Part shown: positions 1-64,000 of the stretch, piece after piece
Layout: each line of letters opens with the position of its first letter
How positions within the stretch are numbered: position 1 is the stretch's first letter
Source of the DNA: Gemmatimonadales bacterium
GTDB taxonomy: Bacteria; Gemmatimonadota; Gemmatimonadetes; Gemmatimonadales; GWC2-71-9
Reading direction: 5' to 3'
Length of the DNA: 64,000 nucleotides
Assembly (NCBI GenBank): GCA_035631795.1
Contig: DASQIB010000027.1
Coordinates: forward strand, 1,910 to 65,909
Position numbers and translations under genes: made by a program
Notes under the pieces: generated by a model
The model's database searches: none
The model's input: only the letters and a program-made list of their open reading frames with translations
What the model was told of the DNA's origin: nothing

Positions 1-852
1 GTTTACCTCGGCGAGTCGGTGCTGGCGAACCTGCACCAGCTCACGGGCGCCGTCGCCGACCTGCTGCGGGCTTTCCCGTACGATTTCCTCTACGGCAACA
101 TCGCGGCCGACACCTCCCTCGCCAAGAAATACGCGCCCGTGGGCCGGCACTGTCACGCCTGGCACGTGGGCCAGGAGATCTTCGACCTCGCCCACACCGA
201 CCCACTTCGCGCGTTCGGGCTGGGGTACCTCTCTCATCTCGCCGCCGATGCCGTCGCCCACAATTTCTTCGTGCCACGGCAGCTCGTCCTCACGTCGAGC
301 ACCACGGCGCTCGGTCATAGCTACTGGGAGAGCCGCTTTGAGACGCACCTCGGGCCCGCGTACGCGACGACCGCCAAGGAGCTGATTCTCCAGGATCACG
401 CGGCGAGCGACACCCACCTCGACACGATCATCTCCCCCACCCTCTTCAGCGTCGGGACCAGCCGCCGCCTGTTCCGCGGCATGGTCCACCTGACGGAGAG
501 CGAGAGCTGGCGCTGGGCGTTTCAGATGATTCTCGAGAACACGCGGTGGGACTTGCCCGACGAGGACGTCGAGCGCCACATGGCGGTGGCGTTCGAGTAC
601 GTGATGGAGATGCTGGGGGAGAAGGACGCGGCGGCGCGGCGCCTCGACCCCGCGGGCGACCAGGCGCTGCGGCTCGCCAAACGGATGCGACGCGAGGCGC
701 TCCAGGAGGGTGGGCGCGAGGATCCCGAGCGCATGCTGGAAACGGCGGAGCACCACTTCGGCCTGCCGACCCCGCCCCTGGCGTACTGGCGCCAGTCGTC
801 CGCGCAGCGGCCCTGGCGGAATCGCAACGGGGCGGGTCGAGCGGCCCGTTAG
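1..852 (+). CDS. zinc-dependent phospholipase C-fold protein, 5' end outside window
   Basis: Frame is open from base 1, so the track start at 19 is an internal GTG. GC3-rich codons. The GYLSHLAADAVAHNFF His/Asp motif is typical of the Zn-dependent PLC-like family. Confidence 0.6.
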   Translation, partial: VYLGESVLANLHQLTGAVADLLRAFPYDFLYGNIAADTSLAKKYAPVGRHCHAWHVGQEIFDLAHTDPLRAFGLGYLSHLAADAVAHNFFVPRQLVLTSSTTALGHSYWESRFETHLGPAYATTAKELILQDHAASDTHLDTIISPTLFSVGTSRRLFRGMVHLTESESWRWAFQMILENTRWDLPDEDVERHMAVAFEYVMEMLGEKDAAARRLDPAGDQALRLAKRMRREALQEGGREDPERMLETAEHHFGLPTPPLAYWRQSSAQRPWRNRNGAGRAAR

Positions 853-2285
853 GCGGCGAGCTTTTCTTCCAGGACTTTCTGTACCAGCTTGGGATCGGCC
901 TTGCCGCGCGACACCTTCATCACCTGCCCGACGAAGAACTGCAGCAGCTTGACCTCACCACTCTTGTAACGCGTCACCTCCGTGGGGTTGGCCGCGAGCA
1001 CTTCGCTGACCCAGCCCGTCACGACGCCGGTATCCGCCACCTGTACGACCCCCAGCGCCTCGGCGACGTTGCGCGGCTCGCCGCCCCGCTCGGCGACCTC
1101 GGCGAACACCCGCTTCGCGGCCTGGTGGCTCAGCGTGCCGCCGTGCACCAGGCTGATCAGGTTGGCGAGCGCGCCCGGGGACACCCGCAACGCCTCGCCG
1201 TGCTCCTTGGCGTCGGCGAGCACTTCCGTCATCACCCAGTTCGCCGCGGTCTTCGACTCGGCACCCGCGTGCACCACCGCTTCGTAATAGTCCGCCACCG
1301 CTCGCTCCGCGGTGATCACGGCCGCGTCGGTCATGTTCAGCGCGTACTGGGCGACAAAGCGCTCACGCTTCTTGGCCGGGAGCTCCGGCAGGAGCGTCTG
1401 TTGCTCGGCGATGAACTCCTCGCTCAACACCAGCGGCGGCAGATCGGGATCCGGGAAGTAGCGATAGTCGTGACTCTCTTCCTTGCTCCGTTGCGGCCGG
1501 ACCGCGTTGGTCTTGGAGTCGTACAGCATGGTCTGCTGCGTGATGGTGCCCCCCGCCTCGAGGACCGCAATGTGGCGATCCCGCTCTACCGTGAGCGCTT
1601 TTTCCACGTACGCGAACGAGTTGATGTTCTTGACCTCGGTCTTGGTGCCGAGCGCCGATTGGCCGGCACGCCGGATCGAGAGATTCGCGTCCACGCGCAA
1701 ACTCCCCTTCTCCATGTCACAGTCCGAGACGCCAGCGTATTCGAGCACCTGCTTGAGCGTCTGGAGGTACGCTCGCGCTTCGTGGGGCGAGCGAAAGTCC
1801 GGCCCGGTCACGATTTCGACGAGCGGCACGCCGCAGCGGTTCAGGTCGATCGCGGTCTGCCGGGGAAAGCGGTCGTGCAGCGATTTCCCGGCGTCCTCTT
1901 CGATGTGCAGGCGCACGATCGTCGCAGCGACCACGCCCCGGTCGGGGGAGAGGTACGACAGGGCGCCGTTGGTCGAGAGCGGCTGCTCGAACTGGGAGAT
2001 CTGGTAGCCCTTCGGCAGGTCTGGATAGAAGTAGTTCTTGCGCGCGAAGAGGCTGCGCGGGTGCACGGTGCAGCTCAGGGCCAGCGCCGCGCGCACCGCG
2101 AGCTTGAGCGCCTGCTCGTTGGGCGCGGGAAGCGCCCCGGGCAACCCGAGGCAGAGCGGGCAGACATTGGTGTTGGGTGGCGCACCGAACGCCGCCGAGC
2201 AACTGCAGAACATCTTCGACGCCGTGCGCAGCTGCACGTGCGTCTCGAGGCCGATGACGGTCTCCCAAGGTCCGCCGTGGGGCAC
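849..2285 (-). CDS. gatB: Asp/Glu-tRNA(Asn/Gln) amidotransferase subunit B
   Basis: 478 aa with VIGLETHVQL, the CSC...CPLCLGLPGALP motif and a GatB/YqeY-type C-terminal tail. GTG start overlaps the gatA stop. Confidence 0.95.
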   Translation of the reverse strand: MPHGGPWETVIGLETHVQLRTASKMFCSCSAAFGAPPNTNVCPLCLGLPGALPAPNEQALKLAVRAALALSCTVHPRSLFARKNYFYPDLPKGYQISQFEQPLSTNGALSYLSPDRGVVAATIVRLHIEEDAGKSLHDRFPRQTAIDLNRCGVPLVEIVTGPDFRSPHEARAYLQTLKQVLEYAGVSDCDMEKGSLRVDANLSIRRAGQSALGTKTEVKNINSFAYVEKALTVERDRHIAVLEAGGTITQQTMLYDSKTNAVRPQRSKEESHDYRYFPDPDLPPLVLSEEFIAEQQTLLPELPAKKRERFVAQYALNMTDAAVITAERAVADYYEAVVHAGAESKTAANWVMTEVLADAKEHGEALRVSPGALANLISLVHGGTLSHQAAKRVFAEVAERGGEPRNVAEALGVVQVADTGVVTGWVSEVLAANPTEVTRYKSGEVKLLQFFVGQVMKVSRGKADPKLVQKVLEEKLAA

Positions 2286-3673
2286 TAGGCCTCCTCCATG
2301 GCCGGCACGACGCGCTCGAGCGCGTACGCCGCCTCGAGCATCTCATCCTCGAGAAAGGCCTGGCCGACGATCTGTCCGCCGAGCGGCAGGCCTTTGACGC
2401 GTCCGATGGGAATGGAGATCGCCGGGAGCCCGGCGAGGTTCGCCGTCACCGTGAAGATATCCGAGAGATACATCGCCACCGGGTCCTCGAGCTTCTCGCC
2501 GGCCTTGAACGCCGGCGTGGGCGTAGTCGGTGTGAACAACAGATCCACGCCGCGGTCGAACACGTTCCGGAAATCCTGCGCGATCAGCGCGCGCATCTGT
2601 TGCGCCTTGCGATAGTAGGCGTCGTAATAGCCCGAGGACAAGACGTAGGTACCGAGCATGACCCGGCGGCGCACTTCGGCGCCAAACCCCTCCCCGCGCG
2701 TCGTGCGGTACAGCGCGCGCACGTCCTCCGAGCCGTTGAACCGCGGGCCGTAGCGGGCGCCGTCGTAGCGGGCCAGGTTGGACGACGCCTCGGCCGGGGC
2801 GACGATGTAGTAGGTGGCGACGGCGTACGCCGTGTGCGGCAGCGACACCTCGCGCACCGCGGCGCCGAGCTCCTTCAACAGGCGAATGGCGCGGTCGCAG
2901 GCCCGGCGCACCGCGGGGTCCAGGTCGGCTGGGAAGTACTCTTTCGGGATGCCGATCACGAAGCCCTGCAGCGATTCGGGGACGTTGGGCAACCGCAGTG
3001 AATCGCGGTCTTCGCACGTGGAGTCGCGGGGGTCGCGCCCGCTGATCACGGAGAGCACGCGCGCCGCATCGTGGACGCTGCGCCCGAGCACGCCGATCTG
3101 ATCGAGGGACGACCCGAACGCCACGAGACCGTAGCGGCTCACCCGCCCGTACGTCGGCTTGATGCCGACCACCCCGCACAGCGACGCGGGCTGGCGCACG
3201 GAGCCACCGGTCTCCGAGCCGAGGGCGGCGGGGACGGCTCCGGCGGCGACCAAGGCGGCGGAGCCACCCGACGAGCCGCCCGGCACGCGCGTCTTGTCGA
3301 ACGGATGGAGCGAGCGGCCGTACGCGGAGTGCTCCGTGGACGAGCCCATGCCGAACTCGTCGCAATTCGTCTTGCCGGCGATCAAGGCCCCCGCCGCCTT
3401 GAGTTTCGCGCAGGCGGTCGCTTCATACGGGGAATGGTACCCGCCGAGAATCTTCGAGCCGCAGCTCGTGGTGAATTCGAGCGTGCAGATGTTGTCCTTC
3501 ACCGCCACGGGCATGCCGTAGAGCACGCCCGAGGGATGCGCGGTCTGCGCCTGCGCGACGAGGGACTTGCGAAGCTCCTTGATCGGTGTCAGGCAGGCAT
3601 TCAGCCGTTTGGCTTTGGAGATGCGGTCGGCCGCCGCCTTGGCGCTCGCGAGCGCTTCGCTCGGATCGCTCAC
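2285..3673 (-). CDS. gatA: Glu-tRNA(Gln) amidotransferase subunit A
   Basis: 462 aa with amidase signature GGSSGGSAALVAAG. GTGA overlap with the gatC stop. Confidence 0.95.
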   Translation of the reverse strand: MSDPSEALASAKAAADRISKAKRLNACLTPIKELRKSLVAQAQTAHPSGVLYGMPVAVKDNICTLEFTTSCGSKILGGYHSPYEATACAKLKAAGALIAGKTNCDEFGMGSSTEHSAYGRSLHPFDKTRVPGGSSGGSAALVAAGAVPAALGSETGGSVRQPASLCGVVGIKPTYGRVSRYGLVAFGSSLDQIGVLGRSVHDAARVLSVISGRDPRDSTCEDRDSLRLPNVPESLQGFVIGIPKEYFPADLDPAVRRACDRAIRLLKELGAAVREVSLPHTAYAVATYYIVAPAEASSNLARYDGARYGPRFNGSEDVRALYRTTRGEGFGAEVRRRVMLGTYVLSSGYYDAYYRKAQQMRALIAQDFRNVFDRGVDLLFTPTTPTPAFKAGEKLEDPVAMYLSDIFTVTANLAGLPAISIPIGRVKGLPLGGQIVGQAFLEDEMLEAAYALERVVPAMEEA

Positions 3674-3975
3674 AGCTCGGGCTCCTCGAACGCCCCGAGC
3701 TTGGGCACGAGGAAAAACCCGTCCTTGAAGGCGGGGGCGAGCTCGGGCGGTCCGAAAGCGAGCCCGCTGGGTTTCACTTCGTCCGGGCGGAACCGCACCG
3801 CATCCGGTCCCGGGATGAACGGCTTGACGCCCTCACTCGCCGGAACGGCGTTGATCTGCGCGACGTACTCGAGAATACGCGACATCTGCTCGGCCAGCGC
3901 CGGCAGCGCTTCCTCGGCGACGTCGAGCTCCGCGAGCCGCGCGATCTTGCGCACTTCGTCATGCGTGACGCTCAT
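3670..3975 (-). CDS. gatC: Asp/Glu-tRNA amidotransferase subunit C
   Basis: Track ORF 3670..4500 trimmed to the ATG at 3975 (MSVTHDEVRKIARLAELDV...). The resulting 101 aa is typical GatC size. The upstream part of the ORF is Arg/Gly-rich and overlaps the helicase. ATGA overlap with the helicase stop. Confidence 0.85.
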   Translation of the reverse strand: MSVTHDEVRKIARLAELDVAEEALPALAEQMSRILEYVAQINAVPASEGVKPFIPGPDAVRFRPDEVKPSGLAFGPPELAPAFKDGFFLVPKLGAFEEPEL

Positions 3976-6236
3976 GCACTCTCCCACTCCCGCTCGAGTC
4001 CGGCATAGGCCACGAGCAGCTGTTTCGTCCCGATGTCCTGATCGTCGAATTCCACCGTCACCTTGAGCTCGCGTCCCGAGCCCGCCACCGCCCGCACCAC
4101 ACCGCCGCCGAACTTCCGATGCCGCACGCGCTCGCCGGCCACGTACCGGGGCGCGTCCTGCGACACCTCCACCTCCCAATCGAGCTCGACGGGCGCCGGC
4201 CGGCGCGAACGCCGACCCGGCTCGTCGCGTGACGCACGGTCGCCCCCCCATTGGGGTGTCGTGCTCCGCTCTTCCAGCACGCCCGCCGGCACGGCGTCGA
4301 GAAAGCGCGAGGCCGCCGACAGCTCGAGGCGGCCGTTGCGGTACCGCGTCCGCGCCCATGAGAGATACAATTTTTCGCGGGCGCGCGTGAGACCCACGTA
4401 GCAGAGTCGACGTTCCTCTTCGAGCCCCCCGGGCTCGCCCGCCGTCCGTGCCAACGGGAATAACCCGTCCTCCAGCCCGGCGAGGGCGACCACCGGCCAC
4501 TCGAGCCCTTTGGCCATGTGCACGGTCATGAGCGTGACGCCCGTGGGATCACCGCTCCCCTGGTCCGCCGAGGTGACGAGCGCCGCCTGGGTGAGGTAGC
4601 GCTCGATGAGAGTTGCACCAGGCGCCCTTTCCCCTGCCCCGGCTTCACCACCGGCCTCTTCCCCGGTTTCGTCCGCCGTTTCCGCCCACGCGGCCGCTCC
4701 AGCGATGAGTTCCTGCACGTTCTCGAGCCGCTCGATGCCCTCGGCGCCCTCGTCCAAGAGATACGGTTCGTACCCCACCGCCTCGATCGTCCGCTCGAGC
4801 GCCGTCGCCGGGTCCGATTGCGCGTGCCGGGCCCGGAGGTCGTCGATCAATCGCGCCACGGCGGCGAACGCGTCCCGCACGTTGGGCCGCAGGTCGGGGA
4901 TGCGGTCCGCCGCGCGGGCGGCCTCGAGCAGGGGCTGGCGCCACTGGCCCGCGGCACGGGCCAGCGACGCAAAGGAGGTGTCCCCGATCCCCCGGCGCGG
5001 CACGTTAACGATCCGCGCGAATGCCGCGTCGTCCGCGGGATTGGCGATGAGCCGCAGGTAGGCGAGTACATCCTTCACTTCCCGACGCTCGTAGAAGCTC
5101 ACGGCCCCCACCAGCCGATAGGGAATCCCCCGGAAGCGGAAGGCCTCTTCGAGCGGGCGCGACTGCGCATTGGTCCGGTAGAGGATGGCCATCCCTTCAT
5201 ACGGAACGTCACCGCCACCGACGCTCGCGCGTCGGGTCAGCTCTCCCGCGAGCCATTCCGCCTCATCGCGCTCATCGGCCGACGTGAGCAGCGTGACCGG
5301 CTCGCCGCCCTGCTTGGCGGTGAAGAGCGTCTTGCCCAGCCGGCTCGTGTTTTCGGCGATGACGCCGTTGGCGGCGTCCAGGATCACCTGGGTAGACCGA
5401 TAGTTCTGCTCGAGCTTGATGAGCGCCGCGCCCGGGAAGTCCTGCTGGAACGAGAGCATGTGCCGGACGTCCGCGCCGCGCCACCCATAGATCGCCTGAT
5501 CGTCGTCGCCCACGACACAAAGATTCCGGTGCTCCGCGGCCAGCTGCTTCACTAGTCGGTACTGGGCGGCGTTGGTGTCCTGGAACTCGTCCACCAGCAC
5601 GTGATCGAAGCGGCGCTGCCAGTACGCCAGGCGCTCCGGGTGCCCGGCGAACAGGTTCAGTGGGAACAACAGCAGGTCATCGAAGTCCATGGCGTTCGCC
5701 TGGCGCAGCGCCGGGCCGAGGGCCGCGTAGATCTCCGCCGCGAGACGCTCGAGCGGGCTTTCCGCGTTGGCCCCGAGCTCCTCCGGGAGCAGCATCCGAT
5801 TCTTGGCCCCGGAGATGATCCCGTGGATCACGCGTGGTGGGTTCGCTTTGGGAGAATGCCCGCGCTGCTCCAGCATGCGCTTGATGAAGGACTCGGAGTC
5901 GTCCTGGTCGTAGATCGTGAAATTGGAGCCGAAGCCCAGGAGCGGGGCTTCGCGCCGCAGCAGCCGGGCCGACAGCGCGTGAAACGTGCCGATCCACAGG
6001 CCACGGGGGTCGGCGCCCAGCAGCGAAGCCACGCGGGCCCGCATCTCGCCCGCGGCTTTGTTGGTGAACGTGACCGCGAAAATGCGCCACGGAGCCACGC
6101 CCCGCTCGCGTATCAGATGCGCGATGCGGGTGGTGAGCACGCGCGTCTTCCCGGAGCCCGCACCGGCGAGTACGAGCAGGGGTCCGCCCGTGTGGCGGAC
6201 GGCGCCTTCTTGCTGAGGGTTGAGGGCGACGGTCAC
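3972..6236 (-). CDS. pcrA: ATP-dependent DNA helicase, UvrD/PcrA family (SF1)
   Basis: 754 aa with Walker A GAGSGKTRVL, DEFQDTN, and UvrD/Rep/PcrA motifs throughout. Confidence 0.9.
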   Translation of the reverse strand: MTVALNPQQEGAVRHTGGPLLVLAGAGSGKTRVLTTRIAHLIRERGVAPWRIFAVTFTNKAAGEMRARVASLLGADPRGLWIGTFHALSARLLRREAPLLGFGSNFTIYDQDDSESFIKRMLEQRGHSPKANPPRVIHGIISGAKNRMLLPEELGANAESPLERLAAEIYAALGPALRQANAMDFDDLLLFPLNLFAGHPERLAYWQRRFDHVLVDEFQDTNAAQYRLVKQLAAEHRNLCVVGDDDQAIYGWRGADVRHMLSFQQDFPGAALIKLEQNYRSTQVILDAANGVIAENTSRLGKTLFTAKQGGEPVTLLTSADERDEAEWLAGELTRRASVGGGDVPYEGMAILYRTNAQSRPLEEAFRFRGIPYRLVGAVSFYERREVKDVLAYLRLIANPADDAAFARIVNVPRRGIGDTSFASLARAAGQWRQPLLEAARAADRIPDLRPNVRDAFAAVARLIDDLRARHAQSDPATALERTIEAVGYEPYLLDEGAEGIERLENVQELIAGAAAWAETADETGEEAGGEAGAGERAPGATLIERYLTQAALVTSADQGSGDPTGVTLMTVHMAKGLEWPVVALAGLEDGLFPLARTAGEPGGLEEERRLCYVGLTRAREKLYLSWARTRYRNGRLELSAASRFLDAVPAGVLEERSTTPQWGGDRASRDEPGRRSRRPAPVELDWEVEVSQDAPRYVAGERVRHRKFGGGVVRAVAGSGRELKVTVEFDDQDIGTKQLLVAYAGLEREWESA

Positions 6237-6238
6237 AT

Positions 6239-7405
6239 TCAGCTGGCGGCGACCAGAGGGAACTCCAGGACGAACTCGGCGCCTTCCGCGCCGCTACCCG
6301 CCGCGCCCGGCGCGGGCCGGTAGACCAGGCGGCCGCCATGCTGCTGCTCGACGATGCGTCGCGCCAGCGCCAGTCCGATGCCCCAGCCCCCCGGCTTGGT
6401 CGATACGCCGGGCTCGAACAGCTGGGGCCGCACGTCGAGGGGCACGCCCGGGCCATCGTCGCGCACGCTGACGCGCGCCGTGCGTCCCCCCCCCGCCGCG
6501 TCGACGGTCACATCGATCCGCCCGCCCCGTCCGGACAGCGCATCGATGGCGTTCTTGATCACCGCTTCGAGAGCCCACTCGAGTAGCACGGGATCACCGA
6601 GCGCCGTCGGTCCCGGCCCCGTGGCGCGGAGCGACAGGGTCACGGGGCTCGCCAGCGTGGGGAGGCGAGGCCGGAAATAGCTCACGACGCGCTCCGCCAG
6701 CGCACCGAGTCCCACCGGCTCACGACGCGCCGGCCGGCCGATGCGCTCGAACCGCTTGGCCACACGCTCGAGGCGTTCCGCATCGGCCTGAAGGTGATCC
6801 GCGAGCTCGACGCCCGTGGTACCCGGATTTTCCCGCAGGTAGGCAATCCATCCCGTGAGGCTCATGAGCGGCGTGCCGAGCTGATGCGCCGATTCCCGCG
6901 CCATGGCGACCCACAACCGGTCGCGTGCCGCGGCGACCTGCGAGCGGTACGCCCACGCGGCGAGCAGGGCCAGACAGAGGAGGACGGCCCCCTCGAGGGC
7001 GGCGATGCCCGCGAAGCGGCGGGCGGCGGGGCCGGCGCCATAATGAATGGTCCCTACCCCCGGCTGCACGAGCGGCGCGTTCTCCAGATCCAGGTCCGCG
7101 ATCCAGGCGCGCAGGCGGGCGGTGTCCCGGCCGATGCTCACCGGCGCGTTGTCGAGCGCCGTGATGTGGCCGGCCGTGTCGGTCACGACGATGGCGATCC
7201 CGAGCGAGCGCACCTGACGCGCCAGATCGAGGAGGGCATCGGTGGCGGCGTCCGGGCCGGGATCGTTGAGCCCCGCGAACACGCGGCCGAGCAGGATGCT
7301 CGTCTGGCGCGCGTCCTCGCGCAGGTGGCGCGCCACGACCCACGCGTAGCCCACCGTGATCCCGCCGAGGAGCAAGGCCAATCCCACGACGGCCGGGGGC
7401 CCCAT
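6239..7405 (-). CDS. sensor histidine kinase (orphan)
   Basis: Track ORF trimmed to the ATG at 7405 (MGPPAVVGLALLLGG...) because the upstream part overlaps serS. Two TM segments, H-box ESAHQLGTPLMSL, and HATPase_c G-boxes DDGPGV and GWGIGLALA. Confidence 0.8.
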   Translation of the reverse strand: MGPPAVVGLALLLGGITVGYAWVVARHLREDARQTSILLGRVFAGLNDPGPDAATDALLDLARQVRSLGIAIVVTDTAGHITALDNAPVSIGRDTARLRAWIADLDLENAPLVQPGVGTIHYGAGPAARRFAGIAALEGAVLLCLALLAAWAYRSQVAAARDRLWVAMARESAHQLGTPLMSLTGWIAYLRENPGTTGVELADHLQADAERLERVAKRFERIGRPARREPVGLGALAERVVSYFRPRLPTLASPVTLSLRATGPGPTALGDPVLLEWALEAVIKNAIDALSGRGGRIDVTVDAAGGGRTARVSVRDDGPGVPLDVRPQLFEPGVSTKPGGWGIGLALARRIVEQQHGGRLVYRPAPGAAGSGAEGAEFVLEFPLVAAS

Positions 7406-7421
7406 GCGGCGGAGCGCGGCG

Positions 7422-8711
7422 CTACGCGGCACCGGAGGAGGGCGCGAGCCGCTCCGTTCCCACGAAGGGGACGAGGGCGCGCGGTAACGACACGGACCCA
7501 TCCGCCTGCTGGTGCGTCTCGAGCAGCGCGGCGATCGTGCGCGGCAACGCCACACCCGAGGCGTTCAGGGTGTGGACCAGCTCGGGCTTGGCCCCGGGAG
7601 CCGATCGGAAGCGGATGCGCGCCCGGCGCGCCTGAAAGTCGGTGAACGTGCTCGAGCTCGACACTTCGAGCCATTGGGCCACGCCCGGAGCCCAGACCTC
7701 GAGGTCGTACGTCTTCGCGCTCGCAAAGCCCAGGTCGCCCGCCGCCAACAGGACGACGCGATAGGGCAGCTCGAGTCGCTGCAGGACGGCTTCCGCGTGG
7801 GCCGTCATGCGCTCGTGCTCGGCGGCCGACTCGGCCGGGCGGGCGAAGCGGACGAGCTCCACCTTGTCGAACTGATGTACGCGGAGAAGACCGCGCGTCT
7901 CCTTGCCCGCGGCGCCCGCCTCGCGCCGGAAACACGGCGTGTAGGCCGTGTAGCCGAGCGGGAGCTTCGCGCCGTCGAGGATCTCATCGCGGTGCAGGTT
8001 GGTGACCGGGACCTCAGCCGTGGGGACGAGAAAGAGGTCGTCGGGCTCGGTCCTGTAGGCGTCGTCCTCGAACTTCGGCACCTGCCCCGTGCCCTCCATC
8101 GTGTCCCGCTTCACCAAGAACGGGGGCTCCACCTCGACGTAGGCGTGCTCCCGCGTGTGCACGTCGAGCATGAAGTTCACGAGACCTCGCGCGAGCCTGG
8201 CGCCCGCGCCCACAAATACGGGAAACCCGGAGCCCGCCACCTTCGCCCCGCGCTCCAGGTCGAGGATACCGAGCGCCGCGCCGATCTCCCAATGCGGCTT
8301 CCCGCCCTTCGGGGCGGGCTCGCCCCACGAGCGCACGATCGTATTGTGCGACGCGTCCCCCTCGGGGACCTCGGCCAGCGGCAGGTTCGGCACGAACAGG
8401 GACTTGCGCTCGACCTCGGCCTCGACCGCGCGCAACTCCTTCTCCTGCTCTTCGATCTTCGTGCTATGTGCCTTTCGCTCCCTCACCACGTTCGGGGGCA
8501 GGCTCCCGTGCTGCTTGACGTGCTGCGCGTCCGCCTTGGCCGATTCGTTGCGCGCGGCGTTCAGGCTGTCGAGCACGGCCGTCAATCCCCGCCGCTTCAT
8601 GTCGAGCGCTTCGAGCTCATCGAGTTGGCGCTTCAAGGCGGGGTCACCCCGCCGGGCGAGCGCGGCGCGCACCTGCTGGGGCGAGGCGCGAAGCAACTTG
8701 AGATCGATCAC
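7422..8711 (-). CDS. serS: seryl-tRNA synthetase
   Basis: 429 aa with an N-terminal coiled-coil arm and class II aaRS core (FRREAGAAGKETRGLLRVHQFDKVE). GTG start. Confidence 0.95.
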   Translation of the reverse strand: MIDLKLLRASPQQVRAALARRGDPALKRQLDELEALDMKRRGLTAVLDSLNAARNESAKADAQHVKQHGSLPPNVVRERKAHSTKIEEQEKELRAVEAEVERKSLFVPNLPLAEVPEGDASHNTIVRSWGEPAPKGGKPHWEIGAALGILDLERGAKVAGSGFPVFVGAGARLARGLVNFMLDVHTREHAYVEVEPPFLVKRDTMEGTGQVPKFEDDAYRTEPDDLFLVPTAEVPVTNLHRDEILDGAKLPLGYTAYTPCFRREAGAAGKETRGLLRVHQFDKVELVRFARPAESAAEHERMTAHAEAVLQRLELPYRVVLLAAGDLGFASAKTYDLEVWAPGVAQWLEVSSSSTFTDFQARRARIRFRSAPGAKPELVHTLNASGVALPRTIAALLETHQQADGSVSLPRALVPFVGTERLAPSSGAA

Positions 8712-8714
8712 GTG

Positions 8715-9284
8715 CTACTGGGTGGGGTTGCCGGGCTGGAGGCCGCGGTAGCCGCAATTCTGATCGACGAGAATCTCCATGTCCAACCGCCGCGCGGTCG
8801 TGTCCACGGCGAGGACGCGCAGCTTGGCATACAGCGATACCGTTGCGCCGAAGGAGCACGTGAGGGGACGCGAGCGGATGAGCACCACCATCCCCGTGTC
8901 GTTGACGGCCAGCGGCTTGTCGAAAACGTAGGGCGACGTCGGCGCGAGCGTGATCGCGTCGAACGCCGTCGTGACGTGCTCCAAGCCGGAGAGCTGGCCC
9001 AGGTTCAACGTGCCGAGCGGGAAAAGCGCGGGCTCGCCGATGGAGTCGAAATCGAACGCGAAGTCGAACCCCGTGGTCTGGTCCGTGCGTACTTGTGCGG
9101 CGCCACTCAACGTGTACGCGGACGGCAGGGTGATGTCGGTGCCCCGAAGCGCCCAGAGCGACACGGTGTCCACGACGTTCGGGAAGAGCGGCGCGGGCAA
9201 CCCGGTTGCATTGCTGCAGCCGCCGGCGAGCAAGGCGACCGCGGGAATGGCGGCAAGCGCGACCAACGAGTGGCGGGAGGGCAT
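8715..9284 (-). CDS. lipoprotein, unknown function
   Basis: Track ORF trimmed to the ATG at 9284 (MPSRHSLVALAAIPAVALLAGGCS). Signal peptide with lipobox LAGGC. GC3-rich. Confidence 0.6.
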   Translation of the reverse strand: MPSRHSLVALAAIPAVALLAGGCSNATGLPAPLFPNVVDTVSLWALRGTDITLPSAYTLSGAAQVRTDQTTGFDFAFDFDSIGEPALFPLGTLNLGQLSGLEHVTTAFDAITLAPTSPYVFDKPLAVNDTGMVVLIRSRPLTCSFGATVSLYAKLRVLAVDTTARRLDMEILVDQNCGYRGLQPGNPTQ

Positions 9285-9339
9285 TCTGTGCGGGGAAGAT
9301 ACCGCGCTCCGTCCAAGTGGGTCAACCCACGGTGGCTGC

Positions 9340-9368
9340 TTGACTTCGCTACTCTCGATTCCTAGCTT
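9340..9368 (+). promoter_or_regulatory. sigma-70-like promoter (TTGACT-17 nt-TAGCTT) 9 nt upstream of the Roadblock gene ATG
   Basis: TTGACT at 9340-9345, 17-nt spacer, TAGCTT at 9363-9368, ATG at 9378. No Shine-Dalgarno in between, which implies a leaderless or near-leaderless mRNA. Confidence 0.4.
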
Positions 9369-9377
9369 GGCCGCCGT

Positions 9378-9731
9378 ATGGCGACGATCCGGGAAGTGGT
9401 CGAGGCGTTGAGCCGCCGCAGCGGCGTCGACGCCGTCATGGTGGTGGGTCGCGACGGGCTTCCGATCGATTCCCGCACGGCTAACGGCGTCGACGCCGAC
9501 AACGTGGCCGCGCTCCTCCCCTCGGTCATCAACGGAATCGCGCAGCTCGGTGAGGCAGGCGGCCGCGGCGAGTTCGGCACCGCGGTGCTCGAGTTCGGAT
9601 CCGGGCTCGCGGTGGTCACCGTCCTGCACGCCGATGCGCAGCTGGTAGTCCTAGTGCGGCCGTCCACGAACGTGGGCGCACTGCTCTACGACCTGCGCCG
9701 TCACCGCTCGGCGATCGCCGGCCTGCTCTGA
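9378..9731 (+). CDS. Roadblock/LC7 (MglB-like) domain protein
   Basis: 117 aa. Pattern GVDAVMVVGRDGLPIDS...AALLPSV...AVLEFGSGLAVVTVL...LVVLVRP matches the Roadblock/LC7 fold family. Confidence 0.7.
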   Translation: MATIREVVEALSRRSGVDAVMVVGRDGLPIDSRTANGVDADNVAALLPSVINGIAQLGEAGGRGEFGTAVLEFGSGLAVVTVLHADAQLVVLVRPSTNVGALLYDLRRHRSAIAGLL

Positions 9732-9744
9732 CCGGGCACGGTCC

Positions 9745-10131
9745 TTGTCGCCCGGCCGGCGGCACCTCCTTGTGGTGGACGACGAGCCGCACATCGGCTT
9801 GCTGTTACGCCCGCACCTCGAGCGGCTCGGATACGCGGTGAGTCTCGCCCGCACCCTCGCCGAGGCGCGCGCCGCTTTCGACGATCACGCCGCCGCGCCC
9901 TTGGACGCGATGCTCCTCGATCTCCACCTGCCTGATGGATCCGGTCTCGAGCTGTTGCGCGAGCTGCGTGCCCGCACGGCCACCCGTGCCTTTCCGGTCA
10001 TCGTGCTGACCGCGGAAGGTGAAGAGCGCGTGCTGCAGGAGGCGGAAGAGCTGGGCGCGGGCCTCCTGACCAAGCCGTTCAGCCCGAGCAAGCTCACGGC
10101 GCGGATCGCGACGCTCCTGGGCGACGCATGA
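9745..10131 (+). CDS. single-domain response regulator (receiver only)
   Basis: 128 aa with LLVVDDEPH, phospho-acceptor context MLLDLHLPDGSG, and TKPF. TTG start. ATGA overlap with the next gene. Confidence 0.8.
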   Translation: MSPGRRHLLVVDDEPHIGLLLRPHLERLGYAVSLARTLAEARAAFDDHAAAPLDAMLLDLHLPDGSGLELLRELRARTATRAFPVIVLTAEGEERVLQEAEELGAGLLTKPFSPSKLTARIATLLGDA

Positions 10132-11144
10132 GCGTTTGGGCGGCGATTCTGGCCGGCGGCTCGGGCACCCGATTCTGGCCGCTCTCGACGCCCGAGCGGC
10201 CCAAGCAGCTGCTGCCGCTCGTCGGCGACCGGCCCCTGCTCGTCCAGGCGGTGGAGCGCCTCGACGGGCTCGTCCCGCCCGAGCGGATTCTCATCCTCAC
10301 CGGCCCCTTCCTGGTCGACCAGGTGGCGCGAGCGGTGCCCCAGATTCCGCGTGCCCAGGTCTTCGCCGAGCCGCGCGCGGCGTCCACGGCGCCGGCGCTG
10401 GTGTGGGCGGCCAACTGGATCTCCCAACGGGAGCCGGGTGGCGGCGCCCAGATGCTCTCACTGCACGCCGATTGGGCCGTCAGCGACGACCGGGCCTTCC
10501 GCGCGGCCGCCCGCCAGGCGCTCGGCGTCGCGGAGGAGTACGACGTGCTCGTGACGGTGGGCGTCAAGCCGTCGCGGAACGAGACCGGATACGGCTACGT
10601 GATCCCGGGCAAGACCCTCGGCGGCGCGCGCACCGTGCGCCGGTTCCTCGAAAAGCCGTCGCCCGCGCGCGCCGCGTTGCTACGCCGGCAGGGGGCCCTC
10701 TGGAATACGGGGCTCTTTGCCTGGGGCGTCGCACGCTTCCTGGGCGAAGCCGGGGCGTATGCCCGTGAGCTCAAGCCCGGGTGGACGGCGCTCGCCGCCG
10801 GCGACGTGGCCGGGTTTTTCAGCGCCGTCCGGCCCGTCGCCGTGGACGTGGCCGTGCTGGAGCGCACCAAGCGGCTCGCGGTCGTAACCGGCACCTTCGA
10901 CTGGGACGACATCGGCTCGTGGGACGCCTTGTTACGGATTCGCAAGCCCGATGCCCGGGGCAACGTGGTGGTCGGGAACGCGACCGTCGCCGAAGATGTG
11001 CGCCGCTCGGTCATCTGGTCCGAGAGCGAGCACGTCGCGGTCGTGGGCCTGGAAGACATGGTCGTGGTGCGTGCGAACGGTCACACGCTCGTGATGCCCA
11101 CCGGACGCGCCGAGCGCCTGAAGGAGCTGGTGCAGCGACTGTGA
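10128..11144 (+). CDS. mannose-1-phosphate guanylyltransferase-like sugar nucleotidyltransferase
   Basis: 338 aa. N-terminus AILAGGSGTRFWPLSTPERPKQLLPL is the NTP_transferase signature of the ManC/GMP family. No C-terminal PMI domain. Confidence 0.8.
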   Translation: MSVWAAILAGGSGTRFWPLSTPERPKQLLPLVGDRPLLVQAVERLDGLVPPERILILTGPFLVDQVARAVPQIPRAQVFAEPRAASTAPALVWAANWISQREPGGGAQMLSLHADWAVSDDRAFRAAARQALGVAEEYDVLVTVGVKPSRNETGYGYVIPGKTLGGARTVRRFLEKPSPARAALLRRQGALWNTGLFAWGVARFLGEAGAYARELKPGWTALAAGDVAGFFSAVRPVAVDVAVLERTKRLAVVTGTFDWDDIGSWDALLRIRKPDARGNVVVGNATVAEDVRRSVIWSESEHVAVVGLEDMVVVRANGHTLVMPTGRAERLKELVQRL

Positions 11145-12310
11145 GCCACGCCCTGTATCTCCTGGACCCCGACCCCGCGCCCGCCTGGGCGCCGTTCGCC
11201 GGTTCGCGCCCCCTGTGCGAGCTGCGCGCGGGCGCGCACTTGATTCGCGAGCGCTGGGAAATGTTCGTCGGCGCGGAAGCCGCGGGGATCTTCGCCCTGC
11301 CCCACCTCGCGGGGTTCTCGGAGCCCGGCGTGCCTCCGGTCGGGGCTCGGCGAGCGGTGGCCGGGCCGGTGGTGATCGGATCGTCCACGTTCGCGCCGTG
11401 CGGGCTCGCCCCGTCCCTACCTGAAGGCGCTTTCCGACTCACGAACGGCGGCATCACGGTCGGCTGGGGCGCCGGACCCGGCAGTACGTGGGACGGCCCG
11501 CAACCCCACGCGACGGCGGTAGAGGTCCCGGGCCTGGTCCTGCACGGCGTCTACGATCTGCTCCCCGCGCTCGAGCGCCTCCTGGGCGACGACACGCGCG
11601 CGCTGCTGGGCGATTCGGACCCGGTCCCGGCGGGGAGCATCGTGCTCGGAGACCCCGCGGCGATCGCGGTGCACGACGCCGCCGTGGAACCCGGCGTCGT
11701 CTTCGATGTACGCAACGGGCCGGTGGTGCTCGAGAGCGGCGCCGAGGTCCGCTCCGGCGCCCGGCTCGAGGGACCGCTCTGGGTCGGCCCGAACGCGCAC
11801 GTGCTCGGCGGTCCGATCCGCGCGTCGGCGATCGGCCCGCGCGTCAACGCGCGCGGTGAGCTGTCGAACTGTGTCTTCCTGGGCTACGGCAACAAAGCCC
11901 ACGACGGATTCGTGGGCCATTCGGTGATCGGCCGGTGGGCGAATCTCGGCGCGGGGACGATCACGTCGAACCTGAAGAACACGTATGGGCGCGTGCGCCT
12001 GGACGTGGCGGGCGCGGCGCTCGAGACCGGGCTGCAGTTCCTCGGCAGCCTGATCGGCGATCACGCCAAGACGGCGATCGGCACGCTGTTGTCGACCGGG
12101 ACGGTGATCGGCACGGGCGCGAGCGTGTTCGAGGGCGTGCGCGCGCCGAAGTACGTCCCCCCCTTCGCCTGGGGGAGCGACGGCGCCACACGGATGACAA
12201 AGGAAGGCTTCCTGAAGATCGCCGGTCGGGTGCTCCCGCGGCGTGACGTAGTGGTGGATGAGGCCACGCGGGCCCTGCTCGGTCGCATCTACGACTGGAA
12301 TTTGGGCTGA
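11141..12310 (+). CDS. putative sugar nucleotidyltransferase with left-handed beta-helix C-terminal domain
   Basis: Track ORF trimmed to the GTG at 11141 (GTGA overlap). C-terminal hexapeptide-like repeats (GYGNKAHDGFVGHSVIGRWANLGAGTITSNLKN). Confidence 0.65.
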   Translation: MSHALYLLDPDPAPAWAPFAGSRPLCELRAGAHLIRERWEMFVGAEAAGIFALPHLAGFSEPGVPPVGARRAVAGPVVIGSSTFAPCGLAPSLPEGAFRLTNGGITVGWGAGPGSTWDGPQPHATAVEVPGLVLHGVYDLLPALERLLGDDTRALLGDSDPVPAGSIVLGDPAAIAVHDAAVEPGVVFDVRNGPVVLESGAEVRSGARLEGPLWVGPNAHVLGGPIRASAIGPRVNARGELSNCVFLGYGNKAHDGFVGHSVIGRWANLGAGTITSNLKNTYGRVRLDVAGAALETGLQFLGSLIGDHAKTAIGTLLSTGTVIGTGASVFEGVRAPKYVPPFAWGSDGATRMTKEGFLKIAGRVLPRRDVVVDEATRALLGRIYDWNLG

Positions 12311-12381
12311 ATTTCCCGTTCCCCGTTGCTCATCGCGGGCGGACGGCGCACATTGGGAACCCCGGCGAAACGCGGCGCGCG

Positions 12382-14220
12382 ATGGCCCAGACCGAACAAT
12401 TCCGACGAGTCGGCAAGTTCGAGCTCCATGAGCTCATCGGGGAAGGTGCGATGGGCGCCGTGTGGAAAGCGTACGACTCGGTCATCCGGCGCTACGTCGC
12501 ACTCAAGCTCCTGTCGCGCGCGGGGCGCACCGCCGACGCGCGCGATCGTTTCCTCCGCGAAGCGCGCGCCGCGGGGGCGCTGCAACACCCGAACATCGTC
12601 ACCATCTACGACCTCGGCGAGTCCGACGGGCAGCTCTTCATCGCCATGGAGCTGGTCGATGGGCGCGACCTGAGCTCGCTCATCGCGTTGAGTGAGCCAC
12701 TCGCGCTCGAACGGAAGCTGGACATCGTCATCGAGGTTCTGCAGGGGCTGTCCTACGCGCATGAGCGCGGCGTGATTCACCGCGACATCAAACCGTCCAA
12801 CGTGCGCATCGCCTCCGACGGTTCGGTGAAGATCATGGATTTCGGGATCGCGCGGCTGCAGTCGGCGGATGCGACGGGTTCGGGCGCGATCATCGGCACC
12901 CCGACATACATGGCGCCGGAGCAGATCACGAATGGCGCCATCACTCCCGCGACGGACATCTTCGCGGTGGGCTGCCTGCTCTACGAGCTGCTCGCGTACC
13001 GCAAGCCGTTCGAGGGCGAGACGGTCCATGGTGTGCTCTACCAGGTGCTCACGACGGACCCGAAGCCACTCCGCACCATGGCGCTCTCCGTTCCCGCGGC
13101 CCTCGAGCGCGTCGTGGCGAAGGCCCTGAACAAGGTGCCCGAAGAGCGCTACGAGACGGCGCGCCAGATGCAGTCCGCGCTCTTCAGCATCCGTGCGGCG
13201 CTGTCCGGCGCGGCGGATACCACGGAGCGTATCAGCCTGCGGTGGTCGCCGATCCCCTCGGCCGTGCTCCGGCTGGTCACCCACGCCCCGCTCAAGTGGC
13301 GCGCCACCGTGTTGACGACGTTGATGGTCACGACGCTGGTGCTGCTGTACGTATCGCGGTCCCCGTCTCCCTCCGCCGCACCGTCTCCCGAGCCCGGCCT
13401 CGCGAACGCCACGCTCGACCAACTCCTGAGCTATCCCCTCCCGATGCACCTCAACCCGGCGCTGCTCGCGCAGCGGGACTCCGCACTCGCGGCCCGGGAC
13501 CGGGCGCAGCGGGCAGGCGCCATGAAGAACAACGTGCCGACGCTCATCCTCGCCGAGGCGGTGCTACAGAACGCCGAGCGCGCCTTGCGCTCCGGGGACG
13601 TGGCCCGCGCCGCCAGCGGCTATCTCAGCGCGATCCCCCAGTATCGCAAGTCACAGACCGAGGGCGAGGAGCTTCGCGTGGAGGCCGAACAGTCGATCGC
13701 GCGCGCCACACCGGTCGTCCACGCGCTCGCGACACGGCCGGAAGCGGGACGGGCCGCGACGTCGCTCGCACGGGCGGAATCGCTGTACACCGCGATGGAT
13801 TATGTGGTGTCCCGCATGGCGGCACTCGATGCGGAGCAGGTCGGGGTGGCGGCCGGCGTCGCTCCGCCGTCGCCCCAGCCGGCGAACACGCGCGACGCGA
13901 TCGGCGTGCTGCTGCAAGATCTGGAACGTGCCGTCTCGAGCGAGCGGGTGGGCAACCTGCAGGTGCTGATGCCGAGCATGGGGGACAAGGACGTGGCGGC
14001 GTGGCAGACCTTCTTCAAGCGCTATACCCAGCTCACCGCGCGCTATAGCGTCGAGCGCCTCAACCCGCGCGGCGACACGGTCTACGCGGCGGTCCGGACC
14101 TCCTACATGTACGTGCCGGCGGGGGGCGGCGCGCAGAGCGAAACCCGCCTCCGTCAGACGATCCGCTTCGCCCGGTCTCCCAACGGCTGGCGCATCGCGG
14201 ACATCCGTAACGCGCCCTGA
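12382..14220 (+). CDS. Ser/Thr protein kinase with TM segment and conserved C-terminal module
   Basis: 612 aa with Hanks motifs GEGAMGAVWKA, HRDIKPSN, DFGIA and TPTYMAPE. TM segment WRATVLTTLMVTTLVLLYV. C-terminal ~110 aa are homologous to the C-terminus of the kinase at 50753..52750. Confidence 0.85.
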   Translation: MAQTEQFRRVGKFELHELIGEGAMGAVWKAYDSVIRRYVALKLLSRAGRTADARDRFLREARAAGALQHPNIVTIYDLGESDGQLFIAMELVDGRDLSSLIALSEPLALERKLDIVIEVLQGLSYAHERGVIHRDIKPSNVRIASDGSVKIMDFGIARLQSADATGSGAIIGTPTYMAPEQITNGAITPATDIFAVGCLLYELLAYRKPFEGETVHGVLYQVLTTDPKPLRTMALSVPAALERVVAKALNKVPEERYETARQMQSALFSIRAALSGAADTTERISLRWSPIPSAVLRLVTHAPLKWRATVLTTLMVTTLVLLYVSRSPSPSAAPSPEPGLANATLDQLLSYPLPMHLNPALLAQRDSALAARDRAQRAGAMKNNVPTLILAEAVLQNAERALRSGDVARAASGYLSAIPQYRKSQTEGEELRVEAEQSIARATPVVHALATRPEAGRAATSLARAESLYTAMDYVVSRMAALDAEQVGVAAGVAPPSPQPANTRDAIGVLLQDLERAVSSERVGNLQVLMPSMGDKDVAAWQTFFKRYTQLTARYSVERLNPRGDTVYAAVRTSYMYVPAGGGAQSETRLRQTIRFARSPNGWRIADIRNAP

Positions 14221-14226
14221 GTCAGC

Positions 14227-14634
14227 TCAGTCCCACGCCCGCTCGGTCGGTAACGGCGGCGGTGGAATCGCCACCGAGTCCGCCCGGGCCGTCGGCGGGC
14301 CGACGCGCCGCAGGGTCACGGGCTTCTCCAGATCGCCGCCCGAGAGCGTGAGCTTCTCGCGGTCGAGCTTCATCCCATACACCTGCCAGACGCCGTCGCC
14401 CAAAGTGAGCCAGAGGCTGTCCCCCACCACGCGCCAGCGCGCGACCTGATCGCCGAACTGGGCCGAGCTGTCGCTCCGCACCATGATGTTGCGGATCTCG
14501 TCCTCGGTCTTGGCCTGCCACCGTCCTTCCAGGCGGGCCGGCTGCGCCTGCCGGGGGGGATCCGACGTCTGCCCGGCGAGGGATGCCGCGGCCGAGCCGA
14601 ACAGGATGAGTACCGCGGAGAGTCGAAGGATCAC
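14227..14634 (-). CDS. secreted hypothetical protein
   Basis: 135 aa, GTG start, signal peptide MILRLSAVLILFGSAAASLAGQ, GC3-rich codons. Confidence 0.55.
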   Translation of the reverse strand: MILRLSAVLILFGSAAASLAGQTSDPPRQAQPARLEGRWQAKTEDEIRNIMVRSDSSAQFGDQVARWRVVGDSLWLTLGDGVWQVYGMKLDREKLTLSGGDLEKPVTLRRVGPPTARADSVAIPPPPLPTERAWD

Positions 14635-14689
14635 GAGCGGTCGAGGTTCAGGGAGCCGATACCAAGATACCTACCCGGAGCGAGCCGGA

Positions 14690-15910
14690 TCAGGTCCCGG
14701 GCGATGACGGCGGGGTTGGCAGTTGCGGGGCGGGCGCCGCTCCCGCGGGCACGGGCGCCCGCTCATCGGTCATCACGGCCACCTGAGGCTCCCATTGACG
14801 CATCATGCGCAGGAACGCGCCCGCGAGCTCGGGATCGAACTCAGTCCCGGCGCGACCTTCCACATAGGCGAGGGCGCGCTCCTGGGGCCAGGCCTCTCGG
14901 TATGGCCGATTGGTCCGCAGCGCGTCGTAGACATCACATACATGCACGAGCTTGCTCGCCCGATGGCAGTCCCGCCGGTAGCGGAGCTTGGGATAGCCAT
15001 CGCCGTTGAGCATGATGTGATGCTCGTAGGCGACCACGGCGGGCAGGTCGAGCGCTTGCTCCGACTGGAGGATGATGCGCGCTCCCTCGGCCGGATGCTC
15101 GTTCATGAGTGCCCGCTCTTCATCGGTGAAGCGGCCGGGCTTGGTGAGCACCTCGAGGGGGATCTTCACCTTGCCGATGTCGTGGAGTAACCCAGCAACG
15201 CCGAAGGTCCGGACGTCGCGTGCCGGGAGCTCGAGCGATTCGGCGAGCGCCATTGCGAGCACCGCCACGTTCATGGAGTGCGTCGTAGTGTATTGATCGA
15301 ACTCCTTGAGCTGCAGCAGCGGAATCACGATCTCGTGGCCGCTGTGCATGGCGACCGCGAGCGAGCGCACGACCGCCTCCGCCTCGGTGAGCGGGAGAAC
15401 GCCGTGGCTTTTCACTTCGTCCTGCACCCAGCGGAGGGCATCGGCCTCTTCGCTCAACGAATAGGCGATCGTGGCCGTGGGGATCGCAGTAGCGGTCTTC
15501 TCATCCTCGCCGCGAATGCCCACGGCCCCGAACCGGATGCTGGAGCGGCGCAGCTGCCGTGCCTCGGACGTGTCGATCGCCGACAGGGTGAGGCGCGCCA
15601 GCACCTCGTCGAGAAACTCCTCGAACTCCTCACGGCTCACCGTGTCCGCGAACTCGAGGCGCTGGATCCCCGCCTGCGCGAGCCGCTGTCCCCAATCCCA
15701 CGCCTTCATCTCGCGCAAGGGCATCCGCCCGAACACGATCTCCTCGCCGAGGAAGGTGAAGAGCGGTTGCGCTTCCGTCGCCTGCAGGTCGCGCAGTTCC
15801 CTGTAGGCGTCGTCGATGGCCCGCTCGCGCGCGGGATGGCCTGGTGTGTAGAGCGTCATCCCGGCGAGGGCGTGCGCGAACGCGCCGAGAAAGGCCGCCG
15901 GTCCGCTCAC
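14690..15910 (-). CDS. HD-GYP domain protein (putative c-di-GMP phosphodiesterase)
   Basis: 406 aa with HDIGKVKIP ... HHIMLNGDGYP. GTGA overlap with the upstream HEAT-repeat gene. Confidence 0.85.
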   Translation of the reverse strand: MSGPAAFLGAFAHALAGMTLYTPGHPARERAIDDAYRELRDLQATEAQPLFTFLGEEIVFGRMPLREMKAWDWGQRLAQAGIQRLEFADTVSREEFEEFLDEVLARLTLSAIDTSEARQLRRSSIRFGAVGIRGEDEKTATAIPTATIAYSLSEEADALRWVQDEVKSHGVLPLTEAEAVVRSLAVAMHSGHEIVIPLLQLKEFDQYTTTHSMNVAVLAMALAESLELPARDVRTFGVAGLLHDIGKVKIPLEVLTKPGRFTDEERALMNEHPAEGARIILQSEQALDLPAVVAYEHHIMLNGDGYPKLRYRRDCHRASKLVHVCDVYDALRTNRPYREAWPQERALAYVEGRAGTEFDPELAGAFLRMMRQWEPQVAVMTDERAPVPAGAAPAPQLPTPPSSPGT

Positions 15911-17961
15911 CGGTGCCCGCCGGGGTCGGCGGCGTGGCGGATCTCGCGGTCGCCCGAGGCGGCCGCGCGCGCCAGGCGGGCGCGCGCGCGCGGGTTCTGC
16001 TGCCAGCCGGTGACGAGGGCCGCCAGGGCGACGAGGACCTCCGGCGACTTGGGCGGTAGCTTCTCGCGCCCGAACAGTGTTCGGCCGGCCGAGGTCAGCT
16101 GCAACAGCGTCTCGAGGGCTGCCGGCGTCGAGGTGTGGCCGAGCGCCCGGATCGCGAGCACGCGAAGGTCCGTGGGCAGGGCGCGGTCGATCGCACGGCT
16201 GATCAGCAGCGGGACGGCACCGTCCGGTGAACGTTGCAGTGCGACCGCGAGCCCCAGCGCGAGCCGCAGCGTGCGCGGGTCCTGATCCGCAAGGCCGGCG
16301 GCGAGCGCTTCATCCCGCCCTTCGGGAAGCTTGAGCTGCAGCTTGACGGCCTGGAGGCGCACCCGAGCGTCCGCGTGGTGCATGAACCGGACGGCGGAGA
16401 AGCCCGGGGGCACGCCGATCTCCTCGAGCAGCGTCAGCAGGTTGCGAGTCACGTACCACCGCGGGTCGTCGAGCCGCGCGATGACCGTGGGTGCGATGGC
16501 GGTGCCCATCTTCACGAGCTGCGCGAGGAGGCCGCGCCGGGTGCCGCGCGACTCGGCGGTCGCGAGCACGTCGAGCAGCGGCGCTGCTGCCGGCGGACCC
16601 ACGAGCGGCACGACGCGCTCGAGCGTCTTGAAGTCCACCGGCTCGCGGTTCGCGATGCGGCGCACCACGTCCGCTGTGGCGACGCGCCGCCGCACCACCC
16701 CGCTGGCTGCATTTTCCACCGTCACCGTGTCGAGGGCATCGAGCAGCTGCTCCAGCCGTCCTTCGCTGACGACCTGGTCCACCGCCGGATCGAGGCGCGG
16801 GCCCACCGTGCCGATCTCCAGGGCCATGGCGACGATCCGGTCGGGCTCCATGGCGTGGGCATCCGAACGCGCAGGGGTAGCGACCGGCGCGCTCCGCGCC
16901 ATGCGCTGCAACGCGACACCGTACGCTCCCGGGTTCGGATCGGGCAACGTCCAGCCGTCGAGCAGCCGGCGTACTTGATCGCGCAACGCCGCGTCGGCCT
17001 GAGGGCGCACGGCCTCGGCGCCCGTCTCCGCGTGCGCGGCCAGCTTCGAGAGCAGGCGAACGAGGGAGTGCGAGATCGTCTCCTGAGTCGTCTCCGCCGC
17101 GGCCGTGAGGATATCGAGCACGGCGTCCACGGCCATGCCGTCCGTGACATCCGCCACGAACTGGCGACGCTGCGTGAAGTCCCCTCCCATCAGCACGAGC
17201 CGCTGCAGCGCGTCGGGCTTGAGCGTCCGGATGAGCCGGGAGGTGCGACGCCGCAGGGCGGCCGCCTCCGTGCCACCCGCCGTCTTGAGCTCCGCGGCGA
17301 TCTGCAGCAGGTAGCCGACGATCACTTGATCGTAGGCGGCGTCTCCCCCACCCGTGGCGCGCGCATTGATCGCCTGGGCGATCACGGCCGGCTCGGTGGG
17401 CGTTGCGGCGTCCGGGGCGGTGGCGAGGGCCGCGCGGGCGAGTCCCACCCAGAGCTGCGCCCCTCGCGCATCGCCTTCCGCGCGTTCCCCGTCTTGCTCC
17501 GCGAGCTCGAGGCGCTCATAGGTGAGGGGATGCAGCTGCACGTGTGGCCACGCGTTGAGTCGCTCGGCGCCCTCGAGCCCGAGAGGCCGCCCGGTCCGGT
17601 CCGCCTCGGCGGCCAACGCCTTGAGCGCATCCGCCACCTCCGACGGGTCCACGCCCCGCCTGAACGTCACCGCCCCCAGATGGTGGCGGTGAAGCCGGCC
17701 CGCCAGCTCCCGCAGGACAGGGTGTTTGGGATCCGTCGCCACGCCCTCGATGACCAGCTGGTGGCGCGCCACACCGAGCGACAGCGTCGCGCGGTCTTCG
17801 AGCAGCAGCTCGGCCCGCCGGGTCAGCGCCGCCGCGGCGGGCTGGAGGGAGGGGTGGCCCTGGGGATACATGGCGTGCTTGTGCAAGGCGATGGAAAGCT
17901 CGACCAGGAAGTCAGCGAGGGCCCGCGAAAGGGTCGCGCGCTCAGGGGAGGGGGCGGGCAT
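15907..17961 (-). CDS. HEAT-repeat protein with N-terminal domain shared with the HD-GYP protein
   Basis: 684 aa. C-terminal HEAT/PBS-lyase-like repeats (DARVRLQAVKLQL..., LADQDPRTLRLAL...). N-terminus carries an MYPQGHP motif. Confidence 0.7.
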   Translation of the reverse strand: MPAPSPERATLSRALADFLVELSIALHKHAMYPQGHPSLQPAAAALTRRAELLLEDRATLSLGVARHQLVIEGVATDPKHPVLRELAGRLHRHHLGAVTFRRGVDPSEVADALKALAAEADRTGRPLGLEGAERLNAWPHVQLHPLTYERLELAEQDGERAEGDARGAQLWVGLARAALATAPDAATPTEPAVIAQAINARATGGGDAAYDQVIVGYLLQIAAELKTAGGTEAAALRRRTSRLIRTLKPDALQRLVLMGGDFTQRRQFVADVTDGMAVDAVLDILTAAAETTQETISHSLVRLLSKLAAHAETGAEAVRPQADAALRDQVRRLLDGWTLPDPNPGAYGVALQRMARSAPVATPARSDAHAMEPDRIVAMALEIGTVGPRLDPAVDQVVSEGRLEQLLDALDTVTVENAASGVVRRRVATADVVRRIANREPVDFKTLERVVPLVGPPAAAPLLDVLATAESRGTRRGLLAQLVKMGTAIAPTVIARLDDPRWYVTRNLLTLLEEIGVPPGFSAVRFMHHADARVRLQAVKLQLKLPEGRDEALAAGLADQDPRTLRLALGLAVALQRSPDGAVPLLISRAIDRALPTDLRVLAIRALGHTSTPAALETLLQLTSAGRTLFGREKLPPKSPEVLVALAALVTGWQQNPRARARLARAAASGDREIRHAADPGGHR

Positions 17962-18010
17962 CAGGGCCCTAAGATAGCAGGCGCAGCAAAACTAGACGTA
18001 CGGCGGTGAA

Positions 18011-18047
18011 CACAAAAACAGGGGTCAGGAAAACCCTGACCCCTGTT
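18011..18047 (-). terminator. rho-independent terminator of groES-groEL
   Basis: Perfect 13-bp stem AACAGGGGTCAGG / CCTGACCCCTGTT (18017-18029 / 18035-18047) with a 5-nt loop. On the minus strand it is followed by UUUUUGUG. Confidence 0.65.
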
Positions 18048-18060
18048 CACTATCAACCGC

Positions 18061-18087
18061 TGTGCGTCTGCTGCGTCTGTGCGTCTC
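18061..18087. repeat. tandem TGCGTCTG octamer array in groEL 3' UTR
   Basis: tgtgcgtctg-ctgcgtctg-tgcgtct lies between the groEL stop (18092) and the terminator. The same unit occurs at 55548-55570 and 55633-55655. Confidence 0.7.
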
Positions 18088-18091
18088 GGTG

Positions 18092-19726
<1,635 letters not shown>

Positions 19727-19748
19727 GTCCGATTCCTCCTAGAAGACC

Positions 19749-20063
19749 TCAGCCGAGCTTGGCGATGACGTCGGATTCCTTGATGAGAATGATTTCCTCG
19801 CCGTCCAATTCCACCTGGGTGCCGCTGTACTTCCCGTAGACCACCCGGTCGCCGACCTTCAACTCCATCGGGACCGCCTCCCCCTTCTCCCGGCGTCCGG
19901 GACCTACCGCGATCACCTCGCCCTGGATCGGCTTCTCCTTGGCCGTGTCGGGGATGTAGAGACCACCCTTCATGGTCTCCGTCTCCTCCATCGGTCGGAT
20001 GGCCACGCGATCCGCGAGCGGGAAGATCTTGAGCTTCGCCTTCGCAGCCGTTGCGGTTGCCAT
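19749..20063 (-). CDS. groS: co-chaperonin GroES
   Basis: Track ORF trimmed to the ATG at 20063, giving 104 aa. [15 protein letters not shown]...[29 protein letters not shown] Shine-Dalgarno upstream. Confidence 0.9.
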
Positions 20064-20118
20064 TGCGGTTCGACCTCCACTCCGGTACTTGGTCATAAGT
20101 TCTTGTGGGACAATGTTG

Positions 20119-20145
20119 TTAGCACTCTTCACCAACGAGTGCTAA
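20119..20145 (-). promoter_or_regulatory. CIRCE operator (HrcA binding site)
   Basis: TTAGCACTC-N9-GAGTGCTAA is a perfect match to the CIRCE consensus, 56 nt upstream of the groES start. On the minus strand a TTGACT -35-like hexamer overlaps its 5' half. Confidence 0.9.
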
Positions 20146-20183
20146 GTCAACAGCAGGGAATTTCTCCGCATGGACGAGGCATG

Positions 20184-20591
20184 TCAAGGGGGAGAAACGA
20201 GCCGTCGGACGTCGGGTGACGCGGCCAGCGAATCGACGATCGCGCGGGCCCGCTCGGCGTCCGTGGGCCCCAACGAATCGATCGGCGCTGACACCGCGGC
20301 CAGGATTTCGCCGGTCCGCGTGTCGGCGAGGCGGACGTGGAGCCACATCACCGCGGACGGCTCGAGCTCGCGAAACTCGAACGCGAACAAGTACGCTGTG
20401 GGCCCGCTCCCTCCGCGAACGTGATCGCGCACCGAAAACCCCCGGTGCCGAAGGCCTTCGGCGATGCCCCGGCCGAGCGAGTCGTGACGCGTGACGAGAA
20501 TCGCGTAGCTCTTGAGCGAGGACGGTGCTTCGTAGCGGGTGGTGGGGGCGCATGATAAGACAAAGGCGATGCCGATAAAGGCGCGCCTCAC
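20184..20591 (-). CDS. small lipoprotein, unknown function
   Basis: Track ORF trimmed to the GTG at 20591 (GTGA overlap with the NlpC/P60 gene stop). VRRAFIGIAFVLSCAP signal with lipobox. 135 aa. Confidence 0.5.
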   Translation of the reverse strand: MRRAFIGIAFVLSCAPTTRYEAPSSLKSYAILVTRHDSLGRGIAEGLRHRGFSVRDHVRGGSGPTAYLFAFEFRELEPSAVMWLHVRLADTRTGEILAAVSAPIDSLGPTDAERARAIVDSLAASPDVRRLVSPP

Positions 20592-21574
20592 GGAATAACC
20601 CTCCTCGCCCCCACCCACCGATCGAGCCAGTACGACCCCTCGGCGTCCTGGGGATCGAGGCGCGACAGCTTCACGCCACGGCTCGAGCTGTGGATGAATT
20701 TGAGCTCGCCCACGTATATGCCGACGTGCGTGACGCCCGCACCGGCGCGCGCCGAGAAGAGCAAGATGTCCCCCGGGCGCAGGGCGTCGACCACGGGCGT
20801 GACCTCGGCGCCAGCCTTCGCCTGGTCGCGACTCATGCGGGGCAGCCGAATGCCGTGCCGGGCGTACGCGTACTGGATCAAGCCGGAGCAATCAAAGCCG
20901 TTGTTCTCCGTTCCACCCCAGACGTACGGCGTGCCGATGGATTCGAGCGCGCTCTGAACCACGTCGGCGGCGTTGCCGGTGATCGTCGCCGGCGGCTCCG
21001 GCGGTGGCAGCTCGGGTGGCGCCCACGGTCCGGTCCCTTTGCCCCCTCCCCCTCCCCGACCCACACCTCCCAGGCCCATCGAGACGCCGATGCTCAAGCT
21101 CACGCCCTTGCGTGCGTCGCTGCGCGGGTTCCAGAAGCCACGGGGACCGCGATCCTCGAGCCGATACCGCACTTCCGAGCCGACTCCGAACCAGCTCAGC
21201 GGTCGCCATTCGAATCCACCGCCGATGCTCCACTGCGCCGCCAGCTCTTGTGTGGACGGGTCCGTCGAGAGCCCGAGTGCCAGGCCCGCGAGCGCGTAGG
21301 GACCGAGCGTGGCCTGGCCGCGCCACGCCTGTAGCTCGTAGCCGAGCCCGTAAAAGGCCCGCCGCCGGCCGAGCGAGTCGTTCACGAGCACCGCCGCGCC
21401 GAAGCCGTGGGTGAACGGCCCCCCCCCCGCTCGCGCGCTGGTGCGAAACTCGTAGACGTTGGCGCGATTGCCGTTGTACCACCGTCCCAGATGGAGCTCC
21501 CATCCCGTTCCCTGCGCGACCAGCGCGGCCGGCAGCAGGAGGAGCCCGGCGAGCGGCTTAGTCAGCAGCGGCAA
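20588..21574 (-). CDS. NlpC/P60 peptidoglycan hydrolase with N-terminal beta-barrel-like domain
   Basis: C-terminal NlpC/P60 domain (GTPYVWGGTENNGFDCSGLIQYAY ... THVGIYVG). The start was chosen at an in-frame TTG (PLLTKPLAGLLLLPAALVAQG signal) because no ATG or GTG is nearby. The start is uncertain. Confidence 0.7.
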   Translation of the reverse strand: MPLLTKPLAGLLLLPAALVAQGTGWELHLGRWYNGNRANVYEFRTSARAGGGPFTHGFGAAVLVNDSLGRRRAFYGLGYELQAWRGQATLGPYALAGLALGLSTDPSTQELAAQWSIGGGFEWRPLSWFGVGSEVRYRLEDRGPRGFWNPRSDARKGVSLSIGVSMGLGGVGRGGGGGKGTGPWAPPELPPPEPPATITGNAADVVQSALESIGTPYVWGGTENNGFDCSGLIQYAYARHGIRLPRMSRDQAKAGAEVTPVVDALRPGDILLFSARAGAGVTHVGIYVGELKFIHSSSRGVKLSRLDPQDAEGSYWLDRWVGARRVIP

Positions 21575-21842
21575 TGGCCCGCTGCTCCTCCGACGCGCGC
21601 GGCGCCATGTGATGGGACAGGAGATGTGGCACCCGGCGCATGAAGCGGACCCAGATCGCGAGCGCCACGAATGCGCAAACGGCAGCGGCCGCGCCCGCGA
21701 CCACGAGCATAGTGAGGGGGCGAGCGAACCGCGTCGCCACGAGGGCGCCGGCCCACAGGCCGACGTACGACGCGAACCAAGCCAAGACGGGCGTGAGCAG
21801 CCAGCCGACGACGACCAGCAGGTGGGCGAGCCACCGGGGCAC
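21558..21842 (-). CDS. small membrane protein (2-3 TM)
   Basis: 94 aa, GTG start, hydrophobic helices (WLAHLLVVVGWLLTPVLAWFASYVGLWAGALV; MLVVAGAAAAVCAFVALAIWV). No recognisable family. Confidence 0.45.
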   Translation of the reverse strand: MPRWLAHLLVVVGWLLTPVLAWFASYVGLWAGALVATRFARPLTMLVVAGAAAAVCAFVALAIWVRFMRRVPHLLSHHMAPRASEEQRAIAAAD

Positions 21843-21855
21843 CTCGCCCTCCGCG

Positions 21856-22491
21856 TTAGCCCTTCCGGGCCAGGGCGACGATGGCGAACGCCGCGATCGC
21901 GACCGTGAAAGCGCCGCCAGTGGCTACCGGGAGCGCGATCCCGAACGCGAGCAGCCGCGCCACCACGGCGCCGATTACGGTCGCGATGACGACGGGCATG
22001 GCCCGGCGGGCGAGCGTCGTCTCGCCCTCCCCGCGGGGTGCCGCGGCGGCCGTGACGATCCCGCCCATCCACGCGAGGAACGTCCCGAGCATCCACCAGA
22101 CGGGCAGGTACCACCACGAGCTGCCGCCCCCGATCGCGTCCCACGTCCAGGGGTAGGCTTTGAACGGCCGCAACACGATGATGTCGATTGCGCTGAATAC
22201 GATCGTCCCGACCAATCCGATGGCTGCCGCACCCGCAATTCCGTCCGCGCCCCGCGGGGCCGTCCACGTGGCCGGGAGGAACGCGGCCAGGACGCCTGCC
22301 GCAAGCACGATCAGGGCCTCAACGACCCCTCGCGCGCCGGCGGTTTCGGGCACCCGCTGCGAGGCCGCCAGAAAGGCCACCACCGCCACGCCCGTAACGA
22401 GGCCGACTCCAGCGCCGCCCAGAGTGACGGTACGGAAGTCAGACCGGTCGAAGGCGACGTGTGCCGTGGGCGCGGAAGAGGGGGCTGACAT
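21856..22491 (-). CDS. polytopic membrane protein, unknown function
   Basis: 211 aa with about 6 hydrophobic segments and GC3-rich codons. Confidence 0.6.
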   Translation of the reverse strand: MSAPSSAPTAHVAFDRSDFRTVTLGGAGVGLVTGVAVVAFLAASQRVPETAGARGVVEALIVLAAGVLAAFLPATWTAPRGADGIAGAAAIGLVGTIVFSAIDIIVLRPFKAYPWTWDAIGGGSSWWYLPVWWMLGTFLAWMGGIVTAAAAPRGEGETTLARRAMPVVIATVIGAVVARLLAFGIALPVATGGAFTVAIAAFAIVALARKG

Positions 22492-22544
22492 GCGTCGTGT
22501 TCTCCTCAGTGATGGGCTGACTCGCGAAATCTACGTACCCGGTC

Positions 22545-23471
22545 TCACCGGGCAAACACCAGTAGCACCGTGAGATCGGTGACTCCCCAGGCTGCCAGCG
22601 CGCGATACATACGCCGCTGGTGGGCCGCCCGAGGGAGCGTGTCGCGTCGCCGGTACCACGGAACGAGCACGACAAGCCACGCCGCCAGTGGTCCGAGCAG
22701 CCACGAGGCCGGGCCTCCCCCCTCGAGCACCAGGGCTGCCCAACCGAATAACGTGAAGGCGAGCAGCGTGCACGCGATCGAGACGCTCAGGCTCGCCCTG
22801 AGCCCCAGGAGTAGCGCTAACGTCCGATCGCCGCGCTGGCGGTCCTCCTCCAATTGATACAACTGTGTGAGCGGATAGAGCCCCGCGAATAGTGGGCAAA
22901 ACGCGACGAGGACCAGCGCATGACCAGCGTCGAGCGGACGCCCGGTCGCGGCCCAGGCGGCAAAGGGAGTGAGCGTCCCGAAGCCCCACATGTTGATCAG
23001 CCAGTCGACGCCGGCGACGGCCTTGAAGCGGAACGGCGGGACGGAATAGAGAATCGACAGGATGAAGCAGATGGCGTACGCGATTCGAAACGCGGGCGGG
23101 AGCGCGAACGCCAGCAGCTGGCCGGCCGAGAGGAGGAAGAGGCTGAACGCCAGGAGATGTCGGGGCAACGGGGGTGGCGCGTTCAAGTACCCGATATCGC
23201 CCTCGTCCTTGTCGAACACGGAATTGATGGCGAGCGTGCCGCCGTTGAGAAAGATCACCCAGACGACCAGCGCTAAGAGCGCAGGGAGGAACCGCTCCCC
23301 GCTCCCCGCTCCCTTGAGACCCACCGCGAGCACATATCCCAGGATGGTATGCCCCGCCATGATCGGCCACTCGGCCGGACGCATGTGGAGCAGGTAGGAG
23401 AAGAGGTCGCCAGGTAGCAGGCGGTAGCCCCACTGGCGCCAGGGATTCAGCGCGCGGGGGTTCCCTACCAC
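22545..23471 (-). CDS. UbiA-superfamily prenyltransferase (atypical Asp-rich motif)
   Basis: Track ORF trimmed to the GTG at 23471, overlapping the coaX stop by 7 nt; an alternative ATG lies at 23384. Polytopic. N-terminal YLLHMRPAEWP and NSVFDKDEGD in the position of the first Asp-rich motif. Confidence 0.65.
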   Translation of the reverse strand: MVGNPRALNPWRQWGYRLLPGDLFSYLLHMRPAEWPIMAGHTILGYVLAVGLKGAGSGERFLPALLALVVWVIFLNGGTLAINSVFDKDEGDIGYLNAPPPLPRHLLAFSLFLLSAGQLLAFALPPAFRIAYAICFILSILYSVPPFRFKAVAGVDWLINMWGFGTLTPFAAWAATGRPLDAGHALVLVAFCPLFAGLYPLTQLYQLEEDRQRGDRTLALLLGLRASLSVSIACTLLAFTLFGWAALVLEGGGPASWLLGPLAAWLVVLVPWYRRRDTLPRAAHQRRMYRALAAWGVTDLTVLLVFAR

Positions 23472-24244
23472 GTCAGACCCAGCGCTTTCGCGGCGATGCG
23501 CAAGCCCGTGAGCGTCAGATCGGGGTACACCGATTCGATCTCTCGCACGAGCGGGGCGACGAGGCCCGCCAAGCCGCCGGTGGCGATCACCTGCGGCGTG
23601 GTCCCATTCGGCCACTCGGCCTTGATACGGCGCACGATGCCGTCGACGGCGTCCGCGCTACCGAGGAGGACGCCGGAGCGAATCGCCTCGTCGGTGCGCC
23701 GTCCGATCGTTCGCGCGGGCGGCATCAGGTCGGTGGCGGGGAGCTTGGCCGTCCCGCGAATGAGCGCGTCCGACGCGGTGCGGATGCCGGGCATGATGAC
23801 GCCGCCGAGGAAGTGGCCGTCGGCGGTGATGCAGTCGAATGTCGTCGCGGTGCCGAAGTCCACAACGATCGTGTCGCGCCGAAACAGCTGGGCGGCGGCG
23901 AGCGTGTTGAGAATGCGATCGGCGCCGACCTGCAGGGGCTCCTCCACGTCGAGCGTGATCGGGAGCTTCGAGCGACCGTCCACCACCACCGGGCGCACCG
24001 TCGTGGCCCGCTCGACCGCCTCGCACAGGCCCTGCGTGACCGGTGGGACGACGGACGCGACGACGGCCGCGCGCACCTCCTGCGTGGAGCGGCCCTCCTG
24101 CGCCAGGTACGACGTCAGTGTGGCCGCCCACTCGTCGGGGGTGCGCGACGGCGTGGTCGTCAGGCGCCAATGCGCCTCGAGGCTGTCACGCCGGAACAGC
24201 CCGACTTTCGTTTCGGTGTTGTTGATGTTGATGGCGAGGAGCAT
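23465..24244 (-). CDS. coaX: type III pantothenate kinase
   Basis: 259 aa with MLLAININNTETKVGLF and DFGTATTFD, in the ASKHA fold CoaX family. Confidence 0.9.
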   Translation of the reverse strand: MLLAININNTETKVGLFRRDSLEAHWRLTTTPSRTPDEWAATLTSYLAQEGRSTQEVRAAVVASVVPPVTQGLCEAVERATTVRPVVVDGRSKLPITLDVEEPLQVGADRILNTLAAAQLFRRDTIVVDFGTATTFDCITADGHFLGGVIMPGIRTASDALIRGTAKLPATDLMPPARTIGRRTDEAIRSGVLLGSADAVDGIVRRIKAEWPNGTTPQVIATGGLAGLVAPLVREIESVYPDLTLTGLRIAAKALGLTW

Positions 24245-24257
24245 GCGGAAAAGCTAC

Positions 24258-24317
24258 AGAGGTCGGTAGAGGTCGGTAGAGGTCGGGAGAGGCCGGTAGA
24301 GGTCGGGAGTGGAGGGG
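24258..24317 (+). repeat. left arm: tandem decamers AGAGGTCGGT (5 good copies plus 1 degenerate)
   Basis: agaggtcggt agaggtcggt agaggtcggg agaggccggt agaggtcggg agtggagggg. The array ends 14 nt from the coaX ATG. Confidence 0.85.
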
Positions 24318-24400
24318 AACGCGCTCAATCGCCTGCTTTCGCTACTGCTTGCAACGATTCGGTCCTCACGGCCCGAGACGCCGACGTTACGTTGTTGCGC

Positions 24401-24709
24401 GTGCCTCCTTATGAGCGTCTCCGCGCATGGCGAGAATGTCATAGGCTCGTGCTCGAGACCTACCGAGCGACGAAGTCATTCCCGAGAGAAGAGACCTACG
24501 GCCTGACATCCCAGGCGCGGCGGGCCGAGTGTCGCCGCTTCCTTGACATCACGATTGGTTCGCTGGCGGAACTTGGTTACACGTTCCGCGTCGCACGGGA
24601 GCTCGGCATGTTGCCCGGCCCGGATTGGGAGGTGCTGGAAGATCTGCGAAGGCGGGCGGGCTTTCTGACGTGGCGACTGTATCGGTCCTTGGGGAACACA
24701 GGACAGTGA
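24401..24709 (+). CDS. four-helix-bundle protein (23S rRNA IVS protein / Avd family), internally deleted variant
   Basis: GTG at 24401 gives 102 aa: PPYERLRAWRECHRLVLETYRATKSFPREETYGLTSQARRAE-CRRFLDITIGSLAELGYTFRVARELGML. This matches the family pattern but lacks the central S-I-x-x-N-I-A-E-G segment. No Shine-Dalgarno was seen. Confidence 0.65.
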   Translation: MPPYERLRAWRECHRLVLETYRATKSFPREETYGLTSQARRAECRRFLDITIGSLAELGYTFRVARELGMLPGPDWEVLEDLRRRAGFLTWRLYRSLGNTGQ

Positions 24710-24714
24710 GAGGT

Positions 24715-24763
24715 CCCACCTCTACCGACTTCTACGACTTCTACCGACCTCTTCCGACCTCTA
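24715..24763 (-). repeat. right arm: 5 inverted copies of the decamer (CCGACCTCTA units)
   Basis: cccacctcta ccgacttcta cgacttcta ccgacctctt ccgacctcta. The last CTA is the birA stop codon on the minus strand. A small hairpin, agaggt-ccc-acctct, lies at 24709-24723. Confidence 0.85.
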
Positions 24764-25501
24764 CGCCAGCTCCACGTGCCCCTCGCGCAGCGCGATCGTC
24801 CCCGCGCCGAGGTCGACGAGGAGCGCGCCGTCGGGGCGGACGCCCTGCGCTCGACCGACGGCGGGCGCGCGCAGCTGGCGGCCGCGGAGCCAGTCGCGGG
24901 CCGCGAAGGCGGCGCTTTCGCGCTCGCTCAACGCGGACGTACCGGAGGCCAGACCGGCGAGCGCCGGCACCAGCCGATCGAGGACGTCGAGCCGGCGCAC
25001 CGCGGGCAGCCATTCCACTAGCGCGACCGCCCGTTGCGCGACCTCTCGGGGAATCGGGTTGCACACGTTGATCCCCACGCCCAACCCCAGCCACTGTAGC
25101 GTTTCCCCGTGCCAGCGGCCTTCGCACAGGATCCCGGCGAGCTTTCGCTCCGCCAGCAGGACGTCGTTCGGCCACTTGAGGCGCGTCTCGGCCCGGCCCA
25201 GGAGACCGTCGACCGCGTCGGCCACCGCCAGGCCAACGCGCACGGACAGAACGCCCAGCTCGGCCCGTGTCGGGCGGAGCAGCACCCCGAGCCACACGCC
25301 GCCCGGCGGGGAGTGCCACGTCCGGCCGTCGCGGCCGCGGCCAGCCGTCTGCTGCTCCGCGATGACCACGCTGCTGGCAGGCGCTCCCTGCGACCCGAGG
25401 TCGTGAATGGCGTTCAGGGCGGAATCGAGTGCGTGGAAGAGTGCGCACTGCGGCACGCCCCACCGCCCCGCCAAGTCGGCCGCCGGTACCCCGTCGAGCA
25501 T
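24761..25501 (-). CDS. birA: biotin--[acetyl-CoA-carboxylase] ligase (no HTH domain)
   Basis: Track ORF trimmed to the ATG at 25501, giving 246 aa. QTAGRGRDGRTWHSPPGG and KWPNDV motifs. The start overlaps the uppP stop by 1 nt. Confidence 0.85.
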   Translation of the reverse strand: MLDGVPAADLAGRWGVPQCALFHALDSALNAIHDLGSQGAPASSVVIAEQQTAGRGRDGRTWHSPPGGVWLGVLLRPTRAELGVLSVRVGLAVADAVDGLLGRAETRLKWPNDVLLAERKLAGILCEGRWHGETLQWLGLGVGINVCNPIPREVAQRAVALVEWLPAVRRLDVLDRLVPALAGLASGTSALSERESAAFAARDWLRGRQLRAPAVGRAQGVRPDGALLVDLGAGTIALREGHVELA

Positions 25502-26283
25502 CAGCGGCGCCACACGGCGTACGCGATCGTGAGCACGCCTGCGATCCAATTGTAGGGCGCGAACGCGTAAAACCGGCCGCGTTTGAGGAGCGCCACGAGA
25601 AACCGAATCGACCAGATCCCGCCCGCGAAGGCGACCGCGAAACTCACCGCCAGCGGGACCGCGCCAACCGCTGCGACGTTCACGGCCATGTGTCGCCCTT
25701 CGACCAGGGCCGCGCCCGCGATCACCGGAATGGCGAGGAGGAAGCTGAATTCCGCCGCGGCGGCGGGCCCGAGTCCGGCCCATAGCGCCGCGCACACCGT
25801 CGAGCCGGAGCGGGACACGCCGCGAAACAGCGCAGCGACCGCCTGGGCGAAGCCGATCCCCACCGCCGCGCCGACGGAGGGCTGGGGGCGCTCCCCCGCC
25901 AACCGTCGCGTCGACCAGTTCATGAATCCCGTGACGAGGAACCCCAACCCAACGAGCACGAGCGACGCTGCCGCCTCGACCTGCTGATGGAAGACCACCC
26001 CGATCACACCGGCCGGAATCGTCGCGAGCAGCAACAGGCCCGCGACGCGGAGGTCCTCGGGCCGTCGCGCCAGGACGCCGCGGACGATGGACCACAGCCG
26101 GCCTCCGTACACGACCAGCACGGAGCCGAGCGTGGCCACGTGAAGGGCGACCTCCACGAACACGCCAGGCGTGTGGACGCCCGTGATGACCTCGAGCACG
26201 CGGAGGTGGCCGGAGCTCGATACCGGGAGAAACTCGGTGAGGCCCTGCACGAGCCCCAGCACCAGACCCTGCCAGAGCGTCAC
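25501..26283 (-). CDS. uppP: undecaprenyl-diphosphate phosphatase
   Basis: Trimmed to the GTG at 26283 (GTGA overlap). LGLVQGLTEFLPVSSSGHL signature. Polytopic. Confidence 0.9.
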   Translation of the reverse strand: MTLWQGLVLGLVQGLTEFLPVSSSGHLRVLEVITGVHTPGVFVEVALHVATLGSVLVVYGGRLWSIVRGVLARRPEDLRVAGLLLLATIPAGVIGVVFHQQVEAAASLVLVGLGFLVTGFMNWSTRRLAGERPQPSVGAAVGIGFAQAVAALFRGVSRSGSTVCAALWAGLGPAAAAEFSFLLAIPVIAGAALVEGRHMAVNVAAVGAVPLAVSFAVAFAGGIWSIRFLVALLKRGRFYAFAPYNWIAGVLTIAYAVWRR

Positions 26284-27101
26284 GTGACCCGTCCGGCCAC
26301 GAGCGCAACGATGCCAAGCAGCATCGCGCCCTTGAGCCACGCGCTACTCGCCGCGGGACGACCGACGAACAGCCGGACCGCCACGGCGAGCACGACGAGC
26401 TGGGCAAAGAGCGCGATCAGGAAGTAGGCACCTCCGTAGTGAGCCGCCGCGGGCAGCACCACTGACAGCGGCACGAACGCCGCCGCGAGCACGCCGGCGA
26501 TCACGCCCGCCCGGTGCTGGCCGAAGCGAATGGGGAGCGTCCGGCGCCCGAGGGCGCGGTCTCCCGCTTCGTCGTCCAAGTCCTTCACAATTTCGCGCAC
26601 GAGGTGAATCCACGCGGCGAGCGTCCATGGAACGATGCCGGCCTTCGGGCGCTCGACCGCGATGGCGCCGAACATGAGCGGGAGGCCGGCGACGAGGGCA
26701 ACCGCGACGTTCCCCGGCAGGCCGCGCCGCTTGAGCAGGGGCGAGTACGCGACCATCACGCCGAGCGCGGCCGCGCCGATGAGCACGGCGGTCCCATTGA
26801 CGAACGCGGCGGCCGTGAGCCCGAGCAACGTCCCCCCCGCGACGCAGAGGTCCGCCGTGCCGCGAGATATCCGGCCCGCGGCGAGCGGTCGCCCGGCCGG
26901 CCGGTTTACGCGGTCCGCGGCATCGTCCCAGATATCGTTGAGGGCATACCCGGCCGCGCCGAAGCCGACGGCCGCTATGGCCGCCAGCAGCAACACGGTG
27001 GGCGTCGCGAAGGCCCCGAGCGCGATCCACCCTCCCGCCAGCACGCCCGCCGCGGCCACCACGAGATTGGACGCGCGAACCAGCCGGAGGACGTCCGTCA
27101 C
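26280..27101 (-). CDS. UbiA-family prenyltransferase
   Basis: 273 aa, polytopic. YALNDIWDDAADRVNRPAGRPLAAG matches the canonical NDxxDxxxD...RP motif. GTGA overlaps on both sides. Confidence 0.8.
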   Translation of the reverse strand: MTDVLRLVRASNLVVAAAGVLAGGWIALGAFATPTVLLLAAIAAVGFGAAGYALNDIWDDAADRVNRPAGRPLAAGRISRGTADLCVAGGTLLGLTAAAFVNGTAVLIGAAALGVMVAYSPLLKRRGLPGNVAVALVAGLPLMFGAIAVERPKAGIVPWTLAAWIHLVREIVKDLDDEAGDRALGRRTLPIRFGQHRAGVIAGVLAAAFVPLSVVLPAAAHYGGAYFLIALFAQLVVLAVAVRLFVGRPAASSAWLKGAMLLGIVALVAGRVT

Positions 27102-28222
27102 GAGAGCACGTCCTGGTACAGGCGCTCGTACCGCGGCACGACGCGGTCGGCCGCGAACTCGAGCGCCCGTCGCGCGGCCGCGCCGCGCAACCGGGTGTGC
27201 AGCGCCTTGTCGCGCAATACCTCGATCGCGCGCCCCGTCATGGCCGCCACGTCCCCGCTCGACGTGAGGAAACCGGTCTCACCGTCCACGACCACCTCGG
27301 GCAGGCCGCCCACCGCGCTCGCCACCACCGGGACGCCGCACGCCATCGCCTCGAGCGCCGCGAGTCCGAACGATTCCGTCTGGGAGGGCAGCAAGAAGAG
27401 ATCGCTGCATCGCAGGATGTCGCCGACGTTATCGACCTTGCCGAGGAAGCGCACGTCGCGGCGAAGCTTGAGGTGGTCGACCTCCTGCTCGGCGGCGTCG
27501 CGATCGGGCCCGTCGCCCACTAGGACCAGCGTCGCAGGCATGGCGCGGTGCACACCGGCGAACACGCGTACCACATCGGTCAACCGCTTCACCGCCCGGA
27601 AGTTCGAGACGTGCACCAGCACCTTGTGATCCGGTGGGGCGAGCGAGCTGCGACACGTCCCATCCGTCGGCGGATGATATTCGCCCGTCGAGATGAAGTT
27701 CGGAATCACCGTCACGTCGCACCCGGCGCAGCCGAACGCGCGATAGGTCTCCGTGCGGAGATACTCAGACACCGCCGTCACACGGTCCGACCGCTCGATC
27801 GAAAACTTGGTGAGCGTGAAGTAGGACGGGTCCTGTCCCACGAGGGTGATGTCGGTGCCATGGAGCGTGGTGACGATCTTCAGATCGCGCTCGTCCGCCA
27901 GCATCTGCTTGGCCAGCCACGCGGTGGCGGCGTGCGGGATCGCGTAATGCACGTGCATGAGGTCGAGGTTCTCGCGCATCGCCACCTCGTGCTGCTTCAC
28001 CGCCAAGGCGAGCGCGTACGGCGAGGACTGCTCGAACAACGGGTACTCGGTTTGCGTGACCTCGTGAAACGTGACGCGCTCGACATAGCCGCGCAGGCGG
28101 AACGGGCTGGCGTACGAGATGAGGTGCACCTCGTGCCCGCGGCGCGCGAGCTCTAGGCCCAGCTCGGTGGCGACCGCACCCGAGCCACCGTACGTCGGAT
28201 AGCAGGTGATCCCGATCCGCAT
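27098..28222 (-). CDS. bshA: N-acetyl-alpha-D-glucosaminyl L-malate synthase (GT4), bacillithiol biosynthesis
   Basis: 374 aa. MRIGITCYPTYGGSGAVATELGLELARRGHEVH, TTLHGTDIT, VSNFRAVKR and ESFGLAALEAMACGVP are collinear with B. subtilis BshA as recalled from memory. Confidence 0.85.
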   Translation of the reverse strand: MRIGITCYPTYGGSGAVATELGLELARRGHEVHLISYASPFRLRGYVERVTFHEVTQTEYPLFEQSSPYALALAVKQHEVAMRENLDLMHVHYAIPHAATAWLAKQMLADERDLKIVTTLHGTDITLVGQDPSYFTLTKFSIERSDRVTAVSEYLRTETYRAFGCAGCDVTVIPNFISTGEYHPPTDGTCRSSLAPPDHKVLVHVSNFRAVKRLTDVVRVFAGVHRAMPATLVLVGDGPDRDAAEQEVDHLKLRRDVRFLGKVDNVGDILRCSDLFLLPSQTESFGLAALEAMACGVPVVASAVGGLPEVVVDGETGFLTSSGDVAAMTGRAIEVLRDKALHTRLRGAAARRALEFAADRVVPRYERLYQDVLS

Positions 28223-28224
28223 GA

Positions 28225-29238
28225 TTAGCTTCGCGCGCTAGGGAGCGGGGAGCGGGGAGCGGTACGCTCCTTCCACCGGGCGACGATTTGGTCGGCGACG
28301 ACACCCGGCTCCGCGCTCGCATCCAGAGTCCACACCTCGACGGAACCGCTCCCCGCTCCCTGCTCCCGGCTGAGTTGGTGTCGAAACCACGTCTCTTGTC
28401 GTTTCGCATAGCGTCGCGTGGCGATGAAGATCGCCTCCCGCAACCCGTGCTCCGGCAGCCGTCCGTCGAGCATAGCGACCACCTCCCGATAGCCCACCCC
28501 ATCGAGTCCCGGCCCGGACGGGGGCGCGCCCGCCGCCAGAAGCCCGCGCACCTCGTCCACGAGGCCCGCCGCGAGCATCGCGTCCACCCGCGCGGCGATG
28601 CGCCGTTGCAACGCGGCACGCGGCAAGGTGAGATGAATGTACCATGGCCGCATGACACCGCTCGCGCGTGCGTGCGCCTGCCACCACGTGAGCCCGCGGC
28701 CTGTGAGGAGCGCCACCTCTACCGCCCGCGCAGCCCGTTGTCTCCCGCCGCCGGCGTAGCGCCGGTCCAGCCGCGCCGCCCAATGCGCGAGCTGCGGCGC
28801 CGCCACCGCATCGGTCCACGCACGCAGGCGCGCGCGCCGAGCGGCATCGAGTGGCGGCTGGTGGAACAACCCGTCGGTGAGCGCCCGGATGTACAAGCCG
28901 GTTCCACCGACCACGACAGGCTGCCGCCCAGCGACACGAATCTCGTCCAGCCACCCGGCCGCCTCCCGCGCGAAGCGGCCGGCGCTGTACGGTTCGCCGG
29001 GCGAGATCTGATCCACGCCCATCGTCGGCACGCGGGCGCGAAGTTCCCGGTCCGGCTTCGCCGTTCCGATGTCGAGCCCCCGGTACACCTGCCGGGCGTC
29101 GGCGGAGATGATGGTCACCGACTCGCGCGCCGCCCACGCCGCCGCCACGGCCGTCTTCCCGACAGCGGTAGGACCGACGAGCACCGGCACGAGTCGAGTG
29201 CGAGCGTCAGGCTCTCCCAAAGCGTCGCTCCAGCTCAT
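28225..29238 (-). CDS. miaA: tRNA dimethylallyltransferase
   Basis: Trimmed to the ATG at 29238, giving 337 aa. P-loop GPTAVGKT, ISADARQVYRGLDIGTAKP, and RRYAKRQETWFR. The start lies 32 nt inside the mutL 3' end. Confidence 0.9.
   Translation of the reverse strand: MSWSDALGEPDARTRLVPVLVGPTAVGKTAVAAAWAARESVTIISADARQVYRGLDIGTAKPDRELRARVPTMGVDQISPGEPYSAGRFAREAAGWLDEIRVAGRQPVVVGGTGLYIRALTDGLFHQPPLDAARRARLRAWTDAVAAPQLAHWAARLDRRYAGGGRQRAARAVEVALLTGRGLTWWQAHARASGVMRPWYIHLTLPRAALQRRIAARVDAMLAAGLVDEVRGLLAAGAPPSGPGLDGVGYREVVAMLDGRLPEHGLREAIFIATRRYAKRQETWFRHQLSREQGAGSGSVEVWTLDASAEPGVVADQIVARWKERTAPRSPLPSARS
28241..28263 (+). repeat. GGGGAGC heptamer array (arm 1) inside miaA 3' end
   Basis: gggagcggggagcggggagcggt. 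Inverted partner at 28345-28367. Confidence 0.8.
28345..28367 (-). repeat. GGGGAGC heptamer array (arm 2, inverted)
   Basis: accgctccccgctccctgctccc is the reverse complement of arm 1 with one mismatch. Confidence 0.8.
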
Positions 29239-30886
29239 CCTTGGGAAGGTGCACGATGGTGGGCCGCCCATGCACGTCGTGGGCGGGCAGCGTGGCGGCG
29301 AACAACCGCATGACGAGCTCGCGCAGTTCGTCCGGCTCGAGACGCTGGCCCGCCTTGACCGCCGCGCGGCAGGCATACGTCGCCGCGAAGCGCTCGAGGC
29401 GGTTGGCCCAGCCGCCGAACCGGCCGCCCGCCAGATCCGACACGAGCTCCCCAAAGCAACGCCCGGCGTCGAATCGTGGATGCGGATTCGGGGCGGTATG
29501 CACGACCACCGCGCGGCCCGAAAACGGCTCCACCTCGTACCCCACCCGACGCAGGAGCTCGCGGTTGGCGTCCACGGCGTCGAGCTCCGGAGGCGTGAGC
29601 TCGAGCGTCAATGGCAGGAGCAGGCGCTGCGCTGGAGCGCCGTCCCCCGTGAGCTGCCGCATCGCGCGCTCGTACAACACGCGCTCGTGCGCGGAGTGCT
29701 GGTCGATGATGGCGACTCCAGTCTCGGTCTGACAAAGGATATAGGTGTCGAAGACCTGGAGCAGGAGTGCCCGGTGTTCGGTGTGCGGCGTCGGCGGCTC
29801 GAGGGGAAAAATCTCGAGCGGAGAACCGAACCCCCCGACACCGGACACCGGAACCCCGACACCCGCCGGCCCGCCGGGACTCAACCCGGCTGCGGAAGTG
29901 AGCGACCCCAACGCCCGCCTCGCGGCCTCTTCTACCACCTTCTCGACGAAGAACCTGTCGCGGAAGCGCACCTCGAGCTTGGACGGGTGGACGTTCACAT
30001 CGACGGCATCTCCGGGAAGCTCCAGGAAGAGAATCAGCGACGGCCGGTCGCCGGGGGCGATCGTCGAGCGGTAGCCGGCTTCCGCCGCGCGCAGGATGAA
30101 CGGATCGCGAATCGGTCGTCCCCGGACGAATACGTACCCCTTGCGCCCCGCCGGCTTCGCCTGGGCCGGGCGTTGGGCGAACCCCCGCACCTCGAGCGGC
30201 CCCTCGCGGTGCAGGATCGGGACGAGGGTGTCCGCAAGCTCGCGACCCCAGAGCGCCTGTACGCGGTCGATCGGACGGGCGGTCGGGCGAACGTCGATCA
30301 GCGAACGGTCGTCGCTCGTGAGGGTGAACCCGACGTCCGGACGCGTGAGGGCGAGCACGGTGAGTACTTCCACTACCGCGCGAGTCTCGGTCGCCTGAGC
30401 GCGCAGAAACTTGCGTCGCGCGGGGGTGTTGAAGAACAGCCCGCGCACGGTGACCGTCGTGCCCCGCTGGCGGACGACGTCCTCGGCCTCGGCCCGTTTC
30501 CCGCCCGCCGACCGCACGCGCGTGCCGGTGTGACCGTCGGGAGACGTCTCGAGCTCGAACCGGGACACAGAGGCGATGGCGGGCAACGCCTCGCCGCGAA
30601 ACCCGAAAGTCCCCACCCCGATCAAGTCGGCGGCATCGCGAATCTTGCTCGTCGCGTGCCGGGACAGTGCCAGCTCCGCGTCCGGCCGGGTCATCCCCGA
30701 TCCATCGTCGCTCACGCGAATGAGGGCCTTCCCCCCGTCCTCGATCTCGACACGGATCGCCCGGGCCCCCGCGTCCAACGCGTTCTCGACGAGCTCCTTC
30801 ACGACCGACGCGGGTCGCTCCACCACTTCGCCGGCGGCGATCTGATCCGCCACCTGGGGCGCCAGGACGGCGACGGTCGCGGTCAC
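29207..30886 (-). CDS. mutL: DNA mismatch repair protein MutL
   Basis: Trimmed to the GTG at 30886 (GTGA overlap), giving 559 aa. IAAGEVVERPASVVKELVENALDAGA (GHKL ATPase). Confidence 0.9.
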   Translation of the reverse strand: MTATVAVLAPQVADQIAAGEVVERPASVVKELVENALDAGARAIRVEIEDGGKALIRVSDDGSGMTRPDAELALSRHATSKIRDAADLIGVGTFGFRGEALPAIASVSRFELETSPDGHTGTRVRSAGGKRAEAEDVVRQRGTTVTVRGLFFNTPARRKFLRAQATETRAVVEVLTVLALTRPDVGFTLTSDDRSLIDVRPTARPIDRVQALWGRELADTLVPILHREGPLEVRGFAQRPAQAKPAGRKGYVFVRGRPIRDPFILRAAEAGYRSTIAPGDRPSLILFLELPGDAVDVNVHPSKLEVRFRDRFFVEKVVEEAARRALGSLTSAAGLSPGGPAGVGVPVSGVGGFGSPLEIFPLEPPTPHTEHRALLLQVFDTYILCQTETGVAIIDQHSAHERVLYERAMRQLTGDGAPAQRLLLPLTLELTPPELDAVDANRELLRRVGYEVEPFSGRAVVVHTAPNPHPRFDAGRCFGELVSDLAGGRFGGWANRLERFAATYACRAAVKAGQRLEPDELRELVMRLFAATLPAHDVHGRPTIVHLPKDELERRFGRA

Positions 30887-33255
30887 AGCCGCGAGACTTC
30901 GCTGCTCAACACCCACCCGCGAATTCCATCGACGCGGTGCACCTCGAGCCAGGAACCATAACTGCGATCGATCAGGAGGGCCGCGCCCGCTTCCACCGTC
31001 GACGCGGCGCTCGCGTTGCCGTACGGCGCGGCCCGCACGGGCGTCGCCGGGTTCAAGACGATGGCGAGCGGGCGGGCGCGGCGGAGCCCTTCCTGGATCG
31101 CGAACGCGACCGCGACGGCGGTCAGCATCGCCAAGCCCAAGACCACCGTGCGCCGGCGTCGCGCGGCGAGGGCGAGCCACGCGGCCGTCCAGAACAACAC
31201 CGCGACCAGCGCCCACTCACCCGGCGTGGCGAGTCCCGGCGCGAGCAGCGCCTCGCTCGGCGCGTCGGGCGAGGCGAGGAGATCCCGCGTGCGTCGGATC
31301 ATGGGGTCGCGAGGGGCGAGCTGGAGCGCGCGTGTCCACGCGGCGGTGGCCTTGCCGTCTGCCCCGGCACGATACAGCGTCGCGCCCAGGTTGTACCAAT
31401 GCGCCGCCACGCCGGGCTGCGCCGCCGCCCGCGCCGCGAACGAGTCGGCCGCCGCGCGCAACGCGCCGGCTTCATACAGGGCCTCCGCACTCGGCGCCTG
31501 ACCAGCCACAGTGCGGGCTCCCCCCTCTGCCGCGATCGCCAGACCTACGAGCACCCGGAGGGTCACGATGCTTCCCATCCGGCCCCGCACCCGACCCGGC
31601 TCCGCGCCCAGCACGTGCAGCACTTGCTCGAGCTCCGCGGCGAGCTCCGCGGCATCGCCTTGGCCCCGAGGACCGTAGCGCGACGCCCGCAGGCGATCGC
31701 GCAGCCGCATCACATGTCCGGCGACCGCGCTCTCGAGTCCCGTCGCGCGCAACGCCCGAGCGAGCCCATCGCCGTCTCGCGCCCGGCCATCCGGCACCTG
31801 ACTCTCCAGGACGTGGTGGAACTGCCGCTCCAATAGCCCGAGGCGCGTGAGCTTGACGGGCGCCGGTGCCTCCTCGGCCGGCCCCTCGCGCTCCTCGCGG
31901 CGCCTCCAGAGCCACGCCAGGACCGGAGGACCGACCAGCAACGCCAGCCATCCCCAAGGCACGAGGGCGTCGACCAGTGCCTCGGTCCACGTCGGCGCGT
32001 CGTCCGTCGCGAGCGGTGGCAGGGCGCGCGCGGCTCGCGGCTCGACCCCCGGCGCCACCGCCAGCGTGCGCGGCGGGACGGTGGCCACGCGGTAATCGCC
32101 CGCCATCAGGTCGTAATAGGGATAGCGCACCTCAGGCAGCACGAACGATCCGGCGGAGTCCGGCATCACCAGGTAATGAAAGGTCTTGGTGCCGGCGATT
32201 CTCCCGTCCCGCGGCTCGAGCCGCATACCCGTTTCGCCGGCGTATGCCCGGAAGCCGGGCGGCCAGCGGAGCACCGGCTCCGGCCACAGCGCGACATTGC
32301 CCACGCCCGAAACGCTCGCCGTCATCGCGATCGGCTCGCCGACGCGCCCGCTCGCGGGTTCCATCGCCAGATCCAGCTCGAGGCCCTGCGCCGCCACGCG
32401 CTGGTCGTCGGAGCGCCCGGCGCGCGAGGGCAGCGGCAGTACCACCACCGGCACCGTGTCGCTCCGCAGTGAGAATCGGTCTTCGCGACTGAAGAATGAG
32501 AACGTGGCCGGCACGGCGTACTCGACCAGCGCCGGCGGAATCACGATCCGACCAGCCGCGAGGGGAAACACGGCCTGGTGCGCCACGAACACGTCCATCC
32601 AGTGTCCACGCACCAGCCGCGACAGGGCGACTTCACTCGGTGCCGCCCCGGGATACGACCACACGCCCTCCGGCGTCTGGAGTGTGAGAATTGGCGCCTG
32701 ACGCAGGCGCGCACGCAGCTCGCGCGGGAACCACGCCGCGGCGATCACGTCCAGCTGTTGCCCCACCAGCACGGAGTCGCCGGGCAGGATCAGGCTCAGG
32801 GCCACCCGGTCGTTGCGCGCGGGCTCCCGGGCGGCCTCGACCAACCGGCGCGCGCTGGGCGAGAACGCCGCCGCGAGCACCGCGTCCGCGCTGTCGACCG
32901 TCACCGTGACCGGACTCGTCGCCACCTCGCGGCTCCCCTGGTGCACGCGCACCGGCCCGATCACGAGTGTGCCCGGGCGTGCCGCCCGCAGCTGGAGCTC
33001 ACGCGTCGTCGTGCGCACCGGGCCGCCCACGCCCTCGATCGTGACCTCGCTGACCTCCCGCGAGCCAACGATGGTGAACCCCGTGAGTCCCGGCAGCACG
33101 ACGCCGATCGGCTCCGAAGATCGGGTGCGCGCGCGGATCGTCAGGGTCAGATCCTCTCCGGCCGCCACATGCGTCCGGTCGACGCGCGCCGTCACGTCGG
33201 GCGGGGAGGGGGGCACGCCCTGCAGCGCCACGACCAGCCACAGGGTGAGCGTCAC
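30883..33255 (-). CDS. BatD-like protein fused to BatE-like TPR + SH3 region
   Basis: Trimmed to the GTG at 33255 (GTGA overlap), giving 790 aa. Signal peptide, BatD-type body, TM segment (WGWLALLVGPPVLAWLW), TPR (HWYNLGATLYRAGADGKA) and a C-terminal SH3-like segment (GSWLEVHRVDGIRGWVLSSEV). Confidence 0.7.
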   Translation of the reverse strand: MTLTLWLVVALQGVPPSPPDVTARVDRTHVAAGEDLTLTIRARTRSSEPIGVVLPGLTGFTIVGSREVSEVTIEGVGGPVRTTTRELQLRAARPGTLVIGPVRVHQGSREVATSPVTVTVDSADAVLAAAFSPSARRLVEAAREPARNDRVALSLILPGDSVLVGQQLDVIAAAWFPRELRARLRQAPILTLQTPEGVWSYPGAAPSEVALSRLVRGHWMDVFVAHQAVFPLAAGRIVIPPALVEYAVPATFSFFSREDRFSLRSDTVPVVVLPLPSRAGRSDDQRVAAQGLELDLAMEPASGRVGEPIAMTASVSGVGNVALWPEPVLRWPPGFRAYAGETGMRLEPRDGRIAGTKTFHYLVMPDSAGSFVLPEVRYPYYDLMAGDYRVATVPPRTLAVAPGVEPRAARALPPLATDDAPTWTEALVDALVPWGWLALLVGPPVLAWLWRRREEREGPAEEAPAPVKLTRLGLLERQFHHVLESQVPDGRARDGDGLARALRATGLESAVAGHVMRLRDRLRASRYGPRGQGDAAELAAELEQVLHVLGAEPGRVRGRMGSIVTLRVLVGLAIAAEGGARTVAGQAPSAEALYEAGALRAAADSFAARAAAQPGVAAHWYNLGATLYRAGADGKATAAWTRALQLAPRDPMIRRTRDLLASPDAPSEALLAPGLATPGEWALVAVLFWTAAWLALAARRRRTVVLGLAMLTAVAVAFAIQEGLRRARPLAIVLNPATPVRAAPYGNASAASTVEAGAALLIDRSYGSWLEVHRVDGIRGWVLSSEVSRL

Positions 33256-34919
33256 CAATCTTTCACTCCGGGCTCCACCGCGTGGCGCGTCTGCCCGGTG
33301 CGGTCGCGGCGGGTTTTCAGCTCCTGCTGACCGATGGAGCGCAGGACCTGCTCGGCCTGCGCCTCGCTCAACGCCGCCGGCGCGCCGCCCCCCCCGCGGC
33401 TCGCGCCGCCACCGCTCGAGCCCGACGGCCTGCTCCCGCCTCCGCCCGACGGGCGGTTCGACTGCCTGCTGCTGCCCCCACCGCGCCGCCGGACGGCGAG
33501 CTCGAGGTTCCATTTCGCCGCGGCGTCGGTCGGTCGCAGCAGCAGCGCTTCCCGATACGCCCGCTCGGCATCGCCGAGGTGGCCGTCGCGCCCCGCGCTG
33601 TCGGCGCTCGCCTGCCGCAGTGCCAGAAGGCCAAGGTTGTAGAGCGCGCGGAAGCGTAGATCGGGGTCGAGCGACGCTGCGGCATGTGCCAGGGCGGCCT
33701 GCGCCGTCTCAGCGTCGGAGTCCGCCATGGCGGCCGTGCCGGCGTTATACCAGGCCGCGTCATCCTTGCGATGCGTTGTGAGCTCGGCCGCGTACGCTGC
33801 GTGTGCGCGCCTCACATCGTGCCGGTCCCACGCCTTTTCGGCGGGGCTCCGCGGATGCTGTGGCAGAGGGAGGGGTTGCTGCGCCACGCCAGACGAGGGC
33901 ACCAGGCACGCCAGAACGAGGCCGAGCAGCGCGGCGGTGCGGCGCGACGCGGCCTGCGCCACGAGCACCATCACGGCGAGCATGAGGGGCAGCCAGGCCC
34001 GGGGCCGGCCCCGCTCCGCTCGTGTCTCGCTCGCTCGCGCTCGCCGGTACGACGCGACGAGATCGCGCACCGCGCCGGCCTGGTCCGGGAGATCCGCGGC
34101 GACGAGCGATCCCTGGGCCGCGTCCGCCACGGCGCCGAGGATGTCGTCGCGCCGGGCGGTCTCGATCACGGTGCCGTCGGCGTCCTTCTGATATCCGAGC
34201 AACGCACCGCGGTCATCCCGCACAGGGATGCGCGTCGGTGCGCGGCCGCCCTCGGCGACGAGGATCAGACGAACCCCGCTCGCCTGCAGGCGTTGCGCCG
34301 CGGCCACAATACCCGGCACGGTATCGTGCGCCTCGCCGTCCGTGAACACCACCAGCACCCGATCGGCCAGCTCCGAGCTGGCGCGGAGCAGCTCGCCGCC
34401 CTGGCGCAGCGCCCCGGCCATACCGGTGCCGCCCTCCGAGGCGACGTCAGGATCCAAAGCGTCGAGGTAAAGCGAGAGGGCCGAGCCGTCGATCGAGAGC
34501 GGGGACAGGATATAGCTCGAGCCGGCGAACGCGATGAGGCCGAGCCGATCGCCATCCAGGTCCTGCACGAGCCGCCGCGCTTCGCGCAACGCGCGCCGCA
34601 GCCGGCTGGGACTCGCATCCTCCGCGAGCATGGAGCGCGAGATATCGATGGCCATCACGAGGGAGAGCCCGCGAGTCTCCGCTACGATCTGCTCTTCGCC
34701 CCAGCGCGGCCCGGCGAGCGCCACGACGCCGAGAAACGCCGCGACAGACAGCGCGGTCGGCCCGAGCCGACCGGCGCCCAGCGCGCGTCGCACCGTTTCC
34801 TCCGACCAGAGGGCGGCCCGCCGGATACGCACACGACACGCCCAGGCGGCGGCGAACCACACCGCCCCGCCGATCAGGGGCGCGAGCGCGAGTACGACGG
34901 GGGCGTCGAAACTCATCAC
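33252..34919 (-). CDS. BatB-like VWA protein fused to BatC-like TPR region
   Basis: 555 aa. N-terminal TM segments, VWA MIDAS motif (VMAIDISRSM), then TPR (AWYNAGTAAMADSD..., ALYNLGLLALRQ). Confidence 0.75.
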   Translation of the reverse strand: MMSFDAPVVLALAPLIGGAVWFAAAWACRVRIRRAALWSEETVRRALGAGRLGPTALSVAAFLGVVALAGPRWGEEQIVAETRGLSLVMAIDISRSMLAEDASPSRLRRALREARRLVQDLDGDRLGLIAFAGSSYILSPLSIDGSALSLYLDALDPDVASEGGTGMAGALRQGGELLRASSELADRVLVVFTDGEAHDTVPGIVAAAQRLQASGVRLILVAEGGRAPTRIPVRDDRGALLGYQKDADGTVIETARRDDILGAVADAAQGSLVAADLPDQAGAVRDLVASYRRARASETRAERGRPRAWLPLMLAVMVLVAQAASRRTAALLGLVLACLVPSSGVAQQPLPLPQHPRSPAEKAWDRHDVRRAHAAYAAELTTHRKDDAAWYNAGTAAMADSDAETAQAALAHAAASLDPDLRFRALYNLGLLALRQASADSAGRDGHLGDAERAYREALLLRPTDAAAKWNLELAVRRRGGGSSRQSNRPSGGGGSRPSGSSGGGASRGGGGAPAALSEAQAEQVLRSIGQQELKTRRDRTGQTRHAVEPGVKDW

Positions 34920-35896
34920 GGCACTCGCACGGCGAAGGTGCCCGCCAGCACGATTTCGAGCGCCAACGCTACCAGTCCCACCGCCAGCGGCACGCGATAC
35001 GCTTCGTCGAAGCGGCGGTAGACCACCTGTTCCACGCTCGATTTTTCGAGTCGGTTGATCTCCTGAAAGATGTGCCGGAGCGACTCGGAATCCGTCGCCC
35101 GGAAGTACCGACCTCCGGTCATGGAGGCGATCTCGGTCATCAGGGGCTCGTCGATCTCGACGAGCATCATTTCGTAGCGCAGGCCATCGGCACCCTGCCC
35201 CGTGGGCACCGGTGCCTCTCCCCGCTTTCCGACGCCGATGACGTAGATCTTGATCCCGAACGCCGCGGCAGCCTGGGCCGCCGTGCGCGGATCGACCGTG
35301 CCGCGATTGTTCACGCCGTCGGTCAGGAGCACGATCACCTTGCTCTTCCCCGGCGCGCGCCGGAGGCGGCTGGCGGCGGTGCCGATCCCCGTGCCGATGG
35401 CCGTGCCATCCTCGAGCATGCCGATCTTCAGATCCCGGATCGCTTGCTCGAGCACTTGGTAATCGGTGGTGAGCGGGACCTGCGTGAGCGCCTGCGCGGC
35501 GAAGGCGACGAGCCCGATTCGGTCGGACTTGCGGGCCCGCACGAACTCGATCGCGGTTTGCTTGGCCACGTCGATGCGGTTCGCCGGCGCGAAGTCTTCC
35601 GCCAGCATGCTGCTCGACATGTCGATGGCCAGCACGATGGAGATGCCTTCACTGCGGCTCTCACTCTTCGCGGCCCCGACCCGCGGGCCGGCCGCGGCGA
35701 TGATCCAAGCGGCGAGGCACGCGCTCCGCAGGGTCACCGGCAGCCGAGCCACCCAGAGCCGCTCGGTGGCGCCGGCGGCCGGTCGCACATCGCTCATGCG
35801 GGTGCCCGCAAGCCGCCCGAGCCGCTTGGCGCGCAGCCACCACCACAGCGGCAGGAAGCCGAGCGCTAAGAGCAGCAACGGACGGGCGAAGCTCAC
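34916..35896 (-). CDS. BatA-like VWA domain membrane protein
   Basis: 326 aa with N-terminal TM segments and a VWA domain (VLAIDMSSSMLAEDF). GTGA overlap upstream. Confidence 0.8.
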   Translation of the reverse strand: MSFARPLLLLALGFLPLWWWLRAKRLGRLAGTRMSDVRPAAGATERLWVARLPVTLRSACLAAWIIAAAGPRVGAAKSESRSEGISIVLAIDMSSSMLAEDFAPANRIDVAKQTAIEFVRARKSDRIGLVAFAAQALTQVPLTTDYQVLEQAIRDLKIGMLEDGTAIGTGIGTAASRLRRAPGKSKVIVLLTDGVNNRGTVDPRTAAQAAAAFGIKIYVIGVGKRGEAPVPTGQGADGLRYEMMLVEIDEPLMTEIASMTGGRYFRATDSESLRHIFQEINRLEKSSVEQVVYRRFDEAYRVPLAVGLVALALEIVLAGTFAVRVP

Positions 35897-36786
35897 GCCG
35901 CCACGTCCTTGGCCAGGCGGCGCGCCATCAGCAGGAGCGCCGAGATGTCCGTCCCGTGCGCCGACGCGAACGCCACGCGGTCGAGCTGCTCCAGCAGGTC
36001 CCGCAGCTCACGCACCGGCGCCTGCGGGCGCGCCCGCTCCACGACGGCGAGACACTCGGCCGTGTCGAGCGCCGGATGGGCCTCGGGAACCGCTCTGGCC
36101 AGAGCGGTTCGAAGGCGCCACGTCGCCCGGGCCACCACGGCCTTGGGCTCTCCGGCGGCCAGCCACCGCGCGTCCGGCACCTCACGTTCCACTGGAACCT
36201 GAGGTCGGGCCGCAAGCTTCCTGGGCGGGCGCCGCCGCAGGGCGACGCCCGCGACCAAGAGCGCCGCCGCGATCCCAGCCGCGACGAGCGGGGGGAGGGC
36301 GTTACGATGGACCGCACGCAGGGGCGCGAGCGCACCTTGAGGAGTCGGGTCCTTGAGGCTGTCGGGGATGACGCTCGCAACGCTGAAGCTCGCTACACCC
36401 CCGGCTGTCGAGTCGGCCCCACCCTCAGGGCCAAGACGCCAGATAGGCGGAAGAGTCAGTCGGTGGGCGCCCGGCTTCCAGACGGCCAACGCATAGCGCA
36501 CCACCCACGCCCCCGCAACGCGTCGCACCGAGGGCTCCGTGAGCGGCTCGACATCCTCCGTAGGCTCGAGCTTGCCGGCCCGGACCTGCCACCCGGCGGG
36601 AACCGTGAGCGCGCGCACCAGCCAGATGGTGTCGCCGACGGTGGGGTTGGCGGGGAACGCTTCCCAGGTCCCACCCTGTCCTGCCGCGCGGCGGCAGGGC
36701 GGCAGGGCGGCAAGAACGGCGAGTCCGGCGGCGACGAGGGCGCGATGGGCGACGTGCCATCGAGCCGTCGTGCAACGCGTGGTCAT
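35893..36786 (-). CDS. hypothetical single-TM protein of the Bat/MoxR operon
   Basis: Track ORF (682 aa) trimmed to the ATG at 36786 (ATGA overlap with the DUF58 gene stop), giving 297 aa. TM segment LPPLVAAGIAAALLVAGVAL. Confidence 0.55.
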   Translation of the reverse strand: MTTRCTTARWHVAHRALVAAGLAVLAALPPCRRAAGQGGTWEAFPANPTVGDTIWLVRALTVPAGWQVRAGKLEPTEDVEPLTEPSVRRVAGAWVVRYALAVWKPGAHRLTLPPIWRLGPEGGADSTAGGVASFSVASVIPDSLKDPTPQGALAPLRAVHRNALPPLVAAGIAAALLVAGVALRRRPPRKLAARPQVPVEREVPDARWLAAGEPKAVVARATWRLRTALARAVPEAHPALDTAECLAVVERARPQAPVRELRDLLEQLDRVAFASAHGTDISALLLMARRLAKDVAA

Positions 36787-37724
36787 CGTTTCAGTCGGCG
36801 GGCGCGCTCGGCGAAGGCTCGCCGCAACGGGACCGCGTATGGCACACTGGTCTGAAGCGCCACGCGATCCACGCCCGCCTGCACCAGCTTTCGCGACCGC
36901 TCCTGGAGCAAACGTTCGGCCGCCACGCTGACGCGCGTCCGGGTCGGTGCATGGCTGGTATCGAGGAGCACACGCTGCCCCGTTTCCGAATCCTCCATGT
37001 CGACCCACCCCGCGTCGGGCAGCAGGCGCTCCCGCGGGTCGTCGATCGTGATGGCCACCACGTCGTGATTCGCGGCCAGCTGGGCCAAGGGATCCTCCCA
37101 CCCGTCGGCCCGGAAGTCCGACAGGATGACGACGATCGCGCGGTGTCGCGGCAGCTTCGACGCGTAGCGCAAGGCCTCGCCGAGGTTCGTGCCGCGGCCG
37201 CGCGGCCGGAACGCCACCAGGTCGCGGATCACGCGCAAAGCGTGCGGCCGCCCTTTCGCGGGCCGCAGGACGACCTCCACGCGGTCCGCGAACATGAGCG
37301 CGCCCACACGGTCGTTGTGGCGCGCGGCGGCAAGGGCGAGCACGGCCGCGACTTCCACGGCGAGGCCCGCCTTGGTGTAGGGTCGCCCGAACTGGCAGGA
37401 GCCCGACTGGTCCACGACGAGCATCAGCGTATTCTCGCGCTCCTCGTGGTACGTCTTCACGAAGGGGTGCCCCATTCGGGCCGAGACGTTCCAGTCGATC
37501 GCCCGGAAGTCGTCTCCCTGCTGGTATTCCCGGACCTCCGCGAACTCGATGCCCTGTCCGCGGAACACGGATCGGTATTCGCCGGTGAAGAGGGAGTTGA
37601 CGAGGCCGCGCGTGCGGAGCTCGATCCCCTTGACCTGTCGCAACACCTCGGGGGTGACCGCGAGGCGGCGCGCGCGCAGCGGAGATGTCTCGGCGCGCCG
37701 ACGCTCCCTCCCTGCGTACTTCAC
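36783..37724 (-). CDS. DUF58 domain protein
   Basis: 313 aa. GEYRSVFRGQGIEFAEVREYQQGDDFRAIDWNVSAR is the DUF58 signature. GTGA overlap with the moxR stop. Confidence 0.85.
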   Translation of the reverse strand: MKYAGRERRRAETSPLRARRLAVTPEVLRQVKGIELRTRGLVNSLFTGEYRSVFRGQGIEFAEVREYQQGDDFRAIDWNVSARMGHPFVKTYHEERENTLMLVVDQSGSCQFGRPYTKAGLAVEVAAVLALAAARHNDRVGALMFADRVEVVLRPAKGRPHALRVIRDLVAFRPRGRGTNLGEALRYASKLPRHRAIVVILSDFRADGWEDPLAQLAANHDVVAITIDDPRERLLPDAGWVDMEDSETGQRVLLDTSHAPTRTRVSVAAERLLQERSRKLVQAGVDRVALQTSVPYAVPLRRAFAERARRLKR

Positions 37725-38695
37725 GGCACGCCCACGGCCTCCAGGATCTTGCCGATGACGCGGTCGGAGTCCATGTCCTCCGCCTCCGCCTCGAACGTGA
37801 GCAGTACGCGATGCCGCAGCACGTCGTACGCCATCGCTTTGACGTCCTCCGGGACCACGTAGGAGCGACCACGGAGGAAGGCATGCGCCCGCGCCGCCTG
37901 CGCGAGGTAGATGGACGCCCGCGGGCTCGCCCCGAACGCAATCAGCGGCTTGAGCTCCGGCAGTCCGATGGCCTGCGGCTCGCGCGTCCCGCGCACCACG
38001 TCCACGATGTAATCGACCACTTTCTGATCCATGAACAGCTCGGCGATCGCGCTCCGCGCCGCGAGGATGTCGTCGGCCTCGGCCACGCGCTGCACCTCGA
38101 TCGGCCGGCCCGACGCCATCCGCGCGACGATCTCCTTCTCAGCGTCGCGCGAGGGATAGGCGACGCGCACCTTGAGCATGAAACGGTCGAGCTGGGCTTC
38201 GGGCAGGGGGTAGGTGCCTTCCTGCTCGATCGGGTTCTGGGTCGCGAGCACGAGAAACGGCTCCCCGAGATAGAAGGTCTCGCCCCCGATCGTCACCTGC
38301 TTCTCTTGCATCGCTTCGAGTAACGCCGACTGCACTTTCGCCGGCGCGCGATTGATCTCGTCCGCGAGCACCAAGTTGGCGAAGAGCGGTCCCTTTTTCG
38401 GGTAGAACTCCTGGGTGCGCTGGTCGAAGACCATCGTCCCGATCACGTCCGCGGGGAGCAGGTCCGGCGTGAACTGGATCCGCGAGAACGAGATCTTCAA
38501 GCACTCCGCCACCGTGCGCACGGCGAGCGTCTTGGCGAGCCCGGGGACGCCCTCGAGCAGAATATGTCCACCCGTCAGTAAGCCAACGAGCAGACGCTCG
38601 ACCATGAGCTCCTGCGCAACGACGCGCTTGCCGACCTCCCGCGCGATCGTCTGGCTCAGCACCGCGTCGCCGGTCTTGGACGTTTTTGTGCTCAT
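37721..38695 (-). CDS. MoxR-family AAA+ ATPase
   Basis: 324 aa with HILLEGVPGLAKT (Walker A) and LADEINRAPAKVQSALLEAMQE, in the AAA_3 family. Confidence 0.92.
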   Translation of the reverse strand: MSTKTSKTGDAVLSQTIAREVGKRVVAQELMVERLLVGLLTGGHILLEGVPGLAKTLAVRTVAECLKISFSRIQFTPDLLPADVIGTMVFDQRTQEFYPKKGPLFANLVLADEINRAPAKVQSALLEAMQEKQVTIGGETFYLGEPFLVLATQNPIEQEGTYPLPEAQLDRFMLKVRVAYPSRDAEKEIVARMASGRPIEVQRVAEADDILAARSAIAELFMDQKVVDYIVDVVRGTREPQAIGLPELKPLIAFGASPRASIYLAQAARAHAFLRGRSYVVPEDVKAMAYDVLRHRVLLTFEAEAEDMDSDRVIGKILEAVGVP

Positions 38696-40311
38696 TTCAG
38701 CGCCGCCTCCGCCGCTTTGCGCACCGCGGGCTCCTTGTCCTTGCTGTAGAGTTCCAACAAGCCCCGTGCTTCGGGCCGTGTGAGGTACCGTAGACCATCC
38801 ACTGCGGCTGCCCGCACCATCGCGCTCCGACGGTGCATCATCCCGCCGGGCTCGGCGTACTTGGCGAGCACGTCGAGGGCCTCCTTGGACCCCAGCCGCC
38901 CGATCGCGCGGAGCAACTCCGCCTGTACCCCTTCGTCCGGCTCCTGCTCCATGCGTCGAATGAGCACCGTGGACGACGAGGGGTCGCCTCCGGCCGCCAC
39001 CGCCCGAGCGGCCGCCGAACGTACCGCCACACTCTCGTCCTTCAGGGCCGGCATGGCCGGGCGCGCGATCTCACGCCCCCCCGCCTCGGCCAGGCCGAGC
39101 AGCGCCGCCTCGCGCACATATTCGGACGTGTGGCGCAGCAAAGGCAAGAGCAGGGATATCGCCTGCGGGCTGCCGGTGACGCCGAGGAACTCCGCCGCGG
39201 CGGCCACGACGGTGGGCTCCGCATCGGCGAGCTTCCCCTGAAGAGGTTCGATCGCCCGATCCGCCGCCGCGCGGATCGTGGCGCGATACGGTGCCCGCAG
39301 CTCCGCCGGCGCGGCGACAAAGGCATCGATCACCAGCCCCATCGACACTGATGCGAGCGCCCCCACGGCCGTCACTACCGCCTCGAGCTCATCGGCCGGG
39401 ACGCGTGATTCCCCGAGCCGATGCACGAGGCGCTCGACCAGCGCGCGATCGGACAGCGCCAGCGCGGCTTTGTCGATCGCGCCCAGAACGCCCGGATCCT
39501 GGACGGTGGGCAGCAGCCGGTCGAGGGCGGCGATCGCGTCCGCGACGATCGCCACGTCGTGCAGCGCGATCAGCTTCTCCGCCAACCCGTGGAGCTTCTC
39601 GACGGCCACCCGTTGCTCCTCGGGTGTCGTGGCGGTGCGGAGGCCCGCGACGGCGCGCTTGACCTCCACGTCCACCGGAAGCACGTCCGGCCGGAACGCG
39701 GCGCTGGCGCGCCGCGACGCGAGCAGTGACTCCGCCGACGGCGCGGCAGGCACCGCGGCCGGCGATTGTGGGGGAGGCGCCGGGTATGTCGGGGGTGGTG
39801 CTGTGGGGATCGGCGGCGCCGGAAGGGGAGAGGCGGAGACCGCCGGCGGCTCAGGTGACACAGGCAGCGCGGGGACGCCCTCCGCCGGCGTCGGCGCGCG
39901 CAACCGGTCGAGGCGCGTGGCCGAGCGGCGACCGAGCGCGAGCGTGATCCGGCCGAGCGTCGCGTCGTCGTGGGGGAGCGCCCCGGTCGCGACATGAAAG
40001 AGCGCGAGGACGTGATCGGGCGTCATCCCGGGATTGAGCGTCACCGCGCGTACCCCCCGAGCGTACAGCAGGCCCGCGAGCTGGGCGATCTGCGCGTTGC
40101 GAGGCAGCAGGTGCTGGCCGTGCCAGTGGAGCCCCGTGACTCCGACCTTCCATTCCAGGGTCCCGAGCGCGGCGAGGGGCGGCAACGTCTCGCCGATCTG
40201 CCGCAGCGCCTCCATGACCGCCGGATGGGACGGCGGATAGAGGCGCGTCAGGCGGAACGTCGTGCCGATGGCGCCGAGTGCGCGTTCGACTCCTGCGGTC
40301 TCCGCTCCCAT
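38692..40311 (-). CDS. HEAT-repeat protein, second paralog with the LYPxxHP N-terminal domain
   Basis: Track ORF trimmed to the ATG at 40311, giving 539 aa. N-terminal RLTRLYPPSHPAVMEAL, a Pro-rich linker, and C-terminal HEAT repeats (SEYVREAALLGLAEAG, DESVAVRSAAARAVAA, DKEPAVRKAAEAAL). Confidence 0.65.
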   Translation of the reverse strand: MGAETAGVERALGAIGTTFRLTRLYPPSHPAVMEALRQIGETLPPLAALGTLEWKVGVTGLHWHGQHLLPRNAQIAQLAGLLYARGVRAVTLNPGMTPDHVLALFHVATGALPHDDATLGRITLALGRRSATRLDRLRAPTPAEGVPALPVSPEPPAVSASPLPAPPIPTAPPPTYPAPPPQSPAAVPAAPSAESLLASRRASAAFRPDVLPVDVEVKRAVAGLRTATTPEEQRVAVEKLHGLAEKLIALHDVAIVADAIAALDRLLPTVQDPGVLGAIDKAALALSDRALVERLVHRLGESRVPADELEAVVTAVGALASVSMGLVIDAFVAAPAELRAPYRATIRAAADRAIEPLQGKLADAEPTVVAAAAEFLGVTGSPQAISLLLPLLRHTSEYVREAALLGLAEAGGREIARPAMPALKDESVAVRSAAARAVAAGGDPSSSTVLIRRMEQEPDEGVQAELLRAIGRLGSKEALDVLAKYAEPGGMMHRRSAMVRAAAVDGLRYLTRPEARGLLELYSKDKEPAVRKAAEAALK

Positions 40312-40315
40312 GGGG

Positions 40316-41962
40316 TCAGCGCTTGATCCGTTCTCCCCGGTCCTCGAACCGGAAGACCCACGTGGCGAAGCGTGCGGGCTCGATCGGATCGTCCGCGCCG
40401 ATCGCGGTCCAGTCCACGCCGCTCCCGGACTCGGTCGAGCATTGCGCGCGCCGCTCGGCCTGCGCCACCATCTCGCGCGCCCGCGTGATCCAGCCCCCGA
40501 ACTGCTCCGGGCGCAGATCCACCCACCCCCGAGGCGCCGCCGAGCGGGGGTCCCCACCGTCGCCGGGGACCGCGACCTGCCGCCCCCGGTATACCCGATC
40601 GCCATCGGGCGTGAGGATGGGAATACCCACGGACAGAATATGGCTCCGCAATACCGCGTCCCGCTCGATCCGGGCATGGGCGGCGGCCGACAGCTCTCCT
40701 GGTCGCGAGTCCGCCAGGGCCCGGACCGTGGGGCGGAGCAGCGCACACAGGTAGGACTCCCACAACAGCTTGGTGAGCCGTGGCGGCCCGAGCATCTCGA
40801 ACGCCACGGCGCGGCGCCCGGCTTCGCCCTCGAGCGCGCGCAACCGCTCCAGGGCCGCGCCCCGGAGCATCGCCGCGCGATACGTCGGGCCGGCGGTGGT
40901 GGCGTCGAGCGCCGCGACCACGTCCCGTCCGGTCGGCCGCCCTTCGAGCTCCATCATCACGTAGTCCGCCACCTCCTCCGGCGTGATGAACTCCATCTGC
41001 CCCAGCGCGGTCACCGTTTCGAATTCGTCGCGCGAGAACAGACCATTCTCTCCGACGTCGATATACGCGCCCTCCAGGGTCTGGCCAAGCTCGCGCCAGG
41101 GGTGCGCGTCGGGCGTGAACGCCTGATCGAGCGCGACCGGAGTCGGGCAATCGACGAGCGCAATCGGCTTCCCCTTGCGACGGATCGGGCCGAAGCCGAT
41201 CTCGCGCCATCCGATCGTCGCGGTGGGCTTGATCTCCACAGTTGCGGGGGCGCCCGGTGTCCGGCCGAGCAGGAAGAGCAGCAGCGACTGCGCGCCCGCC
41301 ACGGCGGACTTCGTGAGGAGGAGGCGGCTGGGACGCTCCTCCGAATGCGTGTACGGAATGTTGAAGCCCATCCCGCCCGTCCCGCTCGTCCCGATCTTCA
41401 CGTAGGCGCCAGTCTCCGCACGCCTGAGCGATTCGACCAGGATCTGCACGTGGCGGATCAGCTGCGGCATGGTGAGCGACAGCACGTGGCGCTCGACCGT
41501 CGCCCGATCGACCTGTCCACGGCCGGCCGACTCGAGCAGGGCCTGCGCGCTTTTTTCGGCATCCTGGTACGCAAACGCGGTCGCGGTGTTGACGCTGTCG
41601 ATGACGATGTCGGGTCGACGGGTGGTGAGGAGCTGATACAGGAAGCTCCGGTTCAGAATGTCCTCAGTGAGCTCACCGAGCAGGTCGTTCACGAGCAGCC
41701 GCCGGTGCGCCGGGTCGGCCATCACGGTGGCGCGCTCGAGTCGGGCGAGGCTCGCCGGCAGAAACAGGTCCCCCCATTCAACGTCGATCGCGGTGCCGCC
41801 ACGATACGAATCGAGGGCGCGGGCGGTGCCCTTCACCTCGTCCTCGAACAGGGCGACGAGGACGATCCGGCCGGGCGCGGCGCCGAGCAGCCGCTTCGCC
41901 ACGGCGTGCCCCACCAGGCCGCTACCGCCCAGGATCATTACCGTTCGGTCACGCAGGTTCAC
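40316..41962 (-). CDS. NAD(P)-binding Rossmann-fold protein, unknown function
   Basis: 548 aa. N-terminal VMILGGSGLVGHAVAKRLL (GxxGxxG). Conserved-looking block GTSGTGGMGFNIPYTHSEE. No family was recognised by eye. Confidence 0.65.
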   Translation of the reverse strand: MNLRDRTVMILGGSGLVGHAVAKRLLGAAPGRIVLVALFEDEVKGTARALDSYRGGTAIDVEWGDLFLPASLARLERATVMADPAHRRLLVNDLLGELTEDILNRSFLYQLLTTRRPDIVIDSVNTATAFAYQDAEKSAQALLESAGRGQVDRATVERHVLSLTMPQLIRHVQILVESLRRAETGAYVKIGTSGTGGMGFNIPYTHSEERPSRLLLTKSAVAGAQSLLLFLLGRTPGAPATVEIKPTATIGWREIGFGPIRRKGKPIALVDCPTPVALDQAFTPDAHPWRELGQTLEGAYIDVGENGLFSRDEFETVTALGQMEFITPEEVADYVMMELEGRPTGRDVVAALDATTAGPTYRAAMLRGAALERLRALEGEAGRRAVAFEMLGPPRLTKLLWESYLCALLRPTVRALADSRPGELSAAAHARIERDAVLRSHILSVGIPILTPDGDRVYRGRQVAVPGDGGDPRSAAPRGWVDLRPEQFGGWITRAREMVAQAERRAQCSTESGSGVDWTAIGADDPIEPARFATWVFRFEDRGERIKR

Positions 41963-42671
41963 GCAGTCGCTCGATCGCCTCGATTTCGTGAGCGGCCAGG
42001 CGCCGGTACTTCCCTTCGGCCAGCCGGCCGAGACGCACGGGACCGTAGGACACGCGGTGGAGCCACTCGACCTTGAGCCCCAGCGCTTCCGCCAACCGCC
42101 GGACGATGCGCTGGCGCCCTTCCGCCAGGGTCACCTCGACCTCCACGCTCCGCTCCACGGCGCGAACGCGAAAGTCGAGCACGCGCACGCGCCGGCCGTC
42201 GATGACGGGGGGCCGCGTCAGCGCGATCTGCACGTCCGCCGCGCTCTTGCCGTGGACGCGCAACCAGTACGTGCGAGGAACGGCGAACCGCGGGTGCATC
42301 AGCCGGTGTGCCGCCGCTCCGTCGGTCGTGAGCAGCAGCAGCCCGGACGTCATGACGTCGAGGCGCCCGACGTAGGTGAGGCCCGGGACGTCGGGGAGCA
42401 GGTCGTAGACGGTCCGCCGGCCCTCCGGATCACCGCGCGTCACGACATAGCCCACCGGCTTGTTGAGCGCGAGCCAGGTCGCCGGCCCACGCGCGGCGCG
42501 TACCGCGCGGCCGTCCACGGTGATTCGCTGCCGCGTCGGGTCCGCGCTCATGCCGATCGTGGCGACCGCGTCATCCACGCGCACGCGACCCGCGCGGATC
42601 AACTCTTCGGCCTTGCGGCGTGAGGTCACGCCCGCACGCGCCAGGGCGCGTTGCAGGCGCATGAGCGTCAT
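41949..42671 (-). CDS. rluB: pseudouridine synthase, RsuA/RluB family
   Basis: 240 aa with an N-terminal S4 domain (LQRALARAGVTSRRKAEELIRAGRVRVD) and catalytic GRLDVMTSGLLLLTTDG. Confidence 0.85.
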   Translation of the reverse strand: MTLMRLQRALARAGVTSRRKAEELIRAGRVRVDDAVATIGMSADPTRQRITVDGRAVRAARGPATWLALNKPVGYVVTRGDPEGRRTVYDLLPDVPGLTYVGRLDVMTSGLLLLTTDGAAAHRLMHPRFAVPRTYWLRVHGKSAADVQIALTRPPVIDGRRVRVLDFRVRAVERSVEVEVTLAEGRQRIVRRLAEALGLKVEWLHRVSYGPVRLGRLAEGKYRRLAAHEIEAIERLREPA

Positions 42672-43216
42672 TCGGGTTCGGCGGGGGCGGGCGGGCGGAG
42701 CGCCACCGAGAGCTCGTCCAACCGCGGCAGCTCCTCCAGGTCCTTGAGTCCCAGCGTGTCGAGGAACTGCGGCGTGGTGCCGTAGAGCAGCGGTCGCCCG
42801 AGGCCCTCGCCCCGGGTCACGATCTCCACCAGCCCGCGCTCGACGAGTTTGTCGATCACGGCGCCGGAGTCGACGCCGCGGATCTCGTCCACCTCGATAC
42901 GCCCGACCGGCTGGCGATAGGCGATGATGGCGAGGGTTTCGAGCGCGGCGGGACTCAGCCGCCGCGGGCGCACCGCGAACTCGGCGCGCTCGATGGCCTC
43001 GGCGTAGTCGCGGCGCGTGAGAAACTGCCAGCCGTCGCCGATCTCCACGAGCTCGATCCCGTGAGCCCCTCCGGCGAACGTGTCCCGGATTTCGACGAGC
43101 GCCGCGTCGACGGCCGCCGCGCCCGCCTCGGGCTCGAGGGCGAGCAGCTCCTCGACCGCGAGCGGCCGGGCGGCGGCGAACAGCGCCGCCTCAAGCAGCT
43201 GGGCGAGGGGACTCAC
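42668..43216 (-). CDS. scpB: segregation and condensation protein B
   Basis: Trimmed to the GTG at 43216 (SPLAQLLEAALFAAARPL...); an alternative ATG lies at 43246. ScpB pattern: LETLAIIAYRQPVGRIEVDEIRGVDS. Confidence 0.8.
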   Translation of the reverse strand: MSPLAQLLEAALFAAARPLAVEELLALEPEAGAAAVDAALVEIRDTFAGGAHGIELVEIGDGWQFLTRRDYAEAIERAEFAVRPRRLSPAALETLAIIAYRQPVGRIEVDEIRGVDSGAVIDKLVERGLVEIVTRGEGLGRPLLYGTTPQFLDTLGLKDLEELPRLDELSVALRPPAPAEPE

Positions 43217-43934
43217 GGCGGATCTGAATCGGCGTGAAGGGCCCATCCTGCCGGACCGACAGGAGGCCGCGCTTCGCGAGCTCGAGCAGCGCGATAAACG
43301 TGGACAGGACGTCGACGATCGTCGGGCGTTCCCCGACCACCTCGAGCCACCCGAACGCCTCGCTCCGCCCCAGCAGCGCCTCGATCCGGGCGGTGGCGCC
43401 CTCGACGTCCAGCGGGCGCGGTACCACACGGTGCAGGACCGGCTCCGGGATCAGCGCGATCACTCGCTCGGCGGCGGCGAGGAGGTCGTTCAGGGCGATC
43501 ACGAGCGGCGCGGGCCCGGCCGGTGCGGCCGGTGTGGGAGCGAACCCGCGTCCGAATTGTTCGGCCCGGCGCGCGGCGGCCGCGCCGAGCCACTCCACCA
43601 GCTCGCGGATCTGCTGGTACTCGAGCAGTCGCCGGACCAGCTCGGCACGCGGATCTTCCCATTCCTCGTCGCCCGCCCGGCGCGGCAGGAGCATCTGTGC
43701 TTTGATGCGGAGCAGTCGCGCCGCCATCTCGAGATAGTCGGCCGCCTGATTGAGCCCCAGCTCCCCGATTGCCGCGAGGAACTGGTCCGCGATCTTCGCG
43801 ATCGGAAGATCGGTGATGTCGAGCTCGTCCTCACGAATGAGATGGAGCAGGAGGTCGAGCGGTCCGGAGAACTGCTCGAGCTCGACGACGAAGCCGCCGT
43901 TCGCGTCACCCATCACGGGTACCGGTGTCGTCAT
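43191..43934 (-). CDS. scpA: segregation and condensation protein A
   Basis: Trimmed to the ATG at 43934 (ATGA overlap), giving 247 aa. FSGPLDLLLHLIREDELDITDLPIAKIADQF. Confidence 0.85.
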   Translation of the reverse strand: MTTPVPVMGDANGGFVVELEQFSGPLDLLLHLIREDELDITDLPIAKIADQFLAAIGELGLNQAADYLEMAARLLRIKAQMLLPRRAGDEEWEDPRAELVRRLLEYQQIRELVEWLGAAAARRAEQFGRGFAPTPAAPAGPAPLVIALNDLLAAAERVIALIPEPVLHRVVPRPLDVEGATARIEALLGRSEAFGWLEVVGERPTIVDVLSTFIALLELAKRGLLSVRQDGPFTPIQIRRESPRPAA

Positions 43935-44671
43935 AGCGTCGGCTGCGACCCCGGCAGCGCGTACCCGCCCACCAGGGCCCATCCCAACGCCAGCAGCTGG
44001 CGCACGGGCCAGAGAAACGGCGTGAGGAGCGCGGGTGCGAGCCAAATGACGAGGAACAGCGGCACCATGCCCAACGCGTACAACTGGCGGTATTTCATTC
44101 CCGCCCCGGGAGGAAGCAAGTGATAGAAGACGTGACTGCCGTCAAGCGGCGGCAGCGGGATGAGATTGAAGAACGCGAGGACCAGGTTCCACTGCATCCC
44201 GTAGAGCATCATGCGTTGCAGGATTTCCAGACTCCCCGTGAGCCACGGCAGGGCCGACGCGAGCAGACCAAAGACCGCAAACAGTACCGCCGCGATGACG
44301 AACAATGCGAGGTTCGTCGCGATTCCGGCGAGCGAGACGATCACGTCTCCGCGGACATAGTTCCGGTACTTCCGCGGATTGACCGGCACCGGTTTGGCGC
44401 CTCCAAACAGGAATCCGGCATGGGACAGCCAGAGCAACAGGGGGAGCAGCACCGTCATGAAGGGATCGATGTGCTTGACGGGATTCAGCGTCAGCCGCCC
44501 GAGCATGTAGGCGGTATCGTCGCCCTGCCGATAGGCTGCCTCGGCGTGCGCATATTCGTGGGCCACGATTGAGAAGAGGAGCACCGGGGCCCAGACGAGA
44601 ATTTCGAACGAAATGGCTCGACTCGGGGTCGGTGACGGCCAAAGATAACGGACGGCCGGGGGCCGGGTCAA
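43931..44671 (-). CDS. site-2 protease family (M50) membrane metalloprotease
   Basis: 246 aa with HEYAHA zinc motif and NLIPLPPLDGSH. TTG start, uncertain. Confidence 0.8.
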   Translation of the reverse strand: MTRPPAVRYLWPSPTPSRAISFEILVWAPVLLFSIVAHEYAHAEAAYRQGDDTAYMLGRLTLNPVKHIDPFMTVLLPLLLWLSHAGFLFGGAKPVPVNPRKYRNYVRGDVIVSLAGIATNLALFVIAAVLFAVFGLLASALPWLTGSLEILQRMMLYGMQWNLVLAFFNLIPLPPLDGSHVFYHLLPPGAGMKYRQLYALGMVPLFLVIWLAPALLTPFLWPVRQLLALGWALVGGYALPGSQPTL

Positions 44672-44683
44672 CAGCGTAGTGCC

Positions 44684-44712
44684 TTGACCGACCTTGACTT
44701 ACCCTCTATCTT
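44684..44712 (+). promoter_or_regulatory. sigma-70-like promoter of rpsT (TTGACC-17 nt-TATCTT)
   Basis: TTGACC at 44684-44689, 17-nt spacer, TATCTT at 44707-44712, AGGAGG Shine-Dalgarno at 44724-44729, GTG at 44737. Confidence 0.45.
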
Positions 44713-44736
44713 CCGCGCCTCACAGGAGGCTGTTTC

Positions 44737-44994
44737 GTGCCGAGAATCCAGTCCGCGAAGAAGGCGATGCGCCAAGGACGCGCCCGCAATGAACGAAACC
44801 GGGCGCAGAGCTCCGCGCTGCGCACCGCGCTGAAACGCGTGCGCGCCGCCACTACGTCGGAGCAGGCCAGCAGCGCGTATCGCCTCGCCTCACAGCTGCT
44901 CGATCGCGCGGCCCGCAAGGGTTTGATTCATCCGAACAATGCGGCGAGGCATAAGAGTCGCTTGGCCGCAGTGGTGGGGAGACTCAAGAAGTAA
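44737..44994 (+). CDS. rpsT: 30S ribosomal protein S20
   Basis: 85 aa; PRIQSAKKAMRQGRARNERNRAQSSALRTALKRV... is typical S20. GTG start with Shine-Dalgarno. Confidence 0.9.
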   Translation: MPRIQSAKKAMRQGRARNERNRAQSSALRTALKRVRAATTSEQASSAYRLASQLLDRAARKGLIHPNNAARHKSRLAAVVGRLKK

Positions 44995-44996
44995 GA

Positions 44997-45824
44997 CTAA
45001 ACGGCGGCCAACTCGGCGCCGCACTGCTCGCAATACCACTCCGTCGGTAGGTTCATCGTGCCGCATGCGCGGCACCGCAGCGTCTTGTCGGCCTCCGGAT
45101 CCTCAATCTGTTCGTCGGTCGGCTCGGGCACGATCGGCGCCGGGACGGGGTTCGCCGCACGCGGGACGTTCGGGTTGGCCGTCGGCGTGTCGGCCGGAAT
45201 CACCGGTTGAAACTGCGCCCCGCTGGCCCGTCGCGGAGACGGCGCCGTCTTGTCATCATCCGTTACCGACTTGATGAAGGCGAGCTCATCCTCGTGCGGC
45301 GGGGCGGCCGGCTGCGGCGGACGGGCCGGTGGTGCCGCAGGCGCTGCCGGCGGCGGAGCGGGTACCGTCCTGGGGGGCGGCACCGGCTTGTTTCGCACCA
45401 GCGCGTCCAGCTCTTCGAGCTTCTGCAGATCCGCCTCGACCGATTGCAGGTCCTCGCGCACCGAGACGAGCTCCGCAAGAATATCGGCGTGTACCTGGGT
45501 CCACTGTCCTTCGTCGTATTCGCCGACGGAATGACGCAACTCCGCCTCGGTGAGCTTCTCCCCCGCGCGGGTCTCCTTCTTCTGCAGCTCGCCTCGGAGA
45601 TGGCGTTTCTCTTCGATCGCCTGCCGCGCGCTCTCGGCGTGCGCCCGGAGCTCCTCGGTCACGGCGGCGAGACGGGCTTCGTAATCGGAGCGGACCCGCG
45701 CGCGCACGTGTCCGGGCGTCGCGTCCGCCGAGTCGTTCAAGCGGGCGAGCCAGGCTTCGTATTGCCGGCGCTCTTCCAGCAGGCGCTGGATGATGACGGT
45801 GCTCTTGGACGCTCCCTTAGGCAT
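44997..45824 (-). CDS. coiled-coil / Pro-rich protein with C-terminal zinc ribbon
   Basis: Trimmed to the ATG at 45824, giving 275 aa. Heptad-like N-terminal half, a PPPxxP linker, and C-terminal CRACGTMNLPTEWYCEQCG. Confidence 0.6.
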   Translation of the reverse strand: MPKGASKSTVIIQRLLEERRQYEAWLARLNDSADATPGHVRARVRSDYEARLAAVTEELRAHAESARQAIEEKRHLRGELQKKETRAGEKLTEAELRHSVGEYDEGQWTQVHADILAELVSVREDLQSVEADLQKLEELDALVRNKPVPPPRTVPAPPPAAPAAPPARPPQPAAPPHEDELAFIKSVTDDDKTAPSPRRASGAQFQPVIPADTPTANPNVPRAANPVPAPIVPEPTDEQIEDPEADKTLRCRACGTMNLPTEWYCEQCGAELAAV

Positions 45825-46473
45825 CCGACTCCTCTGGCGTTCGCCCGCGACGCGCCCCTCCCTCGAGGCGCGCCACGGCATCCGATGTCAATTCGTTCAC
45901 ATGCCCCAGCGCCCGCGCCGCCCAGATGATGCGCGCCCCATGCTCCAGGCTCTCCATGCGGATCCAGGCGGCGTCGAGCGTCGGCCCCACCGTCACGGCT
46001 CCGTGGTTCGCGAGAAGCCAGGCGTTATGGCCTGCCAGGTGCGGCTCGAGGCGGTCTCCCAGTTCGGGCGTGCCCGGCGTCCCATAATGGACGAGCGGGA
46101 CCTGACTGCATTGCAAGATAAGTTCCGGCAGGACAAATGTGTCAAACGTCTGCCCGGCGACCGCGAAGGCGGTCGCAATGGGTGGATGGGCGTGCACCAC
46201 TGCGCCGACGTCCGGCCGTCGCGTCAAGATCCGAAGATGTAAGTCCAATTCGGTCGTGGGGTTGCGGCGGCCGCGCCGCTTTCGACCCCCCAAGTCCACT
46301 TCCACCATGTCGAGCGGCCCGACGAGGGCTTTGATGACGCCGCTCGGCGTCACGAGCGCTCGATCCCGCCCCAGCCGGACCGAAAGGTTGCCGTCCTGCC
46401 CCGCGATGAGCCCCCGGTCGGCCAGCTGGCGGCAGCATTGCGCCATCCGCCGGGCGACGGTGCTGGCGGTCAC
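45817..46473 (-). CDS. class II aldolase/adducin-family protein
   Basis: Trimmed to the GTG at 46473 (GTGA overlap with the pyrC stop); an alternative ATG lies at 46446. GQDGNLSVR and AVVHAHPP motifs. Confidence 0.8.
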   Translation of the reverse strand: MTASTVARRMAQCCRQLADRGLIAGQDGNLSVRLGRDRALVTPSGVIKALVGPLDMVEVDLGGRKRRGRRNPTTELDLHLRILTRRPDVGAVVHAHPPIATAFAVAGQTFDTFVLPELILQCSQVPLVHYGTPGTPELGDRLEPHLAGHNAWLLANHGAVTVGPTLDAAWIRMESLEHGARIIWAARALGHVNELTSDAVARLEGGARRGRTPEESDA

Positions 46474-47771
46474 CGGGCGACGGGCGCTTCGACTTGATGG
46501 ACGATCTTGCCGCCGACGAGCGTGAGGGCCGCCCGCCCCGTAAGCACCCGGCCGGCAAACGGCGTGTTGCGACTCTTCGAGCAAAACGCGGTAGGATCCA
46601 CGGTCCAGGGATCGGTGACATCGAGAACGACGACGTCGGCGACCGCGCCCTGCCCCAACGTCCCCCCCGGCAGGCCGAACACCGAGGCCGGCGCCGCGCT
46701 CATCCGATGGATCAGCTCGGGGAGGGTGAGGATGCCATTCATCACCAGCTCCGTATAGGCGACCCCGAACGCCGTCTCGAGGCCCACAATGCCGAAGGGC
46801 GCGTCGTCGAACGCGGCTTCCTTGGCATCATAGGCGTGGGGCGCGTGATCGGATGCGATGCAGTCCACGACCCCGTCCTTGAGCGCCGCCCGCAGCGCGG
46901 CGACGTCTTCGGGCTCGCGCAGCGGCGGGTTCATCTTCGCGTGGGTATCGTAGCGCTCGCAGGCTCGATCGGTGAGCGCGAGGTGATGCGGGGTCACCTC
47001 CGCCGTCACGCGGATACCCTGCTCTTTCGCCCTCCGGATGAGCTCCACGGATCCACGGGTGGACATGTGGCACAGGTGGACGTGGCCGCCCGTGAGCCCC
47101 GCCAGCATGGCATCGCGCGCGACCATGATCTCCTCGGCGGCTGACGGGATCCCTTTCAACCCCAGGCGGGCGGACACGAGCCCTTCGTGCATCACGCCGC
47201 CGACGGCGAGTGTGGGCTCTTCGCAGTGATCGGCGACGGGGATGTCGAAAGTGCGGGCGTACTCGAGGGCGGTGCGCATGAGATGGCTCGACACGACCGG
47301 CCTACCGTCGTCGGAAACAGCGACCGCGCCCGCCCCCACCATTTCGCCGAACTCGGAGAGGCGCTCACCCTTCTGTCCGACCGAGATCGCGCCGATCGGG
47401 TACACGCGCGTGAGCCCGGCCCGGACGGATTGCCGCACGATGAAACCCACGGCGGCTTGATTGTCCGTGACGGGATCGGTGTTCGGCATGGCGCAAACGG
47501 CGGTGAACCCGCCCGCGGCCGCCGCGCGCGCGCCCGTCGCCACCGTTTCCACGTCTTCGTTCCCCGGCTCGCGCAGGTGCACGTGCACGTCCACCAGCCC
47601 CGGAGCGACGACGTGGTCGCGCACGTCCCGCACTTCGGTGCCGTCGGGCGCCCCCATCCCACGGCCGACCGCCGCGATTTTGCCGTCCTGGATCAGCACG
47701 TCGGCCGGCTCGTCCAGGTTGCGGCCCGGGTCGATTACGCGACCACCACGGAGTAACAGCGGCCGATTCAT
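46470..47771 (-). CDS. pyrC: dihydroorotase
   Basis: Trimmed to the ATG at 47771 (ATGA overlap), giving 433 aa. [13 protein letters not shown] and SDHAPH motifs. Confidence 0.9.
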
Positions 47772-48754
47772 TCGGACCCTCCCCCTCCCCCTCCCCCTCC
47801 CCCGGGGCCCTTGGCCGCGTCCGCTAATTCCGGTCGCCCGCCCGCAAGCAGGTACAGCACCGCCATCCGGACCGCAACGCCGTTCGTGACCTGGTCGAGG
47901 ATGACGCTGTGGGGTCCGTCGGCCACGCGCGAATCGATCTCGACACCGCGGTTCATGGGTCCCGGGTGCATGATCGTCAACTGCCGCGGCGCTTTCTCGA
48001 GCCGCTCGAGCGTCACGCCGAACACGCGGTAATACTCTCGCACGCTCGGGATGAAACCTTTCTCCATGCGCTCGAGCTGCAGCCGCAGGATGTTGAGCAC
48101 GTCCGCCCATTCGATCGCTTCCTCGATGCGGCGGAACCGGCACACGCCCAGCTCCTCGATGCCGCGCGGCATGAGCGTATCGGGACCGCAGACGCCCACC
48201 TCGGCGCCCATCTTCAGGAGGCCCCAGATATTCGAGCGCGCCACGCGGGAGTGCAGCACGTCGCCCACGAGGCAGACCTTCAAGCCGTTCACCTTCCCGT
48301 GTTTATCGCGGATGGTGAGGAGGTCCAGGAGCCCCTGCGTCGGGTGCTCGTGCTGGCCGTCGCCCGCGTTGATGACGTTGGAGCGGATGCGCCGGCCGAG
48401 GAACTCGGCCGCTCCGGACGAGGGATGCCGGATCACCACCATGTCGATGCGCATCGCCTCGAGATTCCGGGCGGTGTCCACCAGCGTTTCGCCCTTTTGC
48501 ACGGAGCTGCCACTCGCCGCCACGTTCACCGTGTCGGCCGACAGACGTTTTTCCGCGAATTCGAACGAGATCCGCGTACGGGTGGACGCTTCGAAGAACA
48601 GGTTGACGATGGTCTTGCCGCGCAGCGCCGGCACTTTCTTGATCGGCCGCTCGGAGACTTCCTTGAACGGCTCGGCCGTGTCGAGCACCAGCCGGATCTG
48701 CTCCGGCGTGAGGTGCTCGAGGCCGACGAGATCCTTTCCCAGGACGGGATTCAT
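47768..48754 (-). CDS. pyrB: aspartate carbamoyltransferase catalytic subunit (with poly-Gly C-terminal tail)
   Basis: 328 aa with [13 protein letters not shown] and HPGPMNRG motifs, ending ...[15 protein letters not shown]. Confidence 0.93.
47777..47803 (-). repeat. (GGGGGA)4 tract: G-quadruplex-type / repeated Shine-Dalgarno-like motif
   Basis: The minus strand reads GGGGGAGGGGGAGGGGGAGGGGGAGGG, ending 5 nt before the pyrC ATG. It is translated as the poly-Gly tail of PyrB. Confidence 0.8.
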
Positions 48755-49299
48755 CGAGGACCGCTCACCAGGTCGACCTGATCCTTTCCGTCCAGCTCTT
48801 CGACGAGCACGTCCACCCGCTCCCCGCTATTCACTTTTACCTGTTTGCCGACGATATCCGGCTGGATCGGGAGCTCGCGCCCACCTCGATCGACCAGCAC
48901 GCATAAAGAGATCCGCTTGGGGCGCCCGAAGTCGGCGAGCTCGTCGAGCGCGGCGCGCACGGTCCGTCCGGTATAGAGCACGTCGTCGACGATCACCACG
49001 TGCTTGCCGTCGAGGTCGCCGGGGATCCGCGTCTCGCCGATGACGGGCTTCGGCCCGACGGTTTCGAGGTCGTCGCGATAGAGGGTGATATCGAGCGCGC
49101 CGCGGGGGAGCACTACGCCCTCGTCTTTCTCGATGAGGGTCGCGATCCGTTCGGCCAGCTCCACACCGCGCCGTTGGATGCCGATGAGCACCAGATCGGT
49201 GGTGCCGTGCGTCAGCTCGAGCACTTCCACGGCCATACGCTGAAGCGCCCGCGACAAGGCGCGGGCGTCCAGGAGGATCGTGCGTTCAGGCCGGCCCAT
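48751..49299 (-). CDS. pyrR: bifunctional pyrimidine operon regulator / uracil phosphoribosyltransferase
   Basis: ATG at 49299 was chosen because [19 protein letters not shown] aligns with the B. subtilis PyrR N-terminus as recalled. The track start at 49338 is a [25 protein letters not shown] motif. Confidence 0.85.
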
Positions 49300-49416
49300 C
49301 TCGAAGCTGGAAGCTAACCACGGGTCGTCGGGGGTCAACGGCGGCGTCGGGGTTGACGACGCACCGAGCGTAGAGTCTCTTCGAGCCCGCGGACGTCCGA
49401 CCCCCCCGGAGGATTT

Positions 49417-50745
49417 ATGCGGCGGTACCTGTGGAGTCTCCTCGGCATGTTACTCGCAGCCACACCACTCGACGCCCAGGGCCTCCGCGAGAAGATCGCC
49501 GAGCTGTTCATTTTCACCGCCGGGCAGGATCCCTTGTTCCTGGGCGGCACCGCCGGCTCCGACTCCGCGACCGCCCTCCATGCCGACCATTTCATTCCCT
49601 CGGCGGTCGCCGACAACGGCACCCTCATCTCGTTCATCAGTAGTGCGATCAGTCAGAACGTCGGCAACCTCCCGGTCAGCGCCACGAGCGGCGGTTCCAC
49701 GTTTCGGTTCGAGGGGGGCGTGCCGGTCCCGACGTCGGGGTCGCCCGGCTCGGTGTTCGGGGAACGTGCGCAAACACTCGGCAAAGGACGGGTCTTTGTC
49801 GGCGCGAACGTCAATCACCTGCACTTTACGACTTTGCGGGGCGTGAGCCTGGACAACCTCCAACTGGTATTCACCCACGAGAACGTCACGGGACCCGCGT
49901 GCGACAGTCTCGTCGGCGCGTCATGCAACCCCTATGGCGTGCCGTTGCACGAGAACGACGTGATCGACGTGACGTTGGCGCTCGACATCGACATGACCGT
50001 GACTTCGTTCTTCATGAACTTCGGCCTGCTCGATCGCGTCGACATCGGAGTCGTCGTCCCGGTCGTCTCCACGTCGCTCCGCGGCACCAGCGACGCCCAG
50101 ATCGTCCCGTTCGGACCACCCCCGGCGCAGCACTTCTTCGGAGGGACGCCAACCAATCCGGTGCTCACGACGTCCCGTTTCGTCGAAGGATCCGCAACCG
50201 GCATCGGCGACATCGCTGCGCGTGTGAAGGTGAATCTCAGCCGATCGGACCGGACGAACTTCTCCGTTCTCGGTGACGTACGCTTTCCCACCGGGAGTGA
50301 GGACGACCTGCTCGGGTCGGGCCACGTAGCCGCCCGAGCGCTCGGAATCCTGTCCGCCCGGTTCGGACCCTTCACGCCCCACGCGAACATTGGCTACTTG
50401 TATCGGAGCGGCTCGCTGCAGAACAACGCCGTCCTCGCCACCGTTGGGTTCGACCACCTGATGGCGCCGTGGGCGACGATGGCCGTGGACGTCGTCTCCG
50501 AGTTGCAGGTGGGTGAGAGTAAGCTCACGCTCCCGGGGCCCGTGACGTACGACAAGCCCTACGTCCGCACGATCAACGTCACGAATATCCCGACCGAGCG
50601 CGACGACGTCATCGACGGGTCGTTCGGCTTCAAGTTCACCACACACGCAGGCATCACTCTGGTAGCGAACACCCTGTGGCCGCTGAATCGCGGAGGCCTT
50701 CGGCCCAACGTGCTGTGGACGGCCGGACTCGAATACAACTTCTAA
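49417..50745 (+). CDS. outer-membrane beta-barrel protein, unknown function
   Basis: 442 aa. GGAGG Shine-Dalgarno, signal peptide MRRYLWSLLGMLLAATPLDAQG, C-terminal ...TAGLEYNF (terminal Phe). Confidence 0.65.
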   Translation: MRRYLWSLLGMLLAATPLDAQGLREKIAELFIFTAGQDPLFLGGTAGSDSATALHADHFIPSAVADNGTLISFISSAISQNVGNLPVSATSGGSTFRFEGGVPVPTSGSPGSVFGERAQTLGKGRVFVGANVNHLHFTTLRGVSLDNLQLVFTHENVTGPACDSLVGASCNPYGVPLHENDVIDVTLALDIDMTVTSFFMNFGLLDRVDIGVVVPVVSTSLRGTSDAQIVPFGPPPAQHFFGGTPTNPVLTTSRFVEGSATGIGDIAARVKVNLSRSDRTNFSVLGDVRFPTGSEDDLLGSGHVAARALGILSARFGPFTPHANIGYLYRSGSLQNNAVLATVGFDHLMAPWATMAVDVVSELQVGESKLTLPGPVTYDKPYVRTINVTNIPTERDDVIDGSFGFKFTTHAGITLVANTLWPLNRGGLRPNVLWTAGLEYNF

Positions 50746-50752
50746 GGCCAGG

Positions 50753-52750
50753 CTAGCGGATCGTCATGAGCCGCCAGCCGGTCGAATCGACCGCCAGGAC
50801 CGCCCGGAACGTCACCGGACGCCGCTCAGAGCGACCCGTGCTGGCGTTGTCGTACGCGTAGACTCCACTGACGATGGCTTCAGCGCTCAGGCCGTTATAG
50901 CTCACCGCCGTTACTGTCAGGTCCGCCTTGAGGTTCCGGACAGATTCAAAGAACCCCTTCCAACTCTGTTGCTGCCCGGCGGTGAGACCGGGATAGGAGT
51001 GTCGAACCTGGTCCAGGTCGCGCGACTCGAGCGCACGCGCGTAGCTATCGATGACCCTCTGGATGTCGGGTCGGGGATCTTTCGGCGCAGGGGGGGGCGG
51101 CGCGGCCGGTTGCTCGACCGGCCGGGGTCTCACGGTGTCGATCTTTGGTCGCGACCGCGCGGCGCGCTCCGCCTCCGCCCAGAGAGATGCGGCGGTCGCG
51201 AGCTGGGCCATTGCCTCAGGCCCGCGGTGCTGGGCGGCGAGCGACTCCCCGCTCTTGAAGACCGTGTCCCCGCGAGCGAGGTCCGCGGGCGTCGCACCCG
51301 CGTCCACGGCATGGCTCATGGCAGCGAGCGCTCGCGCCCGGAGTGACTCCACCAGGCTGTCCTCCCGCTTCGTGGCGGCCGCCCGAGCCGTCGAATCGGG
51401 CACCACGCTCCGAGGCTGGCTCACCGGCGGTCTCGCACGTGCGGGCTGCCGCGGCGCGGGCGTCGCGATCGGTGGCGTGCTCGTCGACACCGTCTCCGCC
51501 GCCACGCGGGCCGGCGCCGGGGACGGGGTCTGCCACGGAGCAAGGCGCCAGAGGGCCCCGCCCGCGGCGATCACGGCCGCACCGAGACCCCACCACCACA
51601 CGCTCGCGGTCCGTCGGCGGACAACGGTGGACGCGGCGGGCCGCGCCCGCGGCTTCGAAAGCACGATGGGACTCGTCGGAGTCTTCAGCGGCTCCCGCCC
51701 GCCGGCCGGGCCACCGGCCATCGCGAGCGTGATCATCTCACCGCGCACGGGATCGTCCCGCCGCAACGAAGGCCGGCCGCAGACCGCGACGACGTCGTCC
51801 ATACTCGGCCACCGGGCGGCAGGGTCCTTCTCGAGCATCCGCATGACGCCGGCGCCGAGATTGGGTGGGCAATCCGGCCGCACCTCCGTCACGGGGCGGG
51901 GCCGCTCGTTGAAGTGGGCGTACATGACTGACATGGTCGACTCGCCCTCGAACGGCAACTTCCCAGTGAGCATCTCGTACGCCACCACGCCGAGCGAGTA
52001 TTGGTCCGATGCTCCAGTGACCTCGTGGGTCGCGCACTGCTCGGGGCTCATGTACGTCGGCGTCCCCACGGTGACGCCGGTGACGGTCAGTCCCTGGGCT
52101 TCCACGACCTTGGCGATGCCAAAGTCCGTGACGACGGCCCACCCGTCCTCGTCGAGCATGATATTGGCGGATTTGATGTCGCGATGAACTACTCCGTGAC
52201 GGTGCGCGTAACCGAGCGCATCCCCGACCTGGGCCAGAATAGTCTGGACCATGGCGATCGGGAGCGGCCCGACCTCGTGAATCACGGCATCGAGCGCCCG
52301 TCCCTGCACGTACTTCATGACGAAGTACAGAATGTGCTCGCTCTCCTTGACGGCATAGATGGGAATGATGTGCGGGTGACTCAGCGCCGCGGCGGTCCGC
52401 GCCTCGCGCTTGAATCGCTCGACCATCCCCTCGCCCATGAGCAAGAGCGCCGGCGACAGGACCTTGATCGCGACCTTGCGGTCGAGCGCCAGATCGTGCG
52501 CCAGGTACACAGCGGCCATCCCGCCGTGCCCCAACTCGGTGAGGATCTCGTATTCCCCGAGCGCCGCCTTCCGGAGCGTATCGAGCTGCGTATTGTACTG
52601 GACACCCGCCGGCCGGGCGGTCGCGGTGACCGCAGTGGGGTGAGCGGCATCGGCGGTTCGCAAGCTGCCGCCACAGTGCGAGCAGAACGACGAACCCGCA
52701 GCGATCGTTGCCCCGCACGTCGGACAGGACACGCCGTGCACCGTCGTCAT
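50753..52750 (-). CDS. Ser/Thr protein kinase with N-terminal zinc ribbon, TM segment and conserved C-terminal module
   Basis: Trimmed to the ATG at 52750 (ATGA overlap with the globin stop), giving 665 aa. CPTCG...CSHCG, HRDIKSAN, DFGIA and TPTYMSPE motifs. TM segment VWWWGLGAAVIAAGGALW. Confidence 0.85.
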   Translation of the reverse strand: MTTVHGVSCPTCGATIAAGSSFCSHCGGSLRTADAAHPTAVTATARPAGVQYNTQLDTLRKAALGEYEILTELGHGGMAAVYLAHDLALDRKVAIKVLSPALLLMGEGMVERFKREARTAAALSHPHIIPIYAVKESEHILYFVMKYVQGRALDAVIHEVGPLPIAMVQTILAQVGDALGYAHRHGVVHRDIKSANIMLDEDGWAVVTDFGIAKVVEAQGLTVTGVTVGTPTYMSPEQCATHEVTGASDQYSLGVVAYEMLTGKLPFEGESTMSVMYAHFNERPRPVTEVRPDCPPNLGAGVMRMLEKDPAARWPSMDDVVAVCGRPSLRRDDPVRGEMITLAMAGGPAGGREPLKTPTSPIVLSKPRARPAASTVVRRRTASVWWWGLGAAVIAAGGALWRLAPWQTPSPAPARVAAETVSTSTPPIATPAPRQPARARPPVSQPRSVVPDSTARAAATKREDSLVESLRARALAAMSHAVDAGATPADLARGDTVFKSGESLAAQHRGPEAMAQLATAASLWAEAERAARSRPKIDTVRPRPVEQPAAPPPPAPKDPRPDIQRVIDSYARALESRDLDQVRHSYPGLTAGQQQSWKGFFESVRNLKADLTVTAVSYNGLSAEAIVSGVYAYDNASTGRSERRPVTFRAVLAVDSTGWRLMTIR

Positions 52751-53172
52751 AACGCCGGCGAAGCGTAGCGGGAGACCATGTACGTGACGCCCTTCTCCAC
52801 CGTCCGCCGCCAAGCGTCCTCCACTTCGGCGGTAAACGCGGGATCAAATTGCTTCACCGTGGCGATCAGGCTATCCACAAACGGCGCGTAGAACGACGGA
52901 GGCACGTCCAAGTCCCGCCGGCTGTGCCGCTCGGCGACCCGCATCAACAGGCTCATATCGTTGTCGGGCTGCTTGGGGAACAAGAGCAAGAGTCCCAAGG
53001 CATGCCGCAGGAGCTTGTGCTGACGCTCGAAATCCGTCTTGGCGAACCGGGGAGCGGCCGCGGGGCAAGCCGTGAAGAAGTTGCGGTAGAACGCCTCGAA
53101 AAATTGGGGCGTCTCGCAGCAGCGCTGATAGCTGGCACTTGCCAAGTCTCGCGCTGCACTGTCTCGGCTCAC
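52747..53172 (-). CDS. single-domain 3-on-3 globin
   Basis: 141 aa. FFEAFYRNFFTACPAAAPRFAKTDFERQHKLLRHAL and RVAERHSRRDLDVPPSFYAPFVDSLIATV...AEVEDAWRRT are collinear with Vitreoscilla/flavohaemoglobin globin helices, including a candidate proximal His. Confidence 0.7.
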   Translation of the reverse strand: MSRDSAARDLASASYQRCCETPQFFEAFYRNFFTACPAAAPRFAKTDFERQHKLLRHALGLLLLFPKQPDNDMSLLMRVAERHSRRDLDVPPSFYAPFVDSLIATVKQFDPAFTAEVEDAWRRTVEKGVTYMVSRYASPAL

Positions 53173-53256
53173 GACCGGCTCTCAAGGGCGGGGGCGATCT
53201 TTATCCAATAACACCCGAAGACTCCGTGGGCAACACCTCAGGGTTTGGCGCCGGCG

Positions 53257-54225
53257 TTAGCGGAACACCGGGGTCAGCGGGGCCTCCCCTTTCAACACCG
53301 CCTGGACATTCGCCACGGCAATGGCGGCCATCTGGCGCCGAGCTTCATGCGTGGCGCTCCCGATGTGCGGGAGCAGGACGGTGCGGGGAGCGGCGAGCAG
53401 TCGAGGATGGATCGCGGGCTCGTCGGAGTACACGTCGAGGCCCGCCGCGCCCAACCGACCCTCCTCGAGCGCTGCGGCGAGCGCCTCCTCGCGAATCAGA
53501 TCGCCGCGCGCCGTGTTGATCAGGATCGCGCTGCGCTTCATTTGCCGCAGCGCGTCGCTGTCGATCATCCCCTTGGTTTCGGGGAGGGAAGGAACGTGCA
53601 GGGACAACACGTCGCTCTCTCGGAAGAGTCGCGACCGCTCGACGCGTTCGGCCCGGGTGTCCCGCTCGAACTCCGGGCGCGCGTTGCGCGCGGCGTAGAT
53701 GATGCGCATCCCGAAGGCGACCCCACGCCGGCCCACCGCCTGGCCGATCCGGCCCGCCCCGAACAACCCCAGGGTCCGGCCGCGCAGCTCGATCCCGAGC
53801 AGGAGCGTCGGGTGCCACCCCGTCCACTGGCCGCCTTTCACCACGTCGTTCCCCTCCACCACCCGCCGGGCGCACGCAAGGATGAGGGCCCAGGTGAGGT
53901 CGGCCGTCGCATCGGTGAGGACGTCCGGAGTATTGGTCACCTTCACCCCCCGCATCTCCGCGGCTACCACGTCCACGTTGTCGTGCCCGACGGCGCAGTT
54001 GGCCACGACCTTGAGCTGGGGCAGCCGCTTGAGCTCGGTACCGCCGACCCAGCGCGACAACAAGGAGACGATCGCCACGAAGTCGCCCTTCGGCGTCGGC
54101 TCGGCGCGCGGGAGCCACGTAACGTCGAGCCCGACCAGCTGGTCGGGCTCGAGGAAGGGCTGAAGCTCCGCAGCGATGAGAACGGCGTGGGGGGAGGGGG
54201 CGCGGGAGGAGGAGGGGGCGCCCAC
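53257..54225 (-). CDS. D-isomer-specific 2-hydroxyacid dehydrogenase (glyoxylate/hydroxypyruvate reductase-like)
   Basis: Trimmed to the GTG at 54225, giving 322 aa. NAD-binding motif GLFGAGRIGQAVGRRG and catalytic region LINTARG...PHIGSAT. Confidence 0.85.
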   Translation of the reverse strand: MGAPSSSRAPSPHAVLIAAELQPFLEPDQLVGLDVTWLPRAEPTPKGDFVAIVSLLSRWVGGTELKRLPQLKVVANCAVGHDNVDVVAAEMRGVKVTNTPDVLTDATADLTWALILACARRVVEGNDVVKGGQWTGWHPTLLLGIELRGRTLGLFGAGRIGQAVGRRGVAFGMRIIYAARNARPEFERDTRAERVERSRLFRESDVLSLHVPSLPETKGMIDSDALRQMKRSAILINTARGDLIREEALAAALEEGRLGAAGLDVYSDEPAIHPRLLAAPRTVLLPHIGSATHEARRQMAAIAVANVQAVLKGEAPLTPVFR

Positions 54226-54752
54226 TACCGCATACGAGCGCGGCGGATCGAGTCGTCCACCGCCAGCGCCCGCTCGGGACTCCACTTGTAGTAGAGCTGG
54301 AGGCAGGCGCCCGCCTGCATCTGGCGCTGGCGCGTGCATCGGGTGACCTGCGCGCGGTGTTCCCCCGCGTCATGCCGCCACAGCGAATCGGCCGTCGCCG
54401 ACGCCCGGGCGTCCGCCCAGCCGAACCCAACCAGACACCGCCCCACGTCTCCCGACGGATCCTTGGCGCACGTCTCCATTTCCTTCTTGTGACGCCCGGC
54501 GTCGGCGGTCCACGCGGAGTCGGCCCGTGACTGCGCGATCGAATCCTGCTGCTGCTGGTAGCTCGTTGCCGCCGCGAGCGCCTGGGGCGACTTCCATTTG
54601 TACTGGAGGACGAGGCACTGGGCCGCGCCCTTGGCGTCCATCGTGATGCGGCTGCACTCGCGCACCTCCGCGAGCCTCTTCTCGGCCGACTTGCCGCACG
54701 CGAGGGCGGAGACCGTCATCACGGCGGCGAACCAAGCCTTCGTCCGGTGCAT
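54225..54752 (-). CDS. lipoprotein with three Cys-containing internal repeats
   Basis: Trimmed to the ATG at 54752, giving 175 aa. Signal peptide and lipobox MHRTKAWFAAVMTVSALACG. Confidence 0.55.
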   Translation of the reverse strand: MHRTKAWFAAVMTVSALACGKSAEKRLAEVRECSRITMDAKGAAQCLVLQYKWKSPQALAAATSYQQQQDSIAQSRADSAWTADAGRHKKEMETCAKDPSGDVGRCLVGFGWADARASATADSLWRHDAGEHRAQVTRCTRQRQMQAGACLQLYYKWSPERALAVDDSIRRARMR

Positions 54753-54950
54753 CGAAGCCTCCGGGTACGGGCACAGGAGCGGGTGAGCGCACCCCACTCT
54801 AGTGACACGGCTCCGCTCCGTGCAAGCGCATCCGTGCTGTTGCATTCCGCATTGAAAGCGCGGTTTCTCCGCGCACGCGCAGGCACCCGGCCACGACCGG
54901 GAACAGCGCAACTCTCGACGGTCTAAGTGCTTGGTGTGCGACGCGGACCC

Positions 54951-54966
54951 GGGCACGCGGCTTGCG
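54951..54966 (+). promoter_or_regulatory. sigma-54-type promoter element (GGGCACG-N4-TTGC) upstream of pilin gene
   Basis: gGGCACGcggcTTGCg matches the TGGCACG-N4-TTGCW core. It lies about 60 nt upstream of the pilin ATG, in the correct orientation. Confidence 0.45.
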
Positions 54967-55027
54967 TTATCACGCCCACCGCGTTGCTGCGGCCCATACG
55001 GGCGTGCGGGTCTACGGAGGGACTGCT

Positions 55028-55432
55028 ATGCATCGCAGGGGCTTCACGCTGATCGAGCTGTTGATCGTGGTGGTGATCATCGGGATTCTCGCTGCCATCG
55101 CCATCCCGAAGTTCGCCAACACGAAGTCGAAGGCGTACATCGCGTCGATGAAATCGGACCTGCGCAACCTGCTCACGTCCGAAGAGGCGTTTTTCGCCGA
55201 CTCGATCAAGTACAGCGGGAGTATCTCGTGCACTACGCCGCCGACCGTGGGCACCGTCAACTTCTGCCCCAGCGTGGGCAACAACCTCGCCGGCCCCACC
55301 GTGAACGGCGGCGGCTGGAGTGCGACGATCACGAACAACAATCTGAACAACCCCGTGATCACGTGCGCGATCTTCGTGAACACGGCGGCCGTCGCGCCCG
55401 CGACCAACGAGGGCATCGCGGCCTGCTTGTAA
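55028..55432 (+). CDS. type IV pilin-like protein (prepilin-type N-terminal cleavage/methylation domain)
   Basis: Trimmed to the ATG at 55028 with a GGAGGG Shine-Dalgarno, giving 134 aa. MHRRGFTLIELLIVVVIIGILAAIAIPKF. Confidence 0.8.
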   Translation: MHRRGFTLIELLIVVVIIGILAAIAIPKFANTKSKAYIASMKSDLRNLLTSEEAFFADSIKYSGSISCTTPPTVGTVNFCPSVGNNLAGPTVNGGGWSATITNNNLNNPVITCAIFVNTAAVAPATNEGIAACL

Positions 55433-55519
55433 CGGACAGGGTGGGATTCGAACCCACGGTACCCTTGCGGGCACACCGGTTTTCGAGACCGGCCGTTTCA
55501 ACCGCTCACGCACCTGTCC
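55433..55519 (-). tRNA. tRNA-Ser (anticodon CGA)
   Basis: Minus strand: GGACAGG acceptor, anticodon stem CCGGT/ACCGG with loop CU-CGA-AA, long variable arm, GTGGGTTCGAATCCCAC T-arm, discriminator G. CCA is not encoded. Confidence 0.88.
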
Positions 55520-55547
55520 CCTACGAACGGGAGAACCGCCTACAGTA

Positions 55548-55655
55548 GCAGACGCAGCAGACGCACAGAGGAGAACAGGCGAGACCTATCAGGTAGGCCC
55601 ACCTGTATCGACTGCTCACCGTTCACCCCTGCCGCGTCTGTGCGTCTGTAACTGC
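55548..55655. repeat. hairpin with CAGACGCA-type tandem-repeat arms between the two tRNA-Ser genes
   Basis: gcagacgcagcagacgcacagag (55548-55570) and cgcgtctgtgcgtctgtaactgc (55633-55655). The 12-nt core cagacgcacaga / tctgtgcgtctg is perfectly complementary. Confidence 0.7.
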
Positions 55656-55676
55656 TTTCTGCCTCCGCGCCTTGCA

Positions 55677-55763
55677 CGGATAGGGTGGGATTCGAACCCA
55701 CGAAACGGTTACCCGTTTACACGCTCTCCAGGCGTGTGCCTTCAGCCGCTCGGCCACCTATCC
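55677..55763 (-). tRNA. tRNA-Ser (anticodon GGA)
   Basis: Minus strand: GGATAGG acceptor, anticodon stem CACGC/GCGTG with loop CU-GGA-GA, long variable arm, GTGGGTTCGAATCCCAC T-arm. Confidence 0.88.
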
Positions 55764-55830
55764 CGGCGTACGAAAATAACACCGCCCAGGTCCTGCACGA
55801 ACCAACACTCGGAGCGAGATCGCGATCCGC

Positions 55831-56436
55831 CTAATGGCCGCCGAAGCGCATACCCAACTGAAGCGGCATGAAGGTCACCTCCGGCAGCCCGAAGGCCGCA
55901 GCCACGTGTACGTAGCGCGCCTCGAGGAAGATCCCCATGTTCGAGACGTCCCAGGTAATCCCGCCGCCCACGTTCCAGGCAAACTTTGTCTCGGACGTGT
56001 CCGACGTGGCGCCGCCCGATGTCACGGAGAGCCGAACATGATAGGGGCCGCCGCCGCCGAAGATATACACCCGCCGGAAACCCGTCCCAAACTCGTACCC
56101 GATGTCGAGCGTGCCACCGAGATTGTGGAATTTTGCGTCGGTGGGCCGCCCGAGACTATTGGTGAGGTCCCCCTGCAGTTGCTGATTGGCGCCGTTTTCA
56201 CTGTAGCTCCCCACGACTCTGACGAAGACCGGGGTCTTGGGCATCTTCAACCCAACGAGCATCGATCCCACCCACCCCGTATCGAAGCCTTCGCCGCTCT
56301 CATCCGAATGATAGGCGCCGTTCGCGACGGCGAGGCCGATGCCGAGACCGAGCATCGGCCGCACGGTCTGCGCCGCGCCGACCGCCGGCGCGACGAAGCC
56401 GAGCACCCCACCCCATGCGACCCGCGTACTCCTCAT
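55831..56436 (-). CDS. small outer-membrane beta-barrel protein
   Basis: Trimmed to the ATG at 56436 with a GGAGGTGG Shine-Dalgarno, giving 201 aa. Signal peptide, alternating beta-strand pattern, and Gly/aromatic-rich C-terminus. Confidence 0.65.
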   Translation of the reverse strand: MRSTRVAWGGVLGFVAPAVGAAQTVRPMLGLGIGLAVANGAYHSDESGEGFDTGWVGSMLVGLKMPKTPVFVRVVGSYSENGANQQLQGDLTNSLGRPTDAKFHNLGGTLDIGYEFGTGFRRVYIFGGGGPYHVRLSVTSGGATSDTSETKFAWNVGGGITWDVSNMGIFLEARYVHVAAAFGLPEVTFMPLQLGMRFGGH

Positions 56437-56651
56437 ATGGCCACCTCCTGCATAGGACGGGATGGGCTGGCAGCCGCGGCGCGCTCCCTGCCCCACTCGG
56501 GCACGACCATATCGCGTCCGAGCCCGGGCGGCTAGGGCGTTTTTGCGACATCATAGGGCAGGTTTGAGGCACCCGGGCGGACCCCGGCTGAACCCTCCGG
56601 CGCCCGGCACGCGTATCACCCGGAGCACCCCAACTCACGGAGTCACCTCAG

Positions 56652-56897
56652 ATGAACAAGCTGCCGACGAAACGCGAACCCGGGGATCCTGAAGTCAACA
56701 AGATCCCGACCTGGCGGGAGCTGGCCGATCGGTTCCGCGACCTCATGAAGGACTTCCTCAAGGAAGGCAAGGAGCTCGAGCGCGACATCGAGCCCAAGGT
56801 CCTCCCGGCCCTCAAGCGGCTGAAGCTCGAGATCGAAAAGCTCATCGGGAAGCTCGAAGAGCGCGCCGGAGGAGGGGCCGGCAAGAAGCAGAGCTAG
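56652..56897 (+). CDS. small charged helical protein, unknown function
   Basis: 81 aa, K/E-rich, with strong GC3 codon bias in this frame. Confidence 0.5.
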   Translation: MNKLPTKREPGDPEVNKIPTWRELADRFRDLMKDFLKEGKELERDIEPKVLPALKRLKLEIEKLIGKLEERAGGGAGKKQS

Positions 56898-56947
56898 CCA
56901 CAGAGGCGGGGCTTCCTCGCGGGGCCCATGGCCGCAACATTCCCCGC

Positions 56948-57730
56948 ATGGCCCTGACCTACTCTCAGTATTTGAAACTCGACGAGCTCCTGGCGCTGCA
57001 GCAGCCACGCTCCAGCGGGCCCGAGCACGACGAGATGCTGTTCATCGTCATCCATCAGGTGTACGAGCTGTGGTTCAAGGAAATGCTGCACGAGCTCGGC
57101 TACCTCGACAGGGTGCTGCGCGACAACGCCACGCCCCGCGCCCTGCACACGCTGAAGCGGATCCTCACCGTGCTCAAGGTGATGGTAGCGCAGATCGACG
57201 TGCTCGAGACGATGACGCCGCTCGAGTTCCTGTCGTTCCGTGACCGGCTCGAGTCCGGCAGTGGGTTCCAGTCATTCCAGTTTCGTGAGCTCGAGTTTGT
57301 GCTCGGCGCGAAGAACGCGGCGGCCGTGGCGCGCTACCCCGAAGGGAGCGAGGCCCGTCGGCGCCTCGACGCGCGGTATCGCGAGTCCACGCTCTGGGAC
57401 GCCTTTCTCGCCTACCTCGTGCGGAACCAGTACGCCGTGCCGCCATCGCTGCTCAGCCGAGACGTGACACGACCGCCGGAGCCTTCGCGCGAGATCCAGC
57501 AGGTCTTGATCACGATCTATCGAACCAACCCCGCCGTCGCTTCGGTGTGCGAGCGCCTGGTGGACTTGGACGAAGGCATCATGGAATGGCGCTATCGTCA
57601 CGTGAAGATGGTGCAGCGCACCATCGGCACGAAGCGGGGCACGGGTGGATCGGCCGGGGCCGAATACCTCGAGACGACGCTGAACAAGCCCGCCTTCCCC
57701 GATCTCTGGACGATCCGGACGGAGCTGTGA
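56948..57730 (+). CDS. kynA: tryptophan 2,3-dioxygenase
   Basis: 260 aa; TYSQYLKLDELLALQQPRS...HDEMLFIVIHQVYELWFKEMLHEL is typical of bacterial TDO. Confidence 0.9.
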   Translation: MALTYSQYLKLDELLALQQPRSSGPEHDEMLFIVIHQVYELWFKEMLHELGYLDRVLRDNATPRALHTLKRILTVLKVMVAQIDVLETMTPLEFLSFRDRLESGSGFQSFQFRELEFVLGAKNAAAVARYPEGSEARRRLDARYRESTLWDAFLAYLVRNQYAVPPSLLSRDVTRPPEPSREIQQVLITIYRTNPAVASVCERLVDLDEGIMEWRYRHVKMVQRTIGTKRGTGGSAGAEYLETTLNKPAFPDLWTIRTEL

Positions 57731-57734
57731 GGGC

Positions 57735-62054
<4,320 letters not shown>

Positions 62055-62111
62055 GGCCGCCGACCCGGGCAACGTCCGTGCCCAGGAAAGGTGCCTTTTT
62101 GGCAGAAGTCC

Positions 62112-62522
62112 TTACTTCACAACGATTTTCTTCGTGACGCGCCTGCCGTCGATAACGAGTTGGTAGATGTAGACGCCGGACGCCGCCGGCTTGCCGGCCA
62201 CATAGCCGTCCCAATACGCGTTATAGCGGCAACCGAGGGTCGTGGGGCAGGTCAAGGCGAGGCTGTCGAGCGGCTTGTCGGTGCCCCGCAGGATCGGGAT
62301 GGCGACGAGCTGAGCGAGGACGTTGTAAATCCGCAAGGACACGACGGGGCGGTGACCCTTGAGGAACAACTCCCCGCTGACCTTGAAGGGAATCGTCGTC
62401 GCTGGATTGAACCGATTCTGCTGGGACTCGAAGGTTGGGGTCTGGGCGACGAGCGACCGCGACCCCCCCTGCCCTCCCACCATCAAGAGCCCGAGACCCA
62501 GTATGGCCCAGGCGTGCCGCAT
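62112..62522 (-). CDS. secreted protein consisting of signal peptide plus T9SS-type C-terminal (FlgD-Ig-like) domain
   Basis: 136 aa. The pattern QNRFNPATTIPFKV...VSLRIYNVLAQLVA...YWDG...ASGVYIYQLVIDG...KKIVVK resembles Por/T9SS type A sorting domains. AGGAG Shine-Dalgarno. Visibly lower GC than its neighbours. Confidence 0.6.
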   Translation of the reverse strand: MRHAWAILGLGLLMVGGQGGSRSLVAQTPTFESQQNRFNPATTIPFKVSGELFLKGHRPVVSLRIYNVLAQLVAIPILRGTDKPLDSLALTCPTTLGCRYNAYWDGYVAGKPAASGVYIYQLVIDGRRVTKKIVVK

Positions 62523-62613
62523 CGTCAGTCACTCCTATGCGAACAAAAAGAGCTGATGCCGGGCAATCTCCTTGTTGCTGATGATACCGTGACGTCAGGG
62601 CGCTGATCCAATA

Positions 62614-64000
62614 CTACGATCCGCCTTTCCCGGCTGTCAACCTCGCCAGCACGCGCGCATCGCCGCGTCGGCGCGTCACCCCACGCCGATCCGCCCATTC
62701 GAGCAGCGGGATCAAGTACTTGCGCGTGAGCCCGAAGCGATCCCGCAGTTCCGCGGGGGTGGCCGAGCCCAGCTCGCCGAGCGCGCCCTCGAGCGCGGCC
62801 CGGAACTCCGCGAGGACCCCTCGCGCCGCGTACCGTTCGGCGTCGATCGGCTCCGCGGCGCCCTCGCGCGCGAGATGCGAGAGCAAGGCGCGAACCGGGG
62901 AGCCGGGGAATTCCCGTTCGAGCTCGCCGACGGTCGGTATCTGCCAGCGCGCCTGGGCGAGCCGCTCGGCGAGCTTTTGACGCGCATCGGCCGCACGAGA
63001 GTCGAGAGCGGGGCGCCAACCAGGAAGGCGCGCGACGCTCGCGGCGATCTCGAACGGACCTCCCGCCCGCGCGCCAAAGTCCAGGACGGCATCGACGACG
63101 GTGGGCGGCGCCGGCGCCCCCACCGCTGCCCGGAGGGCTTGCAGCGACATCCCTGGATCGAGCGGATGCTCCTCGTGGTGACGCCGGAGCACGTCCACCA
63201 ACCGCGTCGCTTCCGTCGTCACCGCGTGCCGCTGGACGACGGTTCCTCCTAACGATAGGAGGGCCTGCCCCGCCTTCGCGATGACCGCCGTCACACGCCG
63301 TGGCGGCACGCCGAGGCGCACGGGCAAGGTATCGATGGAGATTCCCTCGAGGCCACGCTCTCCCACCAGCGCCGACAAGCGCGCCACGGCTGTCTGGCCC
63401 GCATCGATTCCACGGCGCCGTAAGCGGGACCGCGCCGGTGGAAACGGATCGAGTACCGTGCCGCCGCCGATGGTCGTGACGGGAGAGAAAGAGCGTACCA
63501 CGAACCGGTCCCCAGCCCGCGCCACCAGCGGGCTCTCGAGGATCAGGCGCACGAGCCCCCGCTCCCCCGGGACCATCGCGGGGGTCTGCGCCACGCGCGC
63601 CAGGACTTCGGCGGTTCCGAGGTGCACCCGTATCCGGGTGCGAGACGCGATCGGCCGGCGGGCGGAGGGCAGAAGCTCGACCGCTGTATCGAGCACGGTC
63701 GCCGCTTCCCATCCCGGCCCAGCCACCGCCACGTGACCGCGGGCCAGCTCGCTCTTGTCCACGCCGACGAGCGCGAGCGCGGTGCGCCGGCCTGGTACGG
63801 CGCGCTCGGCGGCCTCGCCGTGCACTTCGATCGAGCGCACGCGCGCCTCGCGTGAAAGCGGCAGGAGGCGCACGGCGTCCCCGACGGCGACGGTGCCGCT
63901 CCAGGTCGTCCCGGTTACGACGGTGCCCGCCCCCGCCACCGCGAAGACGCGATCGATCGGCAGTCGGAACAGGTCGTCGGCCGGGCGCTCGGCGAGGTCG
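62614..64000 (-). CDS. selB: selenocysteine-specific elongation factor, N-terminal GTPase part outside window
   Basis: The frame stays open to the window end (...IDRVFAVAGAGTVVTGTTWSG...). EF-Tu-like domains II/III are followed by a long C-terminal winged-helix region typical of SelB. Confidence 0.8.
   Translation of the reverse strand, partial: DLAERPADDLFRLPIDRVFAVAGAGTVVTGTTWSGTVAVGDAVRLLPLSREARVRSIEVHGEAAERAVPGRRTALALVGVDKSELARGHVAVAGPGWEAATVLDTAVELLPSARRPIASRTRIRVHLGTAEVLARVAQTPAMVPGERGLVRLILESPLVARAGDRFVVRSFSPVTTIGGGTVLDPFPPARSRLRRRGIDAGQTAVARLSALVGERGLEGISIDTLPVRLGVPPRRVTAVIAKAGQALLSLGGTVVQRHAVTTEATRLVDVLRRHHEEHPLDPGMSLQALRAAVGAPAPPTVVDAVLDFGARAGGPFEIAASVARLPGWRPALDSRAADARQKLAERLAQARWQIPTVGELEREFPGSPVRALLSHLAREGAAEPIDAERYAARGVLAEFRAALEGALGELGSATPAELRDRFGLTRKYLIPLLEWADRRGVTRRRGDARVLARLTAGKGGS

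Follow-up and report, generated by a model that had tools for sequence, protein, structure and literature searches.

The two genes studied here encode a protein with HEAT-like repeats (HEAT-1) and an HD-GYP phosphodiesterase, and the N-terminal domains of the two proteins are homologous on the evidence of sequence profiles, which alone detect the relationship. The shared domain, an alpha/beta domain of ~110 residues, is uncatalogued among the sequence models of Pfam and NCBIfam. The two genes form a conserved bicistron, and we give about even credence to the idea that it encodes a stoichiometric phosphodiesterase-scaffold module whose members are joined through the shared N-domain.

The window, which is the whole 64,000-nucleotide stretch of DNA that was analysed, comes from a soil-dwelling member of the bacterial phylum Gemmatimonadota. 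The original prediction described a 684-aa gene running into the HD-GYP gene via a GTGA overlap, and both reading frames and the overlap were found (Table 1). The junction reads ...CAC CGG TGA and is overlapped by the GTG start of the HD-GYP gene, an arrangement that would couple the translation of the two genes. A terminator-like hairpin following groEL lies ~55 nt upstream of the HEAT-1 start. On the other side, orf135 starts 55 nt downstream of the HD-GYP gene and is possibly the third gene of the operon; no Pfam family matched its product. The promoter scan found no sigma-70-type site, and the Rfam search found no regulatory RNA near the operon.

Table 1. Positions in the window of the operon features, the protein regions and the HEAT-2 locus
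Feature	Position	Strand	Description or basis
orf135	14227..14634	(-)	small protein with predicted signal peptide; translation
HD-GYP phosphodiesterase gene	14690..15910	(-)	406 aa, GTG start; Pfam, PDB and Foldseek matches
HD-GYP catalytic domain, residues ~201-375	14786..15310	(-)	alignment to PmGH
HD-GYP N-domain, residues 1-110	15581..15910	(-)	AlphaFold2; homologous to HEAT-1 N-domain
HD-GYP Y21-x3-H25-P26 motif	15833-15850	(-)	orthologue alignment
GTGA overlap, HD-GYP start on HEAT-1 stop	15907..15910	(-)	sequence
HEAT-1 gene	15907..17961	(-)	684 aa, ATG start; ORF and translation
HEAT-1 HEAT-like (PBS-lyase/alphaRep-type) repeats, residues ~433-650	16012..16665	(-)	family profile
HEAT-1 N-domain, residues 12-153 (core homologous to HD-GYP N-domain: 15-118)	17503..17928	(-)	AlphaFold2, hhalign
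HEAT-1 YPQGHP motif, Y32-P37	17851..17868	(-)	family alignment, DSSP
Intrinsic-terminator-like hairpin after groEL	18016..18048	(-)	15-bp stem then T run
MoxR	37721-38695	(-)	start overlapped (ATGA) by HEAT-2 stop
HEAT-2	38692..40311	(-)	N-domain with LYPPSHP, Pro-rich linker, HEAT repeats; HMM, hhalign, Pfam

Pairwise BLASTP, with the full-length proteins and with the N-termini only, revealed no similarity between the N-termini of HEAT-1 and HD-GYP. When the profiles were shallow (relatives with at least 70% identity), the hhalign result was marginal (43-52% probability, E 1e-4 to 2e-4), and full-length profiles of this kind reached a probability of 10%. The decisive profiles were diverse ones built with 50%-cluster representatives from among the matches listed of 957 representative ones, in whose tail other architectures would be expected. 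With these profiles, hhalign paired HEAT-1 residues 15-118 with HD-GYP residues 4-105 over 97 columns at 94-96% probability and E-values of 8e-8 to 4e-9 (best 4.3e-9), and the reversed-profile controls gave E-values of 0.1 and 0.46. The similarity of the first ~110 aa that had been proposed from the two translations was thus recovered in the same register (E 4e-9, against 0.1-0.5 for the reversed controls), and the profile comparison proposed to check it was significant and was accompanied by an identical order of predicted secondary structure elements. In addition, an HMM of the HEAT-1 N-domain was run on the six-frame ORFs (8356) of the window and of 82 loci, and its sub-threshold matches were all downstream HD-GYP frames plus one other protein of the window, HEAT-2.

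The AlphaFold2 model of the HEAT-1 N-domain (pLDDT 85, pTM 0.77) contains the elements H13-31, H39-53, E59-64, E69-71, H81-92, E95-101, H106-117 and E141-145, and that of the HD-GYP N-domain (pLDDT above 90 for residues 1-110) contains H4-20, H26-45, E50-54, E57-60, H72-79, E84-87 and H93-109. In these models, the order of helices and strands is the same in both N-domains at pLDDT above 90, and the predicted order of the domain is a helix, a Y-x3-H-P loop, a helix, beta-hairpins, a helix, a strand and a helix. HEAT-1 residues 32-38 were assigned to a loop by DSSP, which places Y-x3-H-P between helices 1 and 2. As had been suggested, both N-termini were searched against Pfam, and no family was matched; neither Pfam nor NCBIfam holds a model for the shared domain, and a Pfam scan of 77 members found no family there, GAF included. 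When the HEAT-1 N-domain model was compared with the PDB by Foldseek, there was likewise no significant match (best E 0.16), and the top matches, all non-significant (E 0.16-2.6, TM ~0.2), were almost all GAF domains. The GAF domain of PmGH, the GAF-HD-GYP protein of Persephonella marina (4MCW), has helices on either side of an antiparallel sheet of six strands (PMC4159591), and the predicted order a1-a2-b-b-b-a3-b-a4-b is compatible with that description, albeit with five strands only. DUF3391 (PF11871) was not detected in the shared domain by Pfam. Like the Bd1817 family (DUF3391-HD-GYP; PA4108, VC2497), the enzyme here carries its HD-GYP domain after a ~120-aa N-terminal domain of unknown function; DUF3391 is thought to promote dimerisation, but it consists of four strands followed by two helices (Galperin and Chou preprint), whereas the domain here begins with two helices.

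HEAT-1 is made up of the N-domain, a conserved helical middle region and C-terminal HEAT-like repeats. Against PDB sequences, its family profile matched alphaRep/PBS-HEAT proteins at E 4e-19 (positions ~433-644) and MTH187 at E 0.02, and nothing in HEAT-1 other than the HEAT-like repeats was matched; the N-domain and the 265-residue middle region stayed unmatched in Pfam, in NCBIfam and among the PDB sequences. Pfam HEAT_2 was sub-threshold in the HEAT-1 of the window (18.5 bits against a cut-off of 27.7, E 0.0024) and above threshold in two HEAT-1 relatives (P0318 and P0352). By these matches, HEAT repeat character is confined to the C-terminal third, so that the earlier designation as a HEAT-repeat protein holds for the last third of the 684 aa and does not for the remainder. 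PBS-lyase/alphaRep HEAT-like proteins (HEAT_2, MTH187) resemble HEAT-1 at the profile level in its C-terminal ~220 residues, and the N-domain and the middle region set HEAT-1 apart from them. All 2746 relatives of HEAT-1 at E<=1e-3 are from Gemmatimonadota and are annotated as hypothetical protein, and a relative is encoded by 408 GTDB species. Mean identity is highest in the N-domain (76%, versus 57-61% elsewhere in the protein), where Y32, P33, H36 and P37 are the sole invariant columns among 89 family members with identities down to 41%. HEAT-1 was also considered as a degenerate HD-GYP protein, and this was rejected because the full-length profile comparison revealed no second similar region beyond the N-terminus.

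The assignment of the downstream protein to the well-known HD-GYP class was supported by Pfam matches to HD_5 (E 7e-26, residues 206-362) and HD (E 1e-14) and by the HDIGK and HHxxxNGDGYP motifs. PmGH was the best match for the catalytic domain in both sequence (E 1e-28, PDB) and fold (full model, Foldseek E 1.7e-7), and the two enzymes share the same layout of an N-terminal alpha/beta domain, a long helix and HD-GYP. The full-chain Foldseek alignment to PmGH was set aside as evidence on the N-domain because its rmsd of 18 Å makes it uninformative for that region; unlike the PmGH GAF domain, the N-domain here has neither a GAF model nor a PDB fold as a significant match. In the alignment of 72 orthologues, D205, H211, H243, D244, K247, K257, G259, H272, H297, H298, G305-Y306-P307, D326, D329 and R335 are invariant, and P258 of the KPG motif (K257-P258-G259) is present in 61. 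Seven of these residues (H211, H243, D244, H272, H297, H298 and D326) align with the shared metal ligands H189, H221, D222, H250, H276, H277 and D305 of PmGH, and D205 and K247 are the equivalents of its catalytic D183/K225. The predicted active site is thus intact, with all metal and substrate ligands invariant. In the N-domain of the same orthologues, Y21 and H25 never vary, and P26 is kept in 71/72.

Two positions of the catalytic domain differ from PmGH. The third-metal ligand E185 is replaced by Tyr207 (motif Y-T-T), which is invariant in the 72 orthologues and provides no carboxylate. Because of this invariant Tyr at the E185 position (PMC4159591), the enzyme is placed, from its sequence, in the binuclear Tyr-for-E185 (Y/F) subfamily and not in the trinuclear E/D-T-G one; HD-GYPs of the Y/F subfamily mostly stop at pGpG (Galperin and Chou preprint). 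The guanine-binding RxxK pair R314/K317 of PmGH is represented by R335-P-Y-R338, an RxxR that is also invariant in the 72 orthologues, and substitutions at these two positions have been associated with a different choice of substrate (Galperin and Chou preprint). With RxxR in place of RxxK, the substrate may therefore be c-di-GMP, as presumed here, or 3'3'-cGAMP.

The third copy of the domain, in HEAT-2, was matched by the HEAT-1 N-domain HMM at E 2.6e-4 and by hhalign at 93.8% probability (E 1.7e-7, 86 columns). HEAT-2 matches Pfam HEAT_2 at E 6e-26 and is followed by genes for MoxR, VWA and VWA; its stop overlaps the MoxR start, which suggests translational coupling to a MoxR/Bat operon, and the HEAT-2/MoxR arrangement recurs in one other locus (L086). 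Apart from Tyr, His and Pro of the motif, no polar or turn-forming residue is conserved in the HEAT-1, HD-GYP and HEAT-2 families alike. By the profile evidence, then, the shared domain is not exclusive to the HEAT-1/HD-GYP pair. MoxR is without the N-domain, and since it lacks the domain though coupled to HEAT-2, the domain needs no domain-bearing partner, an independence that would fit a sensor role equally well.

Co-conservation in other genomes had been named as a check on the pair, and HEAT-1 and HD-GYP were adjacent in every examined Gemmatimonadota locus with downstream DNA, mostly with the overlap; neither gene was seen without the other in these loci. The 4-nt overlap (RTGA/TTGA) is kept in 65/75 related loci and also in L081-L085, and the pair is kept in relatives with 43-45% N-domain identity and different flanking genes. 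The gene for orf135 lies downstream of the HD-GYP gene in 67/80 loci, most of which show a spacing of -4 to 70 nt. In one locus (L027), what looked like a 1035-aa HEAT/HD-GYP fusion was rejected as the product of a frameshift with a stretch of N after it, and a 47-nt gap in six loci resulted from an internal ATG being taken as the start, with no true separation. So far, sequence searches place the module in Gemmatimonadota only; co-conservation is confined to one phylum, and therefore inherited synteny contributes to it. In a mirror-tree analysis, the two N-domains gave a partial correlation of 0.385, the highest of five cross-protein region pairs; the value is statistically uncalibrated and is only suggestive of co-evolution of the two N-domains.

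In the module that we propose, the start/stop overlap would yield the two proteins in fixed proportion, and the homologous N-domains would pair with each other, by analogy with PmGH, in which the dimer is built solely by the N-terminal GAF domain and the long linker helix (PMC4159591). Through this pairing, the phosphodiesterase would be tethered to the HEAT scaffold or regulated there, and the invariant Tyr/His loop may be the contact or ligand site; what we infer here is that the two proteins associate, that this affects enzyme activity and that the substrate is c-di-GMP. A different use of the same domain is possible but somewhat doubtful, namely that it is a small-molecule- or metal-binding input, perhaps a reduced GAF-like one, with which each protein senses independently and forms no heteromer. 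N-terminal placement before an output domain is usual for sensors (Galperin and Chou preprint), the weak Foldseek matches are almost all GAF domains, the element order is compatible with the PmGH GAF topology, a ligand could bind at the invariant Tyr/His loop, and reappearance in another operon, here on HEAT-2, is what modular sensor domains show. However, the GAF matches are non-significant (E >= 0.16, TM ~0.2) and no member matches Pfam GAF, HEAT repeats are no known signalling output, and independent sensing leaves unexplained the 4-nt overlap and the strict pairing across ~50% sequence divergence.

HD-GYP enzymes act as dimers via their N-terminal domains (PMC4159591; Galperin and Chou preprint), and HEAT-1 has a dimerisation-type domain and no HD-like region by full-length hhalign. 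HEAT-1 could accordingly be imagined as a decoy that traps HD-GYP monomers in non-productive heterodimers and so inhibits or buffers the phosphodiesterase, and fixed-ratio co-translation does resemble enzyme-inhibitor pairs; yet this idea is wholly inferential and gives no account of the large middle and HEAT regions, whose conservation (57-61% identity) points to a role that goes further than sequestration, and we consider it unlikely. That adjacency is merely inherited gene order, with the N-terminal likeness left by an old domain duplication and no present joint role, is very improbable. All examined loci are from Gemmatimonadota, and groESL, orf135 and the Ser/Thr kinase are often syntenic with the pair as well, but the pair and its overlap persist in loci that have other genes instead of these three, both N-domains are strongly constrained, and the two genes were always found together in the examined loci.

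HD-GYP proteins regulate partly through protein complexes (Galperin and Chou preprint). Functionally, the RpfG-type HD-GYPs come closest to a phosphodiesterase that has its own partner, although RpfG has a REC input domain, unlike the enzyme here. RpfG uses its GYP motif to contact its partners, which are GGDEF and PilZ proteins; these are not known to be encoded by an overlapping gene or to share the N-terminal domain. PmGH has no partner gene sharing its N-domain, whereas the HD-GYP enzyme here has HEAT-1. Literature searches on HD-GYP proteins together with HEAT repeats, or with Gemmatimonadetes/Gemmatimonas, turned up no account of the pair, and together with the missing Pfam and NCBIfam models this bears out the original impression, in which no described system was recognised.

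Most HD-GYP N-terminal regions are without a recognised domain, and how they control hydrolysis is still to be worked out (Galperin and Chou preprint). The pair offers a new N-terminal domain that has clear boundaries and a sharply defined invariant motif, and a dedicated co-translated partner bearing the same domain as the enzyme; with hundreds of natural HEAT-1/HD-GYP sequence pairs for co-evolution and multimer modelling, partner regulation of HD-GYP becomes directly testable. The occurrence of the domain on the MoxR/Bat-linked HEAT-2 suggests a wider adaptor family. Tentatively, the Y-x3-H-P domain might be a Gemmatimonadota-wide association or signalling module that defines HEAT-solenoid adaptors coupled to different enzyme systems (HD-GYP, MoxR/Bat AAA+), with HD-GYP and HEAT-1 heterodimerising through paralogous copies and hydrolysis set by partner stoichiometry or by a ligand of the Tyr/His loop; if true, this would be a mode of HD-GYP regulation not previously described. 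Gemmatimonadota are abundant in soil and their c-di-GMP signalling has barely been studied, and the HEAT-1/HD-GYP pair suggests a new way in which c-di-GMP may be controlled.

The original prediction held that HEAT-1, a protein with HEAT repeats, and the HD-GYP protein encoded downstream of it align over their first ~110 residues (hereafter the N-domain). Pairwise BLASTP of the two proteins detected no N-terminal similarity, and profiles of close relatives of the two N-termini matched with 43-52% probability. With HEAT-1 residues 1-160 as query, a search of 1.84 billion cluster representatives gave 957 matches at E<=1e-3. Among the best 150 of these, every sequence was a protein of ~690 aa or a fragment, and identity across the matched stretch ranged from 43 to 89%. 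In hhalign, a diverse HEAT-1 profile matched the profile of HD-GYP N-termini with 94.4% probability (E 8.4e-8, 95 columns), and trimming of the profiles to the domain gave 96.0% (E 4.3e-9, 97 columns). HEAT-1 residues 15-118 were paired with HD-GYP residues 4-105, the register that had been predicted. With one profile reversed the E values were 0.1 and 0.46, while reversal of both restored the match (E 4.6e-7), and the similarity was thus significant in profile comparison. As an independent check, six-frame translation of the window and 82 loci supplied 8356 ORFs, which were scanned with an HMM of the HEAT-1 N-domain. This yielded ~75 weak matches (E 5e-6 to 0.06), all of which were the downstream HD-GYP reading frame except for one other protein of the window, HEAT-2.

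AlphaFold2 modelled HEAT-1 residues 1-165 with a pLDDT of 85 and a pTM of 0.77, and the HD-GYP protein with a pLDDT above 90 across residues 1-110. The predicted helices (H) and strands (E) follow an identical order in HEAT-1 (H13-31, H39-53, E59-64, E69-71, H81-92, E95-101, H106-117, E141-145) and in the HD-GYP protein (H4-20, H26-45, E50-54, E57-60, H72-79, E84-87, H93-109, E125-128), and the models agree with homology of the two N-domains. In both, the Y-x3-H-P motif lies in the loop joining helices 1 and 2. The sole invariant columns of the HEAT-1 N-domain among 89 relatives were Y32, P33, H36 and P37; in the HD-GYP N-domain, Y21 and H25 were invariant and P26 was present in 71 of 72 orthologues. 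No Pfam family matched the N-domain in the 77 members scanned, and the domain did not qualify as DUF3391. A Foldseek search of the PDB with the confident HEAT-1 N-domain model returned nothing significant (best E 0.16, TM ~0.2), the top non-significant matches being mostly GAF domains (phytochrome, PelD, 3K2N, 3CIT, NifA). The GAF domain of PmGH, the GAF-HD-GYP protein of Persephonella marina (PDB 4MCW), combines a six-stranded sheet with two helices at the N-terminus and two further short ones (PMC4159591), and the predicted element order of the N-domain is compatible with this topology. Because of this fit and the predominance of GAF matches, the N-domain may be a GAF-like fold in reduced and highly divergent form, which we regard as a lead and not a result.

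The window has a G+C content of ~69%, and its nearest relatives are Gemmatimonadales metagenome-assembled genomes. The predicted GTGA overlap was present at the junction, where HEAT-1 ends in ...CAC CGG TGA and the GTG start of the HD-GYP gene overlaps it by 4 bases. The identity of the downstream gene was likewise borne out by Pfam HD_5 (E 7e-26, residues 206-362) and the motifs HDIGK and HHxxxNGDGYP. The description of HEAT-1 as a HEAT-repeat protein proved right for its last third only, because the Pfam HEAT_2 match (residues 552-623) was sub-threshold and the family profile matched engineered alphaRep/PBS-HEAT proteins at positions ~433-644 (E 4e-19); the C-terminus qualifies as HEAT-like, and residues 1-430 had no match in Pfam, NCBIfam or PDB sequences.

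To examine co-conservation, GTDB was scanned with one genome per species, and a HEAT-1 relative was found in 408 species. The best 80 loci (51-96% identity) were labelled almost all as Gemmatimonadales, with a few Gemmatimonadota or Gemmatimonadaceae; three carried other labels (Actinobacteria, Stellaceae, Acidobacteriota), which are presumably binning errors. An HD-GYP gene directly followed the HEAT-1 relative in every one of these loci with downstream DNA, and 65 of 75 had an overlap of exactly 4 nt between start and stop (GTGA 32, ATGA 30, TTGA 3), six of the others being artefacts of scripted start-codon choice. Two HEAT-1 relatives, P0368 and P0352 (43% and 45% N-domain identity), sit in different gene neighbourhoods, with SBP_bac_5 and PAD_porph genes near one of them, and both keep an overlapping downstream gene. 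That of P0368 carries HD_5, and that of P0352 is truncated by the contig edge and matches the N-domain HMMs at its N-terminus. Look-ups from the HD-GYP side agreed with this, revealing an overlapping upstream ~640-aa HEAT gene for P0180 and, for P0240, an overlapping upstream gene truncated by the contig edge. Pairing was strict, no HEAT-1 or HD-GYP gene being without its partner among the loci examined. The named members belong to Gemmatimonadota, Longimicrobiales among them, and none outside this phylum was found among the matches listed.

An apparent HEAT/HD-GYP fusion ORF of 1035 aa in locus L027 (1461-4568) was rejected as a natural fusion, because in the assembly the reading frame is shifted and a run of N then follows. 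In the low-coverage long-read assemblies L083/L084 (4085-7205) the HEAT and HD-GYP genes are in pieces (434+222 aa; 253+148 aa), presumably from frameshift errors; because genes are split in this way, many of the database entries matched by the HD-GYP N-domain are short 'proteins'.

The active site of the enzyme is intact. In an alignment with PmGH no shared metal ligand or catalytic residue was missing (D205, H211, H243, D244, K247, H272, H297, H298, D326), and KPG, GYP and D329 were present as well. Across 72 orthologues none of these residues varied, apart from the Pro of KPG, which was kept in 61. For this reason, the protein is very probably an active phosphodiesterase. Tyr207, invariant in the 72 orthologues, stands where PmGH has its third-metal ligand E185, which assigns the protein to the Y/F subfamily (PMC4159591), presumably with a binuclear site; in such enzymes the reaction usually ends at pGpG (Galperin and Chou preprint). 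Within that subfamily the catalytic domain, encoded at 14786-15310 (-), is a regular HD-GYP. In addition, the guanine-binding RxxK is replaced by RxxR (residues 335-338), also invariant in 72 orthologues. Tyr207 and RxxR together mark a distinct HD-GYP subtype, with pGpG or GMP as candidate product and c-di-GMP or cGAMP as candidate substrate.

Features of the HEAT-1/HD-GYP and HEAT-2 regions of the window
Feature	Position	Strand	Description
Ser/Thr protein kinase gene	12382-14220	+	convergent, 612 aa, Pkinase E 1e-52; follows orf135
orf135	14227-14634	-	~135 aa, predicted N-terminal signal peptide; downstream of HD-GYP
HD-GYP gene	14690-15910	-	ORF, 406 aa, GTG start; downstream of HEAT-1
HEAT-1 gene	15907-17961	-	ORF, 684 aa, ATG start
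groEL terminator hairpin	18016-18048	-	15-bp stem, ~55 nt before HEAT-1 start
groEL	18092-19726		upstream of HEAT-1
groES	19749-20135		upstream of HEAT-1
Part of Bat-like operon	33252-35896	-	linked to HEAT-2
MoxR AAA+ gene	37721-38695	-	start overlapped (ATGA) by HEAT-2 stop
HEAT-2	38692-40311	-	N-domain (LYPPSHP), Pro-rich linker, HEAT repeats

The genes groES-groEL lie immediately upstream in most related loci. In the window, a strong groEL terminator lies close to the HEAT-1 start within the interval 17962-18048 (-), and a scan ahead of HEAT-1 revealed no promoter of the sigma-70 type. Either read-through from the chaperonin operon or a near-leaderless start could drive expression. orf135 had no Pfam match. 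In 67 of 80 loci it came after the HD-GYP gene, in most of them at -4 to 70 nt, and its product may be an exported third component of the operon. The kinase gene accompanies the module in conserved gene order across many Gemmatimonadales loci but is missing in more distant ones. Elsewhere in the window, the sole Rfam matches were two 87-nt tRNA genes (55433-55519 and 55677-55763, -) ~160 nt apart, whose length suggests long-variable-arm types.

The additional match of the N-domain HMM was an ORF at 38692-40746(-), whose listed GTG start at 40746 lies too far upstream; HEAT-2 probably begins with the ATG at 40311 (539 aa). Its N-terminal region (...LTRLYPPSHPAV...) is followed by the linker and then by strong HEAT repeats (HEAT_2 E 6e-26), and the N-terminal profile of its family matched the HEAT-1 N-domain with 93.8% probability (E 1.7e-7, 86 columns). 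The adjacent MoxR gene heads a Bat-like MoxR/DUF58/VWA/VWA operon, and the arrangement recurs in locus L086 with BatD at its end. An alignment of the three families keeps only a helix-1 Leu, the Y...HP motif, a helix-2 Leu, a hairpin Gly and a helix-3 Leu. Since HEAT-2 heads another coupled operon, N-domain plus HEAT is an architecture that recurs in the first, translationally coupled gene of operons, and the N-domain is not exclusive to the c-di-GMP pair.

We propose that the start/stop overlap would fix the production ratio of HEAT-1 and the HD-GYP protein. The PmGH dimer is built by the GAF domain and linker helix alone (PMC4159591), and by analogy with this N-terminal GAF and long helix the paralogous N-domains of the pair may associate. 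Through such association HEAT-1 would serve as a HEAT scaffold on which the phosphodiesterase is anchored and by which it is localised or regulated. Within HEAT-1, constraint is strongest on the N-domain, with a mean identity of 76% compared with 57-61% elsewhere. In an exploratory, uncalibrated mirror-tree test, N-domain against N-domain gave a partial correlation of 0.385 with other regions removed, the highest among five cross-protein region pairs tested. The main rival explanation is that the N-domains bind a ligand and sense it in parallel, and HEAT-2 favours this explanation because it carries an N-domain while its coupled neighbour MoxR has none. It is less likely that HEAT-1 acts as a decoy or inhibitor of the HD-GYP protein, or that the pair reflects mere inherited synteny.

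The original prediction did not recognise the pair as a described system, and we found in the literature no described HD-GYP co-translated with a non-enzymatic partner bearing the same N-terminal domain. The finding is of moderate interest, since it opens the regulation of an HD-GYP by a partner to testing, and natural sequence pairs for this are abundant.

Follow-up and report, generated by a model that had tools for sequence, protein, structure and literature searches.

PF05635 is a very large protein family of unknown function, known mainly from the intervening sequences (IVSs) of rRNA, from the Avd protein of diversity-generating retroelements (DGRs) and from a gene labeled as 'CRISPR-associated'. 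In the 23S rRNA IVSs of Leptospira, Coxiella, Brucella and Azospirillum, an S23p/PF05635 open reading frame (ORF) lies in the loop of a long stem, the arms are built of short tandem repeats of variable copy number, the ORF is often decaying and no transposase is found. The IVS of Coxiella, for example, is closed by a 28-bp terminal stem that is cleaved by RNase III in vitro and contains the ends mapped by RACE; it carries three to four tandem GACAGAT heptamers, variable in number between strains, and its ORF is decaying (PMC4990558). A second group of described sequences consists of short G-rich repeats. Rehm et al. (2015) characterized the GGGAATC repeats of Xanthomonas and the GGGGA(C/T)T repeats of Nostoc as quadruplex-forming simple repeats that lie between co-directional ORFs, G-rich after stop codons and with a G-rich antisense strand before start codons; each Xanthomonas genome holds 70–75 convergent inverted pairs, and four units are preferred (PMC4692102). 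In the part of that article consulted, neither four-helix-bundle genes nor IVSs are mentioned (PMC4692102).

Here we describe a locus that combines these features in a 64-kb window, the whole stretch of Gemmatimonadales DNA that was analyzed (64,000 nt). We consider it rather likely that the spacer between birA and coaX in this window is a resident, decaying IVS-type cassette, a small, selfish-looking and autonomous unit composed of a PF05635 gene with its own conserved 5' region within inverted tandem arrays. By its anatomy the cassette is a non-rRNA member of the IVS cassette family. As the first-pass annotation had proposed, it shares with 23S IVSs an ORF of the same family in the loop of a stem, and a true helix-45 IVS of Azospirillum even has the same type of arm unit. 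It differs from 23S IVSs in its location, in an mRNA spacer between birA and coaX instead of helix 25 or 45 of 23S rRNA, in its longer and more regular arrays (5–6 × 10 nt) and in occurring in both orientations relative to host transcription. A literature search, which was not exhaustive, found no description of non-rRNA PF05635 cassettes with inverted tandem arrays, and the family-wide architecture outside rRNA appears to be undescribed as such.

Anatomy of the birA–coaX cassette

Both host genes are on the minus strand. The upstream gene birA encodes biotin-protein ligase (24761–25513, start approximate; PF03099, E = 5.2e-21; orthologues of 250 aa) and the downstream gene coaX encodes type III pantothenate kinase (23465–24244; PF03309, E = 1.3e-61). 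They are separated by 516 nt, counted from the coaX ATG (24242–24244) to the birA stop codon TAG (24761–24763). The first-pass annotation had counted 29 minus-strand genes over 30 kb; gene calls on syntenic contigs gave a co-directional run of 14 or more genes in 10 kb, most of which overlap the next gene or lie a short gap away from it. Combined with Pfam, these calls identified the genes within 5 kb as encoding MutL, MiaA, GT4, UbiA, UppP, BirA, CoaX, UbiA, NlpC/P60 and GroES/EL. No reverse transcriptase, recombinase, invertase or transposase was present among the gene calls within 5 kb on syntenic contigs. An Rfam search over the window returned two tRNAs only, with no rRNA and with no RNA family match in the cassette region. 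The first-pass annotation is confirmed in placing neither rRNA nor reverse transcriptase nearby.

The inverted arrays of tandem decamers reported on both sides of the ORF were recovered by Tandem Repeats Finder, the left one at 24258–24306 (period 10, 4.9 copies, unit AGAGGTCGGT) and the right one at 24718–24764 (period 10, 4.8 copies, unit ACCTCTACCG). Including a degenerate sixth unit after five AGAGGTCGGT units, the coaX-proximal array spans 24258–24317; its plus strand is the G-rich one and constitutes the 5' arm on the ORF strand. The birA-proximal array (24715–24763) provides the 3' arm for the ORF strand and is made of about five reverse-complement units ACCGACCTCT, of which one is only 9 nt long and others show C-to-T variants. 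The arrays reach close to both neighbors. The birA stop codon TAG is indeed the start of a repeat unit, and the distance from the left arm to the coaX ATG is 13 nt, not the 14 nt given by the first-pass annotation. These 13 nt (24245–24257, minus strand) form the host junction GTAGCTTTTCCGC, which includes a −10-like box, TAGCTT. A pattern of two units occurred seven times in the 64-kb window, always within the cassette arrays, where 0.02 occurrences were expected, and no further long repeats were found around the cassette.

To place the arrays in a fold, the region 24240–24770 was folded on both strands and compared with 100 shuffles. The energy was −231.1 kcal/mol for the minus strand (z = −5.0) and −249.2 kcal/mol for the plus strand (z = −4.2), with 0/100 shuffles as good in either case; the expectation that the arms fold better than shuffled controls was therefore borne out on both strands. 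In the minimum-free-energy fold of each strand the arrays pair with each other as the outermost stem, approximately 50 bp long. Scans for sigma-70 promoters and intrinsic terminators between 24100 and 24900 found none.

The segment enclosed by the arrays begins with a 5' region (24318–24400, plus strand) containing a motif TTGCAACGAT (24349–24358) and a TACGTT box (24388–24393) located 7 nt before the start codon. Both are kept among orthologues of either orientation, and their role is putative. The ORF that follows (24401–24709, plus strand; GTG at 24401, TGA ending at 24709) encodes a 102-aa four-helix-bundle protein. Its assignment to PF05635/TIGR02436, made at first without database searches, is confirmed by profile scores above the curated cut-offs for PF05635 (51.7 bits; cut-off 33.8) and TIGR02436 (45.6 bits; cut-off 24). 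The ORF also matched the crystallised XCC0516 (PDB 2GSC) with E = 9.4e-12, compared with E = 4.5e-20 for a full-length relative (P0001). In composition the cassette stands apart from its host genes, with a GC content of 62% and an ORF GC3 of 0.69 versus about 0.9 in coaX and birA.

The ORF itself is incomplete. All homologues and orthologues of about 120 aa contain 18 residues, AFSAAANIVEGSAKRGxR, that are absent from the window ORF, and its Pfam match is broken in two as a result. Relative to the closest relative (L004), this corresponds at the DNA level to a clean 54-nt in-frame deletion with its junction at 24526/24527. Projected on XCC0516, the deletion removes the tail of helix 2 together with the loop after it, and thereby the S...N..E residues of the GxxRxxxSxxxNxxE family motif (PMC3936711), so the window ORF lacks the signature of a complete domain. 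Judged by these features, it is a damaged family member, and with the signature helix lost the copy is probably dead. Since the remainder of the ORF is still constrained (dN/dS of 0.09–0.19 versus orthologues), the deletion looks recent and the window copy is probably non-functional.

Several other element types were considered for the spacer. REP/REPIN-RAYT systems and MITEs are likewise small and intergenic, form hairpins and build up at gene junctions, and a REP pair with a RAYT-like gene fills this very junction in three relatives (L083, L113 and L123). In contrast to these, the cassette has arms that are copy-specific tandem arrays and not dispersed near-identical palindromes, and its cargo is no Y1 transposase. 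This assignment was rejected, as the unit is confined to the cassette in the 64-kb window and arm units differ between paralogous loci. A CRISPR-like reading of the arrays was also rejected. To our knowledge, Avd genes have not been reported inside inverted tandem arrays. The Avd protein has a four-helix-bundle fold homologous to that of the window ORF (PF05635/cd16375; 2GSC compared with 4DWL, PMC10053308). We rejected a DGR, of which the ORF would be the Avd module, on the grounds that no reverse transcriptase was found within 5 kb on syntenic contigs and no template or variable repeat lies nearby.

Junction states and orientations among relatives

The same junction was compared in 12 genomic and 80 metagenomic loci of Gemmatimonadales whose coaX is 82–99% identical. 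Empty junctions measure 16–62 nt, typically 35 nt, and have the form TAG-CGGCC...GTCTATCTTAGCGGCGCC-ATG. Junctions bearing a PF05635 cassette measure 509–623 nt. Between these extremes are short spacers, here called footprints, that retain parts of a cassette. One of the closest relatives of the window, L079, has a spacer of 45 nt. In L135, whose sister loci L006 and L133 carry a full cassette, the spacer is 51 nt and still has the first unit of the left array and the last units of the right one; in L088, L136 and L137 it is 91 nt and keeps the last ~30 nt of the ORF. By these remnants, L135 and L088 are deletion derivatives of the cassette. Other junctions hold ORF-less hairpins of 104–147 nt with a different unit of about 12 nt, AACGTCACGGAG, and its complement, variable in copy number. 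Such arrays were found at the junction in ~17 relatives (fold z = −7.0). The remaining cargo comprises REP-like hairpins with a RAYT-like gene in the three relatives named above, REP-like hairpins alone (L120) and unrelated genes (L087, L115 and L147). A birA+coaX tree does not sort these states into separate groups, and even hosts that are nearly identical are found with different ones. The empty 35-nt sites in close relatives identify the 516-nt spacer as an insertion, as first proposed, and it is dispensable for the host. Taken together, the alleles mark the birA–coaX junction as a hot spot for hairpin elements.

The first-pass annotation had suggested that the stem might serve the minus-strand transcript as a processing or uncoupling site. 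Under this explanation the stem would benefit the host by separating birA from coaX and the ORF would be incidental. The geometry of the minus-strand fold fits, as the base of the stem links the birA stop codon with a point about 10–13 nt before the coaX AUG; a hairpin of some kind is present at the junction in most relatives; and cleavage by RNase III has a precedent in IVS stems (PMC4990558). However, in many relatives that are just as close the spacer is bare and 35 nt long, so the stem is not required, and near-identical hosts differ in junction state. In addition, a −10-like box (TAGCTT, TATCTT or TATACT) lies 6–10 nt before the coaX ATG in every allele, whether empty, hairpin or cassette, suggesting that coaX may not need read-through. 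The TAGCTT-type box is a candidate coaX promoter element, the sigma-70 scan being negative, and the boxes before coaX and before the ORF hint at very short or absent leaders. A role in birA–coaX processing is thus unsupported, and we regard it as quite improbable.

The ORF-less arrays bear on another explanation, in which the arrays are independent host repeats, forming hairpins or G-quadruplexes and marking operon junctions, and the PF05635 gene is a passenger that landed or survived inside them. Arrays of unrelated units and free of any ORF, both at birA–coaX in ~17 relatives and as a heptamer pair at the 3' end of miaA in the window (with a different unit at the homologous position in L003), indicate that arrays might be a host feature. 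Against this, the footprints, like the 91-nt spacer of L088, can be shown to be remnants of cassettes. Moreover, where quadruplex-forming repeats call for at least four tandem units with G tracts of three or more, the 5–6 window units contain only GG tracts. Quadruplexes built from these would be weak, and a complementary arm faces each array. Other paralogues have units with GGG or GGGG. We consider a purely host origin of the arrays unlikely and retain the resident IVS-type cassette as the working interpretation.

Relative to birA and coaX, the cassette is co-directional at ~17 loci and opposite at ~13, the window included; the opposite-strand layout of the window is therefore one of two states among relatives. 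In either orientation G-rich units come first on the birA side, and the last units on the coaX side are C-rich and lead into a common host junction (...CCTCTGTAGCTTT...ATG or ...CTTCTACCATCTT...ATG). What is reversed between orientations is the segment between the arrays, that is, the conserved 5' region and the ORF, while the outermost units remain constant with the flanks. The ORF tree does not separate the orientations and calls for five or more flips, and the ORF sequence differs by 13–15% between oppositely oriented relatives. Cassettes at birA–coaX share at least ~70% nucleotide identity, and copies at most other sites have no more than 58% protein identity to the window ORF. The simplest reading of these alignments is that the cassette was inserted once, long ago, and has since been inverted repeatedly by recombination inside its inverted arrays. 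An assembly artefact is an unlikely source of the two orientations, given that the arms (~50–60 nt) are shorter than k = 141, the value suggested by 'k141' contig names in many of the relatives' assemblies, and that opposite copies differ in sequence.

Between genomes, then, inverted repeats do enclose a segment that is seen in both orientations, which raises the question of a programmed switch. Phase variation of this kind would have recombination between the arrays toggle the ORF between sense and antisense, consistent with both orientations being common (~17 and ~13) and phylogenetically intermixed and with inversion breakpoints that fall inside the arrays. Yet the gene calls on syntenic contigs include no invertase or tyrosine recombinase within 5 kb, and the arms are imperfect, different between genomes and at times unequal (3 versus ~13 units in L142, a sign that slippage also occurs). 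The ORF divergence of 13–15% between orientations indicates old and rare events rather than rapid switching, and in the other phyla sampled the gene is almost always co-directional with its neighbors. We consequently view a phase-variable switch as very improbable.

Decay is not limited to the window with its 54-nt deletion: the ORF has a truncated C-terminus in L081 and an internal stop in L014. Intact ORFs, on the other hand, are under purifying selection (median dN/dS of 0.14 over 349 pairs). The protein therefore matters to something, and selection of this strength argues further against an uncoupling site in which the ORF is incidental. There are also signs of movement. In L011, a cassette belonging to the birA–coaX clade and sharing its unit type occupies a second site, between genes for an amidohydrolase and rpmA, where it abuts both stop codons. 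L004 and L080 are 97.5% identical in their host genes and only 72% identical in the ORF, a discordance between host and cassette that points to allele exchange. Mobility of the cassette is suggested by this second site and by the discordance between host and cassette trees; the support is indirect, since neither a transposase or recombinase nor a target-site signature was found.

PF05635 loci across the phylum and beyond

Having characterized one junction, we consider the architecture in the family as a whole. The sample consisted of 82 distinct PF05635 genes with enough flank from fetched Gemmatimonadota loci, and arms were scored as matched when a segment upstream of the gene was complementary to a segment just after its stop codon with z > 6 versus shuffles. 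Overall, 61 of the 82 paralogues had matched arms of their own, and with additional examples across phyla this answers in the affirmative whether other copies are flanked alike. In these 61 loci the arms had a median length of 39 nt; median distances were 79 nt from the end of the 5' arm to the start codon and 8 nt from the stop codon to the beginning of the 3' arm. Units vary by locus (AGAGGTCGGT, GGCGGACA, GGACGGCC, GGGCGGTA, GATGGGCG and others) and the arms match within each locus. Periods are mostly 8 or 10, and the median number of units per arm is 3.8. Among the birA–coaX orthologues, which all share the (T)AGAGG-N-CGG unit family, own-arm complementarity could for this reason not be told apart from cross-locus complementarity (mean score 50 versus 43).

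One property was invariant. The upstream arm on the ORF strand was the G-rich one in 61/61 loci (mean G 53%, C 15%), and by symmetry the G-rich arm comes first and the C-rich arm last for a transcript from either side. Hypotheses for this G-first rule include reduced loading of Rho on an exposed C-rich arm, fast nucleation by the repeats and quadruplex formation. The mismatches between arms showed no strand-specific G.U bias, with 86 G.U-compatible cases on the ORF strand and 88 on the opposite strand over the 61 loci, and they also include 154 transversions among 2,600 aligned positions. In the lack of an excess on either strand, complementarity may be maintained by homogenisation at the DNA level (template switching or gene conversion between arms), which fits at least as well as selection for RNA pairing. 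The missing wobble signature (86 versus 88) is a further point against a host-beneficial processing site on the minus-strand transcript.

The design with inverted arrays recurs, as far as inspection of the loci tells, in at least four bacterial phyla; arm layouts outside Gemmatimonadota were judged by eye. In Marivirga (Bacteroidota), octamers CAAGTTGN adjoin the stop and start codons of the neighboring genes. Cyanobacterial plasmids gave a clear layout at ~9 of 15 loci, with heptamers such as GGGTGTA, GGGAACA, TCAGGAG and GGAGATAA, and here the gene lies between cas6 and cas4, cmr2 and cmr3, an integrase gene and a hypothetical gene, and other pairs. Gemmatirosa kalamazoonensis KBS708 carries GGGCAGGA arrays, its cassette being located on plasmid 1 (L165). 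In Xanthomonas, the orthologue of the crystallised XCC0516 is found between accB and accC with GGGAATC arrays and their complement on its flanks. Finally, an Azospirillum lipoferum replicon (L162) contains a bona fide 23S rRNA helix-45 IVS whose arms consist of CAGAGGACGG-type tandem units. This AGAGGACGG-type arm unit is almost identical to a unit of the Gemmatimonadota cassette family. In the other phyla sampled the gene is almost always co-directional. The family is large: a single subfamily search returned more than 7,700 PF05635 clusters.

These arrays connect the cassette to the described G-rich repeats. The heptamers of Xanthomonas and Nostoc and the STRR heptamers of cyanobacteria are, like the cassette arms, short G-rich units that often occur as convergent inverted pairs. 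The polarity reported by Rehm et al., G-rich after stops and C-rich before starts, and the size of about four units are those of the cassette arms, and the GGGAATC arrays beside the XCC0516 orthologue in accB/accC are exactly the repeat of Rehm et al.; the window units differ in being 10-mers with GG and not GGG tracts. The same parallels can be cited in favor of host-derived repeats with a passenger gene, for the 70–75 inverted pairs per Xanthomonas genome are far above the number of four-helix-bundle genes, and the preference for four units is close to the median of 3.8 units per arm in Gemmatimonadota paralogues (PMC4692102). Speaking against such an origin, the arm unit type moves with the ORF clade, both to the second site in L011 and to 23S rRNA in L162.

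Proposed behavior and wider significance of the cassettes

Cassette arrays adjoin the stop and start codons of the neighbors in the window and at other sites. By analogy with rRNA IVSs, we propose that in a transcript crossing the cassette from either side the arms would pair into a long stem and bring the host flanks together, and that this stem could be cut by RNase III. Excision by RNase III is a property of IVSs and is predicted for the window cassette by analogy. A stem cut in this way would explain how the insertion is tolerated both in tight operon junctions and in rRNA helices. At the DNA level the repeat arms would drive slippage, inversion and hairpin-mediated deletion. The protein, by homology a pentameric nucleic-acid-binding four-helix bundle, would serve the element and not birA or coaX.

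More tentatively, PF05635 cassettes could form one ubiquitous and so far unrecognised class of self-looping elements, uniting 23S IVSs, part of the cyanobacterial STRR-type heptamer arrays and the 'G4' heptamer pairs of Xanthomonas, which are usually treated apart, with the four-helix-bundle genes found in cas, accBC and other operons; we see this as a possibility worth stating rather than a probable conclusion. If it were true, the shared architecture would be a gene in a hairpin with tandem-repeat arms that are always G-rich first. Polarity and repeats would then be adaptations by which the insertion is rapidly folded out of transcripts running in either direction, with the C-rich arm sequestered instead of serving as a Rho loading site and with a stem removable by RNase III, and transcripts that start inside the cassette would end at an unpaired C-rich arm. 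Packaging in a hairpin may explain why the gene is found at cas6/cas4, cmr2/cmr3, accB/accC and birA/coaX without a functional link, and it may go some way to account for the short G-rich tandem arrays of cyanobacteria and xanthomonads, a long-standing puzzle. Xanthomonas accB/accC and Gemmatirosa are tractable systems in which to ask how an insertion in an essential operon or an rRNA helix becomes harmless and what the protein does. The window copy itself is a decaying remnant with no sign of a role as birA–coaX regulator, and the weight of the finding lies in the family-wide pattern and the natural series of junction states more than in this copy.

A related observation concerns the CRISPR label. 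The family is listed among CRISPR-associated genes as 23S_rRNA_IVP (PMC3936711, PMC10910872), and our cas6/cas4 and cmr2/cmr3 examples look like cassette insertions into operon junctions.

Turnover and hairpin diversity at the birA-coaX junction

Comparison of Gemmatimonadales relatives showed that the history of the spacer allele is discordant with that of the host genes. The loci L004 and L080 share 97.5% identity in their host genes and 72% in the cassette ORF, while in the pair L090 and L091, whose hosts are near-identical, the birA-coaX spacer is empty in one and holds a full cassette in the other. This disagreement suggests that recombination or replacement is frequent at the locus.

The junction also accommodates other structures and is a hot spot for hairpin elements in general. 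Some relatives (L083, L113 and L123) carry a RAYT-like gene (motif HVHVVLQ) amid REP-like hairpins in the spacer upstream of coaX, at locus positions ~1790-2500. Such hairpins (GAGGGACTGTAAGTCCC and GCGTCCTGAAGGACGC) also occur in L101 and, without the gene, in L120. In a further set of spacers (L093-L103, L112, L124, L130, L131, L139, L141 and L143), the hairpins lack an ORF and measure 104-147 nt; they consist of a ~12-nt unit, AACGTCACGGAG, present in 3-5 copies, together with its complement. Near-identical hosts differ in the copy number of this unit and, among the fetched loci, such hairpins occur only at the birA-coaX junction.

Repeat-flanked arrangements at other sites

L011 (2860-3440) has a cassette that matches the birA-coaX one in clade and unit type. 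It lies between convergent amidohydrolase-like and rpmA genes, its arrays touching the stop codons of both neighbors. Within the window, a second inverted tandem-array pair lacking a separate ORF (28236-28378) surrounds the final ~25 codons of miaA, and the next gene starts ~15 nt beyond its end. Its first array, GGGAGCG x3 (28241-28262), and the partner, CCGCTCC x3.7 (28346-28371), pair into a stem of ~26 bp (z = -4.4 and -4.3). At homologous positions, L003 harbors another heptamer (CGTCAGT/ACTGACG), and L001 has the downstream array only.

In Xanthomonas (L166-L168), the orthologue of the crystallised PF05635 protein XCC0516 lies within the accB-accC operon (positions ~1480-1935), with GGGAATC arrays and their complement on either side; these are the published "G4 heptamer" repeats (Rehm et al. 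2015). Repeat-flanked PF05635 inserts also separate adjacent cas genes, namely cas6 and cas4 (L159 and L177, the latter with ~45 tandem ACAGGTG/ACAGGGA units upstream) and cmr2 and cmr3 (L163). Such genes have been reported as CRISPR-associated, an association that may have arisen through insertion preference, not through function.

Start-codon context and a tRNA call

ARAGORN called a plus-strand tRNA-Ser (cga) of 91 nt at 15925-16015 of the window. Rfam gave no match there; the call overlaps a CG-rich simple repeat (15957-15992) and is likely a false positive.

No Shine-Dalgarno sequence precedes the coaX or cassette-ORF starts in the window or in the spacers of L079-L157. In these same spacers and at window positions 24245-24257 and 24388-24400, -10-like boxes (TAGCTT, TATCTT, TATACT, TACGTT) lie 6-10 nt upstream of the start codons. 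Together, these sequence features suggest that mRNAs in this lineage may be leaderless or near-leaderless.

Follow-up and report, generated by a model that had tools for sequence, protein, structure and literature searches.

In a 64,000-nucleotide stretch of DNA from a soil Gemmatimonadales bacterium (hereafter the window), we found a gene for a single-domain globin (minus strand, 52747..53172) followed by, and overlapping with, the gene for a Hanks-type receptor Ser/Thr kinase (minus strand, 50753..52750). Our preferred interpretation, to which we give about an even chance, is that the globin is a trans-acting, detachable haem sensor subunit that modulates the kinase. The two proteins would be made together from a shared transcript with a stop/start overlap, probably in matched amounts. 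The globin would be cytoplasmic, and the ligand state of its haem (O2, NO, or CO) or the redox state of the iron would alter its binding to the kinase domain, such that autophosphorylation and substrate phosphorylation would go up or down. Globin-kinase contact, the direction of regulation, and the identity of the signal are all putative.

Known outputs of haem-globin sensors include chemotaxis receptors, histidine kinases, cyclic-di-GMP enzymes, and the stressosome. Hanks-type kinases are abundant in bacteria but, to our knowledge, the signal has been established for very few of them. The literature searched, which lay mostly outside subscription journals, yielded no account of a globin coupled with a Hanks-type kinase, and searches of the same scope for TIR-globin-kinase proteins, Gemmatimonadetes globins, and chimeric globin-protein kinases gave no relevant report. 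If the globin regulates the kinase, a bacterial Ser/Thr kinase would have a defined input that is simple to manipulate (O2, NO, CO, or redox), globin-based sensing would gain a new class of output, and the globin family represented by PA3967 of Pseudomonas aeruginosa would have its first functional lead.

An overlapping globin-kinase gene pair

The preliminary description of this locus reported a 141-aa globin that ends inside the start codon of a 665-aa kinase, and direct reading of the sequence bears this out. The globin gene ends with ...GCG TTA TGA and the kinase gene starts with ATG ACG, such that the shared ATGA occupies 52750..52747 on the minus strand. The kinase thus starts at the ATG at 52750 and has its stop codon at 50753..50755. 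A mechanical list of open reading frames puts the kinase start at a TTG at 52813; the ATG is the start kept in relatives. The GTG start of the globin is supported because the resulting N-terminus (MSRDSAARDLA) is common to homologues. The same ATGA overlap is present in five of the six closest loci (L001-L004 and L006), the sixth (L005) has a 1-nt TGATG overlap, and more distant globin-kinase pairs lie on the same strand with gaps of roughly 0-100 nt. No promoter-like site was detected in a sigma-70 scan of 50500..54500. Just two terminator-like sites were picked up in that region, both on the other strand and no more than expected by chance, and an Rfam scan of 49000..55000 gave no match. These scans therefore speak neither for nor against a promoter in the 84-nt gap that precedes the globin gene.

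The immediate neighbours of the pair encode an outer-membrane beta-barrel and a 2-hydroxyacid dehydrogenase. The barrel gene (plus strand, 49417..50745), which is convergent with the kinase gene, encodes 442 aa with a signal peptide and matches Pfam Phenol_MetA_deg (25.4 bits; cutoff 22). A 243-aa open reading frame near the pair has no Pfam match, and the locus in the window has no genes for STAS, RsbS, or RsbT.

The globin and its predicted haem pocket

An HMM search, as proposed in the preliminary description, matched the globin to Pfam Globin (PF00042) with 28.2 bits over residues 27-126, above the cutoff of 22. This was the sole match; none to Protoglobin (PF11563) was found at E-values up to 1, and NCBIfam provided no named family. 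The best sequence match among solved structures was PA3967 (1tu9; E = 7.7e-21), followed by HGbRL of Methylacidiphilum infernorum (3wfw; E = 8.6e-4). The AlphaFold2 model (pLDDT 83; pTM 0.79) has seven helices in a three-on-three globin fold. When searched with Foldseek, its best structure match was again 1tu9 (TM 0.82/0.88; 35% identity), followed by neuroglobin, Hell's Gate globin I, and myoglobins; the top folds were M-type, and no globin-coupled-sensor structure was among the best 50 matches listed. The globin is a PA3967-like member of the M/F-type single-domain lineage.

The distal pattern and the proximal-His region pointed out in the preliminary description could both be located by alignment to Hell's Gate globin I (3s1i), and the residues at B10, E7, and F8 were identified (Y29, Q51, and H83). 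The distal stretch FYRNFF...RF carries F28 and Y29 at positions B9-B10 and F43 at CD1. Tyr29 (B10; codon at 53086..53088, minus strand) aligns to Tyr29 of 3s1i and Gln51 (E7; 53020..53022, minus strand) to Gln50, while the stretch RVAERHSRRD contains the predicted haem ligand His83 (F8; 52924..52926, minus strand), which aligns to the proximal His of 1tu9, 3wfw, and 3s1i. Among 93 relatives, which include kinase-linked, unlinked, and fused globins, HisF8 and PheCD1 are found in all, and TyrB10 and GlnE7 in 92 each. In a 37-sequence alignment, Tyr29 is invariant, as is His57, which is also present in all 27 kinase-linked globins. With a pocket complete by alignment, we infer that the globin binds haem. 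A TyrB10/GlnE7 pocket is characteristic of bacterial globins with high O2 affinity and reactivity towards NO, and is not specific to sensors. Globin-fold sensor domains that work without haem have been documented (PMC7475203; PMC8717448), and a similar globin that senses something else, in the manner of non-haem RsbR or photoglobin-type domains, could be imagined here. However, we consider this highly improbable, given that the closest structural relatives are haem globins and that at least 91 of the 93 relatives keep each of the pocket residues considered (the proximal His and those at B10, CD1, E7, and G5).

The uncharacterised PA3967 globin family has had a crystal structure since 2004; PA3967 itself has neither a described function nor a reported link to a kinase. 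It has the same length as the window globin, with B10 Tyr, E7 Gln, and F8 His aligned, but has Ala at the position of His57. In an earlier classification, it was placed with the globin domains of Vitreoscilla haemoglobin and flavohaemoglobins (Vinogradov et al., 2006; PMC1457004).

A haem globin tied to a signalling output is likewise found in the globin-coupled sensors (HemAT, AfGcHK, DosC/YddV, DgcO, and relatives), the outputs of which include MCP, kinase, diguanylate cyclase, adenylate cyclase, and gene-regulatory domains (PMC7475203). These sensors have an S-family (protoglobin-related) globin at the N-terminus of one polypeptide, whereas the window globin is of the M/F type, is a separate polypeptide, and has a Hanks-type Ser/Thr kinase as its partner. 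Rather than an N-terminal globin-transmitter fusion, the pair consists of separate genes joined only by the ATGA. With no Protoglobin match and an unfused globin, membership in the S-family globin-coupled sensors was rejected. HGbRL is another parallel in that it is also M/F-like and represents a globin of this kind recruited to a putative signalling role (PMC4476040). Unlike the window globin, it occupies the N-terminus of a fusion with a Roadblock/LC7 domain, and it forms an unusual swapped dimer with Lys-His hexacoordination.

Kinase architecture and the adjoining barrel gene

The kinase has an intact catalytic domain at residues 67-314 (51809..52552, minus strand; Pfam Pkinase, E = 5e-49), which is highly conserved among orthologues. 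Its catalytic residues are in place (K96, E116, H189-R190-D191, K193, N196, and D209-F210-G211), including the catalytic Lys, the HRD motif, the Asn, and the DFG motif. The N-terminal zinc ribbon (residues 6-31, CPTCG...CSHCG; 52658..52735, minus strand) matches Pfam Zn_Ribbon_1 over residues 9-28 with 25.4 bits against a cutoff of 25 and is found in most orthologues. A single transmembrane helix (approximately residues 383-403; 51542..51604, minus strand) is predicted from the hydrophobic stretch VWWWGLGAAVIAAGGALWRLA that follows RRR, and the positive-inside rule suggests that the C-terminal part of the protein is extracytoplasmic. All of the parts listed in the preliminary description (zinc ribbon, kinase domain, Pro-rich region, transmembrane segment, and C-terminal module) were recovered, but their order differs from that given there: past the kinase domain, the protein has a juxtamembrane part, the transmembrane helix, a Pro-rich linker, a three-helix bundle, a second Pro-rich linker, and the C-terminal domain.

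In an AlphaFold2 model of residues 405-665, the predicted extracytoplasmic three-helix bundle spans residues 452-533 (51152..51397, minus strand), with helices at 48-79, 84-102, and 106-129 in the numbering of the model and pLDDT above 95. At the corresponding position, distant orthologues have three Big_2 repeats. What had been described as a C-terminal module can now be named as an NTF2-like (SnoaL/ketosteroid-isomerase-like) domain at residues 558-665 (50756..51079, minus strand). The window copy has no Pfam match of its own; orthologous copies exceed the Pfam cutoffs (SnoaL_3, 26.9 against 22; SnoaL_4, 25.1 against 24). The domain was modelled with pLDDT above 90, and its top Foldseek matches were 3hx8 and 3soy (target TM 0.62-0.68; E about 1e-5). 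Judging from this model and the orthologous matches, the domain belongs to the NTF2-like superfamily.

The kinase scored 317.8 bits against the NCBIfam PknB model (NF033483), over the kinase region only and below the equivalog cutoff of 450. A PknB/Stk1 PASTA kinase was therefore rejected, given this score and an ectodomain composed of a helix bundle and an NTF2-like fold. With PknB-type kinases, the window kinase shares a cytoplasmic Hanks domain, a Thr-x-Thr activation loop, a single transmembrane helix, and an extracytoplasmic sensor region, but it lacks PASTA repeats and has instead the helix bundle (Big_2 in orthologues) and the NTF2-like domain, together with a zinc ribbon and a globin partner. 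The bundle and the NTF2-like domain would form the kinase's own extracytoplasmic input, which is probably tied to the adjoining outer-membrane barrel, and the globin would give this envelope-sensing kinase an additional input, for gas or redox state inside the cell.

Two known systems in which haem governs a kinase are relevant here. In the RsbR-RsbS-RsbT stressosome of Vibrio brasiliensis, a haem globin governs Ser/Thr phosphorylation by a separate kinase, and O2 binding lowers the activity (PMC4976288). The globin of RsbR is joined to a STAS domain within a very large complex. RsbT is an anti-sigma-type (GHKL) kinase rather than a Hanks kinase, and a stressosome-type haem sensor was rejected for the pair because the 141-aa protein is globin-only and its kinase partner is Hanks-type. 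The animal haem-regulated eIF2-alpha kinase (HRI) likewise places a eukaryotic-fold protein kinase under the control of haem. However, HRI is a eukaryotic single polypeptide that senses haem supply rather than gas. Its haem-binding N-terminus was not recognised as a globin (Vinogradov et al., 2006; PMC1457004).

Linkage, fusions, and the role of the globin

Among 80 species-level globin loci compared, the same kinase orthologue is found directly downstream of the globin in 20, with globin identity falling to 45%. The linked kinases are orthologous throughout, with kinase domains 66-94% identical and the same NTF2-like C-terminus. Other kinase genes in globin loci occur at only approximately one per 55 kb, such that same-strand adjacency by chance is expected at below about 1%. 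However, in 58 of the 80 loci no kinase gene lies within approximately 4.5 kb of the globin (56 of these have at least 1 kb of sequence downstream). In the reverse direction, the globin adjoins the kinase in four of nine distinct kinase-orthologue neighbourhoods and is absent from five, and a close relative with the exact synteny of the window (L090) lacks the globin. Thus, the adjacency that the preliminary description had asked to be checked in relatives is conserved well above chance, but it is far from universal; the linkage is facultative and the globin is dispensable for the kinase. By comparison, an orthologue of the barrel gene lies beside the kinase in at least 13 of the 20 linked loci and accompanies it in 10 of 10 kinase-anchored loci. 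The kinase and the outer-membrane barrel gene are the conserved core, to which the globin is an add-on. In a neighbour-joining tree of the 141-aa globins, linked and unlinked copies do not form two clean clades, and the linked ones are scattered and basal, a pattern that gives no firm guide to their ancestry.

These patterns also bear on a simpler possibility, namely that the two genes are co-located without direct interaction, either on a shared transcript for expression alone or through synteny inherited within one bacterial order. All 20 directly linked loci are from Gemmatimonadales or Gemmatimonadota genomes, and for this reason their counts do not represent independent events; Ser/Thr kinases are numerous in the phyla concerned, and the missing globins and unlinked loci noted above are also in line with such co-location. 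Nonetheless, we regard it as unlikely. The flanking genes vary by clade while the pair stays, and in two loci (L064 and L065) the order is permuted to kinase, barrel, globin with the cluster still together. The overlap or short gap is kept even though the globins are only 45-60% identical, and beyond Gemmatimonadota, in a Polyangiaceae genome and in Acidobacteriota, the globin again occurs in fusions or beside Ser/Thr signalling genes.

The first of these cases involves fusion proteins. Six representative proteins contain a TIR domain, a kinase-like domain, and a C-terminal globin of the PA3967-like family; one is from the Polyangiaceae genome and the rest are from metagenomes. Compared with the window proteins, the globin of one such fusion (P0123) is 48% identical and its kinase-like domain 47%. 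A search of a word-indexed database with P0123, aimed at more fusions, returned mostly ordinary kinases, which served as the source of orthologues for the reverse test. Of the 118 relatives listed, 105 are orthologues of the window kinase, and these include every listed relative with top identity (40-50%) to the kinase-like domain. The HRD motif is degenerate in all six kinase-like domains and DFG is lost in five; the fusions therefore point to physical association of the globin with a kinase fold, not to control of catalysis. They also suggest that gas sensing and TIR-type effector domains may be connected. The neighbourhoods of two of these genes (L091-L093) contain no informative partners. 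Members of the globin family are also fused to HAMP-MCP, HisKA-HATPase-REC, PilZ, and CheW, and in natural fusions the globin is at the C-terminus. In Acidobacteriota, the globin gene directly follows an FHA-GAF-SpoIIE/PP2C phosphatase gene in one locus (L070), and in another (L080) it has such a gene on one side and a divergent kinase gene on the other. In a further locus (L089), the globin-kinase pair comes after genes for an FHA-guanylate-cyclase protein and a PP2C.

The flow of information could also run in the opposite direction, with the globin as an effector or substrate, i.e., an O2-buffering or NO-detoxifying haemoglobin that the envelope-sensing kinase controls, for example by phosphorylation. 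Most of the other Gemmatimonadales globin loci adjoin genes for haem-copper oxidase subunits I and II, universal stress proteins, or two-component systems, with a P-type ATPase also among the neighbours of kinase-free globins. Such neighbours suggest a respiratory or stress role, and they fit O2 or NO handling as well as sensing. The TyrB10/GlnE7/HisF8 pocket matches that of Vitreoscilla-type and flavohaemoglobin-type globins, and three Ser/Thr residues of the globin that could be considered in this context (S14, T46, and T105) are invariant in the 37-sequence alignment. Moreover, no convincing positions were found that tell kinase-linked from unlinked globins, and thus nothing points to a surface dedicated to kinase binding. 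We nevertheless consider an effector role improbable. The repeated placement of this globin C-terminal to MCP, histidine kinase-receiver, PilZ, CheW, and TIR-pseudokinase proteins is the usual pattern of an input domain, not of a regulated enzyme; the degenerate kinase-like domain of the TIR fusions could not phosphorylate the globin; and no gene for a reductase partner adjoins the globin-kinase pair.

For the sensor-subunit interpretation, the neighbourhoods and natural fusions elsewhere suggest that the globin family may relay gas or redox information to Ser/Thr phosphorylation. A gas- or redox-sensing globin-Ser/Thr kinase pair had been raised in the preliminary description; the tight coupling, conserved adjacency, and fusions argue for it, while sensing and an effect on the kinase are parts that we infer. 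More tentatively, and at somewhat less than an even chance, PA3967-like globins may represent a second, unrecognised class of sensor globins that act in trans or from the C-terminus to feed gas or redox signals into Ser/Thr phospho-signalling, with the window pair as the first gas-regulated bacterial Hanks kinase. In Gemmatimonadota the partners of this class would be active Hanks receptor kinases and in Acidobacteriota they would be FHA-GAF-PP2C phosphatases, with TIR-pseudokinase proteins, one of them from a Polyangiaceae genome, as a third kind.

An apparent fusion of globin, zinc ribbon, and kinase in a single open reading frame (P0264) was rejected, being garbled near the F-helix and the HRD motif; its sequence resembles two overlapping genes merged by a frameshift in the assembly.

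Globin and kinase genes in the window

The globin ORF (141 aa) lies on the minus strand, with its GTG start at 53172 and its TGA stop at 52749..52747, and the ORF of the Hanks-type receptor Ser/Thr kinase runs on the same strand from an ATG at 52750..52748 to a stop codon at 50753..50755 (665 aa). As claimed in the preliminary description, the globin stops inside the kinase start codon: the tetranucleotide ATGA (52750..52747) contains the start of the kinase as well as the stop of the globin. A mechanical ORF list extends the kinase to an upstream TTG; we placed the start at the ATG because it is common to the relatives, with the same ATGA found in five of the six closest loci and a 1-nt TGATG overlap in the sixth. 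The globin start is backed by the N-terminus SRDSAARDLA, which is common to homologues. The closest locus (L003, from an uncultured Gemmatimonadaceae bacterium) has a globin and a kinase domain that are 88% and 94% identical to those of the window, respectively. The window itself most likely derives from the genome of a Gemmatimonadaceae-like soil bacterium.

The globin scored above the Pfam Globin threshold (28.2 bits vs. 22); no Protoglobin match was found in Pfam, and NCBIfam provided no named family. By sequence, its best relative among solved structures is PA3967 of Pseudomonas aeruginosa (1tu9; E = 7.7e-21), followed by the HGbRL globin (3wfw) and Hell's Gate globin I (3s1i). An AlphaFold2 model based on 37 homologues has seven helices (pLDDT 83, pTM 0.79), and Foldseek placed 1tu9 nearest (TM 0.82/0.88, 35% identity), ahead of neuroglobins, Hell's Gate globin, and myoglobins. 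Alignment to 3s1i assigned Tyr29 to B10, Phe43 to CD1, Gln51 to E7, and His83 to F8, while Tyr95 aligned to the G5 Tyr of flavohaemoglobin-type globins. Among 93 relatives, of which 27 are kinase-linked, 56 are unlinked, and 10 are fused domains, the His at F8 and the Phe at CD1 are invariant (93/93 each), and B10 Tyr (92/93), E7 Gln (92/93), and G5 Tyr (91/93) are nearly so. The patterns noticed earlier contain Tyr29 and Phe43 (distal) and His83 (proximal), each kept in at least 92 of the 93 relatives. Because of the profile, fold, and pocket residues, we consider this protein a genuine 3-on-3 globin whose haem pocket is intact and which is predicted to bind haem. It belongs to the flavohaemoglobin-related single-domain lineage, to which 1tu9 was assigned by Vinogradov et al. 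(2006; PMC1457004).

The kinase contains a zinc ribbon (residues 9-28; Pfam 25.4 bits vs. 25) and a protein kinase domain (residues 67-314; Pfam E = 5e-49) with a complete set of catalytic residues (K96, E116, HRD 189-191, K193, N196, and DFG 209-211) and a Thr-x-Thr motif (T222 and T224) in the activation loop. A hydrophobic helix (residues ~383-403), preceded by an RRR motif, is followed by an ectodomain that was modeled from a 51-sequence alignment (residues 405-665). The model runs from a disordered Pro-rich stretch through a three-helix bundle (452-533) and past a second Pro-rich linker to an alpha+beta domain (~560-664), with pLDDT >90 in every folded part. Foldseek matched the last domain to the NTF2-like proteins 3hx8 and 3soy (E ~1e-5), and orthologous copies scored above the Pfam cutoffs for SnoaL_3 and SnoaL_4. 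In more distant orthologues, the helical bundle is replaced by three Big_2 repeats. A PASTA kinase was ruled out (PknB equivalog, 317.8 bits vs. the cutoff of 450).

A second, paralogous receptor Ser/Thr kinase (612 aa) is encoded at 12382..14220 (+). Compared to the globin-linked kinase, it is 39% identical in the kinase domain and 26% in the NTF2-like C-terminal domain (E = 4e-7); it lacks a zinc ribbon, and no globin-like match was found within 1.9 kb. Also, the N-terminus encoded by an ORF at 54962..55432 (+) shows the motif of type IV pilins or pseudopilins (GFTLIELLIVVVIIGILAAIAIPKF).

Patchy linkage among related genomes

Scanning one genome per species with the globin profile identified 80 loci (~70 from Gemmatimonadales/Gemmatimonadota, nine from Acidobacteriota/Planctomycetota, and one contig binned as Chloroflexi). 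The same kinase orthologue lies directly downstream of the globin on the same strand in 20 of these loci; the kinase domains are 66-94% and the globins 45-88% identical to those of the window, and 16 of the 20 kinases have a recognizable NTF2-like C-terminus. In more distant pairs, the overlap gives way to gaps of ~0-100 nt. In the 833 kb of sequence fetched, there is one other kinase-domain gene for roughly every 55 kb, such that same-strand adjacency by chance is expected at < ~1% per locus, with the 20 linked loci being non-independent events because of common ancestry. The flanks of the pair vary by clade: one clade has a 2-hydroxyacid dehydrogenase and pyr genes, and another has one or two extra kinases and an AhpC-like gene. 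An outer-membrane beta-barrel gene (49417..50745 in the window; Pfam Phenol_MetA_deg, 25.4 bits vs. 22) adjoins the kinase across clades in either orientation, and the gene order in two loci (L064 and L065) is kinase, barrel, globin.

Adjacency among relatives is conserved in part: the kinase accompanies the globin in the 20 directly linked loci and in the rearranged L064 and L065, and no kinase lies close to the globin in the other 58 of the 80 loci (56 of these 58 include 1 kb or more of sequence downstream). Genes beside the unlinked globins encode haem-copper oxidase subunits I and II, two-component systems, universal stress proteins, CBS proteins, and a P-type ATPase. In most Gemmatimonadales genomes (L007-L022, L026-L030, and other unlinked loci), the two-component system is of the OmpR type, the universal stress protein genes are in tandem, and the whole set resembles a hypoxia or respiratory-stress gene cluster.

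For the reverse comparison, kinase orthologues were drawn from a search with the globin fusion protein P0123, selecting those with a matching C-terminal domain and a kinase domain 59-86% identical to that of the window. Nine orthologues gave ten loci, representing nine distinct neighborhoods. A globin abuts the kinase start in four (L083, L086, L088, and L089), with a 4-nt overlap or gaps of 0, 4, and 9 nt, and no adjacent globin was found in the other five (L081/L082, L084, L085, L087, and L090). Every one of the ten loci includes the barrel gene. L090 has exactly the synteny of the window (dehydrogenase, kinase, barrel, pyrR, pyrB, and pyrC) but without the globin; 87 nt (3914..4000) occupy the place of the window globin (52747..53172). 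Directly before the kinase ATG of L090, a 33-nt stretch matches the globin 3' end at 61% identity, a weak hint that the gene may have been deleted, possibly leaving a scar. From these neighborhoods, we infer that the core module is the kinase and the barrel, with the globin as an optional add-on at a fixed position. Such optional presence, the proximity of the globin to oxidase genes in most of the other genomes, and the finding of no residues specific to linked globins keep two alternatives to a sensory role in play: that the globin is an effector or substrate of the kinase, or that the two are co-located without direct interaction.

In the window, inspection of translations revealed pyrR-, pyrB-, and pyrC-like ORFs beside the barrel gene (46470..49338, minus strand); the pyrB ORF has an eleven-glycine run at its end and overlaps a long ORF containing pyrC. 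Their L090 counterparts have Pribosyltran, OTCase, and Amidohydro_1/DHOase Pfam matches.

Fusion proteins and Ser/Thr signaling neighbors

A profile search of 1.84 billion representative proteins returned 2656 matches, the best 150 of which are mostly small stand-alone globins with several long proteins carrying a C-terminal globin. Six proteins of ~575-700 aa (P0123, P0127, P0142, P0201, P0213, and P0220; loci L091-L093) consist of a TIR (or SEFIR/TIR) domain, a kinase-like domain, and a C-terminal PA3967-like globin. P0127 is from a Polyangiaceae genome. A fragment, P0194, contains the end of a kinase-like domain and then the globin. The globin domain of P0123 is 48% identical to the window globin, and its kinase-like domain is 47% identical to that of the window kinase. 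Among the P0123 matches listed, 105 of 118 are window-kinase orthologues, and none of the others equal their 40-50% identity to its kinase-like domain; the non-self matches with the highest scores (33-40% identity) belong to other kinases, of which some have TIR domains. In the six TIR fusions, HRD is degenerate (6/6), DFG is mostly lost (5/6), and the AIK lysine is kept (6/6); judged by these motifs, their kinase-like domains are best read as pseudokinases.

The same globin family is also fused to HAMP-MCP, HisKA-HATPase-REC, and PilZ partners, to CheW (with three globin domains), and to pentapeptide repeats (with two). All pocket residues are kept in nine of the ten fused domains compared (TIR, MCP, histidine kinase, and PilZ fusions), and the tenth has Phe instead of Tyr at B10. 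Multi-globin proteins of this family include P0131, P0145, P0189, and P0235; one, annotated as a chemotaxis protein, has nine matched stretches in 2352 aa, another is a 1208-aa protein of the eukaryote Sulcionema specki with seven Globin stretches and a cytochrome b5 domain, and the others are the CheW and pentapeptide-repeat proteins. P0264 (383 aa), with globin, zinc ribbon, and kinase in one ORF, was rejected as a true fusion; its sequence is scrambled around the F-helix and past the HRD region, probably because a frameshift in the assembly joined two overlapping genes, a globin and a kinase.

Other Ser/Thr signaling genes were found beside the globin. In L070 (Vicinamibacteria; 4330..6402), an FHA-GAF-SpoIIE/PP2C phosphatase gene ends 18 nt upstream of the globin on the same strand. 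In L080 (Acidobacteriota; 4819..8004), the globin is flanked by a divergent Ser/Thr kinase on one side and, on the other, by a convergent FHA-GAF(-SpoIIE) phosphatase gene, which is apparently frameshifted in the assembly. In L089 (1599..6322), genes for an FHA-guanylate/adenylate cyclase and for a PP2C phosphatase lie directly upstream of the globin-kinase pair on the same strand, which suggests a complete Ser/Thr signaling cassette with a candidate substrate. Based on these loci and the fusions, the link between this globin family and Ser/Thr phospho-signaling recurs in varied forms (Gemmatimonadota, Acidobacteriota, and one Polyangiaceae genome).

Possible role of the globin

Judged by standard criteria of comparative genomics, the functional link of globin and kinase is well supported, since the adjacency is tight and conserved, has survived rearrangement, and involves partners that are fused elsewhere. 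Overall, the gene arrangement is confirmed, and its gas- or redox-sensing interpretation has partial support. We rank a sensor (input) role first because C-terminal fusions to many kinds of signaling proteins favor input. Under this sensor reading, the haem ligand or redox state of the globin would alter its docking on the kinase domain and, in turn, kinase activity. Besides its envelope-facing sensor, the kinase would thus gain a cytoplasmic input for gas or redox state from the globin.

Our literature search, with most subscription journals outside its reach, found no paper on a globin coupled to a Hanks-type kinase and no account of the TIR-kinase-globin architecture. The O2-sensing stressosome of Vibrio differs in having STAS domains and a kinase with a fold other than that of the window kinase. 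It is the closest working analogy, in which a haem globin regulates a separate Ser/Thr kinase (PMC4976288). Classic globin-coupled sensors differ from the window pair in globin lineage, position, and output (PMC7475203). HGbRL, whose partner is a Roadblock/LC7 domain rather than a kinase, is likewise an M/F-like globin recruited to signaling (PMC4476040).
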